From: Rebecca billardiae RCC1528
Lineage: Eukaryota; Protista; Haptophyta
Length of the DNA stretch: 64,000 nt
NCBI GenBank assembly: GCA_965240325.2
Contig: OZ251227.1
Location: forward strand, 248,001-312,000
Reading direction: 5' to 3'
Position numbers and translations under genes: made by a program. The notes under the pieces were generated by a model. The model was not told where the DNA came from. It was given only the letters and a program-made list of their open reading frames with translations, and searched no databases. Of this stretch, positions 1 through 64,000 are shown one piece after another; positions within the stretch are counted from its first letter, which is position 1; every line of letters begins with the position of its first letter.

Positions 1-470
1 TTGAGCCGGTGCGGCGTGGCGCGGGAGCCCACGCCGCGCTGCCTCGCGCGCTCGCCCCGCGATATCCGCTCGACGTCGTCCAGGCTGGGCCGCACCTTGT
101 CGATGTCGCTCACGGACGGCTTGAAGCCCTTCAGGCCCGGCCGCCCGATGCCCTTATTGTTCGGGCTCTTGTCGCGCCGGTCGCGCTTGCGGCGGCGTGG
201 TGGTGGCACCTCGGCCACGAGCCCGAGCTCGTCCTCGCCCTCCTCCAGCATGATGGACTGCGCGTCCCCCAGCGCGGCGGACGCCGTCCACTCGTCCTCC
301 AGCGACATGCGCGCGCGCGCGCAGCGCGCTCGGACGGATGTGGCCGGGATCGGCGTGCCCGTGGGCAGCGTGCGTTGCGCCAGCCGCACGCTGCTGCTCC
401 ACGCGCGGGTCGCTGGTGCGAGTGCCACCAGCATCAGCGCGAATGCGCGAGCGTCGCACGACCAGCGCAT
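1..470 (-). CDS. Partial (runs off window start) probable plastid-targeted conserved algal protein
   Basis: My translation from ATG 470: MRWSCDARAFALMLVALAPATRAW... (signal peptide plus R/S/T-rich transit-like region), then ...RPSLDDVERISRGERARQRGVGSRATPHRL. Not in the ORF track because no stop lies inside the window. Confidence 0.7.
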   Translation of the reverse strand, partial: MRWSCDARAFALMLVALAPATRAWSSSVRLAQRTLPTGTPIPATSVRARCARARMSLEDEWTASAALGDAQSIMLEEGEDELGLVAEVPPPRRRKRDRRDKSPNNKGIGRPGLKGFKPSVSDIDKVRPSLDDVERISRGERARQRGVGSRATPHRL

Positions 471-623
471 CCGCCCGGTCGTTCGCGGCCGTCACAAGAA
501 CGAGTGTTCGCGAATGTCTCTGCTCACGCCCGCTGACCCGGACTGTGGTCGTGCTGTGGTGAGCAACCCCCGGACGCTTCGGGCTCGGCCGTCCATCGGT
601 CATCGGCGTTGCCGCGCGTCGCC

Positions 624-1895
624 ATGATCGCCCTGCTCGCGCTCGTGCTGGGCGCGCAGCCCGACTTTGGGCGACGCTCCGCGCTGCGCACAGCGGCCAC
701 GCTGCCTCTCGTGGCACCAATCGCCCGAGCCCCTCCCGCATCCGCGGGAACGCGCGTGCCCACGACGCGCGTCGGCACGCTCGACGTGTCGCAGATCATC
801 CAGGGTGCGTGCGCGCTGTGCGAGCGGCAGCATCGCGGACGAGACGTATTCGCCTCACGCATACGTGTGTGTACGCGTGCCTTGTGCAAGTAACGTGCGT
901 GATCGAGCGGCTGAAAGCGTGCTCGCCGCGCACCCTGCCTTGCCGACCGCGCAGGCCACTGGCAGTTGGCTGGCGGCCACGGCAAGTACACAGAGGACGG
1001 GGCGCTGGCGAACATGCGCGCGCACTTCGACGCCGGCATCACCACGTTCGACACCGCCGACATCTACGGCCCCTCCGAGTCCATCGTGGGCAAGTTCGTC
1101 GCCACCGAGCCGCGCGCGACCGTGTGCACCAAGTTCTGCTGCTTCCGAGGCCTCGAGTCGATCGACGCGGCCGAGGTGCGCGCGCGGGTGAAGGCGCAGT
1201 GCGCGCGGCTGCGCGTGCCCTCGTTGCCGCTCACCGCGTTCTTCTGGTCGGACTACCGCACCAAGCGGTACGTCGAGGTCGCGCGCCTCCTCGCCGGCCT
1301 CAAGGCGGAGGGCCTCGTGCAGAACGTGGGCGTGACCAACTTCGACCTGCCGCGGCTCCGGGAGCTGGTGGACGCGGGCGTGCCGGTGGTGAGCAACCAG
1401 GTGCAGCTCTCCGCGCTGGACTCGCGCCCGCTGCAGTCGGGGATGGCCGAGTACTGCGCGCAGAAGAACATCAAGATCCTCGCCTTCGGCACCGTCGGCG
1501 CGGGCATCCTCTCCGAGAAGTACCTGGGCGCGCCCGCGCCCACCCCCTCGGCGCAGTACGAGGGCGGCTCGTCGCTGCAGATGTACTCGGCGACCGCGTC
1601 GCGCTTCGGCCCGTGGAGCCTGGTGCAGGAGCTGCTCGGCACGATGGACGACATTGCGAAGGCGCACCCCGGCGCCTCCATCGCCAACGTCGCGCAGCGG
1701 TACGTGCTGCAGTGCTCCCCGGCGGTGGGCGGGCTGATCGTGGGCGTGCGCAACTCGAGGCACATCGCTGACAACGTGCGCACCTTCAGCTTCGAGCTGA
1801 CGGACGCGGAGATGGCGCGGCTGCGCGCGGTGATCGACAAGCGCTCGGGCCCGCGGGGCGACGTGTGGGACCTCGAGCGCGGCAACCCGGTGTGA
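624..1895 (+). CDS. Aldo-keto reductase family protein, 2 exons (624-804, 955-1895), with signal peptide and twin-arginine motif
   Basis: GT-AG intron 805-954 restores IIQG/HWQLAGGHG. AKR motifs: TFDTADIYG, CTKF, GVTNFD, SNQVQ, IVGVR. Confidence 0.9.
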
Positions 1896-2342
1896 GACCA
1901 AGCAGCGCACCGGCATCATCGTTCTTGCGCGCCCATTGCTGCCAGCAGTAGTGCGGAACGAGGCAGCGGGCGGCGCTGTGGCTGAGTGTGGCAGTAGACC
2001 GGGCAGTGGGCGGACCGTGCGCGCCGGCTGAAAAGCCGCGTCACCGGAATGGCTGACTGAGTCCTCACGGTGCCGGCCCGGCGGCCAGCCCGCCCGCTAC
2101 TCGGTCACATCTACTCTCAGTCTACTGGCAGCCCGTTCGGCGCCGCCGGGTCCGGCGCGGACTCATTGCGAATTGCGTCTGCTGCACGTTCAGACTTCAG
2201 TGCAGCGCGCTGCTCCGCGAGCCTGCGAGGCGGCGACTGACACGGTACTGCGCTGTAATAAGAACATCACTGCGCTGTATCATAAATAATATCGCGCGTA
2301 GACGGGCGTAGTCTGACGTCGCCCGAGTTCGGCGAGTGTCTA

Positions 2343-2371
2343 TGAGTCTGACGACACGTGTGTCAGACTCA
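2343..2371. other. Hairpin-forming inverted repeat between two convergent genes
   Basis: TGAGTCTGAC ... GTCAGACTCA 10-bp arms enclosing the palindrome ACACGTGT, about 25 bp past the stop at 2396. Confidence 0.5.
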
Positions 2372-2395
2372 TCAGATTGCCGCCATACGACTACG

Positions 2396-5300
2396 TCACT
2401 GCATGTCGCGGTACCACGAGTAGCGGTGGTACTGCATCGGCCCGTCGTTGCCCGCGAAGACGAGGAAGACGCAGTAGATCACGACCGCCACGAAGTAGAG
2501 CGAGTGCTTCAGGATGAGCACGTACGTGAGCGTGTGGTAGTTGAAGCCGTGCACCATCAGCTCGTCGCCCAGCTCGGAGCGCACGTGGAAGGGCACGCCG
2601 AGCACGTCGTACAGCTCGGTCACGTCGAGGTACTTGCCGTCCAGACGGTTCGCGCCGAGCTGGAGCTCCGCCGCGACGCCGCCGCCGCCCTCGGCCGGGC
2701 GCGCCGGCAGCTGCCCGACGCCGGCGTGGGCGGACACGAGCACGCCGCCGCCCTGCTGGTCCGCCCAGCCTACGCTCGAGTGCTTGCGGATGGCCGGCGA
2801 GCCCACGCGCGCGAGCGCTCCGCTGGTCGGCTGCGCCACGCGCCGCGAGCCCTCGCTCGCCGGCCGGATCGGCGAGTGCGCGCTGCCGCAGCTCGCGACG
2901 CGCGCGAGCGCGCACCCGCCGCGCCGCGCGCCGCAGCCGAGCGCCGGCACCGACGCGGCGGCGAGCAGCGGCGGCGGGCTGCCGCGCGCGGCGGCGGCGG
3001 CGGCGGCGGCGTGCGGCGCAGGCAGGGCGTGCGCCGCGGCCCCGCGGCCGCGCGGGCAGTTGCGCTCGACGGCGACGAGCGTGCCGCCGCGCTCGGGCGC
3101 GCCCGCCGCGGCGCCGCCGAGCGCGTGGTGCGGCGGCGGCAGCGGCGCGCGCACCGCGGCGCGCGGCGCCGGCGCACTCGGCGCGCTCGGCGCGCTCGGC
3201 GCGTGCGCGAGGGGCGGCAGCTGCGGCGCGCGCCCGCGCCGGCTGAGCGGCGAGCCGGCGGAGAGCACGCTGCTGCTGCTCACGCGCACGCTGAGCGGCG
3301 CGGGGAAAGGGCGCGGCGGCAGCGCGCGCGGCGGCGGCGAGGCGAGCGGCGGCGGCGGCGGCGGCAGCGGCGGCGGCGGCGCGGGCGGCGGCGGCGGCGG
3401 CGGCCGCGGCGGCGGCGGGCTGGGCGGCGGGATGGTCATTGCGACGAGCCCGCCCGCGGCCGCGGCCGCGAGCGACGCGCGGCGGCGCGGCGGCGCGCCC
3501 ACCAGCTCGACGAGCTCGAGCGCCTCCTGCTGCCCGCGCGAGCGCGCGCGCACGGCGGCGGTGCCATCGCCGCCGCTCACGCCCGCGCAGCTCGGCGTGC
3601 GCGGCGGCGAGGCGGACGAGGCGGAGGTGGAGCGCTCGGACGCGGCGGCGGGCCCGCCCGGCCGGCGCGAGAGCGCGCGCTCGGGTGAGGCGCCGCTGGG
3701 CGCGCGAACTGCCGCGGCCGCGCCCTGCGCCTCCTCGGGGTAGACGGTGCCGGCGCACGAGCGCCGGCGTCGCACGCGCCCCGCCGCCGCGTTGGCGATC
3801 TTGGTGAGCGCCGCGTTCCGCGCGCGCCGCCGCTTGCGCAGCTCGACGAGCAGGCGCGAGCGGCCGTAGATGGACGAGCGGCCTGCGAGCAGCGAGCGGA
3901 TCTGCGCGTCAAAGAGGATGAGGCCCAGCCTGTTGGTGAGCAGCTTGGCGGGGAGCACGACGGCGAAGGAGCGCCAGAGCGCGGGCACGTCGGAGAGGCC
4001 GATGGGCTGCGCGCCCGGGTGCACCGAGTACCGCCCGTAGAAGAAGACGAACATCATCGTCACGAACGGCGTGGCGATGGTTGCGATGATGTCCGCGAGC
4101 ACGTACTGCGCGCCCAGCCGCGCCGTGTACTGCAGCAGCAGCAGCGGGTCGTCGAGCGGCGAGGTCTCCCAGCCGAGGTACAGCGTCGCGCGGTACGCGA
4201 GCGCGGTGAAGACGCCGGTGTTGCGCATGAACGTCTGCACGCAGTTGAGCAGCAGCAGCCCCCAGAAGAGCAGGTCGAGCCGCGTGTCCACCTCCACAAA
4301 GAAGGAATAATAGAAGAGGGACTCGAACAGCTGGAACAGGAACACGTGCTGCGGGAACACGTTGCGCATCGTCATCGCCGCGTTGACCTGCTTGGCGAGG
4401 GCGAAGGTGCACACGTTCGCCGCGATCTGCAGGCTGGCGACCAGCAGCCGGAACAGCGCGGGCGTGTACCGGATGCCCAGCGGCAGCGCGAGCGAGTCGA
4501 AGAGCGAGGCGCACGCGAGGCCGCCGTCCTCGCCGCCGCACGCAAAGAAGAGCTCGCGCACCGCCGCGCCCGTCACCCACGGCAGCGGCAGCAGGCAGGT
4601 GACGTAGAAGATGGCGTACGAGAAGTTGAACGTGAGCGCGTCCCGCGCCTCGCGCAGCGTGTCGCAGCACAGCACCAGCAGCGCGGGCACGCCCGCGAGC
4701 AGCGCCACCGGGTAGAAGAGCCGGCCGTCCAGCCCGCGCAGGTACTCGACCCACGTCATGCCGCCCGCCACGCCGATCGCGAGGAGGGCGCACACGCCGA
4801 GCACCGAGCCGCGCGAGCTGCCCGGCGCGCCCGGCGGCGCGCCCTCGGCCTCCGCCCACGCGCCGCCGCCGCCGCCGCCCACGCCGCCGCCGCCGCCGCC
4901 CGGCTCGGGCGTGCGCGGCCGGCCGCGGGCGCGGCCGCGCGCGAGCGTTGCGCGCAGCCGGCGGCTCGGGCTGGGCGGCGGGCTCGCGCCGCGCGCCGCG
5001 CCGCCCGCCTCGGCGTCCGGCTCGGCGGCGCCGCCGCCCGCCCCGCGCTCCCGCGCGCGCGCCACCACCTTCCCCTTGTGCTTCAGCGCGTACAGCACCG
5101 CGGGCAGCAGCGCGGCCGTGCCCAGCACGAGAGCCGTGTTGCCCGAGAGGTACGCGAGACGCACGTCGCCCGTCAGGTAGAGCACGCCGAGCTCGAGCGT
5201 GGCGCCGCAGAGCGCGGGCACCGCGGCGAAGAGGAGGCGCCACTTCGGGTGGCGCAGCCGCGCCGAGTGCGTGTACGAGCGCGCCGAGCACGCCAGCATC

Positions 5301-6037
5301 GGCACCATCGCGCACACGTAAAAGGCCATGTGCCACACGACGACCGCCGGAGGCTGGAAGGAGCGCGGCGACGCAAACCCGAGGTACATCAGCGCGATGG
5401 GCACGAAGAGCGAGGCGACGATGATGCCGCCCAGCCGCGTGAGGTACTCGATCTGCTCCATCCACCACTGCGGGCTGCCGCGCGGCGCGCTCGGCGCGCG
5501 CACGCTCCGCCCGCCCGCCGCCTCGGCGCCGCCGTCCGTGTCCGAGCGCTGCAGCGGCGCGCGCGCGGGCGGCGCGGCCGCGCCGGCGGTGGGCGCGCCG
5601 GCCGTCGCGCCGCGCGGCGGGCCGCCGCACGCCGCGGAGCTCGCGCCGCCCTGTGCGCCGCCGATCGTGCCGCGCGACGACGCGGCGGCGAGCGGCGGGT
5701 GCGGCTGCGGCGCGGGCGCGTCGCGCCTGCGGCGCACGCGCGGCGCCGCCGACTGCGCGTCGGCGCGCGCGCCGCCGAGCGCGGGCACTGCGGGCGGCGG
5801 GATCAGCGGAAGCGCGCGCAGAAGCGCGTAGTCGATCGCGTTGAGCACGTCCGACAGGTCGAGGAAGCCCGAGAGGTCCTCGTCCGCCGCAGAGACCATC
5901 GTGTGCACCAGACCGCCGTCCGCGCGCAGGCGGAGCCGGCGCAGCAGCAGCGCGAACTGGTCGTAGTCGATGGTGGTCCCGCCGGACGCGAGCGCCTGGA
6001 ACTCGCGCGTCACCTCGACCGCGGACGCGGCGTCCAT
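2396..6037 (-). CDS. EF-hand-containing polytopic membrane protein of unknown function
   Basis: Long ORF. N-terminal EF-hand pair (GTTIDYDQF; DEDLSGFLDLSD), roughly 10 or more hydrophobic segments, Pro/Ala-rich loops, final TM SLYFVAVVIYCVFLVF. Confidence 0.8.
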   Translation of the reverse strand: MDAASAVEVTREFQALASGGTTIDYDQFALLLRRLRLRADGGLVHTMVSAADEDLSGFLDLSDVLNAIDYALLRALPLIPPPAVPALGGARADAQSAAPRVRRRRDAPAPQPHPPLAAASSRGTIGGAQGGASSAACGGPPRGATAGAPTAGAAAPPARAPLQRSDTDGGAEAAGGRSVRAPSAPRGSPQWWMEQIEYLTRLGGIIVASLFVPIALMYLGFASPRSFQPPAVVVWHMAFYVCAMVPMLACSARSYTHSARLRHPKWRLLFAAVPALCGATLELGVLYLTGDVRLAYLSGNTALVLGTAALLPAVLYALKHKGKVVARARERGAGGGAAEPDAEAGGAARGASPPPSPSRRLRATLARGRARGRPRTPEPGGGGGGVGGGGGGAWAEAEGAPPGAPGSSRGSVLGVCALLAIGVAGGMTWVEYLRGLDGRLFYPVALLAGVPALLVLCCDTLREARDALTFNFSYAIFYVTCLLPLPWVTGAAVRELFFACGGEDGGLACASLFDSLALPLGIRYTPALFRLLVASLQIAANVCTFALAKQVNAAMTMRNVFPQHVFLFQLFESLFYYSFFVEVDTRLDLLFWGLLLLNCVQTFMRNTGVFTALAYRATLYLGWETSPLDDPLLLLQYTARLGAQYVLADIIATIATPFVTMMFVFFYGRYSVHPGAQPIGLSDVPALWRSFAVVLPAKLLTNRLGLILFDAQIRSLLAGRSSIYGRSRLLVELRKRRRARNAALTKIANAAAGRVRRRRSCAGTVYPEEAQGAAAAVRAPSGASPERALSRRPGGPAAASERSTSASSASPPRTPSCAGVSGGDGTAAVRARSRGQQEALELVELVGAPPRRRASLAAAAAGGLVAMTIPPPSPPPPRPPPPPPPAPPPPLPPPPPPLASPPPRALPPRPFPAPLSVRVSSSSVLSAGSPLSRRGRAPQLPPLAHAPSAPSAPSAPAPRAAVRAPLPPPHHALGGAAAGAPERGGTLVAVERNCPRGRGAAAHALPAPHAAAAAAAARGSPPPLLAAASVPALGCGARRGGCALARVASCGSAHSPIRPASEGSRRVAQPTSGALARVGSPAIRKHSSVGWADQQGGGVLVSAHAGVGQLPARPAEGGGGVAAELQLGANRLDGKYLDVTELYDVLGVPFHVRSELGDELMVHGFNYHTLTYVLILKHSLYFVAVVIYCVFLVFAGNDGPMQYHRYSWYRDMQ

Positions 6038-6493
6038 GGCGGCGCGCGTGCCCGGCGCGAAGCCTTCCTTGCACTCAACCGCCGCGCGCCGCGAGGGCGG
6101 CGGCCATGCTGACGATGAACTGCCAACACTCACACAGTCACCACAGCTGGAATTTCGCGGCGCTCGTTGCGGTTGCTCATCAGCCGGAAGCAGTCCCGGA
6201 GAAGAGCCAGCTGTCTCGAAGTCTCGTCAACGGGCCGAAACGGCGCGCGCAGGTTGGGTCTCACTGTGTGGAAAGGCCGAAAAGGCAAAAGCAGCGCGAC
6301 TCTTCACGGGCTCTCCGCCATCAAATGCGCGTTGATTTCGTCCGCACACGCGTTTGGTCGAGCAATAAAAAGCAGAAAAGTGACGCCAGACGAGAATTGC
6401 CTGGTAGATACCCAGCTCAACGGCCGGCGCGGCAGCCGGTGGCACTCACCTGGACCGTCACATCGGGTGCAGCAAATTGAAGGACGGATCGGC

Positions 6494-7641
6494 ATGGTCG
6501 CCAAGCAGGGAACGGACGGCAGCTGGATTGTGGCCGATGAGAGCGTGCCTGAGCTCCTCGTGGCCGAGCCGCTCTTCGCCGACGGCCCTAGCAGCGTCTC
6601 CGTCGCCGACTTTGAGCGCGTCGACGGCGTCGAATTCTTCCGCGTGTGCGTGAGCAGCGCGCCCTACTCGTATGAGCTGCGCAGGCGGTACTCGCAGTTT
6701 GAGGCGCTCGCACGCTCGATGGGGGGGACGGCGCGGAAGCACCCGCTGCCCTCGAAGTATCTAGGCCGACACACTGACGCCAACGTAGCCGCGCGCGCGC
6801 GCGCGCTCGAGGCGTGGCTCCACGCCGTGCTCGCCGACGCGAGCTGCTCGCATGACGTGCAGCTGTACGTGCGGCCCTTCCTCGAGCTCGACGCGGCGAA
6901 GGCGCTGACCGAGCAGCACGCCACGGCGCGCGAGAACAGGGCGCTCGAGGAGCTCGACGCCGATGTCCCACTGCGAGAGCCCACGGCCGACGCCGCGTCC
7001 GCTGCCGCGCCGTCGGACGTGCCGGTCTCAGCGGAGCGGCGCAAGCTGCTCGAGGAGCTCAACGAGAAGGTGCGCTGCGCACCCGCACCACGGGCGCTGC
7101 GCACCACGTGCGCGCGTAGCCTGTGCGCGCGCCTGCGAGCGCGCGGGTGTCGGCCTCTCTCGTCTGCGCTCACCGCTTGGCCCCTTCCCTCCGCGCTCTC
7201 TCTCTCTCTCGCGCGCAGGACTGCCAGGTGCGCCGGCTGGAGAAGGGCATGAGCACCGCCAAGGCGCTGATCAGCACGATGCGCGAGCAGCTGCTCGAGG
7301 CGGAGGCCGCCAAGAAGGTGCACGGCGAGGAAGGGGGCGCGCCGGCCGCGGCGGAGGGGGGCGCCGGGGACATGATCGCGCCAGAGGCGCAGGAGGCAGA
7401 GAGCGCCGCGCCAGCACCCGCCGGGGCAGCACCCGACGCGGAAGCAGCCGATGCTGCAGCACCCGAGCCGCCGGCGCGCACTGAGACGGCGCCGGAGCCC
7501 GCCGCCAAGCCCGCCGAGGCCAAGGCGGCGCCTGCTAAGCCCAAGCCCGCCGCGACCAAGGCGCAGGCCACGCGGAAAGCGGGAGCGGCCAAGGCCAAGC
7601 GCGCGGCTGCGAAGCGCGCAGCGGCGGTCTCGGTGCGCTGA
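6494..7641 (+). CDS. PX (phox homology) domain protein with coiled coil and Ala/Lys-rich tail; exons 6494-7069, 7219-7641
   Basis: PX signature ELRRRYSQFEAL...LPSK...RARALEAWL...PFL. Intron 7070-7218 (GTGCGC...CTCAC...GCGCAG) joins the two frames. Confidence 0.8.
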
Positions 7642-8582
7642 CCGTACGACGGGGCCGCTGCCACCGCGGCGGCAGCGGCCACCGGCCGTGTCGTGCACGC
7701 GCCGCGGGCCGTGCGCAGCCGCGCGCTCGGCCGCGCGTGCCACCGGCTGCGGCGGCACGCCATAGCTCTACACCATCAGCTCAGCATCTCGCCACTCCTC
7801 TCCAGCAGCGCGCGCTGGCGCAATCCACAGACGATTACCCGCCCGCCGACCCACAGTGCACACCAGCAGCCTTCCCGCGACGAGGCCCCGTCCCATCTTG
7901 CCCGCCTTTCGCTTCAGACCAGCCGGTCAATCGCCTCCCCTTGTAACCTTCACCCACCATCAACCAACGGCCCAGCCAGGCCGCACCGCCAGGCCGCCTC
8001 GTCCCGGCGAGGCTCGACGGCCCGCGCGCGCGGCGCGGCGCTCGGCGTGCAGCGAGACCTGCGACATCCCGACTCCTCATCTTTCCGACTCCGTCACCGC
8101 TCGATGTGGGGGCACTGGGGCAGCCTTCACGGTGTCTCAAGTGAGCTCACAAGTGCACCGCGGCACTGGCAGCGACTAGCGAGCGGTCCGAGCAGCGCCC
8201 GCCGGGTGCGCGGCCGGCGCCGGCCGGGCTGCTGCTGCGGCCCGCTGCCGGGCGCAAACGCCTCGTCAGCATTGTTATTTGACTTTGTTGATTGAGTATA
8301 GACATCATCACTGCTGATCGAGATGACGCGTCGGTGCTGTCAGACGGTGATGACTGATGCGCTCAGCGCTGCTCCGACCTCCGGTGTCCTCAGTCGGACC
8401 TGCTGCCGAATGGGTCACCGGCGGCAGCCGATCCGTCTAGATCTCGACTGATCTCCGACCAGTCCGAACGTTAGTCGTTATAGGCATCATCAGTTGAGTC
8501 TAACTATCATATATCATCGGCATCTCAGCAGCCGAATAATCATCTGCCCAGTAGTATGTTATTAATATATATATATATATAT

Positions 8583-9095
8583 GTCTAGCCGTCCTCGAAG
8601 CGCAGCTTGGAAGACGCAGCTCGAGAGCCGCCAAGCCGCACGAGAGCGAGGCACGAGGCACCATCGTGCAGAGGCGGGCGCCCTGAAAGATGCAGGCCCA
8701 GAACAGCTGCAGCCATCCGAGGACAGTGGGCGCTTCGGAAACGAAGGGCGTCGTCCGCTGCGTGAGCGAGAGAGACACAGGGCAGCGTCGGTCGGCTCGG
8801 CGCCAGATGAAAGAATCCAGGCCACCAATTGGCTGTCCAGAGCCACCATGCCAACCCGCTCAAAGCTCAGGAGCAGCACAACGAGTTAGCTAGTTCTGGG
8901 CCGTTGTGCGCGCGCACAGAGCAGGCTCGAAAGACCCTCGTGGCACGAGAAGAGGGTGGCCAAGATGGCAGCCGGACTTGCGCTCGGCCGCCTGCCTCGG
9001 GCCGATTGGCAGGCAGGTGTTGATACCATACGGCGCATTGCGCTCCCACCGTCCTCTAACTCTTAGACAATCAGTTATTGTGCCAATAACCCCAC
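8583..9095 (-). mobile_element. 513-bp non-coding element in a TA-rich site, sharing both termini with the 31419-33160 element (solo-repeat-like)
   Basis: On the - strand it begins GTGGGGTTATTGGCACAATAACTGATTGTCTAAGAG and ends CGAGGACGGCTAGAC followed by (AT)n. These match the ends at 31419 and 33160; the interior is unrelated. Confidence 0.8.
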
Positions 9096-9339
9096 ATATA
9101 ATACATAGTAGCTTAGCAATTATGCCGGCCGAAGCGGCGAATAACGTAGGCGTAGCGCATTGGATTCGTCAGTGGATCATCATCATCATATCATCGCAGT
9201 CATATGCATGACCTGATTACGTCACAGATCAGTACGACGCTACGAGTGACGAGATTGTGAAGCCTAGACGGTACTAGACGCCGGGCCCACCGGCCCAGTC
9301 GAAATCCCGATCCGCCGTGGCCGAGCGCCGACTTAGAAG

Positions 9340-11586
9340 CTACCGACGCCAAGCGCGAGCCCTTGGCGCGGGCGAATCGCGCCCGTTGGGAACGGCGAGG
9401 GCCACCGTCGGCGCACCGCCACCGCCGTGCAGATGATGTTGGAGGTGCGCAGCGCTCGCCGGCGTGTTGCCCGTCTTGCCACGGCTGCGCTGGCGGATGG
9501 GCGCGGGCGCTGCCGGCGTCGGCGAGGACGAGGTGCCCCCCGGCTCTGCGCAGTCGGCGAGCGCGTCCGCCTTGAGCCACTTGGCCACGCGCGGCACGGC
9601 CGCCGCCTCCGGCTCGGAGGGGGCACACATGGACGGAGACAGGGCCTCGCGTGGCGGCGCGCGCGCCGGCGCTGCTGCGGCAGCCCGGGGCGCGTGCGCG
9701 CCCGCCGGCGGCGTGTCTCTCGGGCTGTGCTGCTGGCTGGAGTAGGGGGAGCCCGACGCGCGCTCGCGCTCCGTGGACGCGGCCGAGGTGTGCCGCTGCT
9801 GGAGGGAGGGCGGCGCCGAGCTCGGCCCGCCGGCCGCGCCCACCTGGAGCATCGGCGCGCCCACAGCGACGCCCAGCCGCTGCAGCGCGTCGAGCAGGAA
9901 GGCGCGCGCGTGCAGGGTCACCGTCAGGTGGCCGATGATCGCGTCCGTGTCGTCGTACACGGCGAGGACCTCGGGCAGCTCCGGCTCGCCCGCGGTCACG
10001 CGCGCCGTCTGCTGCTTGAGGTTCACAAAGGCTTCGCCCACCCAGCGGCCGAGCCAGGTCGGGCTGCCGCCCTCCGACGGCGGCGCCGCGCGCGACTCGG
10101 CGGTGTGGCACTCGCGGATCGTGAAGACGAGGTCGGCGTACACCTCGGCCGGCGAGAAGAGCGACTCCCTGAGCAGCAGCAGCTCCTCCTCCGTCGTGAG
10201 CTCCACGTGGTGCGTGTCCCCAAACGAGGCGCACAGCATCCCTGCACCCATCCCGACCGCGGGCTGCAGCCGCTGCGCGCGCGTGTGCAGCGACGGCACC
10301 GCCGCGCCGAGCATTGACTCGTGGAAGTCGGTGCACACGGCGACGAGCTCGAGCGCGTGGTGCCGCGGCTGCAGCTCGAGCTGCCCCACCTCCACCACCA
10401 GTGGGCAGAGCGGGCCGGGCCGGAGCAGGCCGTGCGCGGACGGCGGGCGCGGCGGCGCGTGCTGCAGCGCCGGTGGCGTGGGGCGCGGCGGTGCCGGCGC
10501 GAGGGCGAGCTGCGAGTGCGGCGGAGGCATGCGCGCGCACTCCGCGCAGAACCCCGCGTGCGCGTGCGCCGCGTGCGGCGGAGCGCTCCACAGCGGCTGA
10601 CACACGTCCGCATCGCGCGCGCCCGCGCCCGGCCCCGTGGCCGCGTGCCTGAGCTCGAGCGGTGCCACGGTCCGAGGCAGCACCTCCGACTGGATCCGAC
10701 GGGCGGCGCTCGGCAGCGGCGGCGGGCGGCTGGCGGGCAGGCTCGTGGCAAGCCCGGGCCGCGTGTGCGCCGAGAGCGTCGCGCCCCACACCGAGGCCTG
10801 CCGCGTGATCCGCCTCGCGGCGAGGAAAGCGCGCGCCGCGCGCTGCAGCCGGCACGCGGCCGAGCCGTACGTGAGCAGGGGCCTGCACGGCGTGCTCGCG
10901 ACGACCCGCCGCCGGGCCAGCTGGCGCCTGGCCCGCGCTCGCGCGAGCCAGCCTCGCGCGAGGGCCTGCACGTGGACCGCCGCGCGCAAGGCGCGCGCAT
11001 GCGCCCGGCGCTGCCGCCGGCCGCCGCCCTGCTGCGGGTGTGAGCGCCGGGTGAGCAACGCGCTGGAGGAGGTACGCCCGAGCCAACGGGCCTGTATGCC
11101 GAAGCTCTGCGCGCTCGAAGTGGCGGGCTGCTCGGTCGGCCCCTCCCCCATCTCCTGCGGGGACGGCATCGAGTACGAATCCGTGCTGGGCGAGGTGAGC
11201 GTGTCCGCGGCCTCGCGCAGCGCAGGCGCGCGCGTTGCCAGCAGGCAGCGTGCGTTGGTAGAGCTCGACGCGAGCGACTTGGACAAAGACTGTGAAAGCG
11301 AGATCGATTGATCCGCCCCGTCTGCCGCGGACAGCGCGAGCGCCAGAGCGCTCTGCGCCAGAGCAGCCTTCTGCCCGTCCGGCCGCGACGCGAGCAGCGC
11401 GACAAAGCGCGCAAACGCGGACGCCTCGAGATCGTCCGCAAGCGGCAGCCGGGGCGAGCCAAGCGGGCTCACAACGCTCCCCGCAGAGCTGGGTGACGAC
11501 AACCCAAACGCCACAGGCGAGCTGAGCCCACTCGTCGCGCCGCGCGTGCCGCGACGGCGCTCGCGACGGGCGGCTGCGGTCGACAT
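9340..11586 (-). CDS. IQ-motif protein with RPGRIP1-C-terminal-like C2 domain
   Basis: Two IQ-like motifs (VHVQALARGWLAR, CRLQRAARAFLAAR). Beta-rich domain ending VGEAFVNL...VYDDTDAIIGHLTVTLHA resembles the RPGRIP1/RPGRIP1L C-terminal C2 fold. Confidence 0.6.
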   Translation of the reverse strand: MSTAAARRERRRGTRGATSGLSSPVAFGLSSPSSAGSVVSPLGSPRLPLADDLEASAFARFVALLASRPDGQKAALAQSALALALSAADGADQSISLSQSLSKSLASSSTNARCLLATRAPALREAADTLTSPSTDSYSMPSPQEMGEGPTEQPATSSAQSFGIQARWLGRTSSSALLTRRSHPQQGGGRRQRRAHARALRAAVHVQALARGWLARARARRQLARRRVVASTPCRPLLTYGSAACRLQRAARAFLAARRITRQASVWGATLSAHTRPGLATSLPASRPPPLPSAARRIQSEVLPRTVAPLELRHAATGPGAGARDADVCQPLWSAPPHAAHAHAGFCAECARMPPPHSQLALAPAPPRPTPPALQHAPPRPPSAHGLLRPGPLCPLVVEVGQLELQPRHHALELVAVCTDFHESMLGAAVPSLHTRAQRLQPAVGMGAGMLCASFGDTHHVELTTEEELLLLRESLFSPAEVYADLVFTIRECHTAESRAAPPSEGGSPTWLGRWVGEAFVNLKQQTARVTAGEPELPEVLAVYDDTDAIIGHLTVTLHARAFLLDALQRLGVAVGAPMLQVGAAGGPSSAPPSLQQRHTSAASTERERASGSPYSSQQHSPRDTPPAGAHAPRAAAAAPARAPPREALSPSMCAPSEPEAAAVPRVAKWLKADALADCAEPGGTSSSPTPAAPAPIRQRSRGKTGNTPASAAHLQHHLHGGGGAPTVALAVPNGRDSPAPRARAWRR

Positions 11587-11979
11587 GCGCTCCTCGTCCT
11601 CGCGCCTGATTTGGACGATTTGGACTGCTGATTCGCCCGCGCGGCCGGCGCTTCAACTTCGCACTCTCGTCACTCGCGCTCACCGCTCACGCGCTCTCAG
11701 TTGGCCAGTTTGCCACTCCTGGCTTTGGTGGGCAGATCTACAGCCCTGCTGTGAGCAACCACTGGCCCGGCCCGAAGCCCGAAATTGAAAATGCGGGTGG
11801 GCAAGCCCGATTCCGGCCGCGATTCAGATTCGTCATGGAACGACGGACGATGTCTCGTCGCCTTCCCGGAATTCGTCGCGTCGAAGACTGCGCGAAAAGG
11901 CGCGGGAACTGGGAACCGGGAAACTGCGAACCGGCCGGAGGGGATTCGGGATGTCCGTCTCGCGGATCGCGCTCTCCCG

Positions 11980-14499
11980 TCACACGCGCACGCGCAGCAT
12001 GCACTCGTCCGCCATCTCGGCTAGCCGCGTCGCCTCGAGCGCGTAGTTGTGCGAGCGGAACGTCCACGGTCGCGCCGGGTCCTGCGCGGCCTTGTCAAAG
12101 CTCGCCGCCTCAAAGTAGTGGTACGGCACGCGCAGCGCGGCCTTCTCCCCGCGCTTCCCGCCGAGCGCTGCCGGGCGCGTCGGCTGTGCGCGCAGGTCCG
12201 CCTCGTCGATGTAGAACCCGTACACGTCGACGGCCTCGCACGCGTACAGCGCGTGCACCACCGCCTCGAACCCGAACGTGGCGGTGAGGTTGGTGCGCGT
12301 CGCCCTGCGGTGCTCGTCAAGCTCGGCCGCGCTGAAGAGGCGCTGCACGCAGGTGCGGCGGAACGCGCGCGACAGGTGCGCGACGACCGTGCCCGTGTCT
12401 GGGAGCACGACGGCGGCCGGGGGCGAGGGCGGCGACGAAGACGGCGGCACGTCGCGAACGCGCGCCGCCCTCGCCACGCCTCCGACGCCACCCGCTGCGG
12501 CGGTCGTCCCCGCCGCCGGCGCGCCTCGCAGGAAGCGCGATGGCGTGCCCATCGTGAGCACGAGGGCCGCCTCTGTCACCTCGGCGGGCAGGGCCTGCCC
12601 CGCACGCAGGGCCGCCTGCCACGCGTGCGTCTGCGGCGAGTTGACCAGCCGCACGGTCGTGCGCCGGCCGACGTGCCGCGCGTACTGCGCGGTCGGCGCC
12701 GCGTTAAGACGCAGCACCGCGTCGTGCGCGTCGATCTCGTCGCCGAGGCGCGCGTGCAGCAGCACGCCCGACGAGCCGACGACGGCGCACGAGCGCCAGA
12801 GCGGCGCGCGCGCGGGCGCGGTGCCACCGCTGCCGCCGCCGCCGCCCGCCGCCGGCTGCTGCAGGGGGCTCGTGCCGCCCGGCGCGCGCCCGCCGAGTGC
12901 GAGCAGCTGGCTCAGGTTGGAGATGGCCGCGCACTCGGAGCGCGCGCTCGGCGCGAGGGCGCGCGCCGACAGCGGCGCGGGCGCGCGTGGGCGGGTGGCG
13001 CGGTCGGCGCAGCGCGCAGCCGTGGCGCCGGCGCGTGCTCGCGCGCCCAGCACGCCGCTGTCAGCGCGCACTTCTGCCACGGCCGCGGCGTGGCTCGGCG
13101 GCGCGGCTGCGCTCGGCCCGTCGAGCGCGCCGCCCACAGCTGCCGCCTCATGCGCGTGCGGCGCAAGCTCTAGAGTTGCGCGGCGCGGCTGCGACGGCTC
13201 CGGCCCGACATCGGCGGGCAGCGCGCACGCGCGCACGCGGACGTGCAGCGGCAGGTGGTCGGACAGCGGGCGCACGACGGCCGCATCCGGGTCGACGTAC
13301 GGCCGCGCCGCCGGCCGCGCCGTCCACTGCGGCACGCGCGCCGCTGCCTGCGCGCCACGGGCGTACTCGGCGCACCCGCCGCCGCCGAGGGCGCACGCCC
13401 AGCCGTCGCTGCCTCCGCGGTCGTCCGCGCACCGCTCGGTGCCTGCACCTGCTCGCGGGGGTAGCAGCAGCGCATAGTCCAGCCGCATCGCCATCGAGTG
13501 CACAGCGTCAAGCTTCAACCCGCCACCGCCGCCGCCCGCGGCCGCGCCGTGCGCAGCAGGCGCGGGCGTGACGGTGCTCTGGCCTGTCGAGCTGTTCTGG
13601 GCGAGGTCGCGCCAGCCGAGCGCCGCGAGAGCGTCCGTCACGGCGTAGTCGAGCGCGGGCGGCCCGGCGTCCGACTCCCGCTCGCCCGCGGCCCTCGCCG
13701 CGCCGGCAGCCGCCTCTCCCGCGCCCGCGGTCGGCGTGGCCGCATGGCCGCGCACAAACTTGGCGCGCGCGCGCTTGTCCGCGCCGGGCTGCAGCAGCTG
13801 GGCCAGCAGCCCGTCCGCGACGTGTGCGGCCGCGTCGAGGCGCGAGAGGGCGTTCAGGTCGGCGAGGAGCAGCGTGCGACGCTCGCCCGCGCCGAGCTGG
13901 CTCTCCGCGTGCAGCCGCTCCGCCTCGCGCAGCCGCGCCGTGCGCGAGTGCGCGCTCAGGTGCGCCTCGCACACGCGCACGGCCGCGCGCCCAAGGTCCA
14001 CGCACAGCAGGCCGTGCGCGTACCCGTCCGTGCGCGAGACGGCACGGGCGATGGGCTCGCGCGCGATGAGCCCGAGATTAAAGCGGCCATCCGCCGAGCG
14101 CAGGTATTCGCTGTACGGGTAGCCGTGCGCCGCAGCGGCGCGCCCAAACTCGGACGCGCCGGGGCCGAGCTCGGCAAAGCCGACGACGTCGAAGCGGCGC
14201 CGCTCGAGGAACTCGCAGATCCTCGCCCAGCGCGGCGTGTCTGTCGACCCGAGCGCAATGTTCCAGTGAAGCACGCTCAGCTCGCGCTCGGCCGCGCCGA
14301 CCCGTGGCGCCACGTCGGTGTGCGCGTGCGCAGAAGCGAGCCGCTGATGTGCGGCGGGCAGCAAGCGCCGTGCGGCACGCCCGCCCTCGGCCGAAGCGCG
14401 GAGCGCTGCGTGCCAGCGCAGCGTGAGCGCGAGCACAGCCGCCGAGCCCAGCAGCCATGCGGCGTACGCGCGCCGCACGAGGCGGCGCCGACCACACAT
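11980..14499 (-). CDS. Type II membrane protein: EEP phosphoesterase domain fused to GT29 sialyltransferase domain
   Basis: N-terminal TM. EEP motifs VLHWNI, GFAE, AHL, ADLN, RLDY, SDHLP. Sialylmotif L CAVVGSSG...[12 protein letters not shown], motif S TFGF...CEAVDVYGF, motif III YHYFE, motif VS HNYALE. One uninterrupted ORF. Confidence 0.9.
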
Positions 14500-14661
14500 C
14501 TCGTTGCTCACCTACGCCTGGCCTCGGCGGCCGCCATCGTTCTCTCCGGGTGCAGCAAAGGCTTGCTTGCTGGTGATCAAGAGCGCGGGACGCAGGCCGT
14601 GCCCTCCCGCACTCCCGCAGTGCCCTCGGCGGTTGGCGGCTTGGCGCGCGTTCGGGGAGCC

Positions 14662-15490
14662 ATGGCGGACTCGAGTTCGTCGGAACCGCCGAGCGCGGAG
14701 CAGCTGCGCGAGCAGCGCATCCCGGCGATGCCCTTCATCGTGCGTGCGCCTGCGACGCTGTGCTCTCGTCCAGTCCGGCATGAGCCGTCGCCGCCACCAC
14801 CGGGCTCACCGCCGCGGCTGCGACCGCGCGCCTGCCTCGCGCGCAGGACGACATCGAGGCCTTCATGGACAAGGAGGGTCGCAGCGCCGAGTCCGCGCTG
14901 CAGAAGCTGCACGAGCGGTACAACGGGTACAAGATGTCCGACCAGCGATTGCTCGCGAGGAAAGTCAAGCTCAAGGTCAAGATCCCGGACATCGAGAAGA
15001 CGCTTGGCGTGGTGAAGCGGATGAAGCGCGCACAGGTCTGCGCTCGCTACGCTGGCTGAGGCCTCACGCGCGGCGCCGCTCGCGCGGCACAACGGCTCTG
15101 GTCGTCGGCTCGCTTTGAGACATGCGCGCCCACCCCGCACTGCGCGGCGCGCCACGCGCGCAGGACGAAGGGGAGGCCTCGCTGGGCACACACTACGAGC
15201 TGTCGGACGCGGTGTACGCCAAGGCCAACGTCCCGCTGGTGGAGGGGCAGACGGTGTGCCTCTGGCTCGGCGCGAACGTCATGCTTGAGTACACGGTGGA
15301 CGAGGCGATCGAGCTGCTCACCAAGAACCTCGCCACCGCGCAGGAGGCCCTCGCGGCCGTGATGAGCGACCTCGAGTACATCAAGGACCAGATGACGACC
15401 TCGGAGGTGAACATTGCGCGCGTGTACAACTGGGACGTCAGAGAGCGGCGGAAGAAGGAGCAGGCAGGGGGCGCGAAAGATGGCGAGTGA
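14662..15490 (+). CDS. PFDN3: Prefoldin subunit 3 (VBP1); exons 14662-14739, 14847-15035, 15164-15490
   Basis: KIPDIEKTL, YELSDAVYAKA, CLWLGANVMLEY, DQMTTSEVNIARVYNWDV. Two GT-AG introns give a continuous frame. Confidence 0.95.
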
Positions 15491-15917
15491 GCGCGCGGCG
15501 GCAGTCGCTGGGCCGACCGCAGATGCACCACGTGATGTCGACTACCAACGAACCCGGATACGGGCGGATACGGCGAGAGCGGTTGGCCGTCTCTGCGCCC
15601 GGTCCCGCCGAGTCACGCCCCGCGGGTTCATCCCCGCCGTCCGTTCCGCGACCGTCGCGTCGCGTGGTTCGGGCGCTCTGTGACTGTCGCCGCACTGCTC
15701 ACCATTGAGACGAAGTTCTGACCGATGACGCGGGTGCGCGCCCTTGCGGGCGCGGTCGACATAGTGATCACAGACACAGTGCACTGCATTAATGGCCATG
15801 TGACCCGGCAGTGTGGCTGTGTGACGATCGGTGCGGAACGCTGGCCGGCCAGGGCGGCCTCGCGGTCGGGCTTGCCAAGGACCTGAACCAAGGGCGGTAC
15901 CTGAACCCACCATTTTA

Positions 15918-16774
15918 CAGGGATGCCGAACATTGAATCAATGAAAAATAAAATTCAATGAATCATTGAATTCATTGACACTGAATCGCGGCAGGATTCA
16001 ATGAAGTTTACCTGACCAGTAGTAGCAGTGACTAGTAATACTGTGTGTGCAGCGCTGCCGCGTGCGCGCCGAGCGCGGCGTGCGGGGCTGTGACCGTGGG
16101 GCCACCGACGGCGAGTCATGGACTGTAGCAGTGCGCGTGCACAACATGCACCCATCCCGCCCCCATACACGGCATCATCAATAAGCAAGCAGCAGATTCA
16201 CTCAGACTCGTCAGAACTCAGAATCGGACTGTGTGCTGGAGTTCGTCGGATCGGCTAAGTTCCACAGCACCGCAACGGCGCGACCTGGCGGGCGTCACCG
16301 GTGCATCGGCGTCCAGTGGAGCTGCGGACTGGCTAGTGGCTGAGGACTGCTGTAGATGATGCCGCCAAGTACATCAAGCGCCGCACTCGGCCATCGATCG
16401 GCGCTCTTCAGGGACCTCCGCCTCGCCAACGGACCGCGAGAATTCTCGGCTCTTGGCACTAAAAGTAAAGGCCGCCGGCGACAAGGCCCGGTTACTGACT
16501 GCTGCGCGCACGCGTGCGCCGAGGTCCGGCACGGAGACCCTGCTGCACGGGTGCAGGACCTCGAGCAGGGTGTCTCCAGCGCCGCCGCCGACTCGGAGGA
16601 AGTCTGACACGCTGTAGGGTCACATTCAGCGCCTCTAGACTGCATTTAGGTGCCATTTGGGAGAGTCGGAAAAACGTTGAATTCGGATTCATTGAATTCA
16701 TTGAATTCAGTGAATTCAATGAATTCAATGAAACATTGAAAGGCGATTGAGATTCATTGAATCCAGCATCCCTG
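15918..16774. mobile_element. Non-autonomous hAT-like DNA transposon (MITE)
   Basis: TIR CAGGGATGC / GCATCCCTG. Dense ATTGAATTC/TTCAATGA subterminal repeats at both ends. CCCACCA on both flanks (15906, 16775), consistent with a slightly disturbed 8-bp TSD. Confidence 0.7.
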
Positions 16775-16949
16775 CCCACCAAGGCACGGTCCCGGCGGAG
16801 CACGCCAGTGCTTACCCCCATACCACCCGTTCCACGGGGTGTTGTTCCGCCGCCAGGGCGGCGAGGCGGCCCCGCGACCACGGCTGGTGGCGGCAGGATG
16901 GCGAACAGGTGGCGCGTGGCCGACGTGCGACCGAGAGAAGCGTGACTTG

Positions 16950-17943
16950 GGCGGCGCGCGCCGCGCGGGCGGGATGGCTCGGACCCACGCGCGCCTTTGA
17001 GCGCCCGGCGACCGCGCGCGCATCGGCTTCCTCCGCCTGCAAGTCGCCCGCGACCGCGGCCGCCGCCCGCTTCAAGTGGGTTGACTGCGCCCGAGTCTGC
17101 TCGCCGCCGAGCGCGGGGATGAGTTGAGCGCGGCGCGAGGCGGCGATCGCGATCGGGCGATCGCATGTGCCCATCTGCGCCCCCTTCGCCACGGCGCGAC
17201 CGCTTCAGCATGCGTATGTGACCCCACTTGTCCGGGATGTCGGGAGCGGGCGAACATTGTCGGCCACCGTGTCCGCGCGCGCCGCGCGCGCGCAGGGCTC
17301 GTTCGGATCGGAAACACGTCACAAACGGCATCAGGGCATGCCGATGGTCATGTATTGCCCCGCATGGGCCACCTAGGTCATGCCATCCACTGCTCTGCCA
17401 GCTTGCAACGTGCGTCAATGCTGACGACAACTTTCTGGTGAGAAGAACTTGCTTAGCGAGTTCTGTCACAATGGTGTACACGGCATCAGTAGACGTCACA
17501 TGACGGCAGATGCGGACCAACCGTGCCCATCAGCTTGCGCGGGGAAGACATCACGAGACGCCACGGAGTGACCTCCGATCCGAACGAGCACTGCGCGCGC
17601 GCGGCGCTGGCGGACACGCTGGCCGACAATGTTCGCCCGCTCCCGACATCCCGGACAAGTGGGGTCACATACGCATGCTGAAGCGGTCGCGCCGTGGCGA
17701 AGGGGGCGCAGATGGGCACATGCGATCGCCCGATCGCGATCGCCGCCTCGCGCCGCGCTCAACTCATCCCTGCGCTCGGCGGCGAGCAGACTCGGGCGCA
17801 GTCAACCCACTGGCCACTCGAAGCGGGCGGCGGCCGCGGTCGCGGGCGGCTTGCAGGCGGAGGAAGCCGATGCGCGCGCGGTCGCCGGGCGCTCAAAGGC
17901 GCGCGTGGGTCCGAGCCACCCCGCGAGCGCGGCGCGCAGCGCC
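16950..17943. repeat. Long inverted repeat (arms about 16950-17312 and 17574-17943, spacer about 260 bp); foldback-like
   Basis: Arms are near-identical reverse complements; the ORF track shows mirrored peptides (MPICAPFATARPLQH on both strands). Confidence 0.9.
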
Positions 17944-18061
17944 GACAGCAACTCATCGACAGCTGAGCGCGGGGATCGCCGCGACGTCGACGCCGCCCGC
18001 CCGCCCCCCGCCCCTCCTCAACGGCCGCGGCCCCGCGTGCGCCCACTGTGGTCCGGGAGCT

Positions 18062-18095
18062 GATCAGGTCGAATCTGGCTAGATTCGACCTGATC
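18062..18095. repeat. Perfect 15-bp-stem hairpin
   Basis: GATCAGGTCGAATCT-GGCT-AGATTCGACCTGATC. Confidence 0.85.
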
Positions 18096-18099
18096 GCGT

Positions 18100-19371
18100 C
18101 TCCTCCGACATGCCAGGGAGCTTCGGCCGCCGCCTGGGCACGACCAGGGGGGGCAGCCCCCGCCCCCACAGGCACAGGCAGGCCCAGGAGGGGCGATTGC
18201 CATGAATAATCAGTTACAGGGACCACCTGTCATCCAGCAGCAACCCCCTGCCCAGGCTGGCCAGGGCTGGCAGGCAGGCGCGGGGCAGGCCAACCTGCAC
18301 CAGCCAATAGCGCGCGGTCACCACGTGCGCCCTCAGCTACTCTTGCGGGCATGGCCCCTACAGCGTGCTCGCCCCCTCCCTATGGTGATTGCGTGGCCTC
18401 TGCAGCCTGCCACACCTCTTGTGGCATGGCCGCTCCAATATGTTACCCCACTGGCTCGCCGCGATGTGCGTCCGTCGGACAATGTGTTGACACATGGGGG
18501 CCCTGAGATTGAGGCAGACCCTGCTGCGGGCAGTCGCACTGGTCACGGAGCTCACAACGGCATTACACAGTCAGACACTGGACAGCAGGCCACACAGCCA
18601 CCTGCTGGCTCTGCCAAGACACTGGCAGCCCCCAGGCGCAGGCTGCCTCCTCCTAGTCAAGCTCAGCAAGACAGCCCCCCGCCCAAACGACACTGCCCAC
18701 CCCACCAGGCAAATGTGCCTATCCTAACACCAACTGGCAGGCAGGCTCAGCCTGCGCAACGAAGTATGCAACCCCCTGCAAAGAGCAGCAGAAAGAGGCG
18801 CGCAAACGACACCTCCCCAGGCGTATTAGCCATCGCCACCACTCTGCTTGCGTCCTACAGCGGCCCACGCCCTGACTTGATGCCCGATATCGCACACATG
18901 TCTGACATGACACCATCTGCCTCCATAGCAGCACGAGTGAAATACAGGCGCCTCACTGCCAGGACCAGTGGCCCAGACCCCGGCCCAGCTACTGGGCTCG
19001 CTGACAGCCCCCTCCGTCCCCTCCCCCGCGCAGGGATCGGCTAGTGGCTGGCCCTCTGCCCACACTGGGGCGCCCTAGGGGGTGCCCAGTCTGCCGACTC
19101 GGCTCAAACTCGATGATCTCGAATTGCAAGGCAGTGCACTGCTGGTACCTGGGACCACCCCACAGTGTCGGGCTTGTATGCTGTCGGCAATGGCATACCC
19201 CCGCCCCCTCTGGAGGCGGGCTGTCCACAGCGGAGTGGTGTCAAGGCACTTGGTGTATCGGTCAGTGGTTTGAGGTTGGGTGAGGGTGGTGGTTGGTTGG
19301 GGGCTGGCCAGGGTAGGGCTGGAGGCTTCGGCCGCCAGTCTGATCACCCGGAGCCCGTTATAAAGGGGAAT
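18100..19371 (+). mobile_element. Probable 3' fragment of a retroelement (CpG-depleted ORF 18202-19044 plus structured 3' end)
   Basis: Visibly CpG-poor and CpA/TpG-rich compared with host genes. The terminal ~65-bp stem-loop (19299-19364) recurs at 56051-56116. Confidence 0.5.
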
Positions 19372-19436
19372 TTAAAAAGCTCCCGGACCGGTTTACACTA
19401 ATCGCCCTTCGTGGAACGGGTGGCACGCCGACCCAA

Positions 19437-20378
19437 ATGCCACGCGGGCGGCAGCAGCGCGGACGTGGGAGTGGTCGCGGCCATCCGGGTCGCGGCCGAG
19501 GAGGGGCGGCTGGCATGAGCGACGAGGACGTCGTCGAGGCCACGCAGAGCGCGTTTGCTGGCGCTTCGCTGCGTGATCGTGGTGGGGTGGGCGAGGAGAA
19601 CGACAGCGACGGTGACGCACAGGAGGATTCGTCTGAGTATGACGGCCCTCCGCTCGGCATGTGGGAGTTTCGGCAGACAGACGCGCGGCGCGACACGGGC
19701 TCGAAGCTCAAGCGGCATGGCCTGATCACCGAGCTGCGCATCAACCAGCGCTGGCGCGGGCTGGTCATGTCGTCCAACGGCTCGCGCACCATCTCAGCTG
19801 CAGACCGAGGGCTGGTCAGATGCGGCGGCGTTGCTTGCGTGAACTGCTCGTGGGCGCGGGTGGACGGCGACGTGCCGTTCAGCAAGATGAAGAGCGTAGG
19901 AGGCGAACGGCTGTTGCCGTTCCTGGTCGCGGCCAACCCGACCAAGTACGGACAACCTATGGTGCTCTCCTCCGCTGAGGCGCTGGCAGCAGCACTCACT
20001 ATCTGTGGCTTTGAGCGCGCGGCACGGTGCATCATGGCCAAGTTCAAGTGGGGTGACTCGTTTTGGGCGCTGAATGGGGAGGTTCTTGCGAGATATGCCG
20101 CGTGCGCCGATGCTGAGGGCGTGATCGCTGTCCAGGAGGACGTGATGGGCAAGCTGCGCGAGGAGAGTGCACAGCGCGCAGCTGATGCCGCAGCATCAGC
20201 GGCTGACCCGTACGGGGGTATGCCTCTGCCTCCGAGCGAGAGCGACGACTACTCGAGCCAGGAAGCGCACACGGACGATGACGACGAGGTTGAGGGGCAT
20301 GCCGACGACAGGGGTATCAAGGCGGAAGGCGACACCAAACAGGGTGCCCATGACGATCGATGCCTCCCCCGATACTAG
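19437..20378 (+). CDS. TSR3: 18S rRNA aminocarboxypropyltransferase Tsr3
   Basis: CSWARV, RLLPFLVAANPTKYG, LSSAEALAAAL, FKWGDSFWALN and acidic LPPSESDD tail. Confidence 0.93.
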   Translation: MPRGRQQRGRGSGRGHPGRGRGGAAGMSDEDVVEATQSAFAGASLRDRGGVGEENDSDGDAQEDSSEYDGPPLGMWEFRQTDARRDTGSKLKRHGLITELRINQRWRGLVMSSNGSRTISAADRGLVRCGGVACVNCSWARVDGDVPFSKMKSVGGERLLPFLVAANPTKYGQPMVLSSAEALAAALTICGFERAARCIMAKFKWGDSFWALNGEVLARYAACADAEGVIAVQEDVMGKLREESAQRAADAAASAADPYGGMPLPPSESDDYSSQEAHTDDDDEVEGHADDRGIKAEGDTKQGAHDDRCLPRY

Positions 20379-21109
20379 CGGCGGCGACTCGGACCGGCGG
20401 CGCAGATCGAGTCGCAGCATTGCCAGTCTGATCTCTGGCTTGTTACGACTATTGCCCGTGCGATTGCGTGCCTATGATCATCGACCGAGTCGGACTACCT
20501 TATTGCTGCGCTGAAAACTTAAGTCACGACGACCGTGATCACTGGCCGTCAGACGACGACCGGATAGTATTATATAATAGTACAATCAGACGGTAGTCGT
20601 CAATAATAAGTGTCGTGTCCGGGGCAGCTTTCGTCAAGCCGCCCTTGAATGCCCATTGACGTATCATATAGTCCCTCACAAGTTTAAGCCTCCCGACATT
20701 GTTCGCCATATCAGCGCAGCAAAGCAGCGGCGCGCCACCATACCAGGGGCGTACTTGGCCCACTCCACTGCCGTGCACATGAGGTGCGCCCGGACCCGAT
20801 TGCTCGAGTCCTCGCAAATAGGCGTGGCTGTGCATCCTGGGTTGACGTTTGGTACCCGGCGGCCGGCGAGCTCGACTGGCGGCGAGCAGACCTGCCTGCG
20901 ACTGCGTGCCGCCGGCTGTCGGCAGCCTCCGTGCGCTGAGCCGCGCGCCGCGCGGTGCGTGTGCGACGTAGCTCCGCCCACGCCACGCATGCACCCTCGC
21001 GCCGCGCCGCCAGCTTGGCGCTGCCGTCAGCCAGAGCCGATCGAGTGCATGCCCGAGCCTGCTCCGAGAGCATCAATATGGGCTGCGTGTGGCTGCGCGT
21101 GCACTTTCG

Positions 21110-23155
21110 TCGCCTAATTTTGCCAGCGTCGAGTTGGCGCGTGGCACGCCCACCGTAGCAGCACGACTCCCGAATGCACAAAAGCCGGGGGTCAGCTGAA
21201 TTAATGCAGCTCACACGACCGCGCTCCACGCCGAAAACCAGCCCGTAGCTGCCCGCCGGCTGGCTCGTGCATGCGCACCGACTGCCGGGCGCATCGACAC
21301 CGTGGCGCACACGGAGCGCGGGTGCCGACAGGTTGCACAGGAAACTGTCCTTGGTGTTACATTTCTGAGAGACGGCGCCTCTGAAGGATGGCGCCCGCCC
21401 ACTCGCCGCTCGTGGGTGGCGCGCGCCTCGCGTGTCGATGCAGCCCCGCATCATGACTAGCTGAATGCGCGTGTCGGCAGGACTTGTCCGCGTGCGCTAC
21501 ATCCCTTGAGCTAGCACAGCCGGGACCCCCTCGCCGTCGGCAGTGACTGTCATCATCCCATCACACGTCGCGTGAGACGGCAAACAGCCACAGCAGCATC
21601 ACCCTCTCGTCCAGGATCATCAGGCAGCTGGAGACAGTCCTCCCTTCGACGCGTCTCGGAGCGAGCGCACACGCCCAGCTCTATCTGCGTCACACCGCCC
21701 GCGCCATCCGTCTCGAGCCCAACGCCCGTCACCACGCGCAGTATGGCAAACCGTCATGATCGGACCGAGCTCGTCGCCCGAGTGCAGCCTTCGCCCGCAA
21801 TGCCGCGCGCGAGCATTCGAGTTCGACAATAAGTCGTCAGCGACTTGTGGGCCGGCGGGGAGATCCACGCGTGGCATAGATACCATGTAGGTCGTCAGCT
21901 CCTGCTCGGTGTACGCACGCGCTCTGCATCTGAACACTTGATAGAAGCTCTCGATCATCACCATCGAGCTGTCTACGTGAGCCTGTACGACCGTCTGCGC
22001 AACACCTCGCGCCTCACCCTTGATGCTGAGCTCACGCGAGACAAAGAAGGCTATGTAGGGCTCAATGACATTCATACAGTGAGAGCGCCCTTGCCGCAGC
22101 GAGCGACAGCTTCCTTCGCCCGCTTCTTAGCACTCGCCCTGCTGTTCTTGGGCGTGAGTGAGGCGTGGTGCCTCGTCAGCCTGCTGAGCGGTTCTTGTCG
22201 ATGCGTGTCACAGCGCGGAAGCAGGTGTGCGTTCGCGAGGCGTCGTGCGTGGATGCCGTTCTTCATGCTGACGACATAGATAGACTACGTAGCGGCCGTC
22301 TCCTCATCCAAGAGCCTCGAGCATGCCACGACTCTGACACTTCAGCGCTCCGGCCGGCGCGCATGCACCATCAAGTGCAACCGAGCGGTTGAGAGGTAGC
22401 CGCCGCCAGCTTTTCGACCCTCACCAACACGCGCTGGATGAACATTGCAAGGTTGTCGCATACTATGAGTGTCGCGTGTCTCTTCCCGCGACTGTTGCTG
22501 CGCAACGTGATGTGCAAGACCAGTCGCGCGCGCGCTCCATCCAATACAAGCACGGCTGATGAATGGACGTGGCCGAGCGCAAGCACGCACGCGCGAGTCG
22601 TAGGCTGCGAACGTCGTGTGCGGCCAGACTGCGACGTGCACGGCACGTATCCACCTTGCATTGCTACGTCTCTTCACACCGGGCCTGGGACTCTTCCAGG
22701 CTGAGACGGCCTGCTCTGCTGCCCTCTGTGACTCAAGATGCCGCGCGAACGTGCCGCGCGGCTGCGCGATGTCGCGATTGGAGCTCAAGGGTGGTTGACT
22801 TTCGGTACATGCTACTCAAGCAGGAAGAGGCCGATCGAGGCGCGGAGTGGCGCGCTGCACCCGCAACAGCGGGCATCGTGCAGCGCGCGAGAGCGCGCGC
22901 CGCTTCCGGGCGCACGGCGACGGCGCCATGTACCGAAAGACGGGTGGACAGGTCGCGTCCACTGGGAATGTAACATCTGTCAGTCGCGGGCGGTCATTTT
23001 TCCGTGCAACCTGTCTGCCGCGGCCGGGTGGGTATGTACTGACGCGGCTGGGCCTGGTGCATGCGCGGGCGGATGGGCTCTGCCCGGGTCGGCGCGTAGC
23101 GGGCGTGCGGGCTGAGACAAAGTCGTGCCTGCTGCAGCCGGCAACTAAATTTGTG
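21110..23155 (-). mobile_element. Decayed DNA transposon, possibly pogo/DDE_1-like
   Basis: Degenerate inverted blocks (GACAGGTTGCAC ~21327 vs GTGCAACCTGTC ~23004; TGTTACATT vs AATGTAACA). Broken - strand peptide VLVLDGARAR...LAAATSQPLG resembles LLxLDGHxSH...LPPxxTxxLQPLD. Confidence 0.35.
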
Positions 23156-23412
23156 GGTCCCTATACTAGTGGCACCGGTCAATAACAGTGTAGTCGGACT
23201 CAAAATAAGTATAAATGCCACCGCCACGAGCGGCGGAGTACTCAGCTCGGCACGGGCGCGGACCGCGGTGGAGGCCGTGGTAGTTGCAGCATGTGCCACC
23301 GTCCGCCGCCAGGCCATTTGAAGCTGGCTTTCTGTGAGCCGCAAGCGCGAGCGTGTCCAAAACCAACGGAGACTGCTCCACCCGATGTCGATGACGATGC
23401 GGGTGATAGTGC

Positions 23413-23943
23413 TCATGACATGTGCTCGGGAGGTCCTGTCGGAGTGGAGTATACCACCATCTGATCCGCGATCGGGTTTGCGTGTATGGTGACGCGTTCC
23501 AGGGTGATCGACGTACTAGGTCGGTGCTTCGCGTCGACAGGTACACGCTCCATCGCATCGATGGTGTCCATGCCATCGATCACTCGGCCAAACACGGTGT
23601 ACGCGCCGTCGAGGTGTGCATGCTTGGCGTACGTGATGAAGAACTGCGACCCATTCGTATTTGGGCCACTGTTCGCCATTGAGACGATGCCTCGCTTCGT
23701 GTGCTTGTTGTCGGGGTGGATTTCGTCAGGGAACTTCCCTCCCCAGATACTCTCGCCGCCCTTGCCAGTTCCGGTCGGGTCGCCCCCTTGCACCATGAAC
23801 CCCTTGATGTTGCGGTGGAAGAGAGTGTTGTCATAGTAGTTCGATGCTGCGAGCGCAAGAAAATTGTACGACGTGCGCGGCGCCGTGTCACAAAACAACT
23901 CAAGCTTCAAGTCGCCGAGTGACGTGTGTAGCGTGACCGCCAT
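23413..23943 (-). CDS. PPIL3: Cyclophilin-type peptidyl-prolyl isomerase, PPIL3-like
   Basis: MAVTLHTSLGDLKLELFC, FHRNIKGFMVQGGDPTGTGKGG, NGSQFFITY, VTIHANPIA. Confidence 0.93.
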   Translation of the reverse strand: MAVTLHTSLGDLKLELFCDTAPRTSYNFLALAASNYYDNTLFHRNIKGFMVQGGDPTGTGKGGESIWGGKFPDEIHPDNKHTKRGIVSMANSGPNTNGSQFFITYAKHAHLDGAYTVFGRVIDGMDTIDAMERVPVDAKHRPSTSITLERVTIHANPIADQMVVYSTPTGPPEHMS

Positions 23944-24162
23944 GCTGGAAGGCGTCTCGACTCCAGCTCGGCGCGCCCCGGTGTCGTGGGTGATGGGGCG
24001 GGTAGCTCTTCAGCAGATATCATATACGGTATACCGTATGTACTACTAATTTATAAAGTTTAGGTAGACACACACAAGCCGCGCGGGCGCGCGCCAAGGA
24101 GGTGGTGGTCACCAACGGGACGCGTCAAAGGTGGTCGCCAACGGGACCGCCTCGGGCGCCGT

Positions 24163-26039
24163 ATGTCGCTGGCTATCGACGATGATATTGGCACGCGACT
24201 CAGCATGGCCTACAGGGTCGGGCTTGCGCGCCGGCGCAGCATCCAGATCCCGTGCGCGAGCACCGGGCTGATCGCCTCGATCGTTGGCATCTACATCTGG
24301 CGCCGCATCTTCCCCTTCCAGCACGCGGGGGTTGCGATGGTCTACCTGGGCAACTTTGTGCTCACGCTTGCCATCCTCCCGACGGACGCGCTGAGCATCC
24401 GCGTGGGCCTGGCGTGGAGCATCTGCATCACGCTGATCGTGGGCGCCTTCCACATCCTGGACGTGATCGCGGCGAATGAGGCGCTGGCCACGGCGACGCA
24501 GGGCCGGCATGACGAGGAGCCATTCGCGCACTGGGAGTCGGTGAGCCTGTTCTACCTGCGTTTCCACCTGGTGCGAGACTGTCTGTACGTGCTCGCGTGG
24601 CTGCACGCCGCGCCGCGCGGCCTGCTGCTCGGCTGCGCCGCCGACCTCACGCCTCGGCAGCGGCTCGACGGGATCTGGCGCATCAACGGGCACGTGATGC
24701 TGCTGGTCGCCGTGATCGCGGCCATGTTCTTCCCCATCGCTCTGCTCGACGGCTCCGTCGCCGAGAGGGGCACCGTGTACTACTGCTTCTACGCCATCGC
24801 GCTGGCGGTGACGAGCCTCGTGTCGGGCTTCAGCCTGCAGCCGGGCATGCGCGCGCGCATCCACAGCCACCTCTCGCTGCACTCGGCGGAGATGCAGACG
24901 GCCGCGGGCATCGCGAGCCTGCTCGGCCGGCACACCGCGCGCGAGATCTCGCGCGAGGCGCGCGCGCGCTTCACCTGCGTCACCCTCGACGCCGTCACGT
25001 ACGTGCACATGCTCTCCCCCAAGCCCGACCAGACGTTTGGCATCCAGCCCGTGCACGCGGCGCTCGGCGACGTCGACGTCTTCCTCTCGCACTCGTGCGC
25101 GCGGCGGCCCGCGCGCGCCTCGCCCCAGCCGCGTCTCGACACCCGTGACGCCGCGCACGTCCCCCGCGTCGCGGCGTCCCGCCGCGCGGCGGCTCCGGCC
25201 GTCGATCGCTCTCCGCGCGCGCCGCGCCGTGCGCAGCTGGCACGACGAGCCGAACCAAAAGTGGGTGCTGCTGCAGGCGTGGAGGCGCGACTTTGTGGCG
25301 CAGCACGGGCGCGAGCCGCGCGTGTGGCTGGACAAGTTCAACATCGACAGCACAGCTGTCGAGGTTGAGCTCTCCTGCCTCCCCGTCTTCATCGCCGGCT
25401 GCAACTCGCTCCTCATCCTCGCAGGGCCCACGTATCTGCAGCGGTGCGCACGCGCGCGGCCCGGCCTGCTCTCGCGTGCGCGCGCGCGCGGCGCTGAGCG
25501 CGGCGCCCCTTCCCCGCGCATCCCTCGCGCACAGCCTGTGGTGCGTCACCGAGCTCTGGGTGTACCTGCAGATGGGCGGCGACCCCTCGCGCATCGAGCT
25601 GCACGTGCCCCCCGGCTTCGAGCTGCAGGTCGACACCTTCGACGCGCGTGCGGCGTCGTGCGTGTCCACGGCGGACCGCGACTGGCTGCTGACCATGATC
25701 GAGGCCGGCTGCCGCGGGATCGACCAGTTCAACCACTCGGTCAAGGTGGCGCTGACGATGGCACTCGAAGCGAACAAGCCGTCGGGCGAGCGCAGGGCCG
25801 GGTCGATGCGGCCCGCGCGCATGTACCACCCAAGCCCAGCCGCCGTGATGCCAGGCGACACGTCCGACCCTGTCAATGTCACGACAGCGGCCGGTCTAGC
25901 CGGTGGCGCCGTCGGCCGGGATGCGCCGCGCAACGAGAACGAGGCGGACCGCCACGACGCCGGCGAGCCTCAACAGATCATGTCGGTGCAGCCTCGGCCC
26001 GCCGCCGCCGTTGTGGTCTTGCCGCCAGGCCGCGCGTAG
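24163..26039 (+). CDS. Multi-pass membrane protein with C-terminal TIR-like domain; exons 24163-25094, 25237-25443, 25535-26039
   Basis: About 6 TM segments, then spliced DVFLSHSWHD...VWLDK...LPVFIAGC..LLILAGPTYLQRLWCVTEL. Both GT-AG introns restore these motifs exactly. Confidence 0.85.
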
Positions 26040-26664
26040 CCGAGCCGCTGCGCGACGGGCGCAGGCAGGGGCCTCACCGCGTCGTGCAGTGACAATCCGA
26101 ATCAGAATCATCGGATCGTACCGATCGTACTTCGTACGGTACCTCTTGATGTTCAAATCAGACAATGTCGTCGTCGTACTTTAGTACTTTAGGCCGGGAG
26201 CATTCCGGTCTTGCCTGCTGACCAAGGGGCAAGGGCGGAGCTCCGTTCTGCCTGTTCAAGAACCTGAGTCCACCCGGCCCTTGCAAGTACCCACCCACGC
26301 TGCTTGCGGGAGAGAAACTTCGGCGCGCAAGTTCCTACCCATGCAGTTCCTTCCCCGTTGTGCTTCCCGTACGATACTTTTGAGCGTCCTAGTGGTTGTT
26401 TGAAGTACGAGTATGGACATAAACTCTGAAAACAGCAGGTGAGTACTACCCGTATTAAAGGGGGTATCACCGTGATTAGAAAACGGTCGTCATCGGTCTT
26501 CCCCTGGTCCGGACCTACCGAAATCAATGACGTCGCGACGGAGCGTGCGTCACGGCCACTCATCACGGGAGCAGTCGCCGGGTTGGATGAATCACAGCAG
26601 GCTTGCTCATCTGCCTGAAGGCAGGGGCGGAGCCCACGAAGGGCTTGTTCGTGCCCGCCGAGCG

Positions 26665-28835
<2,171 letters not shown>

Positions 28836-30036
28836 CGCCCGACGTCACGCGGTCCTCCGCCGTCGGCTGGAAGGCGCTCGTGCTCGGTGGCGGCGGCACG
28901 CCTCCGCCGCACACGAGCGCCCGGCCGACGGCGCATCTTTATTCACTCGTTGGCGCTGAAGCCCGGAGCCGCCGGGCCAAAAACGGTCGCGACGAGTGCC
29001 AACCCTTTGCCAACCAAGTCTAAGGGGCGCTGTCTGTCGTGCGACGTGGAGAGTTCGGCACAGTGGGTTGGTGTGAAGAGCGCATGCAACGAGCGCTATC
29101 TATGCTGTCACGCAGGCGTGCTGCGGCACTCACCAAAGGGCGCAGACTACTACCGGTGCAATAACGTGCATCGTCAGCATCGTGCTGATGAGACGCGGCA
29201 TGCGCATGGCCCGAGAGCCGCCAGGCGCCACTCTGAGACGGTAGCCGGTACTCCGTAGTCAGATTCCGATGAAAATTCCGATCTACGCTACGGTCTACGC
29301 GACTTCCTCAGTTCCTGCCTTCCTGGCGGTCAATCCGGATGAATAATAATATATCGCGTCTCGCCGCGATAAGTGATGATACTACAATGAAGGTCTAATA
29401 ACTCTTTGAATCATCTTTATTTTCGCTAGCCAAGTGTTAGAAATAGCATATAGAAGTGAGTATAGCATTCAGCATAATTAAACGGACGTGGACGTCGGAC
29501 GACGGTGACGGACGGCGGATGACAACAAGTAACAACAGACTAACTATTACTAGAGCAGTAGTACGTAGTGTGCCCGGTCCCGCCGGTGCGGCGGTAGCTA
29601 CTTCACTTATCACTAGCGTCATAGCTTACTAGTCCGAGTAGTCGGCAAGCCGACGTTAAACTCGCTCACTTAACCGTTAACGGCGGCGGGCGGACGACTC
29701 GCCACCGTTACTCATCGGCCTTAGTGCCTACTCCTAGTCCTACCGTTCGGGGCGGGCACGGGCTGCTCCGCTGTGACTCGGCACCGGGCTATCCGGCCTA
29801 ACCAGTAACCGCTCTGGGGCCCGGGCAGGCATCGCCATCAGTCGGCGACGCCGATCGCTCGGACTCGGAGTCATCACTGATGCCGCGGCCCGATGGCGCG
29901 ATCGTCAGGCCTGACGATCGGACTGTGCCTACGTGTCCGGTGTCTCATCAGCGTTCGATGAGCTTAATACCCTCACTGTCTTGATCACTGCCGAATTATT
30001 TCACAGCAGGCGAAAAAACCGCGCCGCCGATCCATC

Positions 30037-30945
30037 ATGGCGGCGCCGCTCGTGGGCAAGCGTGTGGTCATTGAGGGCTTGAGCTCGAAGCCCGAACTCA
30101 ATGGGTCGCGTGGCGTTGCGGTCTCGTTCGATGACCAAAAGAGTCGATACATGGTGCAGCTGGACAGCGGCGCCGTGCTCTCGCTCAAGCCAGCATGCCT
30201 GACCGCTGAGCCGGGGCAACATCAAGATGCTGGTCCTGGTGGCGGCTTTGGCCGGGGCGGCATGCCAGGCATGCCTCCTGGCATGGAGGACATCTTCCGG
30301 CGCTTCGGCGCGGGCGGCATGCCTGCACTTCCAGCCGGCCTCAAGCCCGCGCACCTCGGGCTCGCACTCATGGCCGCGTACATGTTCTTGCCTCGTGTGC
30401 TCAGCTCGCTTGGCCTGAGCGGTGGCAGGCTCGTGCTCGTCGCACTCGGTGCCGTCGTCGTCTACTTCGTGCGCGTGGATGGTGGCGTGCATCGCCTGCG
30501 TGCACGAGTGCGTTCCTCCCTCGGCACGGCCGCTGCTGCTGCCACGCGCGCGACGGGCTCCCCTGTGAGCGAGGCACAGGCCGCGTTTGCCATCGGCGCG
30601 ATCTTCCTCTTTGTGCTGTGGCGATACGGCTTCAGCTCGAGCACAGCCGCGGAAGGCAGCGGGGGCGGCGGCGCGTATGCTGCCTACACGAAGGGCTACA
30701 ATGACGGGCGCGGCGGGCTCTCTTTCGAGCCCATCGAGGACGTTGCGTCCACGGCGAGTGCAGGCGGCAGCAGCTGGGGCATCGGCTCGCTCCTCAAGCT
30801 CGCCATGGCTGGCGGCCTGATCTATCAGATGGGCGCGCCCGCGGGGCAGCCATGGTCGGTGGACAAGCTGATGGCCAACATGCGCAACATGAACCCAATG
30901 AACATGATCTTCCTTATGAACATGCTCTCAAGCTTCTTTGGCTAG
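30037..30945 (+). CDS. Membrane protein with N-terminal small beta-barrel (SH3/KOW-like) algal domain
   Basis: VGKRVVIEGLSSKPELNG...RYMVQLDSG..LSLKPACL, a GGMPGMP linker, about 3 TM segments and a Met/Asn-rich C-terminus. Confidence 0.75.
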   Translation: MAAPLVGKRVVIEGLSSKPELNGSRGVAVSFDDQKSRYMVQLDSGAVLSLKPACLTAEPGQHQDAGPGGGFGRGGMPGMPPGMEDIFRRFGAGGMPALPAGLKPAHLGLALMAAYMFLPRVLSSLGLSGGRLVLVALGAVVVYFVRVDGGVHRLRARVRSSLGTAAAAATRATGSPVSEAQAAFAIGAIFLFVLWRYGFSSSTAAEGSGGGGAYAAYTKGYNDGRGGLSFEPIEDVASTASAGGSSWGIGSLLKLAMAGGLIYQMGAPAGQPWSVDKLMANMRNMNPMNMIFLMNMLSSFFG

Positions 30946-31340
30946 ATCGGCTGCAGCGGCAGCGGCGCGGCAGTGGTCACTGTACATGCAAGTACACGAT
31001 TCGCGAATCATCATCCCGTATTCGCCGCCGCCAGATGTACACGCTGCGGCGCGCTTGCAGAGCTTGCTGCAGGCGTCCCTATCATCGCACATACATTGCT
31101 GCGCGCGCGCCGCACTACAGCTGACTCGCGGCCGCGCCCGCTGGGCCTCTGGGTCGCCCTCGCACGGTGCCGGTGGCGCAGCTCCGAGCTCGCCTCGCCG
31201 CAACTGATGAGGGGTCCCATCATATATGATCATAATCATTCATCGGCATCATCCGGGCATCATCGATTATAGTTGTAGTAGATTCTACTATAGTTATCTG
31301 AACCGGGTCAGCAGAAGACCGGATTATTTGATCAACTACG

Positions 31341-31341
<1 letters not shown>

Positions 31342-31418
<77 letters not shown>
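31342..31418. repeat. (TA)n microsatellite; further tracts at 33161-33275, 33366-33530, 36555-36572
   Basis: Directly visible; every tract abuts a mobile-element end. Confidence 0.95.
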
Positions 31419-34517
<3,099 letters not shown>

Positions 34518-36479
34518 TAAACTTTTCTGAGGATAGCGCACCAGCAATTTCCCTTGACCGCCATCCGGATTTTACGGAGGCCGCGTTTGGACGCAGAAAC
34601 GCGCGATGGAGAGGCCCGCCCTCGCACGACCGCGCTCGCGAGATCGCGAGATCGCGACCTGCGGCGCGGCGCTCGACGCGCTCTTTCTGCTCGGAGGCCG
34701 CGAGGACACCCAGGTGCGCCAGCTCGCGAGCGCGCACCTTCCTCCTCGCCGCGCTCGCCGAGCACGAGCCGATCTGCAGCACATGTGCAAAGAGCCGCAT
34801 GTGGCCGAGCTCGCGCGCGCGGCACGGCTGCACACGGAAAGGGTTAGCTGGCCCGATAGTCCGCGATGCAACGATTGCTGGGCGAATAACCGGATCATCG
34901 GATTCGGGCCAGCTAACGAAATCTCAGTGTGGCTCATGATGCACGCGCAAAGGAGCACTGCACAGGGTGCGATTGGGAGCATTCCTTCTCCCGGGCGGCC
35001 ACCACGGCCTCGGAGGTGGTGAGGAACGCGTCGGCGACCACGGCGTGGACCACCTCCGTCGCGCCGGACACTCCGGTCGCCCCTCGCCGGACTCCATCCT
35101 CGCTGCGCGCTGACCGTTTGCCGAGCAGGCGGCTCTGCCGCCTGCCCGGCGCGTGCCCGGGTGGTGCCACAAGGCGGGTGCAGACGTGGCAGCGCGGTGG
35201 TGCGTGCGATCGGGGGACCCCACCTGAGCTACGACACGGGCGCGCGCGCTCATCCGTGCTCATCACGGTGGTGGACGCGCGCGTCGCGCGCTTGTCGGCT
35301 GTCATGGGCTGACGGCTGGGCTGCTTTTCGATGTCGGCGGCGGCCACAGCTCGCTAGTACGGGCGCGATGGTGGCTGCGAGTGGTACGCTGCGTTGCACC
35401 AGATCCGTGTGCGTCACGCACGACGCTCAGCCGGCTCGCCCTCGGACCATTGGCTGAGTTCTACTCGCCGCGCGCGCCGCGCGCAGCAGCTGCCCGAGGG
35501 CTGCTCGGGGTGCGAAGCGCGCCCCGCGCGCTGAACGTGGGCGCGACGAGGTGGTGCGGCGAGCATGCGCGGGTGTGTGCGCGTGATGGGCACCCCCATT
35601 GCGCTACTTGCCATGCACATCTGCCTCTCGCCAAGCCTTCGACACGATTGCTGCAAGCGCTGCGCGGAGGCGCGCTCGCAGGCTCGCGCGCGTTTGAATC
35701 TGGGCTCGGCGGCGATCGCGTGGACGAAGGGCAGCGCGGTGCACGGTGGCGGAGCGCGTGCGGAGCGCAGCCTCCACCTCATACACGCTTCATCCAGACA
35801 CATCGCGCATGCTCGCGCGACCTCCTCGGTCCATCACGCACGCGTGCGCGCGCGAGCACGTGTGCAGCCGCCAGGCGCGCGCACGGCGCGCCGCGTTGGC
35901 GCGCGCGCACCGATGCCCATGCGCAGCTCGACGAGCGAGCGTGGTGTGTTTCGATGCGTATTGGGAGGCTCGAATTTACGCGCGCGCACGCGCCGGCCCT
36001 CGCCGCCCCTTCGCTCGCCCACGCCTCATCTGTGCGCTCGGCGTTTGCAGGCAGCTGCTCATCCTTTCCAACACGTGCACAAACGAGCAGATAGCGCTGG
36101 GCGAGGTCGATTGGTGCGTCAGATATTCGGCAACGACCAGACCCGCGCGTGTGCCGCCACTCGTGCTACTCGTGACGACCACCTCTGGCTCGGTCGCGCG
36201 CACGAGGCTGCTCGCGGCCCGAATCGTGCCGTGTACCGTCAAGCTGTACCGTGCGCAGCGAGGCGCACTCAGACGTTGGCATGGGCTCGCATGCAAGGGC
36301 CCAACAGTGCGACGCGTCGATGGAGCATGCTCCGGATACGCTTCGGCGCACTTCCCGACGCGCACGAGCCGCTCGAAGGCGCGGAAGGGCGCCCAAACGG
36401 GGCATCCGCCATTTTGCGCCACTTCGGCCCGGATGGCGGTCAAGGGAAATTGCTGGTGCGCTATCCTCAGAAAAGTTTA
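34518..36479. mobile_element. Non-autonomous TIR element with perfect 51-bp inverted ends (outer TA may be the TSD)
   Basis: TAAACTTTTCTGAGGATAGCGCACCAGCAATTTCCCTTGACCGCCATCCGG at 34518-34568 and its reverse complement at 36429-36479. No recognisable transposase inside. Confidence 0.85.
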
Positions 36480-36846
36480 CACAAGGCGCGGACGCATTCT
36501 ATGTGTCTGTTGCACTCTGAGCCTGACGCTTGTCCGATGCTGCCACGTCGTTAAATATATATATATATATATCATAATAAATATTATTAAGTCAGAATGA
36601 TATCGACGATGATATACGACATCATACGTACTCAGTAGTCGATGTAAGACGGTACCGTGACGCCACGCACTCGTTCTTACGTAATAATAGTCGTAATACC
36701 GCGCGCGGGCCGCCGGAGCCGTACAGTTTTCATGGCAGCCAGTCGTCAGACCGAACCGACACTAGTCAGGCGACACGATCTCGCCAGAGAGGAAGCCTTG
36801 AAACGCAATTATTAACCATGAACGAGCGTACCAGAACTAGGAGGCG

Positions 36847-37491
36847 CTACTTGCAGAACTTGTCCGATTTCTTCGTGCACCTGTAGTCGAGCACATCCTC
36901 GCGCGTACGGCCGGCGCCCAGCCGTTCCGTGACCTTGACGGTGGTCTTCCATGGCAGGTTGGCCTCCTTGACGACCTCGTATTCCACGGTGCCCTCGGCG
37001 GCGGCCCGCTCTTCTGCTCGCCTACGCTTGCGCTCGGCAGCCGCGGCGGCCGCGGCGGCCGCCGCATCTGGCACCGCCTTGGCGACAGCAAACGCGCTCG
37101 GCGACGTGACATCGCACGAGAACGGTGCGGCAAGGTTTGCGGAAGAGTCACCGATGACCATCGTCACTTCCCGAGCTTCATCTGCCGTCGTGTTGCGAAA
37201 GCGATCAATGATGGTGACGCAGAGTGAGTCGCCCACAGTGAGCTCGCGCGAGAAGCGCGTGTCCGCACCCATCACGATCGTGCCCGAGGTCTGGACCGTC
37301 CCCGTCCCTGGGACGGGCGTGAGCGCGCTTGCCTCTGGGCCCTCGCTGGGTGCCGGGATGGGCGCGTCGATAGGCTGGTCATCAGCATCACTTTGATGCT
37401 TCCTCTTCTTCTTCTTCTTCTTCTTGCGCTCATCATCGTCCCCTTTGAGCTTCAGGCGGCCGCCGATGGCCAGGTCGAAGCTGGAGCTCAT
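36847..37491 (-). CDS. Conserved protist protein with Lys-rich NLS (probable nuclear)
   Basis: GGRLKLKG..KKKKKKKRKH, central GTGTVQTSGT..TRF..EL.VGD beta region, C-terminal LDYRCTKKSDKFCK. Confidence 0.8.
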   Translation of the reverse strand: MSSSFDLAIGGRLKLKGDDDERKKKKKKKRKHQSDADDQPIDAPIPAPSEGPEASALTPVPGTGTVQTSGTIVMGADTRFSRELTVGDSLCVTIIDRFRNTTADEAREVTMVIGDSSANLAAPFSCDVTSPSAFAVAKAVPDAAAAAAAAAAERKRRRAEERAAAEGTVEYEVVKEANLPWKTTVKVTERLGAGRTREDVLDYRCTKKSDKFCK

Positions 37492-37643
37492 GCTGGATGG
37501 ATTGCTGGTGAGCACCCGCCACGATGGCGGCGGCGCCGGCCGGGGCATCACTGTGCATCAAGGAATCAAAGGAATCTCTTTGTCCACTGAAGCACGCCTT
37601 GGCCGCGTGCGCGGGGACGGGCGTCCGCGGTCGTTTGTCGTCC

Positions 37644-38510
37644 ATGGAGGCCTCCGGCGCTTCCCACCTCCTCGCGCTCTCCATTGATGCGTACCGCTCG
37701 CGGCCGAGCAACCAATCGCTCGCCTTCACGGGAGTATGCGCCCTCGTGCTTCTCTGCGCGGTCGAGTCGAGCTTCTATGCTTTTACGTGCTGGCGGGCAC
37801 GTGTGTCGCCGGGGCCTATCCTCGGCCATCCACGGCACAGACGCATGCTCTCTCGCCGCGCCTTTGAAGTCCTGATGATGGCCTCCTTCACTGTCCAAGG
37901 GCTTTGGGCGCACGACGCCCTTGGCGGGTTTAGCGGTTATGCTAGTGCGTACGGCGGCGATCCTGTTCGGCGCATGCTGGCTTACGAGCCTTTTGCCCTG
38001 CGCCTGGCGCTTTCGCAGCTGGTCTACCAGGCGTACAACACGTACATCTCCGCGCGCGACGGCGACGGGCCGATTTTCTTGGCACACCACGTGGCGACGG
38101 GCCTCCTGTGCTTCCTCGCCCTGCACCCTTTCGTGCTGAGCTACGCGCCCTTCTTCTTGGGACTGAGCGAGCTCTCCTCTGCGCTGCTGTGCGCGCTCGC
38201 GACGACAGACGAGGCTCACGGGGTGCCAGAGCTGGCGAATGTGTTCCCCGTGACACAGAAGGTGCTCGGCGTGGTCTTCGCCTTGACCTTCACAGTGTTC
38301 CGGATCGTGCTGTGGCCATATGTGTCGTACCTCTTCTGGCACGACACGCTTGCCGTGCTGGCGGCCGGTGCGCACCCTGCGTGGGTGTGCTACACCTTCC
38401 TCGTCTTCAACGCTGGGCTGAGTGGGCTGCAGGTGCTGTGGTTCGGTGAGATCCTGCGCGAGGCGTTCAAGCTTTTTGCGCCGAAGCGGTCGAAGGGAAG
38501 CAGCGACTAG
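37644..38510 (+). CDS. TLC (TRAM/LAG1/CLN8) domain membrane protein
   Basis: FLAHHVAT, LSELSSALL, FTVFRIVLWP, LQVLWF and multiple TM segments. Confidence 0.85.
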   Translation: MEASGASHLLALSIDAYRSRPSNQSLAFTGVCALVLLCAVESSFYAFTCWRARVSPGPILGHPRHRRMLSRRAFEVLMMASFTVQGLWAHDALGGFSGYASAYGGDPVRRMLAYEPFALRLALSQLVYQAYNTYISARDGDGPIFLAHHVATGLLCFLALHPFVLSYAPFFLGLSELSSALLCALATTDEAHGVPELANVFPVTQKVLGVVFALTFTVFRIVLWPYVSYLFWHDTLAVLAAGAHPAWVCYTFLVFNAGLSGLQVLWFGEILREAFKLFAPKRSKGSSD

Positions 38511-38834
38511 CGCTGCTGGGATTCAACGCGCTCTCATCCAAGGAGTCACTGTCAGTCCGCGGACAGACGACAGTCCGCGGTTGACCAGTGACCGCGGACT
38601 CGCTCGGCTGATATCTGTAGTTAGATACTAGTAGTCTTCTCGGCTTCGGCGGCCCGGGCTCGGGCGCAGGCGTACGCGTCCTACTGACGGCCGCAGCCCG
38701 TCATGGCCGGCCATGATGCTGAACCGCGAGCCGGGCGATCGATCGATTCCCGATTTTCCCGGGAATCACTTCGGACCGCGTCGTAGGCTGCTTCGTGCGT
38801 CCGCGCCGGCCCGACTCCCGGCGGAAATAACCCA

Positions 38835-39122
<288 letters not shown>

Positions 39123-39132
39123 CCGTACGGTT

Positions 39133-41834
39133 CGCTGCGTTCCTGAGCCCCAGCGCCAGAATTACGCGAGAATAAAGCCGCGCAATTGTTCACATACGAA
39201 GAATCGCATTTTCAGCGCACCCGCGTCGGTTGGCGGTCTTCGATTGATGAGCGAACGAGCCCAAAGCCGTGCTATGCGGGCGAGGCAGATCGCGAGAGAT
39301 TGCCACCGAGGGTTCAAGAGGCCAAGACGAGAGTGTGTCGCCGGTCGTCGGCGGGCGGCAGGGCTTCGAACGCAGCCCGGCCAGGCCAGGCCGCCAGAGA
39401 GTCTCTGCGACATTGGCGTGGCTGAGGAGCTCTCGCGCGGGTCCAGGGACATCAGCGCTCAGTGTCAGCCGCGTGCACACCTTCGTAGGTCCACATTGGG
39501 CGTCGCCCTTTGCTTGCACACGCGCGTGCGCACCTGGTCCTCTTCTGCGGCTAATGCGCACTCCGCAATCATTGCTCCTGACGCTGATCGTGCAGGTGCG
39601 GGCGCGGGGGGGCGAGCCTGCCAGCAGTCGGCGTGCGATGTACGGCGAGTCGCATGTTTCCTATTCGACCCCGATAGCGGCCACTCGAGCTCTTTCCTCG
39701 CCGTCGGACACTCTGTGCCCGCGCGCCTACAGAGGTCACGGCCCAGATCCGCAGAAAGCTGCCGCCAGTTCACATCCTCACGTTGTGCCTTCGATCGGCT
39801 TGGCGTGCAGTGTCAACAAGCGGTGTGCAGTACTCGTAAGGTCACGCACCAGCTGCAAGCACACCTTCGGAGCCCCAGGCTGGCTCCGGGGGCTGCACGC
39901 GAGCGCACGCAATGCTGCTCGGGCAGTGACACGCTGCGCTGGGAGTCCGTGAGCGGGTCTCTACGCAGGCTCGATGGAGTACCGCTGTACCGCCCGTACC
40001 GCCTTGGCCGGCGCCCGCGGCTCGACTCGCTGACTAACTCTGACAATCCAGTCGGCTCGACCGCTGCCAGTGCGCGGGCGCTCGTAATCTGCGACTCAGA
40101 CTGGAGGCGTAGCCGGTTCAGCCGTCGGCGTGTTGCCGGCGCACGCCCGCCGGGCCCAGTCACTGCAACATTTACTACGGAGCCTCGGTACGTACCGGGC
40201 GCGGGGCTTTATAAGACTACTGCTCATCACTCGATACTGCGGACCGTCCGCACTATTCACTAACGGGCACGCGGCTAAGGTTCCGTTGTCCGTCTGTCCG
40301 TGCGCGCGCAGCTGATGCTGACACTCAGACAGCCGTAACCGTTTCGGTTTATAATATAATATATATATATATGCACTGAATACTGATGATGCAGCAGTCA
40401 GCACGCGGACCCAAGGTGAGTCGCGCTATACGCGGCATGCTGCGATAAGTGCATGATGACGACTATACCGTAGTGACGACCGTGTCTGTGATCGAATATC
40501 CTGACTCCGGCGGCACGTTTGAGTCGATGAGCGCTGCCACGGCCGCCGCGGCGCGAGCGGGTCGCCCCGAGCCGGCAGAGCAGCACCGCCACTGGTCCAG
40601 AGGGCAGCGGCACTGAGCCGTCGTGCTATGTGACCCGGGGCCTTACCGTCTTAGGCCAGGCCTCGGCGTGGGCAGAGGCGGCCCAGGCCCTGTGGGCCGG
40701 CAGGCCCAGGCCCAGCGGCGAGCGAGTGTTGCTCGGAGCCGCGCCGTCCAGTGTCCGAGACAGCGCGTGGCCCGGTCAACGAGTGCGTCGTGACTGCGCC
40801 AGGCGCCGCGCCACGTCTGCGACACAGAGCCAAGCACTGCCACTGACGACTGCCGCCGTGCCGACGCATCCACACATCCAAGTCAGTAGGGCTTTGCCAT
40901 GCCGCACGTACAACGGTGCCCACAGATGAGCGTGAGATCCTGTCTAATGAGCCATGAGCATCGACGTGTGATGCAGCACGTCCGGTGGCGGGTAGCTGCG
41001 GCACGCGGCGGCGGCGGTCATGAGGAGTATGCTCGTTGCCACCGACCGCAGTATCGCTGTAATCGCTGTGGCCCATCCTCTGCACTGCAGAGGTGAAGAG
41101 CGACTGAGCAAGCCATGCCGACTTGCCGCACCGTCGTGCAGCTGCCGGCACGCGCGCGCTGTCACGAGGGCACGGAGGCTGTCGAGAGCAGCGCGGTGGG
41201 CAGCATCGAAGACAACTCAAAGTGGGCCCGGGATGCCCACCTGAGTGGTGGCTGAACCTTCAAATCGCGCCCTTCGATCACCAACTTGTCGGCGGCGCTG
41301 GCAAGTTGTCGGGCCACGCGCGGTGCCACGGATGATGAACGGCGCAGGCGTGGCAGGCAGAAACAACAGGAGCTGCCGGGACTGCGTCGGCCGCGCCTGC
41401 CCGCAGTCGTATCGAGCGAGGCTACGCGCACTCAAACATCCCCTAGTCCGTGCACTAGCGTTGTTCGCCATCGACCTCGTACTAGTGTGCCGGGGAGGCG
41501 TCGCCTGTCGTCACTCGCTCGTAGATCGTGCGCCGACGAAGGGTCTAGGAGCGTTGAGGGCCTGCAGGATCAACCGATGGAGAGATGCTGCTGTGTATCC
41601 TCACAAAAGCGACGCTTCGGGGCAGATGTTCGAGAGATCGGACGATCAAGCGAAAGTCATAGGTTGCAATTTTGGGCCCACTACGGCGAGACTTACTCAC
41701 GTCATTAACAGAAGGTTACCCGCTGCTCAACTTTCGGCCCCCTTCAGCGACGTCTCGACCAATGGCGCGCGTGGGAGGAAAGAAAGGTTCTCTGATCTCG
41801 CGTAATTCTGGCGCTGCGGCTCAGGAACGCAGCG
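39133..41834. mobile_element. Decayed TIR DNA transposon, 2.7 kb
   Basis: 39-bp inverted repeats 39133-39171 and 41796-41834 with 1 mismatch. The interior has no intact ORF. Confidence 0.75.
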
Positions 41835-41988
41835 TATAACACTGCGAGTCGTCACGACATACTCATCATCATAGTTATTATTACTACTACCGCTCGTCAT
41901 TATATATATATAGCTAATATTAAGCTAGACTCTACTGCTATTATAATAAGTAGCTTAATATATTTAAATAATAAAGTTCATCAAGTTA

Positions 41989-43522
41989 CTAAGCTGAGTC
42001 GATGTCTTCCGCAGAGCCATCGGCCCCGCCGCATTGCCCATGCACGGCTCTGCTCCTCAGCCCTGTTGCTTTGGCGGTCTCCTGCCACTGGCCAGTGACG
42101 GCTGCTGCCGCCGCCGCCTGCGCTGACTCAGCCAGCCGCACGTCCTCGAAGGACTCCAAGGAGAGTTGGCGCAGCCGCCACGCGCGCTCCGGAGGCAGCG
42201 GAACGGAGCGGAAGCGCTTCTCGATCTCTTCCCACCTGTCGAGCTCGAGGAAGCACATCTCCTGCTCGCAGTATTTCGTGAGGTGCGGCACAGCCTCGGT
42301 GTTGTCGATCACAGCGAGGAACTCGGCGCACGGCGCGAGTCTGTTGACCGAGACGGGCACGTGCTCGAGGGAGTCGCGCAGCTCAGCCTCGGGCACGTGC
42401 CGGCCAGTGGCCTCGGCGCGCTTGCGCACGCGCCTTCTGACCTCCTCCTCGTCGGCCGTGACGTACAGAATCGCGATCTGGTAGTCGGGGTGCCGCCGGC
42501 GGATGTCGTGGAAGACGCGTCGGTACCATCGCCAGTCGCGCAGCGAGCCGTCCACCCACACGTGCATGCCCAGCCGCAGCGCCGCCTCCTGCGCGAGCTC
42601 GACGAGGTAGCCTGACTCGCGGTGCGTGTGCGAGCCCGCCTTGAGCGGGTCGCGCGCGACGTATTCGTACCACTCGGGCAGCGCCGCCTTGAAGTTGTCC
42701 GGGTCGATGTGCACGATGTCCTCCAGCGGGAAGATGCCTGCCTTGGACATCCACTTGATGGTGCGCGATTTACCCGCGCCCTGCGAGGGCAAGGGCACCG
42801 GCGGCGGCCGGGGGCGGGGCGGTTGAGTGATCGTCTCAGCGACCGCGTATGCCGTCTGGGGACGATGCAGTCGCATCACAGCCAGCCTAGACCCCTGCTC
42901 AGCCCGGCTGCGAGCAACGCAGCACTCCCTCACGCGCGCGTGCGCGTGCGCGTGCGCGTGCGCGTGCGCGTGCGCGTGCGCGTGCGCGTGCGCACACCAT
43001 CGCCCCCGCGGTGAAGACAATCCACGGCGTCGTCTGGCGCGACATGTGCGTGCCGACGCACTGGCTGACGAGCTCGTCCTGCATGAGCTGCCGCTCGATC
43101 ACATACGCCCCATGGTAGCTCTTGTCGAGCGTCTCGCGAATCGCCTTGTACTTGCCATACGACTGCCCGTCCTTGGCGCTGTAATTGTCGCGTGTCGAGC
43201 GCGAGTAGTCGTAGTCGAGAGGGACGGCGAAGGGTGGTGCGACGTGCACGCGCGAGAGTACCGGCGACGAAGGCGACGACGCGATTATCAGCCGGGATGG
43301 CACTGCGGACACGACTGACGGCATCGCCTGCGCCTGCGCGACCGCGGGGCTCGCAGGCAGCGTGCCATGCGATGCATGGTGGTCGGTGTGCACGAGATGC
43401 GACGACAGCGCCGGCCGCAGGGACCGGCCAGCCCGTCGCGCGCGAAGCATGAGCGAGGACAGCATGGCGATGACCAAGCCCGCGAGGAAGCACGTCACGC
43501 CGAACAGCCGTCGCGGCGTCAT
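41989..43522 (-). CDS. Zeta-toxin-like P-loop kinase with N-terminal membrane anchor; exons 43522-42998, 42780-41989
   Basis: Spliced Walker A WIVFTAGAM/GAGKS, HIDPDNFK, THRESG, VDGSLRD, RAEATGRHVP, IDN. Intron 42781-42997 is GT-AG and contains (GCGTGC)n. Confidence 0.88.
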
Positions 43523-43790
43523 TCGCGTGCCGACGGCCCTCTCATGCGGCACGCGGTGGGCGGCGGGTCACGCACGCAAGTTGTAGATTCCACAAGCGGG
43601 TGGGAGCTCCCACCGGGTTTTTCCTGCGATCAAGCTAGTTCTGCTGTCTTTTTCTTTTCTGGCCGTGGAAGCCTTTGCTGCAGCGGACTGCTCGTCAAGA
43701 CGGCAGTTTCACGGCCAAGTCGCAACAGTTTCGTAGCCGCCATCGTTTGCCCCTGCTGGGGGCTGCCGCTCGTCGTCGCCGGCTGGCGCG

Positions 43791-45504
43791 ATGGCGAAGA
43801 TCGGTAAGCAGTTCAAGGGCGCGAGCAAGGAGAAGGCGGGTGGAAAGAAGGGCAAGCTGACCGATGAGGAGCGCAGGATGCAGGAGGAGATGCAGCGCTT
43901 GCTCGAGGAGGAGCGGCAGCGCAAGGCCGAGGAGCGGCGCAAGCGGCAGCTCAAGGAGCGCCAGGCGCAGGAGGAGAAGTACTCGCGCGTGAACCGGCTC
44001 AAGATCATGAACCAGTGGCGCAAGCTGATGCGCCTGGTCAAGGTCGAGGACCTGCGCAAGGAGATCGAGATCATCTCGCAGAACCACGAGCGCGAGGTCG
44101 ACCGCAAGGACGCGATCATCCAGATGCTCGACCGCGACCTCGAGGAGTCGGAGGAGCAGTACCAGATGGCGCTGCGCTCGCACCTGCAGGCGGTGGACCG
44201 GCTGCTCGAGCTGCACGCGCAGCGCACGAAGAAGCTCGAGTTCGAGTTCGAGAAGGACCTCACCGAGCTCACCACCGAGTTTGCGGACGAGCGCGGAGAG
44301 ATTGTGGGCGCGCACGGTGCGCACAAGAAGGAGCTGATCGAGATCATGACGCTGATGGAGCGCGAGTACAACGAGGCGGAGGAGGACGCGCGGCAGGAGA
44401 CCGACGGGCAGCGCGAGGAGATCAAGAACCGCAACGCCGAGGACTACAACATGCTGCGCGACACGCTCGAGCGGCTGATCAAGAAGATCGAGGAGGACTT
44501 TGACACCGCGCACTCCAACTACATGGCCAACACCGAGGCGCGCACGCAGGAGTTCAAGCACCTCACGTTCCGCGACCAGCAGTCGGCGAAGACGATCGAC
44601 ACGCAGATGCGCCGGCTGCAGCGCCTGCAGGACTCGATCAACCACTGGCGCACCAAGATCGCCAACAACGCGCGCGAGTGCGAGGAGCGCAACCGCGCGC
44701 TGCGCGAGGAGAAGGACGCGATTGGGCGGCACTACCAGGACCTCAAGGCGCGCATGGCCAAGTTCCGCGACGGCGAGGCGCGCAGGCTGCAGGACCTGAC
44801 GATGAACGCGCGCACGGCGATCAAGTCGCTCGAGGAGAAGCTCAAGCGCGCCGAGAACATCCTCAAGCTCGCCGAGCTCAACCGCAAGATGGAGACCGAG
44901 CGCGAGAAGGTGCGCGCCGCGCCGCGCCGCGCCGCGCACACGCGGCGGCGCAAAACCCTGCGCCGCCGGCCGCGCGCGACGCGGCGTGTGCGGCTCGGGC
45001 TCCGTCGCGCCCGCCGGGCTCACATCCGCGCCCCGCCTCGCGCTTCGCGCCCGCTTCGCCGCGCCTCCCGCGCAGGTGCTCCCCTTCTACCAGTCGACCG
45101 TGGAGGACGAGGAGCACGCCTCGCAGTCCGTGCTCGACGTCTCAAAGGCGCTGCAGGCGTCCGCGACCGGCCGCGACGGCAAGCAGGTGGAGGAGTGGAA
45201 CTACCTGAACAACTTCTTCAAGCGGTACAACAAGGTGCTGCTCGACGAGCTCGCCATCTCGCGCGAAAAAGGTAGGCTCGAGCAGGAGAACACCGATCTG
45301 CGCGCCATCCTGAAGCAGTACCTCGACGGCATCTCTGTGAACGATGACGTGATCAACGCGGCCAACCCTCTGCTCGTGCTCAACAACAGGAGCAACCTGG
45401 CGGTGGCGCCGCCTCGGGCGACGGGCAGGGCAACGGTGATCGAGGCGGCGCACAAAGTGATGATTCCGCAGCTCACCAGCGGGCGGCAAGGCTCGTCCAT
45501 CTGA
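43791..45504 (+). CDS. CCDC65: Dynein regulatory complex subunit 2 (CCDC65/DRC2); exons 43791-44909, 45076-45504
   Basis: [64 protein letters not shown]. Confidence 0.92.
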
Positions 45505-45950
45505 CGGCGGCGGCTTCGCTGCGCCTGCTGAGTCTGCTGACACTCGGTCGTGGAGCTGAGTGTTGACAGTTGAGTGAGTCACTGAGCGCCGTGGGCAGGC
45601 GACGAATACGATCCGCGCGAGTGAAGTTCCGTATCGCGATCGGTCCGTGAGGCTTGACCGTGTCGCCCGCACTCTCTGAAAAAAGCCAGCCGACCGTCCC
45701 GGGCCCGTCGGCCGACTCTGGCTCGCCGGCTCGGCAGTTTATTTATTATAATATACTTTATTTTTAAATAAATATACGACTATACTAATCACTGACAGTA
45801 CGTGATGGCACTATGTCGTCTTAATTACCGGTCGCCGTCCGAGTGGCGCGGATTACGATATATATACCGACGCGAGTGACTATATTGAGACGGCGGTGAC
45901 TGGTCCGACCCGGCGCGGACCGCGAGCAGCGCGGGCGGCGGCATGCCCCC

Positions 45951-46685
45951 CCAACCGGTCCAGACCTCAGGATTATCCTTAACCTGCACGCCAGTGGGCG
46001 GCCCACTGGCGTGCAGGTTAAGGGTTTCGTCAGGTCGCGCGCTGTGGCGGACGCTCCCGCCGCCGCCTCGCTCTCGCCTTCCGCCGCCAGGGCGAGGCCG
46101 CGCGAAGTCCAGTAGATCTTCCGATGGGACGCAGCGGGGCGGTAGCGAAGCGGTGAACTACTGTCGCTTGCGCGTGGCGCAGCGCTTCGCGCCCTCGCAC
46201 CTCGACGGTCAGCTGCAGGCCCGCGAGAGCGCGAGCGTGCGCCGCCGCCACATTCAGCCAGAGCCATGCCGCGCCTTGCCTGCCGAGGCAGCGAAGAGGC
46301 ACGCACGTGAAGCCGCTGGGCACCATGGCGCGCGCCCACGACCGTACTGTCACATGGCTCACGCCGTCCTGGGATGCGCGCCTCGGGTTGCGCTCAGCGC
46401 GCGCATACTTTGCGGGGACGACAGCACGGCTGAAGCCGAGAGGCGGCGCACACGCCCGTGTGGGCTCAAGGCGCCGAGCAGATGGTCAGACGCGAGTTGC
46501 CCGGCGCAGGGCGGCGCAGAAAGGCCCTATGCCTCTGCCCGACCGCGTGCGCCATCGCCGCGTGCACGTCTACGACCGCGGCGGCGCGGCAGCGGGCGGC
46601 GCCTCGCGGCGGATGGCTGTGGCGGGCGCACGCGGCGGGTTTTGAATTTCCGAGTTTCCCAAATCCTGAGGTCTGGACCGGTTGG
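45951..46685. mobile_element. MITE-like segment bounded by 24-bp inverted repeats
   Basis: CCAACCGGTCCAGACCTCAGGATT (45951-45974) vs AATCCTGAGGTCTGGACCGGTTGG (46662-46685). Confidence 0.65.
45977..46023. repeat. Perfect 47-bp palindrome with TTAA at both ends
   Basis: 23-bp arms CCTTAACCTGCACGCCAGTGGGC around a single G. Confidence 0.9.
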
Positions 46686-46847
46686 TGCCGCGGGCTCGGG
46701 TCGCCGCGGCGGCGGGCCGCAGGCGCCGGCACAGTCACAGACACATGTCACATGACGATATGAGACTACACAGTGCCGTCGCACTAGCAGCTTACAGTTA
46801 CACTACAAGGGCGTTCCCGGGATCCTGGCACCACACGGTCCCGAAAG

Positions 46848-46886
46848 CAATGCCCCCCCCTGGGGGGGGCATTGGCCATTGCTAGT
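46848..46886 (+). mobile_element. Helitron-like 3' terminus (GC hairpin then CTAG|T)
   Basis: CAATGCCCCCCCC-T-GGGGGGGGCATTG, then 7 nt, then CTAG followed by T. Confidence 0.45.
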
Positions 46887-47087
46887 GCTACCCGAGACGG
46901 GCCGAGTCCGAGACTCACGCCGAGAGACCGACTCCGAGAGTACTCGCGGAAATCGGTTGAGCTCCGAAGCGTCCCGCGCTCCGCGAGGCTACGGACCGAT
47001 CGGTTCGACCGCGAGGTCTCGCGCTAGCAGACAACGAGTTGGCTTGCTCACCGCGCAGTCATTTATAAGGCATGCGAAGGATCCGCA

Positions 47088-49555
47088 TCAGTGCATCTGC
47101 CGTTGATGCCACTCCCGTGCCGCCTGCGCGGCGACGTCGGCGTCGCCAGTGTCGGCGGCCGACACCTCGTCCGAGTCCTGCTCGCTCGGGACCGCCGGCG
47201 CCGCATCGGCTGCGCCGAGGCGCGCTTGGTGGTTTGCACCCGCGAAGCCAAGCGCGTCCAACGGCGCCTCCACCCCGCTGCCCCGCCCAGCCGGCGGCGG
47301 CTCGTGGAGGGTTTGCGAGCGGCGGCGCAGCGCGGCGAATGGCGAGCCCACGCTGCGACTGGGTGCGGTCTCTGCCGACGCGCGCCGGCCGCGGGTGGGC
47401 GGGGCCGCCGCGGGCTGCGCAGCTGCCGCCGCCTGCTGGTCGCGCGAGCGCCACCACTCGATCACCGCGATCGGCGCCGCGCGCGGCGACGGGCCGTGCT
47501 CCGCCACGCCGCGCACCGCCGCGGCCGCAAGCCGGCCGAGCTGCGTGGGCGGCAGCGCCAGCGAATCAGGCGCGCCCCCCGGCGGATGGCTCGTGCCGGC
47601 GCCGGAGTTGGCGTGCGTGGGCGTGAGGTGGTGCGCGGCGGCGGCGGGCACGCGCGCGGGCGCCTTGCCGCCGCGCGCCCAGCGCGCCTTCGCGCCCTCC
47701 GCCCCGCTCGCCCCGCTCGCCGAGGCCGGCGGCACGGCCGCGTCGGCAGCGAGCGCGGCGCCCGAGCCCGCGCGCTCTGCAGAGGTGGGCGGCGGCAGGC
47801 CGAGCGCGGCGGCCATCGGCGAGGAGGGCGCGGTGGAGAGGCGGACAGGGCGGCCGGTCGCCGACGCGAGGCGCGACGCCGGTGACGCGTGCACCGACTC
47901 GACGCTCCCCGCGCGCGAGTGGTACCCCAGCCCGTGCGCCGCCTCGCGCACCGCCCACGTGTACACCTTGCCGTCCGCGGTGAGCGCCACGCACGCGTCG
48001 CCCTCGACCAAGATCTGCACGACGCGCCCGGCGATGGGCACGCGGATGGGCGCGACTGCGCGGGCGGGGGAGGCGGCAGAGGAGGGCGACGGGGGGGTGA
48101 GCTCGCGCGCGCGCGCGTGCAGGGAGCGTAGAGCGCACGCCCCCGCCCCGGCGCGCGCGCGTGCGCCGGCGCGCCGCGTCTGCGCGCACCGCCGCCGCCC
48201 TCGAGGCTGTCCGCCGCCACGTCCTCGTCCAGCTCGGGCGTCGTGCGCGCGCTGCGGCGGCGGCGGCGGCCGCGGAGGGTGTCGGAGAGGTTCCAGCCCG
48301 ACTTGTCGATCGCGCGGCGGCCCGCATTCGAGCTCGCGCCCAGCATCACCGCGGCGAACCCGCCGGTGAGCATGCAGATCAGCAGCACCTGCCACCAGTG
48401 CGCAATGCCGTGCTGCTCGCCGTGGCGGCGCGGACGGCCCGCGCGCACGCCGCCGTCGGGGCCGCTGGCGTTGGCGCCGCCCGCGCGCGGGCTGTGTGCG
48501 CCGACGGCCGTGGGCCGCGCGCCCGCCCCCTCCGCCTCGTCCCCTTCGTCCGCATCCGCCGCGCCGTCCGCAGCGCCGGGCTGGTCGGCGGCGGAGGCGG
48601 GCGCCGAGGGCGAGGCCGCCGCGCCGTGCCTGTCGTCCTTGTGGTGGTGCTTGTGCTTGTCCGCGCCGTCAGCCGACGCGGCCGAGCCGTCCGACGGCTC
48701 CGTCTCGGCCTCGCCGTCCTCCTCCGCGCCCCCCTCCGCGCCCTTCTCCCCGCCCTCCGCCCGCGCGCCCTCCCCCTCCGCCGGCGGGGTGGGCGAGGGC
48801 CCGAACACAAAGTAGGTCACACCCGTGCGCTTGCCGCGGCCCTGGTACTCGCCGTACCCGTGCTCGAGGCAGGTGCCGCCGAGCTGGCCGCCGCGCCGTG
48901 TGAAGGGCCCCGTGAACGCGGAGGGCAGGCACACCATCTGGCACACGTTCTCCTCCTCGTTCATGTGGAACGCGTCCGAGAGCCGGTTGGACGGGCAGTG
49001 CACGTACGAGGGCCAACTGGCGGGGCCGCCCTTGTCCACCGCAGTCAGCACGTGCCCCTGGATCGTACCGTCGTCGTCGTCGTCGCCGTACGTGCTGTCC
49101 GTGCCGCCCGTCGACACGGACATATCCTCGTCCACCGGCCACATGCTCTCCACCCACGGCTCCGCCGTGTGGCTGAGCCACGACAGGAAGCGCATCTCGT
49201 CCGGCGTGACGGCGGCCGGCAGCGGAGCGAGCGGCGGACGGTCGCGATGGGGGATGAAGGCGAGGCCGACCAGGCCGACGATGAAGATGCACACGGCCGC
49301 GACCACGCGCCCACGGCGCCCCGCCACGGCGCGCCACTCCGGGCTCGGCTGCATCCGCTCGCGCCAGACGGCGACAACAGCCGCGCGCTGCGCGCCGCCC
49401 ATCGCGTGCTGCGCGACGGCACTCCATCCGCTGCGCAGGGCGGGGATGCTCATGCTGGGCGCGCCGAGCCAGCCTGGCGCGGCCGCGGGTGACCCCTGCG
49501 GCGGCGCCTGCTCTCCAAGCGCGTCCTCCATCGCCGCGGAAGGGGCGCACGCCAT
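47088..49555 (-). CDS. Two-TM protein with Cys-rich loop domain and one RCC1-like repeat; exons 49555-48190, 48055-47088
   Basis: TMs VCIFIVGLVGLAFI and WWQVLLICMLTGGFAAVML. Intron 48056-48189 joins to RVVQILVEGDACVALTADGKVYTW. Confidence 0.65.
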
Positions 49556-50151
49556 GCGAGCGGGGCTCGCGTTTGACGACGCGCGGCAGAGGCGGATGGT
49601 GAGCGCCGGGGCTGGGGCTGAGGGGCTCCAACTGATGCAAACTACTTGATGTGCGTGCCCTCTTTCCGTACGATGCCCTCATTCGTCACCCGGGAGATGG
49701 TGATTTTGATGCTCCGGCGAGGCGCGGCGCGGGCGGCGGGTCCCCCGCCAGCGCCAGGCCAGGGCGGCGGTTGGGCGTTTGTCTATCGTAGCAAAGGGGG
49801 AATCCTACCAGGATCTTAATTAAATCTTCCCGCGCGAGCCATGGCGCGTCGTAACAGGCTTACAATTGACTATTCATCCATTCCCGAAATTATAATGGCG
49901 TATGACCACGTACCCACCGAATTTCAAATGACCATATGACAATCATTATAGTAATCTGGGCGCGCCTATCTCGCCCTCGCCTATGGTAGTAACGAAAAAA
50001 ACCGGGCAGCATGCCAGCATGGCGGAATTGTCGTGAGTCGGCGGGCAATCTCAAGCTTGAAGTGGAAGTGAAAGCCCTGGCGAGCGCCCAAGATCACCCA
50101 TCTCGAGATCAGCGCGTCGCTCGTGGCCACGACGAACCCCGATCTCACTCA

Positions 50152-52476
50152 TCATTGGCCAGGGTTGGGGATCGGCGCGGCCGCGAGCGACGTCGAGAGC
50201 CACTCGATCGCCACCTCGAAGTTTTGGATGTGGTCGAGGATGGTGCCCGCGACGACGAGCAGGAACATCAGGCAGAACAGGCACAGGAGGCAGTTGATGT
50301 GCACCGTCGCGTTGATCTCCGACTGCGGCGCGGCGGGCACGACGGCGGTGGCGGCGGCATCGGTGAGCGCATCCGACGGGGCGGGTGAGGGCGCGCGATG
50401 GCAGCGTGCGCGAGCGCACAGCGCGCGCACGGCGCCTCAGCGCGCCGCGCGGCGCCGCGCGGCGCGCACCCAGAGCGAGCGGAACGCGACGAACACCATG
50501 TCCGCCGCCGGCGGCCTCTTGGGCTCGGGCAGCGTCGGGAACGCGTTCGGCGCGTCGCGCCCCACGCCGGACGGCCGCTCGGTCGCCACCTCCTTGGGCA
50601 GCACCTCGATCGTCATCAGAATCTTTGGGTTCTTCTTGCGCCGCCGCCGCTGGCGCTCGCGCGTCTTTCTGTCCTTCTTGACCACCTCGGGCGTGGGCTC
50701 GAGCTGGATCCAGCCCTTCGCGCCGCCCTCGACCGTGGTCGCCGCGTAGTGCAGCCCCTCCTTGTGCGTGATCATGTTGTCGCGGTGGCGGAAGGCCTGC
50801 GCGGCGGGGCGCGGTTGTGGTGGCGCGCGCGCGCGTGCGAGCGTCAGCGGCGCGGCGCGGCGCGCACCGGGCGCCGTCTCGCGCGGGCGGCGCAGCGGCA
50901 CGGCGCGCGCGTGCGCGCGTGCCTTGCGCATCAGGTGACGCAGCTTGAGCGCGCGGTACGCCAGCACCTCGCCGCCCGAGAGGAAGTCCCAGTCGCACAT
51001 CTGCAGCACACGTGTGCAGGCAGAGGTGCGCGCGGCGGCGCGGGGCAACCGTCAGGCCAAACGCGCACGGCGCGCGCGCGCGCGCGCGCGCGCGCGCTCG
51101 CTCGCTCGCGGGCTGCGCACCTGCAGCTGCAGGCGCACGCGCTTCGCGGGCAGCGCGAGCGAGAAGACGAAGCGCCAGTTGAACGCGCCGCGCCCGTTCC
51201 TGCAGAAGTAGTGCACGTCTGTCTCCTGCGACTGCTTCACAATGCCCTCCGCGCCCGACAGCATGCCGCGCACGTACAGGTCCGACTTCTGCGCCTGCGC
51301 GTCGGCCCACGGCGCGTACTTGGTCTCCCAGATGATCACGCGCAGCTCGTACTCCATCGTCGCGGGCGGCTTGGTGTTCACCGGCGGGAACGCCTTGAGC
51401 CTCGCGCGCGGGATGATGTCGACCCACAGCTCCGCGCGGCCCTGCACCGCACTCGAGACCGGGTTGAGGAGCGTGCGCCGCTCGACGGGCTTGAGCTCGA
51501 AGCCCTGCCACGCGCGCGAGCACCAGCGCTCCTCGAGGTCGATCACCGTCGAGCCGATGTAGTCGTCCGGCCCTGCGCGCGCGCGCGCGCACGCCGCGTC
51601 AGCACGCACGCCGCGGCCGCGCGCGCAGACGGAAAGTGCGCGCGCGCACGCGCGGCAAGCGCGCGCGCGGCCGCTCGCGCTGCGCGGTCTCGCACCGAGC
51701 AGGTCGTGGTCGTACACGTCCATGCGCAGCAGCGAGTGGCCGGGCATCTGCGTCTCCATCTCGAACGTCTCGTAGAACGACGCGTCCAGCGACGACTTGA
51801 CGTGCCTCGAGCGGTCCCCGTGCTTGGTCTGTCCGAGTGTGAGGATCACGTACGGGTCTGCGGTGCCCTGCACGTCCTGCGGCAGGATGCCGGAGATGCG
51901 CAGCAGGTACAGCCGGACGACGACGGGCTTGGGGTACTGGATGGTGCGCAGCCGGTCGAGCACGGCCTCGGTCTGCTTCGCGCCGCGCGCCTGGTAGTCC
52001 GCCTCGCTCACCACGCGCACCAGCGTCTTGAGCAGCCCGCACTCGCGCGTGATGCGCCCAGCAAACGCGTTGGCGCCGAGCACGCCGCGCGTGAGCACGA
52101 GGTTGTCGAACGTCTGCTCGCGCGCGGTGAACTCCTCCTCGTCCTTCTCGAGCTCCATGTCGAGGATGCGCCGGCCCTGCATGTACTTGGGCAGGAAGTC
52201 GCTCTCCTCGTCGTCCTCGTCGTCCTCCTCCGACGCGTTCGCGCCGCCGGCTCGGCCGCCCCACAGCGAGCCGCTCGTCCAGATCGGGTTGCGGCCGCGC
52301 GGCGCGCTCACCGGGCCCTGGTCGGGGCGCGCGGGCCGGATGATCGCCGGGTCGTCGAACTCGCGCCCGGGCGCGCCGTCGCCGGGGGTCTTGGCGAGGC
52401 GGCCGCCCTCCTGCGCGTCGAACGGGTTGAAGATCGACCCCGAGCGCGCGCGCATCCCCGGCCGCACGGGCTTGGT

Positions 52477-52517
<41 letters not shown>

Positions 52518-55500
52518 GCACGTTGGCACCAAAGCTCACGCGCGAGGTGGCGCGGATGGGCGGCGAGACGAAGGCGGGGGGCGGGGGCAGCGCGTCCGCG
52601 GCGGCCGAGTCCTCGCTCAGCCCGTCGATCAGCTCGTCCGACTGGTTGAGCGACTGCTGCGAGTCCGAGCGCCGCATCGTGCCGCGCTCAGCGATGGTCA
52701 CGCTGTTGGGGCGGCGCGAGGGACCGCCGACCAGCCTGCGCGCGGCCACGTGCATCGGGTCCTCGGTGCCGCGCAGCTCGCGGACCTCCTCGATCCGGAT
52801 GAGCCGCGCGGGGTCGGCGGTGCTCGCGGTGGGCACGAGGTCCTTCACGAGGCTCGCGTCCTGCTTCACGTCGCGCAGGTGCACCCGGTCGCCGATCTGC
52901 GCGCGGGCGCGCGCGGGCGGCGAGGCGGGGCGAGCCGAGCCGAGGCGCGCGCTCAGCAGGGGGCTCGGGCGGCGGGCGCGCGCGCGAGGCGGGCGCGGCG
53001 CGCGCGCACGTGGATCGTGTAGATCTGCGAGGCGAGCAGCGGGTTGCGCCGCAGCGCCTGCATGCGCAGGTCGTACACGCGCGTCGTGTCGCCGATGCGC
53101 CATGCGCGCCGGCCGCCCGCCGCGCCGCCCTGCGCGGGCTCGCTGTTGATCAGCTCGAGCGCGGCGTCGAGCTGCTCGACCCACAGGTCGGCGGCGGCGA
53201 GCCCCGTCGGCTTCCCCGCGTGCGCCTGCGCCGCCTCCACCCACGGCAGCTTGCCCGACAGCTCGAGCGCCGACTGGCCGATCTGCGTGCCCACCAGCCC
53301 GCCCAGGTGAGGGTCTATCAGCCGCGCCGAGAGCGCGGGCGCGAGGTGCAGCCCCGAGGGGAACTTCTCGCGCATGCGGATGACCTCGAGGTAGTTGGGC
53401 GAGGCGGCGCTGGGCACCTTGGACGGCGTCGTGCGCACGAGCGAGCGGTAGTCGCCGCCCGCGCCCAGGTCGAACGTCGAGTAGGGCGACGAGAGCCGGC
53501 CGGCGACCCGAGGCTCGAGCCCTCGGCCGCCGACCGCGATCACCTCCACGATGCACGGCTCGCCGCGGAGCTCGATGCTCTTGCGCGGGCCGATCTGGTA
53601 GCCGGGCGAGAGCGGCACGAGGGTGAGCGAGCACACGAGCGTCGCCTTCAGGTCGCCCGGCGTGCCGAAGTGGATGTCCACCTCCTTGATCTCCTCGTCC
53701 GCGAGCGAGCGCGGCAGGCTCGCGAGCTCGATCGCCGCGCGCCCGACGCGCTCGTCGCGCGAGATCGCGTCGTGGTCCCAGAGGAAGAGGAGGACGAGCG
53801 GGCCGAGGTGGATGTTGTCGCGCGGCAGGCTCAGCTGCATCGAGTACTGCGTGTACCACTTCGGGTACGACGTCTGCTTCTTCAGCTCCGTCTTGAGCGA
53901 GCGGCCGCCGCAGTGCAGCCGCACGTACGGGTCGAGCGAGCCCGTCTCGTCCGCCGCCGGCAGGTTGCGCCCGAGGTAGAGGCGGAAGACGAGCTCGAAG
54001 GGGAGCGGGTTGGCGAAGAGCGGCGCGAGGTTCTCGGCGAACGGCAGCTCCGCCGTCTCGCGCGCGCGGCGCAGCAGCACGCCGAGCAGCAGGTACCCCG
54101 CCGCGCCCTCGCCCGCGCCGCTGAACGCGCCAAAGCCCTGCGTCTCGCGCAGCGCCGTCCACTTGGGCGCCTCCCACGGCTTGTCGGTGAGCTGCAGCAG
54201 GTCGACGGCGGCGTAGCGCAGGTACGCGACGCGCACGGGGCGGCCGCCCGTGCGCGTGAGCGACTGCACCAGGTACACGAACACGTCGGGCAGCTGGCGC
54301 GGGTCGTCGGGCAGCCGGCGCTTCTCCTCGCGCGCCAGCTTGAACGAGTACTCGCCCGACGGCGAGACGCGCGTGCCAAAGTTGAAGCGCGCGCCGCCGA
54401 ACTCGACCTCGATGGAGAGCGGGCCGCCGGGGAGGTACGCGCCGGCGAAGAGCCACACGCGCAGCACGTACTCGTCCTCCGGCGGCGAGACCAGCTTGTC
54501 CGCGCGGAACGGGTCGTTGCGGATCGTGCGCGGCACGCGGTTCGCCTCGATCTTGGTGTTGCCGAGGAAGTCCACGACGCGCTTCGGCTGCATGTCCTGC
54601 AGCCGGCCGAGGGGGAGCTCGAAGGACTGCGCGACGGGCTGCGCCGCCTCCTTCGCCCACACCGTGAGCAGCACGCGCCCGCGGAACGCGATCCCCGCCG
54701 CCTTGCCCGTGTTCATGCGGTACGCGGCGCGGCCGCGCAGCAGCGGCGGCGCGCCGTAAAAGTAGTACCAGCGCGCGACCGTGCCCCTCGGCGGGTGGCC
54801 CTCCTCGGCGTCGTCGTCCTCGACGGTCTGCTTGACGATCTCGTCGAACGGGATCAGCACCGCCCCGATCGGCTCGCGCCCGAGCACGTCGCCGTCCCAC
54901 AGCATCACCGTCACGTGCGCCGAGTTGGCGGGCACGACGTACGGCAGCTCGAGCTGCTGCTCCCACACCGGTGCGCGCGCGCGCGAGATGAGCGAGGTGC
55001 GCACGGACTCGCGGCCGTGCGAGATCTCGACGTACGGGTCGATCGAGCCGAAGAGGTCCAGCTTGGGCAGCCCCGCCGCGCGGTGCACGCGCACGAGCAC
55101 GAGGTGCGACTTGCGCCGCACGGCCGGCGTGACGATCAGCTCGTCGTCCGACAGCTCGTCGTCGTTGTGCGACGGCGCGCTGTGCCGGCCGAACTGGACG
55201 GAGACGGAGAGGCGGACCTTCGCGTGCACGACCGCTGTGCCCGGCCGCTCGAGCCCGAACCAGCGCCGGTGCAGCTCGCGGTTCTTCTGCGCCGCGAACC
55301 ACGCGACGGGCGCGGAGAAGGCGCCCACCACGTTGCGCCGCAGCCCCGCAAAGCCGGTCGAGTCCCACAGCGTGATGGTGAGCGTCATGTCGCTTGCGGC
55401 GATGTCGCTCTCGACCTCGTTCTCGATGTGGAACCGCTCGTCGTACACGCAGTACTCCACCTTGTGCAGCGTGCGCGTCGCGCGCTTGTCGCCATCCACG

Positions 55501-55655
55501 TCGACCTCGACGGTCGGGTCGAGAATCGTGCGCCCGTCCTCGGTGAGGATGTCCTTCGCCTCGATGACGTGGACGTCGATGGCATACTTACCCTTCTGCA
55601 GCTCGATGGGCCGTATGTCGAAAGGGTCCGCGCGACCCTTGCGCTCGCCCGACAT
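50152..55655 (-). CDS. Ferlin-family multi-C2 tail-anchored protein; introns 52897-53009, 51573-51695, 51001-51120, 50797-50922, 50323-50469
   Basis: Six or more C2 domains (DLFGSIDPYV, ADETGSLDPYV, GTADPYV), WYYFYGAP, FRGRVLL, TVIDLEERW, YELRVIIW, QETDVHY, FNWRFVF and a C-terminal TM. Confidence 0.92.
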
Positions 55656-56050
55656 GCCGCCGACGGCGCGTGCTGCCCGAGAGGAGCAGCACACGCTCGG
55701 GCTGCTCGCCTCAGTGGCGCGCTCGAAAAATGGGCGGCATTCGCGAGCTCCCGCTGATCAAGCAGCCGAGCGAGCGCAAAGGCGCGCACGCACGCGGCGG
55801 GGGCCGCCCGGGCTGGAGATTCGCCCGTCGGCGGGGTGCGGGTAGCACGGCGAGACCCGAGATAGATCTTTTCTGAGACTGAAGAAGTCCGCCTCTTCGG
55901 CAAGCTGTGAACCACATGAATATGCGCGCTCTCAATAATAATAAAAAGTGATCGCGACAAGCCTGTTTGCGGGTAACATTCTCTCCGATGAATCAGTCTC
56001 TTGCGAGTAATCGCGCTCCTTTTGATACACTTTTTTGATTTCTAGGAGAA

Positions 56051-56183
56051 GGGGGCTGGCCAGGGTAGGGCTGGAGGCTTCGGCCGCCAGCCTGATCACC
56101 CGGAGCCCGTTATAAATAGGGGAATGGCGGGCCGTAGGTCCGCCCCAGGGGAATGGCGGGCCGTAGGTCCGCCCCTTGTAGTG
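56051..56183 (+). repeat. Second copy of the 19299-19364 stem-loop followed by a 29-bp tandem hairpin duplication
   Basis: GGGGGCTGGCCAGGGTAGGGCTGGAGGCTTCGGCCGCCAG...GTTATAAA, then AGGGGAATGGCGGGCCGTAGGTCCGCCCC x2 (56118-56175), then TTGTAGTG. Confidence 0.85.
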
Positions 56184-56819
56184 CCCGGGAAAAAGATAAG
56201 AAAAAGAAAAAGAAAAAAGAAAATCGCCTCGCACATAAAAGAAAATCGCCTCGCTCACTGCCGGGTCGCTTCGCTCACTACCGGGCGCCCTCGCAGCTCC
56301 CACTGGGGACGCTCGGCCGAAAACCATGCCGGCCATGGCGCGGAGCGCGTGGGCGGCGCGCGCCGAATCCAACGCCGGCGCAGACATCGCGCGAGGATTC
56401 CCGAGACGTGGTTTCGCCCGATTCGCGATTGCTGCCCTCCTCGTCTCGCGTGCAGGTCGAACGGGGGCCAAAGTCGACGCGTTTGGAGGCACGGTCGGCG
56501 CGTCGACACGATCGTGCGACCTGGGGCGGTCCTCGCCCGACTTGCACGTCGAGCGCTCGCACGAGCCATAGTATTAAGCGCTGCGCACGACAACCACCTC
56601 GCGCGATCCACCGTCGCGCGTCGGGCTCGGTGCGGAAAGGCCCTCATCACGAGGCGTCTCGCGGGCGGGAAGCGCCATCGCACGCGACGCAAGCTTTGGC
56701 GCGGCCTTCTGAACTCGATCGCCGGAAACGGCGCACCGGACTGTCGCGTGCCACAACTTCTCAAAGCCGGGCGCATGCAAATCCGTTTGCTACAGCTGTA
56801 CCAGTTCCCGGCCAAGCCA

Positions 56820-57627
56820 TGGCGTCGACGGTGACCAATGCGACGGAGGCGCAGCGCAAAGCGGCGTACGAGGCGCAGCGAACGCAGCTGCCGTGTCTGT
56901 CGCCGTGGCAGGAACCGCGTCTTGGCGAGTCGGCGGCCCTCGTCGCACAGCGCTACAGTATGACCGATCCCAGAGGCGCATCCGCCACGAGCTGAAACGC
57001 CGAGCGTGCAACATTGTCGCCCCATCCTCCACCATGTCACGAGCGCTGCGGGACGAGGCCGACGTCGTGAAGCCAGTGGCACATGCGCTGCGCTTCCTGT
57101 GCCTGCTCGAGCAGCGCGTGCCCACCCTCGATCGCGAGTGGCACACGCTCTCGCACTGCGCGCGCGCGCACCGCCGACAGCTCCTGATACCGCCGAACGT
57201 GCGGGTGCCGGACCTGTCGCGCGAAGCGGCGAGCGCCGACGAGCGCTTGGACCTGGACGCGTTGTTGCGCAGCGTGGCGGCCGTGCACGACGCCGACGCG
57301 ACCTTCGCCGAGCCCATCGTGCCCGGAGCGGACATCGGCATCCTCGCGACACACGATCTCAGCTGGCGGCAGGAGGAGATGCTGTCGCGTTATTATTCGT
57401 CAGTGAGTCAGGTAGCTCACCATCATCTGTGTGTCGCATTGTTATTCGTCATCCTGCCCGTCAAACCGCTAAATAAAAGGCGCGAACCCGCTGGGGAAAT
57501 ATTGCGACAGCACTGGCACGGCCCGCCGACCCCCCCGCCCGCCAGGGCAGAGTTTTTTAAAAAAGACCGTGGATTGGGGAGTACTGCCGGCAGTGAGCGC
57601 CTGCGCGCGACCTCAGAGTCAGACTGA
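56820..57627 (+). pseudogene. Possible frameshifted gene or TE fragment of unknown function
   Basis: Coding-like MASTVTNATEAQ... stops at 56995; a coding-like frame continues (RRIRHELKRR...LSWRQEEML) and then degrades. Confidence 0.3.
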
Positions 57628-57677
57628 GTCTGATCACTGACGAACGGCGCTCTAACTGAGGAACGGCCCGGTCGTCG

Positions 57678-60600
57678 TCAGACGAGCTCAACGCCGTTCC
57701 GCCGGCAGCACAGATCGCAAGCGCCCGTGCCCCTGCGCGACGGCGGCGAGGCCGAGCCGCCGCCGACGAGTGGCGTGCGCAGGCTCGAGCTGCCCAGCCC
57801 GAGCGCCTCGCTGATCCGCACGCGCTGCGCTCGCTCGCCCTCCAGCGGCGAGTCGAAGAGCTGCTCCCAGTCGACCGGCGCCTTGCGCGTGCACGCGCAG
57901 CAGAAGATGAGCACGTTCACGCACGGCCCGTGGTCGAAGGGCGAGCGCCCGTTCGGCGGCAGGTCCTTGAGGTAGTCGATCCGCTGCTTGGAGAGCGACT
58001 CAAACGTGGTGCGGTTGAAGAGCGCGAACGACGAGTGCGTGTACAGCAGCCCGAGGGTGAGGAGCGCGAAGAGCGGGCACATCACGAGCGCGGGCACGAG
58101 CGCCTGCTTGAAGTCCGACGCCACGCCGCCGATGAACTCGGCGGCGGTGAACGTCGTCGTCCACATGTTCAGCGTGAACTCGAAGAGCAGGTACCACCAG
58201 AAGAGGCCGTGGTTGCGCTCGCCCACGCAGTTTGCGACCCTGCACGCACACGGCGGGGCGCGCGCGCGCCACGCGCACGTCACGCAGGCCCGCCCATGCG
58301 CCGCGCCGGCCGCGCGCGCGCGGCGGCGCGCACCAAGGGCAGTGGTGGTCCATCTTGCGCACGCACTTGCGGCACGTCTTGCAGTGCTTCGCGCGCAGCG
58401 GCAGCTGCGCGGCGCGGCGCGCGCGCGGGAGCGGTCGGCGCGCGGGGCCGAGCGCGCGGTCAGCTCGGCGCCGCGCGCGGAATGGAAGGAGAGGGTGGGG
58501 GGCGCGTGCCGCTGGGCGTTTGTGGCTCGGGCGGCGTGCCCACCTCGGCCTCGCAGTACTTGCACATGCGCCGGTACGCCAGCGCCTCGAACTCGCCCTC
58601 TGCGACGCCGTCCGCGTGCGCGCCCGCCGCGCTCGCGAGCGGGGGCGTGCGCGCGCCCTCAGACGCCGGCGCGCCGCCGCACCCGTCCGCCGCCGCCGCC
58701 TGCTCGACCGGCGCACCGCCCTCGGCCTGGAGCAACGACTTTGGGCGGCGCCACACGCTGGCGGGCGAGAGGTTGCTGAGGAAGAGGCTTCGGCGGTTGG
58801 CTGGCGCGGCGTCGCTGTGCGACGCGGGCGAGTACGAGCCCTCGCGCGCCGTCGCGAGCGAGCAGGACGCGCTCTCCAGCCCGTCCGAGCGCGGCGGCGA
58901 CGCGCCCGGCTGGGGCGCGCCCGGCTGTGGCGCGGCGGCCACGCCGCCCGCATCGGCGGCGGCGCCGACCGAGCGATGCGTCCTGGGCGGCGAGCTGAGC
59001 GCGGACGAGCGCGAGGCGCGCGCGATCCCTGCCGACACCGCCGACACGACCAGCTCCACGGGGATCTCGATCGAGCGCTGCGCCAGATACTCCACCGTGG
59101 GCGAGCTCGAGCGCAGCTGGCCGCCGTTGGAGGCCGCGCCCGCGCCGGCCGGCGGCGCGGGCGCGGGCGGGCCGGCGAGCGGCGGCTCGGCGCCGAGCTC
59201 GGCGTCGGAGAGCGGGCGGCCGAGCCCGGCGCCGCCCGCCGCCGCGCTCGTCGCCGACACGCTGCGCTGCTCCCGCTCGAGCGCCAGCGGCGCGAGCGGC
59301 GCGACCTGCGGCGTGCGTGCGCCGCCGGGCGGCGCTGAGCCGAGCGCGAGGATGTCGGCTGCGAGCGCGCCCACCGCCTGCTCCGAGCCGTACCCACCGG
59401 ACCCACCGGACTCGTCCGGCCCGCTGGCGTGCGCGGCGCGCACCTCGCCGAGCTGCGAGAGATCGGAGCGGGTGGTCGCGGACGAGGCCGTCTCCTCCTC
59501 GCCGCCGACGCGCCGGCGCGCGGCCGCGGGCAGCGGCAGCGCGGCGGGGAAGCCCTGCGGCGCGGGCGCGGCGCGCTCGGCCGCGGCCGCGCCGACCGCG
59601 CCGCGCGCGGCCGCGGACGAGGTCGAGCCGCTCGACTCGGTGCGCTGGCGCACCGCCGCCGCCACGGCGACGGGCGCGTGCACCACGGTGGCGACCGCCG
59701 TGGCGACCGCGGTGGCCACCGCGTTGACGGGCGCCACCGACGCCGCGTCCGCTTTCGCGGGCGCGTGCGCAGCGGCAGCGCCCGCGGCGGCGCCGGTCGG
59801 CTCGTCGGCCGCGCCCGGCCGCGCGCGCGCGCCCTCGGCGCCCGGCGCGCCGGCGGGCGCGTGCGCGCAGCCCCCAGCGCCGCCGATGCCCTCGCCGTGC
59901 GTCACGTACCCCGGGTCGGAGTACGTGAGCCACGTGTACAGCAGCAGCACGACCAGCACCAGCCCCCAGTAGCACAGGAAGATGGCCGCGCAGCGGGAGC
60001 GGTGCAGGATCGCGTCGCGCAGCCCCTCGGCGGGCGGCACGATCGGCAGGTGCAGGCAGCCCTTCCTCCACTGCGTGGCGCGCGTGGCGGTGCGCGCGTA
60101 CGCGAAGAGCGAGCCGAGCGCGAGGATGTGCAGGAAGAGCCAGCCGACGCGCGCGCCCTGCGCCTCGAGCTGCTGCCGCGTGCACGAGCAGCACCGCATG
60201 CCGCGCGCCGCGCCGCACGCGCGCGCGAGCGCGGCGAGGGGCGTGGCCATCTCGTGCCACTCGGTGGCGCGCGGCAGGCCGACCGCGCCGCCGGAGCCGA
60301 GGCGCGCGCCGGCGCGCAGCAGCGGCTCGACCGCCTCGGGCGCGGCCAGGTGCAGCGCCGTCTGCCCGCCCGCGTCGCGCGTGTGCACGTCCGCCCGCTC
60401 GCGCACGAGCAGCTGCACCATGCGCGCGTGCCCGGCCGCGGCCGCAAACATGAGCACACTCGTGCCGGAGGGCGCGCGCCCGTTCGGGTCGGCGTTGTGC
60501 CGGAGGAGGAGGGCGGCGAGGTCGGTGTTGCCGCAGTCGGCGGCGACGGAGAGCGCCGTGCCGCCCCACGGCGTCTGCGCGCGCACGTTCGCCCGCGCGC

Positions 60601-61639
60601 CGATCAGCCGCCGCGCCACGTCCGCGTGGCCGCCCCACACGGCCAGCCTCAGCATCGTCTCACCGTCCGGCGCGGGCGAGTCGACCGCCGCGCCCGCCGC
60701 GATCCGCCGCGCGACGCGGTCGATGTCGACGGGGGCGCCGTCGGTGCCGGCGCGCAGGATGGCGAAGAGCGAGCTGGTCGCGTGCTGCCGCGCCGGGGCC
60801 AGCGGCGAGCGCCGCCCGCTCGACATCCTGCGCGCCGCCGGCGCCGCGCCGCGCTGCGCGCCGCCGCCCGCGTCCGCCGCGCCGCCGCCGCCTGAGCCGG
60901 TGCGCGAGGCGGAGGAGGAGAGCGCGGCGGCGGCGGCGGCGGCGGCGGCGTACGCGCGCGCGCCGCGGCTCGGCCTCGTCGCGACGGCCGCCTCGCGCCC
61001 TTTCGGCCACGCCGCGCCCGGCGCCGATCCGCCGCACGCCGCGGCGGCCGCGGCGTCCGCCGCGCCGAGCTGTGAGTCGAGCAGCGCCACCGCCTCCTCC
61101 ACGAGCACGTGCACGGGCGCCTCGGCGTTGAGCCGCGAGATGGTGGTGTCGGTGTGGAGCGAGGCGGTGTTCGCGATGTACCGCGGCCAGATCAGGCTCT
61201 TCCACACCGAGTCGAGCGTGGGCAGGTCGACGCCGTCGCCGCCGCGCGCGTGCCGCCTGCGCAGCGCGGTGCGCGAGGAGACCTCAAGCAGCAGCCGCAC
61301 GTCGAAGAGGTCGGCGATGGGCGAGGGGCGGTGGAAGAGCAGGAAGCCCTCGATGATGATGAGCGGGTCCGACGAGCTCTCCAGCGCCTCCCGCACGGCG
61401 CGCGCGAGCGCCTCGTAGTCGATGGCGTCGGGCGATTCCCAGCTCGGATCGAAGCGGCCTGTGTGCCACGCCTTGTCGCGGTAGAAGTTGTCGAGACGGA
61501 GCACGTCGGTCGCGCCGCAGCCGTAGCGGATGTGCAACTGCGATGCCAGCGTCGACTTGCCCGCCCCCGATACGCCGGCGATGCCCACGACGCGGGGCTG
61601 GCCCGAGCGCGAGCGCCTCACGCCCCCGAGGGAGGCCAT
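57678..61639 (-). CDS. NRK/uridine-kinase-like domain + ankyrin repeats + DHHC palmitoyltransferase; exons 61639-58544, 58404-58334, 58239-57678
   Basis: VVGIAGVSGAGKST, LDNFY, IIEGFLLF, IWPRY; about 4 ankyrin repeats (GETML, GGTAL, GTSVL, GQTALH); TMs with YSDPGY; spliced CKYC..LPLRAKHC..C..CV..MDHHCPWVANCVGERNH; NRTTFE. Confidence 0.88.
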
Positions 61640-61815
61640 GCGCCCGCCGCGTCGTTCGTGCCAATCTACAATCACGGCCACGCGCGCGCCGGGGTCAGTA
61701 ATCGCCTCGTACGGTACAAGACGAGCGCGATTCCGGCATGCAGGATCAGCCGAATAGACAGTCTCGACTCTCGTCGGCAAAGTGTCAAGGTCTGGAGTGG
61801 TTGCGCCGGGCCGCG

Positions 61816-63081
61816 ATGTCGGCGGCCCTAGGGATCGCTCGCAGCGCGCGCACGCGAGCCATCGGCAAGCTCGAACGCGCGTTGGAAGAGGGCAACGCTC
61901 ATATCGAGGAGTACGCTCGGTCATATCTGCGCACGATCGCCGCCCACATCGAGCTCGAGGCGCATCACCTCTCGCGCGGCGTGCTTGCGGAGTACCGGCA
62001 GCGTGTGAACTCGCTCGCCTTCAACATCGCGCGCAACAAGCAGCTGCAGGCGTCCCTCTGCCGGCGAGACGTAGGGGCCGCCGAGCTGTGCGCGATGCGT
62101 GCGGCCGATCTCGCGACGCCTGAAGAGCGTGCCGAGCGGGAGCGCTTGGCGCGCGAGAGCCTGCGCGCGAGCACGCGCAACGCTTGGAGTGAGATGCCGC
62201 GCACGCGCCACCATCCCTGCCCGCGGTGCAGCTCCCGGAACGCGGTGGCGTACGAGCACGTGAGCGCGGTGCGCGACATCCGCAAGGCGGAGACGTGGGG
62301 CGGGGGCAGCGCGACCGAGACGGAGCACGCCATCCGCTTCAACTGCGGCGGCTGCGGCCACGAGTGGCAGTCGGATCGGATTGAGATGGACGATGCCGAC
62401 ACCGATGCCGAGGGCGAGGCAGCAGGGGGCGTTGAGCGCGAGCATCAGCCCGACGGCGGGCGGGCGCTCGGTGACTCTGGCGCCGGGCCGAGCGGTGGCG
62501 CGCGCGCTGGTGCCGACACCGGCTCGGCCGCGCCGCCGGGCGCTGGGCGCGCAGCCTCGCAGCAGGTGGCCCACCTCGAGGCCGCGCTGCTGCAGGGGCT
62601 GGGCGAGCACGGGCGGCGAGGCGCGCACGGTGGACCGCTCTCGGCGGAGAAGGCCGGGGCACTCGCGCGCGCCATCGTGAGCCACATGCCCGCGGACGCC
62701 CGCCGAGCAGCACGCGTGCGCGCCATCGCCGCCAACGCGCGCCGCTCGCCCGCGCTGGCCGACGCCCTCGCGAGCGGGACGCTCTCTGTGCCCGAGCTGT
62801 GCGAGATGGACGACCTGCGCTCGCTGCTGCCGGAGTCGGAGCGCGCCGCGCAGGACGCCGCGCGCGAGGCGGCCAAGCGCAGGGTGACGCTCGACCCCAC
62901 GGCCGAGGCGGACGGTATGACGGACGAGCACGTGTGCAGCAAGTGCGGCGCGCGCAGCGCTGCTTACGCGCGCAGGCGTGTGGGCAACGTGCTCGCGTGG
63001 AAGGCGCAGGCTGCGGGCTCGTCGGCGGAGCGCGTCGTGCTCACCTGCCGGGGCTGCGGTCACGAGTGGCGTGCGGAGTAA
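61816..63081 (+). CDS. Tandem double TFIIS-like (central helical domain + Zn ribbon) protein
   Basis: YRQRVNSLAFNIARN..L...LCAM...DLA, CPRC...CGGCGHEW; second unit RVRAIAANARR..LCEM..., CSKC...CRGCGHEW. Confidence 0.85.
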   Translation: MSAALGIARSARTRAIGKLERALEEGNAHIEEYARSYLRTIAAHIELEAHHLSRGVLAEYRQRVNSLAFNIARNKQLQASLCRRDVGAAELCAMRAADLATPEERAERERLARESLRASTRNAWSEMPRTRHHPCPRCSSRNAVAYEHVSAVRDIRKAETWGGGSATETEHAIRFNCGGCGHEWQSDRIEMDDADTDAEGEAAGGVEREHQPDGGRALGDSGAGPSGGARAGADTGSAAPPGAGRAASQQVAHLEAALLQGLGEHGRRGAHGGPLSAEKAGALARAIVSHMPADARRAARVRAIAANARRSPALADALASGTLSVPELCEMDDLRSLLPESERAAQDAAREAAKRRVTLDPTAEADGMTDEHVCSKCGARSAAYARRRVGNVLAWKAQAAGSSAERVVLTCRGCGHEWRAE

Positions 63082-63692
63082 GCCGATAGCCGCATCATTG
63101 GATCTTGAGTGCGGCAGACTCCGCTGTCCCGCCTGTCCGCACTCATTCCTCAGGCTCAGCGCACGCATCATGATCATTCGGTATGCGGCATGAGTGCCAT
63201 GACTCATGAGTCGTCGTCACTCGTCACACTACTTCTGAGACTCAGTCATTATATAGTAGTCGCATCATCACGTCAGCAGTATCAGTCGTGATATATAATC
63301 TAAATAACTCAGTATGTTAACTCAGTATGCCTGCGCCCCAGACTGAGAGTGAGTGCGTGAGACTCCCGCCCCAGATCCAGCAGTTGCGTCCGCCGGGAAT
63401 ACTAAGGGATGCACATACGGTATCACTTGAGACACTTATACTTATAGTGACTTATTGACAGTCATACGACATCATGCAGCGCGCATATTGCCGCCGCATA
63501 GTCTAGCTCCGATGGCGCCGTCTCAGCTCGTCGCGCCGCCGTTGGACGCCGTTGATCGCGCCCCAACGGTGGCAGCGCTAGCTGAGCAGCGCACATACCC
63601 CGTTAGCTCCGACGGGCAGCACGCCCCCGGGCGCAGGCGCAGGCAATGAGCCGAGGTTGCCTCTGCCGTGTGTCTCAGTGTCAGGACTCAGG

Positions 63693-64000
63693 TCAAGACC
63701 CGAGCAGCCCAGGCAGCGCATCGAGGAGCCCCCCGGGCTGGTAGCCGGCGTTCTGCACGAGCGCGGCCGCGCCCTGCATGAGCGGGTGGGACAGGTACGC
63801 CCCGACCACCGCGACGCTGATCACCGCGTACGGCAGGCGCACCCACTCCTTCCAGTAGTCCGCGGGCAGCTGCTGCCGGCCCTCCACGATGGCGCCAAAG
63901 GGCACCACGCTCGTGCGCTCCTTGATCGTCTCGAAGGCGGGGCCGTGCTTGTCGGCGAGGCGACGGTCACCATTCCACGCGGCGAAAGTGTGGTGCGCGA
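63693..64000 (-). CDS. Z-ISO: 15-cis-zeta-carotene isomerase (NnrU family), C-terminal part
   Basis: AHHTFAAWNGDRRL...RTSVVPFGAIVEGRQQLPADYWKEWVRLPY...HPLMQ. Confidence 0.9.
   Translation of the reverse strand, partial: AHHTFAAWNGDRRLADKHGPAFETIKERTSVVPFGAIVEGRQQLPADYWKEWVRLPYAVISVAVVGAYLSHPLMQGAAALVQNAGYQPGGLLDALPGLLGS

Follow-up and report, generated by a model that had tools for sequence, protein, structure and literature searches.

The window, that is, the whole stretch of 64,000 nucleotides of Rebecca billardiae RCC1528 that was analysed, carries on its minus strand a reading frame in which an EEP phosphoesterase domain is followed by a GT29 sialyltransferase-type domain, both behind a predicted N-terminal membrane anchor. 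With a GTG start the frame extends over positions 11980..14511 (window coordinates); counted from the first ATG at 14499 (14497-14499) to the TGA stop (11980-11982), the coding sequence occupies 11980..14499 and specifies 839 amino acids, with both Pfam domains in one frame. An earlier note on this DNA had described a single open reading frame with EEP preceding GT29, a complete EEP catalytic set and four sialylmotifs, and this description is confirmed by Pfam, residue tables and alignments; the N-terminal membrane anchor that it had reported was likewise recovered by hydropathy, as a basic tail and a hydrophobic stretch.

Domain layout of the fusion protein

The first 29 residues (14413..14499, minus strand) comprise, as judged from hydropathy and sequence, a short basic cytoplasmic tail and a hydrophobic signal anchor. 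The N-terminus (27 residues) follows the type II signal anchor pattern by the criterion of hydropathy, which revealed no comparable hydrophobic segment elsewhere in the 839-residue protein, and the same pattern occurs in the full-length relatives P0005, P0009, P0011, P0153 and P0195. We infer that the fusion enters the secretory pathway as a type II membrane protein, putatively located in the Golgi; in a protein of this kind both catalytic domains would be lumenal.

The EEP domain (aa 75-421; 13237..14277, minus strand), delimited with the aid of Pfam, a family HMM, a residue table and an AlphaFold model, includes the Cys pair C166/C177 and, behind the DxN strand, an inserted helical segment. 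PF03372 (Exo_endo_phos) matches aa 78-268 of the whole protein with 32 bits against a cut-off of 24.5 (E 1.3e-7); the isolated domain scores 34.5 bits and relatives reach up to 59.7 bits. None of the catalytic residues N80, E110, H180, D214/N216, D341 and S413-D414-H415 is missing, and wherever covered they do not vary among intact relatives, except that one group of relatives has SEH rather than SDH. Two neighbours of catalytic residues deviate in the window copy, A109 and A213 replacing the N and the G, respectively, of most members. The AlphaFold model on which our structure comparisons are based was built from 41 sequences (pLDDT 80.9), an earlier one from 4 sequences (pLDDT 48.7) having been dropped. 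The 38 chains that it matches with Z>=8 share the EEP fold (a four-layer alpha/beta-sandwich) without exception, the top Z being 24.1 and the values for many further EEP structures 20-22; nucleases, nocturnin and TDP2 are among the neighbours within about 2 Z units of the top, and Foldseek assigns a probability of 1.00 to both ExoIII and APE1. NCBIfam, Pfam (41 EEP members) and the protein atlas provided only the generic EEP label and no subfamily. The equivalog profiles of ExoIII/APE1 (TIGR00633 and TIGR00195) yielded no NCBIfam match for the window domain or the fusion relatives, and short relatives from the same clade stay at 20-31 bits where 99 and 183 are required; a lumenal location, as predicted, would moreover make DNA an unlikely substrate. 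The Cys pair is found in all nine of the nine fusion members and in most anchored stand-alone members of alignment A4, and is missing from the unanchored relatives of about 260 amino acids in that alignment, with P0061 as the one exception. In the model, C166 and C177 face each other on a beta-hairpin, and this predicted placement, together with the distribution of the pair, fits an oxidising lumen. The domain is apparently an active metal-dependent phosphoesterase and belongs to an uncharacterised EEP clade.

An Ala/Pro-rich linker (aa 422-515; 12955..13236, minus strand), poorly conserved in alignments A1 and A3 and recognized also by its composition, leads to the GT29 module (aa 516-839; 11983..12954, minus strand). 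The latter is delimited by Pfam, PDB matches to ST6Gal1 and ST3Gal1, alignment A3 and a single-domain paralogue, and opens with a stem motif, CxxxSxL around C523, that is conserved and occurs also in the single-domain GT29 of the same genome. PF00777 (Glyco_transf_29) covers aa 567-830 (profile positions 53-268 of 272) and reaches 92.7 bits (E 3.5e-26), the cut-off being 23. All four sialylmotifs lie on the minus strand: motif L (aa 571-620, CAVVGSSG...RLVN; 12640..12789), which aligns to ST6Gal1, and, as located in alignment A3, motif S (24 residues, aa 739-762; 12214..12285), motif III (PYHYF, aa 792-796; 12112..12126) and motif VS (HNYALE, aa 817-822; 12034..12051). C571 of motif L, C754 of motif S, and H817 and E822 of motif VS are invariant across nine fusion proteins. 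We infer that the domain uses a CMP-activated ulosonic acid of the Kdn, Neu5Ac or Kdo type; the genome encodes a donor pathway that includes NeuB, two CTP_transf_3 cytidylyltransferases and many SLC35A-type transporters.

Relatives of the fusion and the reality of the gene model

Relatives were identified by an exhaustive HMMER search with family HMMs, since word-index protein searches were swamped by low-complexity Ala/Gly words and their blanks are uninformative (three relatives for the whole protein, none for the EEP alignment A2, and the query alone for A3, the alignment of nine fusions). The EEP + GT29 pair occurs in 16 cluster representatives, ten of which, the window protein included, keep every catalytic residue that is covered; N, E, H, DxN, D and S(D/E)H persist in all intact members at 33-43% identity. 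PF03372 and PF00777 both exceed their cut-offs in P0002, P0007, P0009, P0011, P0020, P0022 and P0023. Contig C1 of the same genome bears a diverged paralogue (771 aa from the first ATG) whose domains are laid out alike, and besides these two copies the EEP-GT29 layout is seen in about a dozen other sequences from uncultured algae. The absence of the fusion from relatives, which the earlier note had named as evidence against its proposal, is therefore not what we observe.

In the GT29 tree, the window copy and the paralogue fall into different supported subclades, each together with sequences from other organisms, indicating that the fusion is old. The backbone of this tree is unresolved, and a single origin of the fusion is not demonstrable from it; many of its seemingly single-domain rows are fragments from contig ends (P0024, for example, begins inside the SDH motif). 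No relatives were found among viral contigs, and there is thus no sign of a giant-virus origin.

These comparisons bear on the suspicion that two adjacent genes, or a gene with introns, have been read as one frame simply because stops are rare at about 78% GC. Long open reading frames do exist in all six frames of the window, where GC ranges from 0.74 to 0.80, and the low-coverage contig of one relative has its pieces in three frames. However, at least ten independent sequences have both domains in a single uninterrupted frame, both domains of the 839-residue protein can be aligned with relatives, the C523 stem motif and both domain ends correspond between them, and the anchor is situated solely at the N-terminus. 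In addition, neither GC1 nor GC2 exceeds GC3 along the frame, the exception being the Ala-rich linker region (approximately aa 400-475), where GC1 equals or exceeds GC3. Such an artefact is hence highly improbable, and we are confident that the conserved bifunctional EEP-GT29 architecture is real. The frame itself may be intron-free, and in-frame introns within the low-complexity inserts (aa 250-275, 300-400 and 640-700) are possible.

Not all relatives have retained an intact phosphoesterase. In P0013, P0014 and P0015 the EEP part is devoid of the catalytic residues and of its C-terminal half, while the GT29 part is intact, which implies that the transferase does not always depend on EEP catalysis. 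One could imagine that the EEP domain shares an anchor with the transferase without any chemical coupling, either as a lumenal enzyme in its own right or as a stem or acceptor-binding module that has no catalytic function. The retention of a decayed EEP part ahead of an intact GT29 suggests that a structural role can suffice, and a fixed interface is not apparent from the linker, which is long and poorly conserved. Moreover, the genome also contains a single-domain GT29 of the same subclade and a stand-alone, separately anchored EEP protein of the same clade, so that either part is able to function by itself. On the other hand, the strict conservation of catalytic residues in the ten representatives, despite their divergence, argues for retained catalysis, and both old paralogues of the genome have preserved the fusion. 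On balance, we consider a mere sharing of the anchor rather unlikely.

Possible role of the tethered phosphoesterase

The reading that we prefer, to which we assign a probability of roughly 0.4, is a lumenal two-step enzyme that would first dephosphorylate its acceptor, or cleave a phosphodiester on it, and then add an ulosonic acid. The EEP domain would take a phosphate off, or cut a phosphodiester on, a glycan or a lipid head group, and the GT29 domain would then cap the product with a CMP-activated ulosonic acid. Both steps would occur in sequence on one acceptor, the coupling, the activities of the two domains and the identities of donor and acceptor all being putative. The earlier note had offered the unmasking of a phosphorylated or phosphodiester acceptor as one of two options; it fits the evidence better than the other, the destruction of CMP, and we retain it as a proposal. 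Kdn-9-P, which the same note had mentioned as a candidate EEP substrate, was rejected on grounds of topology: its dephosphorylation is a cytosolic step in the known pathway, making it an unlikely substrate for a lumenal domain.

The destruction of CMP deserves a closer look. Here the EEP domain would hydrolyse CMP, or another nucleotide freed by the GT29 domain, and so ease product inhibition at the active site. Nucleotide phosphates are substrates of some EEP enzymes, the model has nocturnin, ANGEL2 and PDE12 close to it in structure (Z 20.5-22.3), and the physical linkage of EEP and GT29 is conserved. The contexts in which the EEP clade occurs outside the fusion speak against it, however. 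The anchored stand-alone protein of the same genome has no transferase attached to it. Within the clade there are fusions to a SASA esterase (with an adjoining sulfatase gene) and to a ConA-like lectin, partners that free no nucleotide; others have a GT18-like region (a weak match), which would free UDP rather than CMP, and a structure search pointed to NAGLU as a further partner. All of these are carbohydrate modules and as such favour acceptor processing, although this argument from partner domains is drawn from more distant members of the clade. Furthermore, the GT29 part has been retained with a dead EEP part in the three relatives mentioned above. Finally, the Golgi antiporter for CMP-sialic acid takes lumenal CMP as its counter-substrate. 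To destroy this CMP would be costly, as its loss would starve the import of the donor, and the SLC35A-type transporters in the genome are many. The anchored stand-alone EEP, the non-nucleotide partners and the antiporter cost taken together, the destruction of CMP, one of the two options of the earlier note, is possible, but it is less favoured than acceptor processing and on the whole improbable.

Haptophytes are known to have sugars of the sialic acid type (Kdn, Kdo), which are suspected points of virus attachment, and we are not aware of any algal sialyltransferase with a known acceptor. If acceptor processing is what the fusion performs, a transferase tethered to an intact phosphoesterase would offer a clue, namely that a phosphate ester should be part of the acceptor or of its precursor. 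The fusion would also provide the first functional context, glycoconjugate processing, for a large uncharacterised EEP clade, which is present in marine bacteria as well, where it adjoins glycan-degrading genes.

Comparison with known enzymes

The EEP-GT29 fusion is a new domain architecture made of known kinds of enzyme, and its chemistry is putative. Our literature search found no paper describing such a fusion, in agreement with the view of the earlier note that the pairing is unusual. Its statement that no example had been described holds for publications; in the databases, a version with a decayed EEP has been deposited as an unnamed protein of Diacronema lutheri (NCBI/UniProt). This 'hypothetical protein' (KAG8466402.1, UniRef A0A8J6C9D7; our P0015) has the same anchor-EEP-linker-GT29 order, and its GT29 part is 54% identical to the paralogue of the genome studied here. 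In its EEP part E is replaced by N and GDxN by GExN, the C-terminal half, RxD and SDH included, has disappeared, and Pfam reports GT29 alone.

With eukaryotic GT29 sialyltransferases (ST6Gal1, 4js1/6qvs; ST3Gal1, 2wnb) the fusion shares the predicted type II anchor pattern, motifs L, S, III and VS, the His and Glu of motif VS, and the L-S cysteine pair. It differs from them in having about 500 extra residues with a second catalytic domain ahead of GT29, and its sequence similarity to the animal enzymes is mainly confined to motif L. Petit et al. 2018 (PMC5811610), who surveyed haptophyte and pelagophyte GT29 sequences and defined 'protist' GT29 groups, make no mention of an EEP-GT29 fusion, according to a term search of the text.

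The best structural match to the EEP model is neutral sphingomyelinase 1 (human SMPD2, 8j2f; Z 24.1, rmsd 2.8 A over 238 residues; next match 22.6), but uncharacterised EEPs, nocturnin, ExoIII and TDP2 trail it by 1.5-2 Z units, and its identity is only 18%. SMPD2 is also the best characterised profile match (E 9e-9), with the sequence alignment covering the N-terminal half only. The catalytic E/H/DxN/D-H layout is shared with SMPD2 and bacterial sphingomyelinase C, which are phosphodiesterases acting on lipid head groups, whereas the helical insert and the Cys pair are specific to the clade of the fusion, and no equivalent of the C-terminal membrane helices of SMPD2/ISC1 follows its EEP domain, the anchor being N-terminal and the predicted orientation lumenal. 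The EEPs from structural genomics 3teb, 4ruw, 3g6s and 3l1w include the top profile matches (3teb, E 1e-9; 4ruw, E 1.9e-7) and come close to the top by structure (Z 20.8-22.6); these are bacterial, soluble, single-domain and uncharacterised, in contrast to the anchored two-domain fusion.

A more specific version of acceptor processing would be an exchange of sphingolipid head groups, in which the sphingomyelinase-like EEP domain would cleave the phospho-head group of a lumenal sphingophospholipid and GT29 would sialylate (in the Kdn type) the freed ceramide or glycosylceramide. This speculative version, which we regard as quite improbable, would, if true, make glycosphingolipids of the Emiliania huxleyi kind and bear on host-virus lipid markers in studies of ocean blooms. 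The head group of the latter lipids is described as sialic acid and they mark virus-susceptible strains (PMC10318983); no biosynthetic enzyme for them is named in the literature that we found.

In its general design, the fusion can be compared to two-domain enzymes of glycan synthesis. We know of no Golgi glycan enzyme of this type that pairs an EEP-fold phosphoesterase with GT29, but NDST (deacetylase and sulfotransferase) and LARGE (two transferases) each combine, in one type II polypeptide, two lumenal catalytic domains that act sequentially on one acceptor. The fusion, with its putative Golgi location, would add a new type to these two-enzyme proteins.

A single-frame gene for a putatively anchored EEP–GT29 protein

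The open frame of the fusion gene (window 11980-14499, minus strand) extends on the minus strand from a GTG at 14511 to a TGA at 11980-11982, and encodes a protein of 839 amino acids when read from the first ATG at position 14499. Since the G+C content of this region is 74-80% and all six frames hold long open reading frames (ORFs), the ORF by itself proves little. What the frame encodes is, nevertheless, specific, as both Pfam profiles are matched: PF03372 (Exo_endo_phos), the endonuclease/exonuclease/phosphatase-type (EEP) domain, at residues 78-268 (32 bits, cut-off 24.5) and PF00777 (Glyco_transf_29), the GT29 domain, at residues 567-830 (92.7 bits, E = 3.5e-26). GC3 equals or exceeds GC1 and GC2 throughout the ORF, except in the Ala-rich linker (about residues 400-475), where GC1 is equal to or above GC3.

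Every catalytic and sialylmotif residue listed in the earlier note is indeed found in the protein. The EEP set comprises N80, E110, H180, D214/N216, D341 and S413-D414-H415, and the GT29 part carries sialylmotifs L (residues 571-620), S (739-762), III (PYHYF, 792-796) and VS (HNYALE, 817-822), with motif L being matched by the solved chains of ST6Gal1, ST3Gal1 and ST8Sia3 (E = 1e-13 to 1e-7). The membrane anchor proposed in the same note is in keeping with hydropathy: a basic stretch of 10 residues at the N-terminus is followed by a hydrophobic one of 17, the pattern of a type II anchor, and the rest of the protein has no comparable hydrophobic segment.

A prefoldin subunit gene that diverges from the fusion gene has its last exon on the plus strand at window 15122-15490 (PF02996, E = 2.3e-20). 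The upstream exon(s) of this gene have to be accommodated in the intervening stretch of about 600 bases, so that the shared promoter region must be short. Downstream of the fusion gene, at 9200-11683 on the minus strand, lie two overlapping long ORFs of doubtful coding status (748 and 827 amino acids), without a Pfam match, in a stretch of 75-80% GC.

Recurrence of the fusion in relatives

To judge from sequence comparisons, the EEP–GT29 fusion is conserved and does not represent a local accident. The R. billardiae genome (72 Mb, 41 contigs) contains several related genes, including a paralogue on contig C1 (about 2282698-2285010, plus strand; 3699-6011 of the examined stretch L015) that matches both halves in a single open frame. 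Read from its first ATG, this paralogue has 771 amino acids, its own anchor, both Pfam domains and an intact catalytic set; it is 33% identical to the fusion protein in the EEP half and 43% in the GT29 half. The same clade is represented by a stand-alone anchored EEP of 452 amino acids (P0010) on contig C17 (L016:3147-4502, minus strand), with the full catalytic set. Contig C1 also encodes a classical single-domain GT29 (409 amino acids) from the same subclade as the fusion GT29, and about twenty more GT29 loci occur in the genome.

An exhaustive HMMER search with a profile of the fusion yielded 6368 matches, and among the top ones P0002, P0007, P0009, P0011, P0020, P0022 and P0023 score above the cut-off for both Pfam domains. 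With family-specific HMMs, both parts were detected in 16 cluster representatives (at most 50% identity). At 33-43% identity to the window's protein, the nine best fusions retain all EEP catalytic and all sialylmotif residues; the intact fusions come in every case from metagenome or Logan assemblies. Where DNA was examined, the relatives' genes are single uninterrupted ORFs on multi-gene contigs (GC 64-67%), except in the lagoon metagenome contig L025 (7047-9162, plus strand), where collinear EEP and GT29 pieces on one strand occupy three frames and were divided into three genes by the gene caller; with coverage of about 0.6x, this layout points to introns or sequencing (frameshift) errors. 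A gene-model artefact in the window itself seems very improbable to us. The GT29 tree places the window's protein with P0007 and the C1 paralogue with another set; the two copies thus split long ago, and both retained the fusion.

Other multi-domain GT29 proteins were encountered in GC-rich algae. P0003 (1001 amino acids) combines an IPT/TIG domain with apparently two GT29 modules, and the two CAVVG motifs in each of P0042 and P0052 suggest tandem GT29 domains.

Identity and partners of the EEP domain

The AlphaFold model of the EEP domain, built with 41 clade sequences (pLDDT 80.9), shows the EEP fold, with a Foldseek probability of 1.00 to ExoIII and APE1. In an all-against-all structure comparison, the top match is human neutral sphingomyelinase 1 (8j2f; Z 24.1, rmsd 2.8 Å over 238 residues), followed at Z 22.6-21.8 by uncharacterised bacterial EEPs, nocturnin, ExoA and TDP2. 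Sequence profiles rank 3teb first (E = 1e-9), a protein without a known function, then SMPD2 (E = 9e-9), 4ruw, ExoIII, APE1 and TDP2. No curated subfamily model was matched in NCBIfam, Pfam or the protein atlas. Sequence and model thus place the domain in an uncharacterised clade, its closest characterised neighbour probably being neutral sphingomyelinase, by a small margin. Sialic-acid glycosphingolipids have been described in Emiliania huxleyi (PMC10318983), and a sphingolipid head-group exchange leading to such lipids is conceivable, if improbable.

The clade has a sharp signature (WN, (N)E, HG.LC, VC.THL, R..E, GDLN.LS..D, K, D, RLDY, LSDH.P). In the model, C166 and C177 face each other on a hairpin (domain strands 94-99 and 104-110). 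In the alignment of clade members (A4) this pair is present in 9/9 fusion members and most anchored stand-alone members, P0010 included, and is missing from the unanchored relatives of ~260 residues, with P0061 the sole exception; the pattern is consistent with a disulphide formed under oxidising conditions in the lumen.

Carbohydrate-related partners recur among the more distant members of this clade. One clade-related EEP is joined to a SASA-type carbohydrate esterase (L026:3255-5039, plus strand, GCA_040264055.1), and a sulfatase gene is its neighbour on this short contig of apparently bacterial origin; others are joined to a ConA-like lectin domain and, in an ESM Atlas structure search, to NAGLU. 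In P0131 (1092 amino acids) and P0148 (832), the EEP precedes a region weakly resembling the C-terminal part of GnT-V (GT18; PF15024 at 25-26 bits, under the cut-off of 28; PDB match E = 0.02). Taken together, these partners point to glycoconjugates, not nucleic acids, as EEP substrates.

Possible function and comparison with known enzymes

Because the single N-terminal anchor precedes both domains, both should be lumenal. A donor pathway for the GT29 enzymes appears to be present: the genome encodes a two-exon NeuB-type nonulosonate synthase (contig C5, 1184648-1185474, minus strand), two CTP_transf_3 homologues of CMP-Kdo or CMP-sialate synthetase type (contig C8, 1766120-1766791, minus strand; contig C1, 518718-519248, plus strand) and many SLC35A-type transporters, making CMP-activated donors plausible. 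We tentatively favour, at a probability of roughly 40%, sequential processing of an acceptor, in which the EEP domain would strip a phosphate from, or cut a phosphodiester on, a glycan or lipid head group before an acidic sugar would be attached by the GT29 domain.

Acceptor unmasking was one of two mechanisms put forward in the earlier note; the other, destruction by the EEP domain of the CMP released by GT29, fits poorly and we regard it as doubtful. Nucleotide-acting EEPs do occur among the close structural neighbours, but clade members also exist alone or fused to non-transferase modules, and CMP serves as an antiport substrate. There are, moreover, relatives with a dead EEP: P0013, P0014 and P0015 are GT29 proteins of about 810-840 amino acids with an N-terminal EEP remnant that has Asn in place of the metal-binding Glu, the DxN Asp changed to Ala, Val or Glu, and no C-terminal half. 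P0015 (KAG8466402.1, annotated as "hypothetical") comes from Diacronema lutheri (Pavlovales) and shares 54% identity with the C1 paralogue in the GT29 part. EEP chemistry is thus dispensable in some lineages, and these decayed domains also speak for a scaffold, or an independent enzyme merely sharing a protein with GT29, which we consider unlikely, though somewhat less so than CMP clearance.

Full-text searches for sialyltransferase together with EEP, or for PF03372 and PF00777 named together, returned nothing relevant. Term searches of a study of GT29 evolution spanning haptophyte and pelagophyte sequences (PMC5811610) and of a 2023 GT29 review brought up nothing relevant to such a fusion, and a term search of the Prymnesium Kdn paper found neither sialyltransferase nor GT29. 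The kinds of enzyme are known and the chemistry is putative; what appears to be new is the two-enzyme architecture, in which GT29 is paired with a domain of an uncharacterised EEP clade.

What the first reader, a model, noticed from the sequence alone, without database searches (positions are those of the whole stretch)
57678..61639. Nucleoside (NRK-like) kinase fused to an ankyrin-DHHC palmitoyltransferase
Seen: the kinase domain, an Ala/Gly linker, the ankyrins and the first two TMs lie in one stop-free exon. A roughly 450-aa low-complexity insert precedes an intact DHHC-CRD. Known: Akr1/ZDHHC17/TIP1 are ANK-DHHC without a kinase, and EGFLL plus WPxY are nicotinamide riboside kinase features. 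Inference: protein S-acylation physically coupled to NAD+ salvage or nucleotide sensing. This fold also includes pantothenate kinase, which would link to CoA supply. I know of no described example.
Basis: partly seen in the sequence, partly recalled or inferred. Interest (0 to 1): 0.75.

Follow-up and report, generated by a model that had tools for sequence, protein, structure and literature searches.

The report
Nucleoside kinase fused to DHHC palmitoyltransferase
A GC-rich haptophyte alga carries one gene that joins a vitamin-B3-type (nicotinamide riboside-like) nucleoside kinase, ankyrin repeats and a membrane protein-palmitoylating enzyme, a combination found so far only in this algal group and not described in the literature searched.

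Summary
Observation confirmed. On the minus strand (61639 to 57678) a three-exon gene with two short GT-AG introns (58543-58405, 58333-58240) encodes about 1,240 aa. In order it has: an NRK1/uridine-kinase-type P-loop nucleoside kinase with all family-invariant residues, a 77-aa Ala/Gly linker, 4-5 ankyrin repeats, TM1-TM2-DPG, a 448-aa low-complexity insertion, and an intact DHHC-CRD with TM3-TM4 and TTxE.

The stop-free linker alone proves nothing: 78% of shuffles are stop-free. Three other lines support a real fusion:
- Third-position GC in the linker (0.96) equals that of the flanking domains (0.97) and exceeds that of the introns (0.83-0.87).
- The linker shows no GC dip like the gene's true flanks (0.58-0.64).
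- An independent NCBI/JGI gene model from Pavlovales sp. CCMP2436 (T492DRAFT_78204) joins the orthologous kinase (62% identity) and ankyrin (67%) domains.

No other kinase-DHHC fusion turned up in the protein searches or the literature. A family profile matches human NRK1 (E 7e-48) better than uridine kinases (6e-34) or pantothenate kinase (3e-8). The substrate is untested.

Coupling of S-acylation to NAD+ salvage remains inference, though mammalian zDHHC17 is the leading candidate enzyme for palmitoylating NMNAT2. This is a new variant of a known kind. Transcript evidence is still missing.

The parts
61637..61639 (-). Probable start codon (ATG) of the fused gene
   Evidence: Third-position GC rises to 0.93 or more from here and is 0.5-0.8 upstream. 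Orthologues P0151 and P0001 start two residues before the first beta strand.
61058..61639 (-). NRK/uridine-kinase-type P-loop nucleoside kinase domain (aa 1-194). P-loop at 61550-61576; catalytic Asp in LRLDNFY at 61481-61501; EGFLLF (catalytic Glu) at 61334-61360; Arg-rich lid at 61241-61261; WPRY at 61169-61192.
   Evidence: Pfam AAA_18 scores 30.7 bits, over its cut-off. Human NRK1 aligns over residues 11-157. The family profile hits NRK1 at E 7e-48. The AF2 model has pLDDT 90.5 and its top fold hit is NRK1 entry 2qt1.
60827..61057 (-). 77-codon Ala/Gly/Ser-rich linker (43% Ala, 18% Gly) between kinase and ankyrin domains
   Evidence: GC3 is 0.961, with 3 A/T-ending codons of 77, against 0.972 in the confident domains. 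P is 0.0005-0.025 under non-coding GC of 0.83-0.89. The stretch has no A/T-rich element. Stand-alone relatives P0004 and P0006 end where this linker begins.
60809..60826 (-). Small conserved island in the linker containing an in-frame Met (MSSGRR). It could be a fossil or an alternative start of a kinase-less isoform.
   Evidence: It aligns with M-x-x-S-P-SGRR of the CCMP2436 orthologue, while the rest of the linker is unalignable.
60290..60781 (-). Ankyrin-repeat domain, 4-5 repeats of consensus type
   Evidence: Pfam Ank_2, Ank_5 and Ank hits have E about 1e-17. The domain is 67% identical to P0151. Best PDB sequence matches are ankyrin-1/2 and DARPins.
60095..60148 (-). Predicted TM1
   Evidence: Mean Kyte-Doolittle hydropathy is 1.76.
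59927..59989 (-). Predicted TM2
   Evidence: Kyte-Doolittle hydropathy is 2.24-2.49.
59909..59920 (-). SDPG (the DPG motif of DHHC enzymes, just after TM2)
   Evidence: Read from the translation. The motif definition is from general knowledge of the family.
58565..59908 (-). 448-aa low-complexity insertion in the cytosolic DPG-to-CRD loop. It includes an AVAT repeat at 59687-59722.
   Evidence: GC1/GC2/GC3 are 0.80/0.71/0.95 in frame. P is below 1e-6 against non-coding GC of 0.89. The stretch is stop-free in only 3% of shuffles.
58544..58564 (-). End of exon A: first Cys pair of the cysteine-rich domain (CKYCEAE)
   Evidence: The donor GAG|GTGGGC follows at 58543.
58405..58543 (-). Intron 1 (139 nt, GT..AG)
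   Evidence: Left unspliced, the frame reaches a stop at 58460. Splicing restores the canonical C-x2-C-x9-HC spacing. GC is 0.83 with no consistent codon periodicity.
58334..58404 (-). Exon B: core of the CRD with the DHHC tetrapeptide. It ends in the split codon TG|G.
   Evidence: Pfam DHHC profile positions 15-39, E 3.5e-9. Translation.
58240..58333 (-). Intron 2 (94 nt, GT..AG)
   Evidence: The Pfam profile coordinates of exons B and C abut at position 39.
57681..58239 (-). Exon C: rest of the DHHC domain. TM3 at 58131-58205; TM4 at 58017-58103; TTFE at 57999-58010; PaCCT-like SPFDHG..N at 57915-57944; C-terminal tail.
   Evidence: Pfam DHHC profile positions 39-132, E 3.3e-8. GC3 is 0.96. 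Motifs and hydropathy.
57678..57680 (-). Stop codon (TGA), followed by a 3' flank of GC 0.58 with A/T-rich runs

Best explanation
One gene encodes one multidomain membrane protein of about 1,240 aa.

**Layout.** The cytosolic N-terminus carries a nucleoside kinase of the NRK1/uridine-kinase fold. Its P-loop, catalytic Asp and Glu, and Arg-rich lid are intact, so it is probably active. A flexible Ala/Gly tether links it to 4-5 ankyrin repeats. These lead into a four-helix DHHC S-acyltransferase with a complete catalytic cysteine-rich domain. That domain is separated from TM2 by a long disordered insertion.

**Inferred mechanism.**
- The DHHC part auto-acylates from acyl-CoA and transfers the acyl chain to cysteines of client proteins, which the ankyrin repeats may recruit.
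- The fusion holds the kinase at the cytosolic face of the same membrane. There it phosphorylates a nucleoside, most likely of nicotinamide-riboside type; uridine is not excluded.
- The two activities are therefore co-localised. Whether one regulates the other is unknown.

**Origin.** The kinase-ankyrin junction is shared with another Pavlovophyceae alga, so the fusion predates the split of these two lineages.

**Shown versus inferred.** Shown: the domain content, the splice-compatible structure, the coding signature across the junctions, and the orthologous fused model. Inferred: a single transcript, both catalytic activities, topology, substrate, and any coupling.
For: 1. **Domains.** Pfam finds Ank, AAA_18 and DHHC. 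The kinase aligns end to end with human NRK1. A profile of the kinase and 47 relatives hits NRK1 at E 7e-48, Udk at 6e-34, UCK1/2 at 1e-29 to 6e-28 and PanK at 3e-8. The AF2 model has pLDDT 90.5, and its best fold hit is NRK1 with NR bound (TM-score 0.71/0.76).
2. **Catalytic residues.** All seven invariant columns of the 48-sequence family alignment are kept: G22, G27, K28, D50, E97, G98, R128. D50 and E97 align with NRK1 Asp36 and Glu98, which are essential (PMC1994991).
3. **Junction.** The linker has GC3 0.961, the confident domains 0.972, and the introns GC 0.83-0.87. Linker GC is 0.89, whereas the real 5' and 3' flanks of this gene have 0.64 and 0.58 with A/T-rich runs.
4. **Orthologue.** P0151 (Pavlovales sp. 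CCMP2436, T492DRAFT_78204, 498 aa) carries the kinase (62% identity) and ankyrin domain (67%) in one model, with a 57-aa linker of different sequence. That genome has only 55% GC (PMC9756366), so chance read-through is less likely there.
5. **DHHC half.** TM1, TM2 and DPG follow the ankyrin repeats in the same high-GC3 frame. The insert is coding-like (GC3 0.95, P below 1e-6). Two GT-AG introns restore a canonical CRD, and the Pfam profile coordinates abut.
6. **Copy number.** The kinase and this DHHC are each single-copy in the 72-Mb genome. Canonical PRK/uridine-kinase family genes lie elsewhere.
Against:
- The linker's stop-free state is expected by chance (0.78).
- The linker's GC3 excess is only moderately significant if its own 0.89 GC is taken as the null (P 0.025).
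- A Met followed by a conserved SGRR island sits just before the ankyrin domain in both species. It could mark an internal start.
- The CCMP2436 model derails after the ankyrin repeats, so it does not show that the DHHC half is attached there. It may also itself be an ab initio read-through.
- No full-length fused relative exists among database proteins of 568-1806 aa.
- TM1 and TM3 are only weakly hydrophobic. An Ala/Val/Thr repeat in the insert scores like a helix.
Confidence: 0.75

Rival explanations
1. There are two transcription units or isoforms. A stand-alone kinase gene and an ankyrin-DHHC gene lie head to tail on the same strand. The second starts at the conserved Met at 60826, from an internal promoter. 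The Ala/Gly 'linker' is a GC-rich spacer or UTR that merely happens to be open and in frame.
For: - A stop-free 231-nt stretch at 89% GC is expected in 78% of shuffles.
- This genome is compact: the divergent neighbour gene starts about 100-176 nt from this gene's ATG.
- A Met plus SGRR island is conserved in both species just upstream of the ankyrin domain.
- Stand-alone relatives of the kinase end exactly where the linker starts.
Against: - The kinase frame has no stop codon before 58460, so a separate kinase mRNA would need an unseen splice or would lack a stop.
- Linker GC3 (0.961) equals that of the coding domains.
- Linker GC is 0.89, against 0.58-0.64 in the real flanks of this gene, and it has no A/T-rich element.
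- The frame is preserved in a second species whose linker has a different length and sequence.
Confidence: 0.12
2. The fusion is real, but the kinase-fold domain is not a metabolic enzyme. It acts as a nucleoside or nucleotide sensor, or as a regulatory or client-docking module that gates the S-acyltransferase.
For: - The same genome is reported to hold another fusion of a metabolite-kinase fold with ankyrin repeats and an effector: ribokinase-like, ANK, protein kinase, CHAT (earlier notes s1-365422 and s1-338802; not tested here).
- The NRK1 specificity element Gln135-cisPro136 is not conserved (alignment; PMC1994991).
- Identity to NRK1 is only about 23%.
Against: - Every family-invariant catalytic residue is retained: P-loop Lys, Asp50, Glu97 and the lid Arg. 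The eroded motifs reported for the ribokinase-like case are a contrast.
- This is the only NRK-type gene found in the genome, so NR kinase activity, if the alga has it, should reside here.
Confidence: 0.1
3. It is an artefact: an assembly chimera, or a decaying pseudogene whose open frames survive only because stop codons are rare in this GC-rich DNA.
For: - Long spurious ORFs are common here. All six frames carry ORFs of 180-680 aa over this locus.
- This is the most divergent DHHC of about 20 in the genome, at 32-39 Pfam bits per exon.
Against: - Exon A is stop-free in at most 0.0002 of shuffles.
- GC3 is 0.95-0.99 in one single frame over 3.1 kb.
- All catalytic motifs of both enzymes are intact.
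- The kinase-ankyrin junction recurs in an independent assembly of another species.
Confidence: 0.03

Closest known systems
Nicotinamide riboside kinases (human NMRK1/NRK1, NMRK2; yeast Nrk1)
   Same: - A P-loop metabolite kinase of about 200 aa.
- GxxxxGK[ST] P-loop; catalytic Asp (NRK1 Asp36) and Glu (Glu98, within EGFLLF); Arg-rich lid; WPxY motif.
- Best profile match (E 7e-48) and best fold match (2qt1).
   Different: - Only about 23% identical.
- The Gln135-cisPro136 element that excludes uridine in NRK1 is not conserved, so the substrate is open.
- Known NRKs are small soluble proteins. This one is the N-terminal domain of a polytopic membrane enzyme.
Ankyrin-repeat DHHC S-acyltransferases (yeast Akr1/Akr2, animal zDHHC17/HIP14 and zDHHC13, Arabidopsis PAT24/TIP1)
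   Same: - N-terminal cytosolic ankyrin repeats followed by a DHHC-CRD membrane enzyme.
- DPG, DHHC and TTxE motifs are present.
- zDHHC17 is the leading candidate palmitoyltransferase for NMNAT2, the enzyme after NRK in NR salvage (PMC4239634). A link between an ankyrin-type DHHC enzyme and NAD+ salvage therefore has a precedent.
   Different: - 4-5 consensus-type repeats rather than 6-7.
- Four predicted TM helices rather than six.
- The ankyrin region is no closer to zDHHC17/Akr1 than to generic ankyrin proteins.
- It has a 448-aa insertion between DPG and the CRD.
- It has an N-terminal kinase domain, which none of these carry.
Hypothetical protein T492DRAFT_78204 of Pavlovales sp. CCMP2436 (P0151)
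   Same: Orthologous kinase (62% identity) and ankyrin domain (67%) joined in one gene model. It is the only fused relative found.
   Different: - The linker is 57 aa instead of 99 and is unalignable except for the SGRR island.
- The model ends in 110 non-homologous residues after the ankyrin repeats and has no TM or DHHC part.
- The downstream DNA could not be inspected.
NadR-type and other NAD-enzyme fusions of NR-kinase-like domains
   Same: An NRK-like P-loop domain fused to a second enzyme. Relatives of this kinase in the representative library are fused to NMNAT-type cytidylyltransferase-like domains (P0013, P0125) or to ADP-ribosylglycohydrolase (P0122).
   Different: In those proteins the partner is a soluble NAD-metabolising enzyme. 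Here the partner is a membrane protein acyltransferase with no known role in NAD chemistry.

Membership tests
NRK (nicotinamide riboside kinase) family | P-loop GxxxxGK[ST] | tested here: met
   GVSGAGKST at aa 22-30. G22, G27 and K28 are invariant in the 48-sequence alignment.
NRK (nicotinamide riboside kinase) family | Essential carboxylates equivalent to NRK1 Asp36 and Glu98 | tested here: met
   D50 (in LRLDNFY) aligns with Asp36 and E97 (in EGFLLF) with Glu98. Their essentiality is from PMC1994991.
NRK (nicotinamide riboside kinase) family | Closer to NRK than to uridine-cytidine kinase, phosphoribulokinase or pantothenate kinase | tested here: met
   The family profile gives NRK1 166 bits (E 7e-48), Udk 120 bits, UCK1/2 101-106 bits, PRK 69 bits and PanK 37 bits. 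Fold search gives NRK1 TM-score 0.71/0.76, UCK2 0.68/0.66 and PanK 0.59/0.41. With the single sequence the margin is small: NRK1 1.9e-6 over the full length, uridine kinase 6e-8 over the N-terminal part only.
NRK (nicotinamide riboside kinase) family | Base-specificity element of NRK1 (Gln135-cisPro136) and actual NR phosphorylation | tested here: inconclusive
   Gln-Pro is not conserved in the alignment; the aligned residues are Asp-Gly. NRK2 also lacks it and accepts uridine (PMC1994991). Enzyme activity cannot be tested with these tools.
DHHC-CRD protein S-acyltransferases (Pfam PF01529) | Pfam DHHC domain above the gathering score, with the DHHC tetrapeptide | tested here: met
   Exon B scores 37.2 bits (profile 15-39) and exon C 34.1 bits (profile 39-132); the cut-off is 28.7. 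DHHC is read in exon B.
DHHC-CRD protein S-acyltransferases (Pfam PF01529) | Canonical zinc-binding Cys/His spacing: C-x2-C-x9-HC-x2-C-x2-C-x4-DHHC-x5-C-x4-N-x3-F | tested here: met
   Read exon by exon across both splice junctions, every position fits. The pattern itself is from general knowledge.
DHHC-CRD protein S-acyltransferases (Pfam PF01529) | Four or more TM helices with the CRD on the cytosolic loop between TM2 and TM3; DPG and TTxE motifs | tested here: inconclusive
   SDPG follows TM2 and TTFE follows TM4. TM2 and TM4 are strongly hydrophobic (KD 2.2-2.5). TM1 (1.76) and TM3 (0.85) are weaker. An AVAT repeat in the insert scores 1.8-2.0. No dedicated topology predictor was available.
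Akr1/zDHHC17/zDHHC13/TIP1 ankyrin-DHHC subfamily | N-terminal ankyrin repeats on the same polypeptide as the DHHC domain | tested here: met
   The ankyrin repeats, TM1, TM2 and DPG lie in one ORF with continuous GC3 of 0.99.
Akr1/zDHHC17/zDHHC13/TIP1 ankyrin-DHHC subfamily | Six TM helices, and an ankyrin domain specifically related to that of zDHHC17/Akr1 (orthology) | tested here: not met
   Only four candidate TM helices were found. None of the best 120 proteins matching the ankyrin-TM region carries PF01529. The best 60 PDB matches are ankyrins and DARPins, not zDHHC17. It works like an ankyrin-DHHC enzyme but is not filed as an orthologue of that subfamily.

The most novel reading that the evidence does not exclude
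The fusion is a 'Rosetta stone' for a real functional coupling. The algal protein would form a membrane-anchored NAD+ salvage station. The tethered kinase would trap imported nicotinamide riboside as NMN at the same membrane where the DHHC domain S-acylates and anchors downstream NAD enzymes, as zDHHC17 appears to do for NMNAT2 in neurons. Alternatively, nucleoside or nucleotide binding by the kinase domain would gate S-acylation, tying protein lipidation to NAD or nucleotide status.
Probability: 0.15. Interest if true: 0.75.

Novelty: new variant of a known kind. Interest (0 to 1): 0.5.

Why it matters
DHHC S-acyltransferases are known with ankyrin, SH3 or PDZ-binding accessories. I found none with a small-molecule kinase domain, and NR kinases are known as small soluble enzymes.

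A conserved fusion in Pavlovophyceae would be the first case of a nucleoside or NAD-precursor kinase built into the protein-lipidation machinery. Domain fusions often flag functional links. [quoted passage not shown] The algal gene therefore offers a simple, testable handle on whether NAD+ salvage and S-acylation are coupled at membranes more generally.

If the two halves merely share a polypeptide, it is still a clean example of how lineage-specific multidomain enzymes arise in GC-rich algal genomes. It is also a caution that stop-free frames mean little in such DNA.

Tried and rejected
1. **Word-index search for long proteins (568-1806 aa) sharing the kinase.** None found.
2. **Full HMMER search of 1.84 billion representatives with the kinase domain.** One close relative appeared, a 143-aa metagenome fragment at 66% identity. 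None of the 19 longer (359-3413 aa) multidomain hits scanned from the top 150 has ankyrin or DHHC domains.
4. **Two metagenome scans (kinase patterns, ankyrin patterns).** No orthologue; only generic ankyrin proteins at 37-40% identity.
5. **Search with the ankyrin-TM region.** It returned only generic ankyrin proteins such as tankyrases and ankyrins, and no DHHC protein.
6. **ESM Atlas look-alikes.** All scores were below 0.9, so uninformative.
7. **PDB sequence search with exon C alone.** No hit at E 0.01 or better.
8. **AF2 of kinase + linker + ankyrin with a 3-sequence alignment.** Mean pLDDT was 47, so it is not usable. It only agrees that the linker is unstructured.
9. **Pantothenate-kinase or dephospho-CoA-kinase reading of the kinase domain.** Rejected: E 3e-8 against 7e-48 for NRK1.
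10. **A large in-frame intron in place of the insert.** Rejected on codon periodicity: GC1/2/3 are 0.80/0.71/0.95.
11. **Paralogue origin.** The nearest DHHC in the genome is 36% identical and has no ankyrin repeats.

The joined spliced protein was not assembled, searched or folded. All searches were done exon by exon, by reference. Nothing here looked human.


Full report
**Anatomy**

The locus lies on the minus strand of a very GC-rich eukaryotic genome: 72 Mb in 41 contigs, with the window at contig 10, 248001-312000. The longest ORF (58460..61924, 1154 aa) carries Pfam ankyrin families (E about 1e-17) and a P-loop kinase. AAA_18 scores 30.7 bits, over its cut-off, and PRK scores below its cut-off.

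Two shorter ORFs in other frames carry the two halves of the Pfam DHHC domain, at profile positions 15-39 and 39-132. Reading the DNA and translating exon by exon gives a three-exon model:
- Exon A, 61639-58544, 1032 aa.
- Intron 1, 58543-58405, 139 nt, GAG|GTGGGC...GCGCAG|C.
- Exon B, 58404-58334, ending in a split Trp codon.
- Intron 2, 58333-58240, 94 nt, TG|GTGCGC...GTGCAG|G.
- Exon C, 58239-57681.
- Stop at 57680-57678.

Across both junctions the cysteine-rich domain has the canonical spacing, including exactly nine residues between the first Cys pair and the His-Cys. The Pfam profile coordinates of exons B and C abut.

**Start codon**

The ORF is open up to 61924. However, third-position GC is 0.5-0.8 upstream of about 61650 and 0.93-1.00 downstream. 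The two closest relatives also begin just before the first beta strand.

**Kinase domain**

- With the single sequence, human NRK1 aligns over residues 11-157, including EGFLLF and WPxY (E 1.9e-6). Uridine kinases match mainly the P-loop half.
- A full HMMER search of 1.84 billion representatives gave 1212 relatives.
- An alignment of the domain with 47 of them keeps seven invariant columns: G22, G27, K28, D50, E97, G98, R128. All seven are present here.
- That profile hits NRK1 at E 7e-48 over its full length, Thermus uridine kinase at 6e-34, UCK1/2 at 1e-29 to 6e-28, phosphoribulokinase at 5e-18 and pantothenate kinase at 3e-8.
- The AF2 model (pLDDT 90.5) is closest to NRK1 bound to NR (TM-score 0.71/0.76). 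UCK2 follows at 0.68/0.66 and PanK at 0.59/0.41.
- D50 and E97 correspond to NRK1 Asp36 and Glu98, which are essential in vivo and in vitro (PMC1994991).
- The Gln135-cisPro136 element that makes NRK1 reject uridine is not conserved. Substrate specificity therefore stays open.
- The genome has other, canonical PRK/uridine-kinase family genes but only this one NRK-type gene.
- Some relatives of the domain are fused to NMNAT-type or ADP-ribosylglycohydrolase domains. This fits an NAD-related family, but it is only a lead.

**DHHC half**

- After 4-5 consensus-type ankyrin repeats come a moderately hydrophobic helix, a strongly hydrophobic helix and SDPG.
- A 448-aa Ala/Gly/Ser/Pro-rich insertion follows, then the CRD.
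- Exon C adds two more hydrophobic segments, TTFE and a PaCCT-like SPFDHG..N motif.
- The insert is coding: GC1/2/3 are 0.80/0.71/0.95 in frame, with only 21 A/T-ending codons of 461 (P below 1e-6 even against 89% GC). It is stop-free in only 3% of shuffles.
- The ankyrin region is no closer to zDHHC17/Akr1 than to generic ankyrin proteins, and I count four TM helices, not six.
- I therefore treat the protein as working like an ankyrin-DHHC enzyme, not as an orthologue of that subfamily.
- The nearest DHHC paralogue in the genome is a plain DHHC at 36% identity.

**Is the kinase really fused?**

A 231-nt stretch of 89% GC is stop-free in 78% of shuffles, and all six frames here carry long spurious ORFs. 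Three independent observations do support the fusion.

1. **Coding signature.** The linker has 3 A/T-ending codons of 77 (GC3 0.961). This matches the confident domains (0.972) and exceeds the two introns (GC 0.83-0.87). P is 0.0005-0.007 against intron-like composition and 0.025 against the linker's own GC.
2. **Composition.** The real 5' and 3' flanks of this gene have GC 0.64 and 0.58 with A/T-rich runs, and the other gene boundaries nearby dip to 0.54-0.63. The linker stays at 0.89 with no A/T-rich element. A separate kinase mRNA would also have no stop codon before 58460.
3. **An orthologue.** The word-index search with kinase + linker + ankyrin found P0151, hypothetical protein T492DRAFT_78204 of Pavlovales sp. 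CCMP2436, at E 1.8e-120.
   - It carries the kinase (62% identity) and the ankyrin domain (67%) in one 498-aa model.
   - Its linker is 57 aa and shares only a short M..S.SGRR island with the window's linker.
   - That genome was annotated by the JGI pipeline, with transcriptome data generated alongside, and has 55% GC (PMC9756366). Chance read-through is less likely there.

Caveats remain. I cannot tell whether that particular model has transcript support. It also derails into non-homologous sequence right after the ankyrin repeats, so it says nothing about the DHHC half in that species.

Stand-alone relatives (P0004, P0006) end exactly where the linker starts. This marks the domain boundary and fits a fusion of a once-independent gene.

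**What could not be done**

Two metagenome scans gave no orthologous contig. There was no access to RNA data.

**Function and precedent**

Both catalytic centres look intact. With four TM helices the N-terminus, and so the kinase and the ankyrin repeats, would face the cytosol together with the DHHC loop. The simplest reading is a bifunctional, co-localised enzyme.

Literature searches found no kinase-DHHC fusion. They did recover a relevant precedent. NMNAT2, the enzyme after NRK in NR salvage, is anchored to Golgi membranes by palmitoylation, and the ankyrin-DHHC enzyme zDHHC17 is its leading candidate palmitoyltransferase (PMC9299865; PMC4239634).

**Verdict**

- The fused architecture is probable (about 0.75) and is shared at least in part within Pavlovophyceae.
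- The functional coupling is speculative.
- It is a new variant of known kinds, of moderate interest.

Noticed in passing
window 61037-60828 (minus strand): A donor-like GTGCGG at 61037 and an acceptor-like GCGCGCAG| ending at 60828, directly before the internal ATG, would define a 210-nt intron. Its length is a multiple of three, so kinase and ankyrin stay in frame whether it is spliced or retained. It rests on pattern only; the high GC3 argues that the stretch is translated.
   Followed up: partly
window 60809-60826 and P0151 residues about 212-222: Both species share a conserved island with a Met (M-S-S-G-R-R here, M-A-R-S-P-S-G-R-R in CCMP2436) inside an otherwise unalignable linker. It may be the fossil start codon of the pre-fusion ankyrin-DHHC gene, an alternative start, or a short functional motif.
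   Followed up: partly
window 61640-61815: Only about 100-176 nt (GC 0.64) separate this gene's ATG from the divergent + strand TFIIS-like ORF (61738/61816-63081). This is a very short shared 5' region, probably a bidirectional promoter.
   Followed up: no
proteins P0013, P0125, P0122 (representative library): Relatives of the kinase domain are fused to NMNAT-type cytidylyltransferase-like domains (P0013, P0125) or to an ADP-ribosylglycohydrolase (P0122). NAD-related fusions therefore recur in this kinase family.
   Followed up: partly
protein P0002 (3413 aa, representative library): This giant protein has 32 repeated stretches matching residues about 126-167 of the kinase (lid/WPxY region), and Pfam reports WcbI hits. 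The nature of the repeat is unexplained.
   Followed up: no
window 59687-59722: An AVAT tandem amino-acid repeat inside the insert scores like a hydrophobic helix (KD 1.8-2.0). If it spanned the membrane it would put the DHHC loop on the wrong side. It is probably just low complexity.
   Followed up: partly
window about 18000-47000: Most of this stretch lacks the strong third-position GC signature seen in the genes at 1-6000, 47000-55500 and 57700-61650. Other readers noted transposon-like elements there.
   Followed up: no
G000:C1:2305094-2305501 and G000:C1:2413194-2413601: Two DHHC loci on contig 1, about 108 kb apart on opposite strands, have identical Pfam scores (133.2 bits). This suggests a recent inverted duplication. 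C10:1149501 and C11:1961824 also have identical scores.
   Followed up: no
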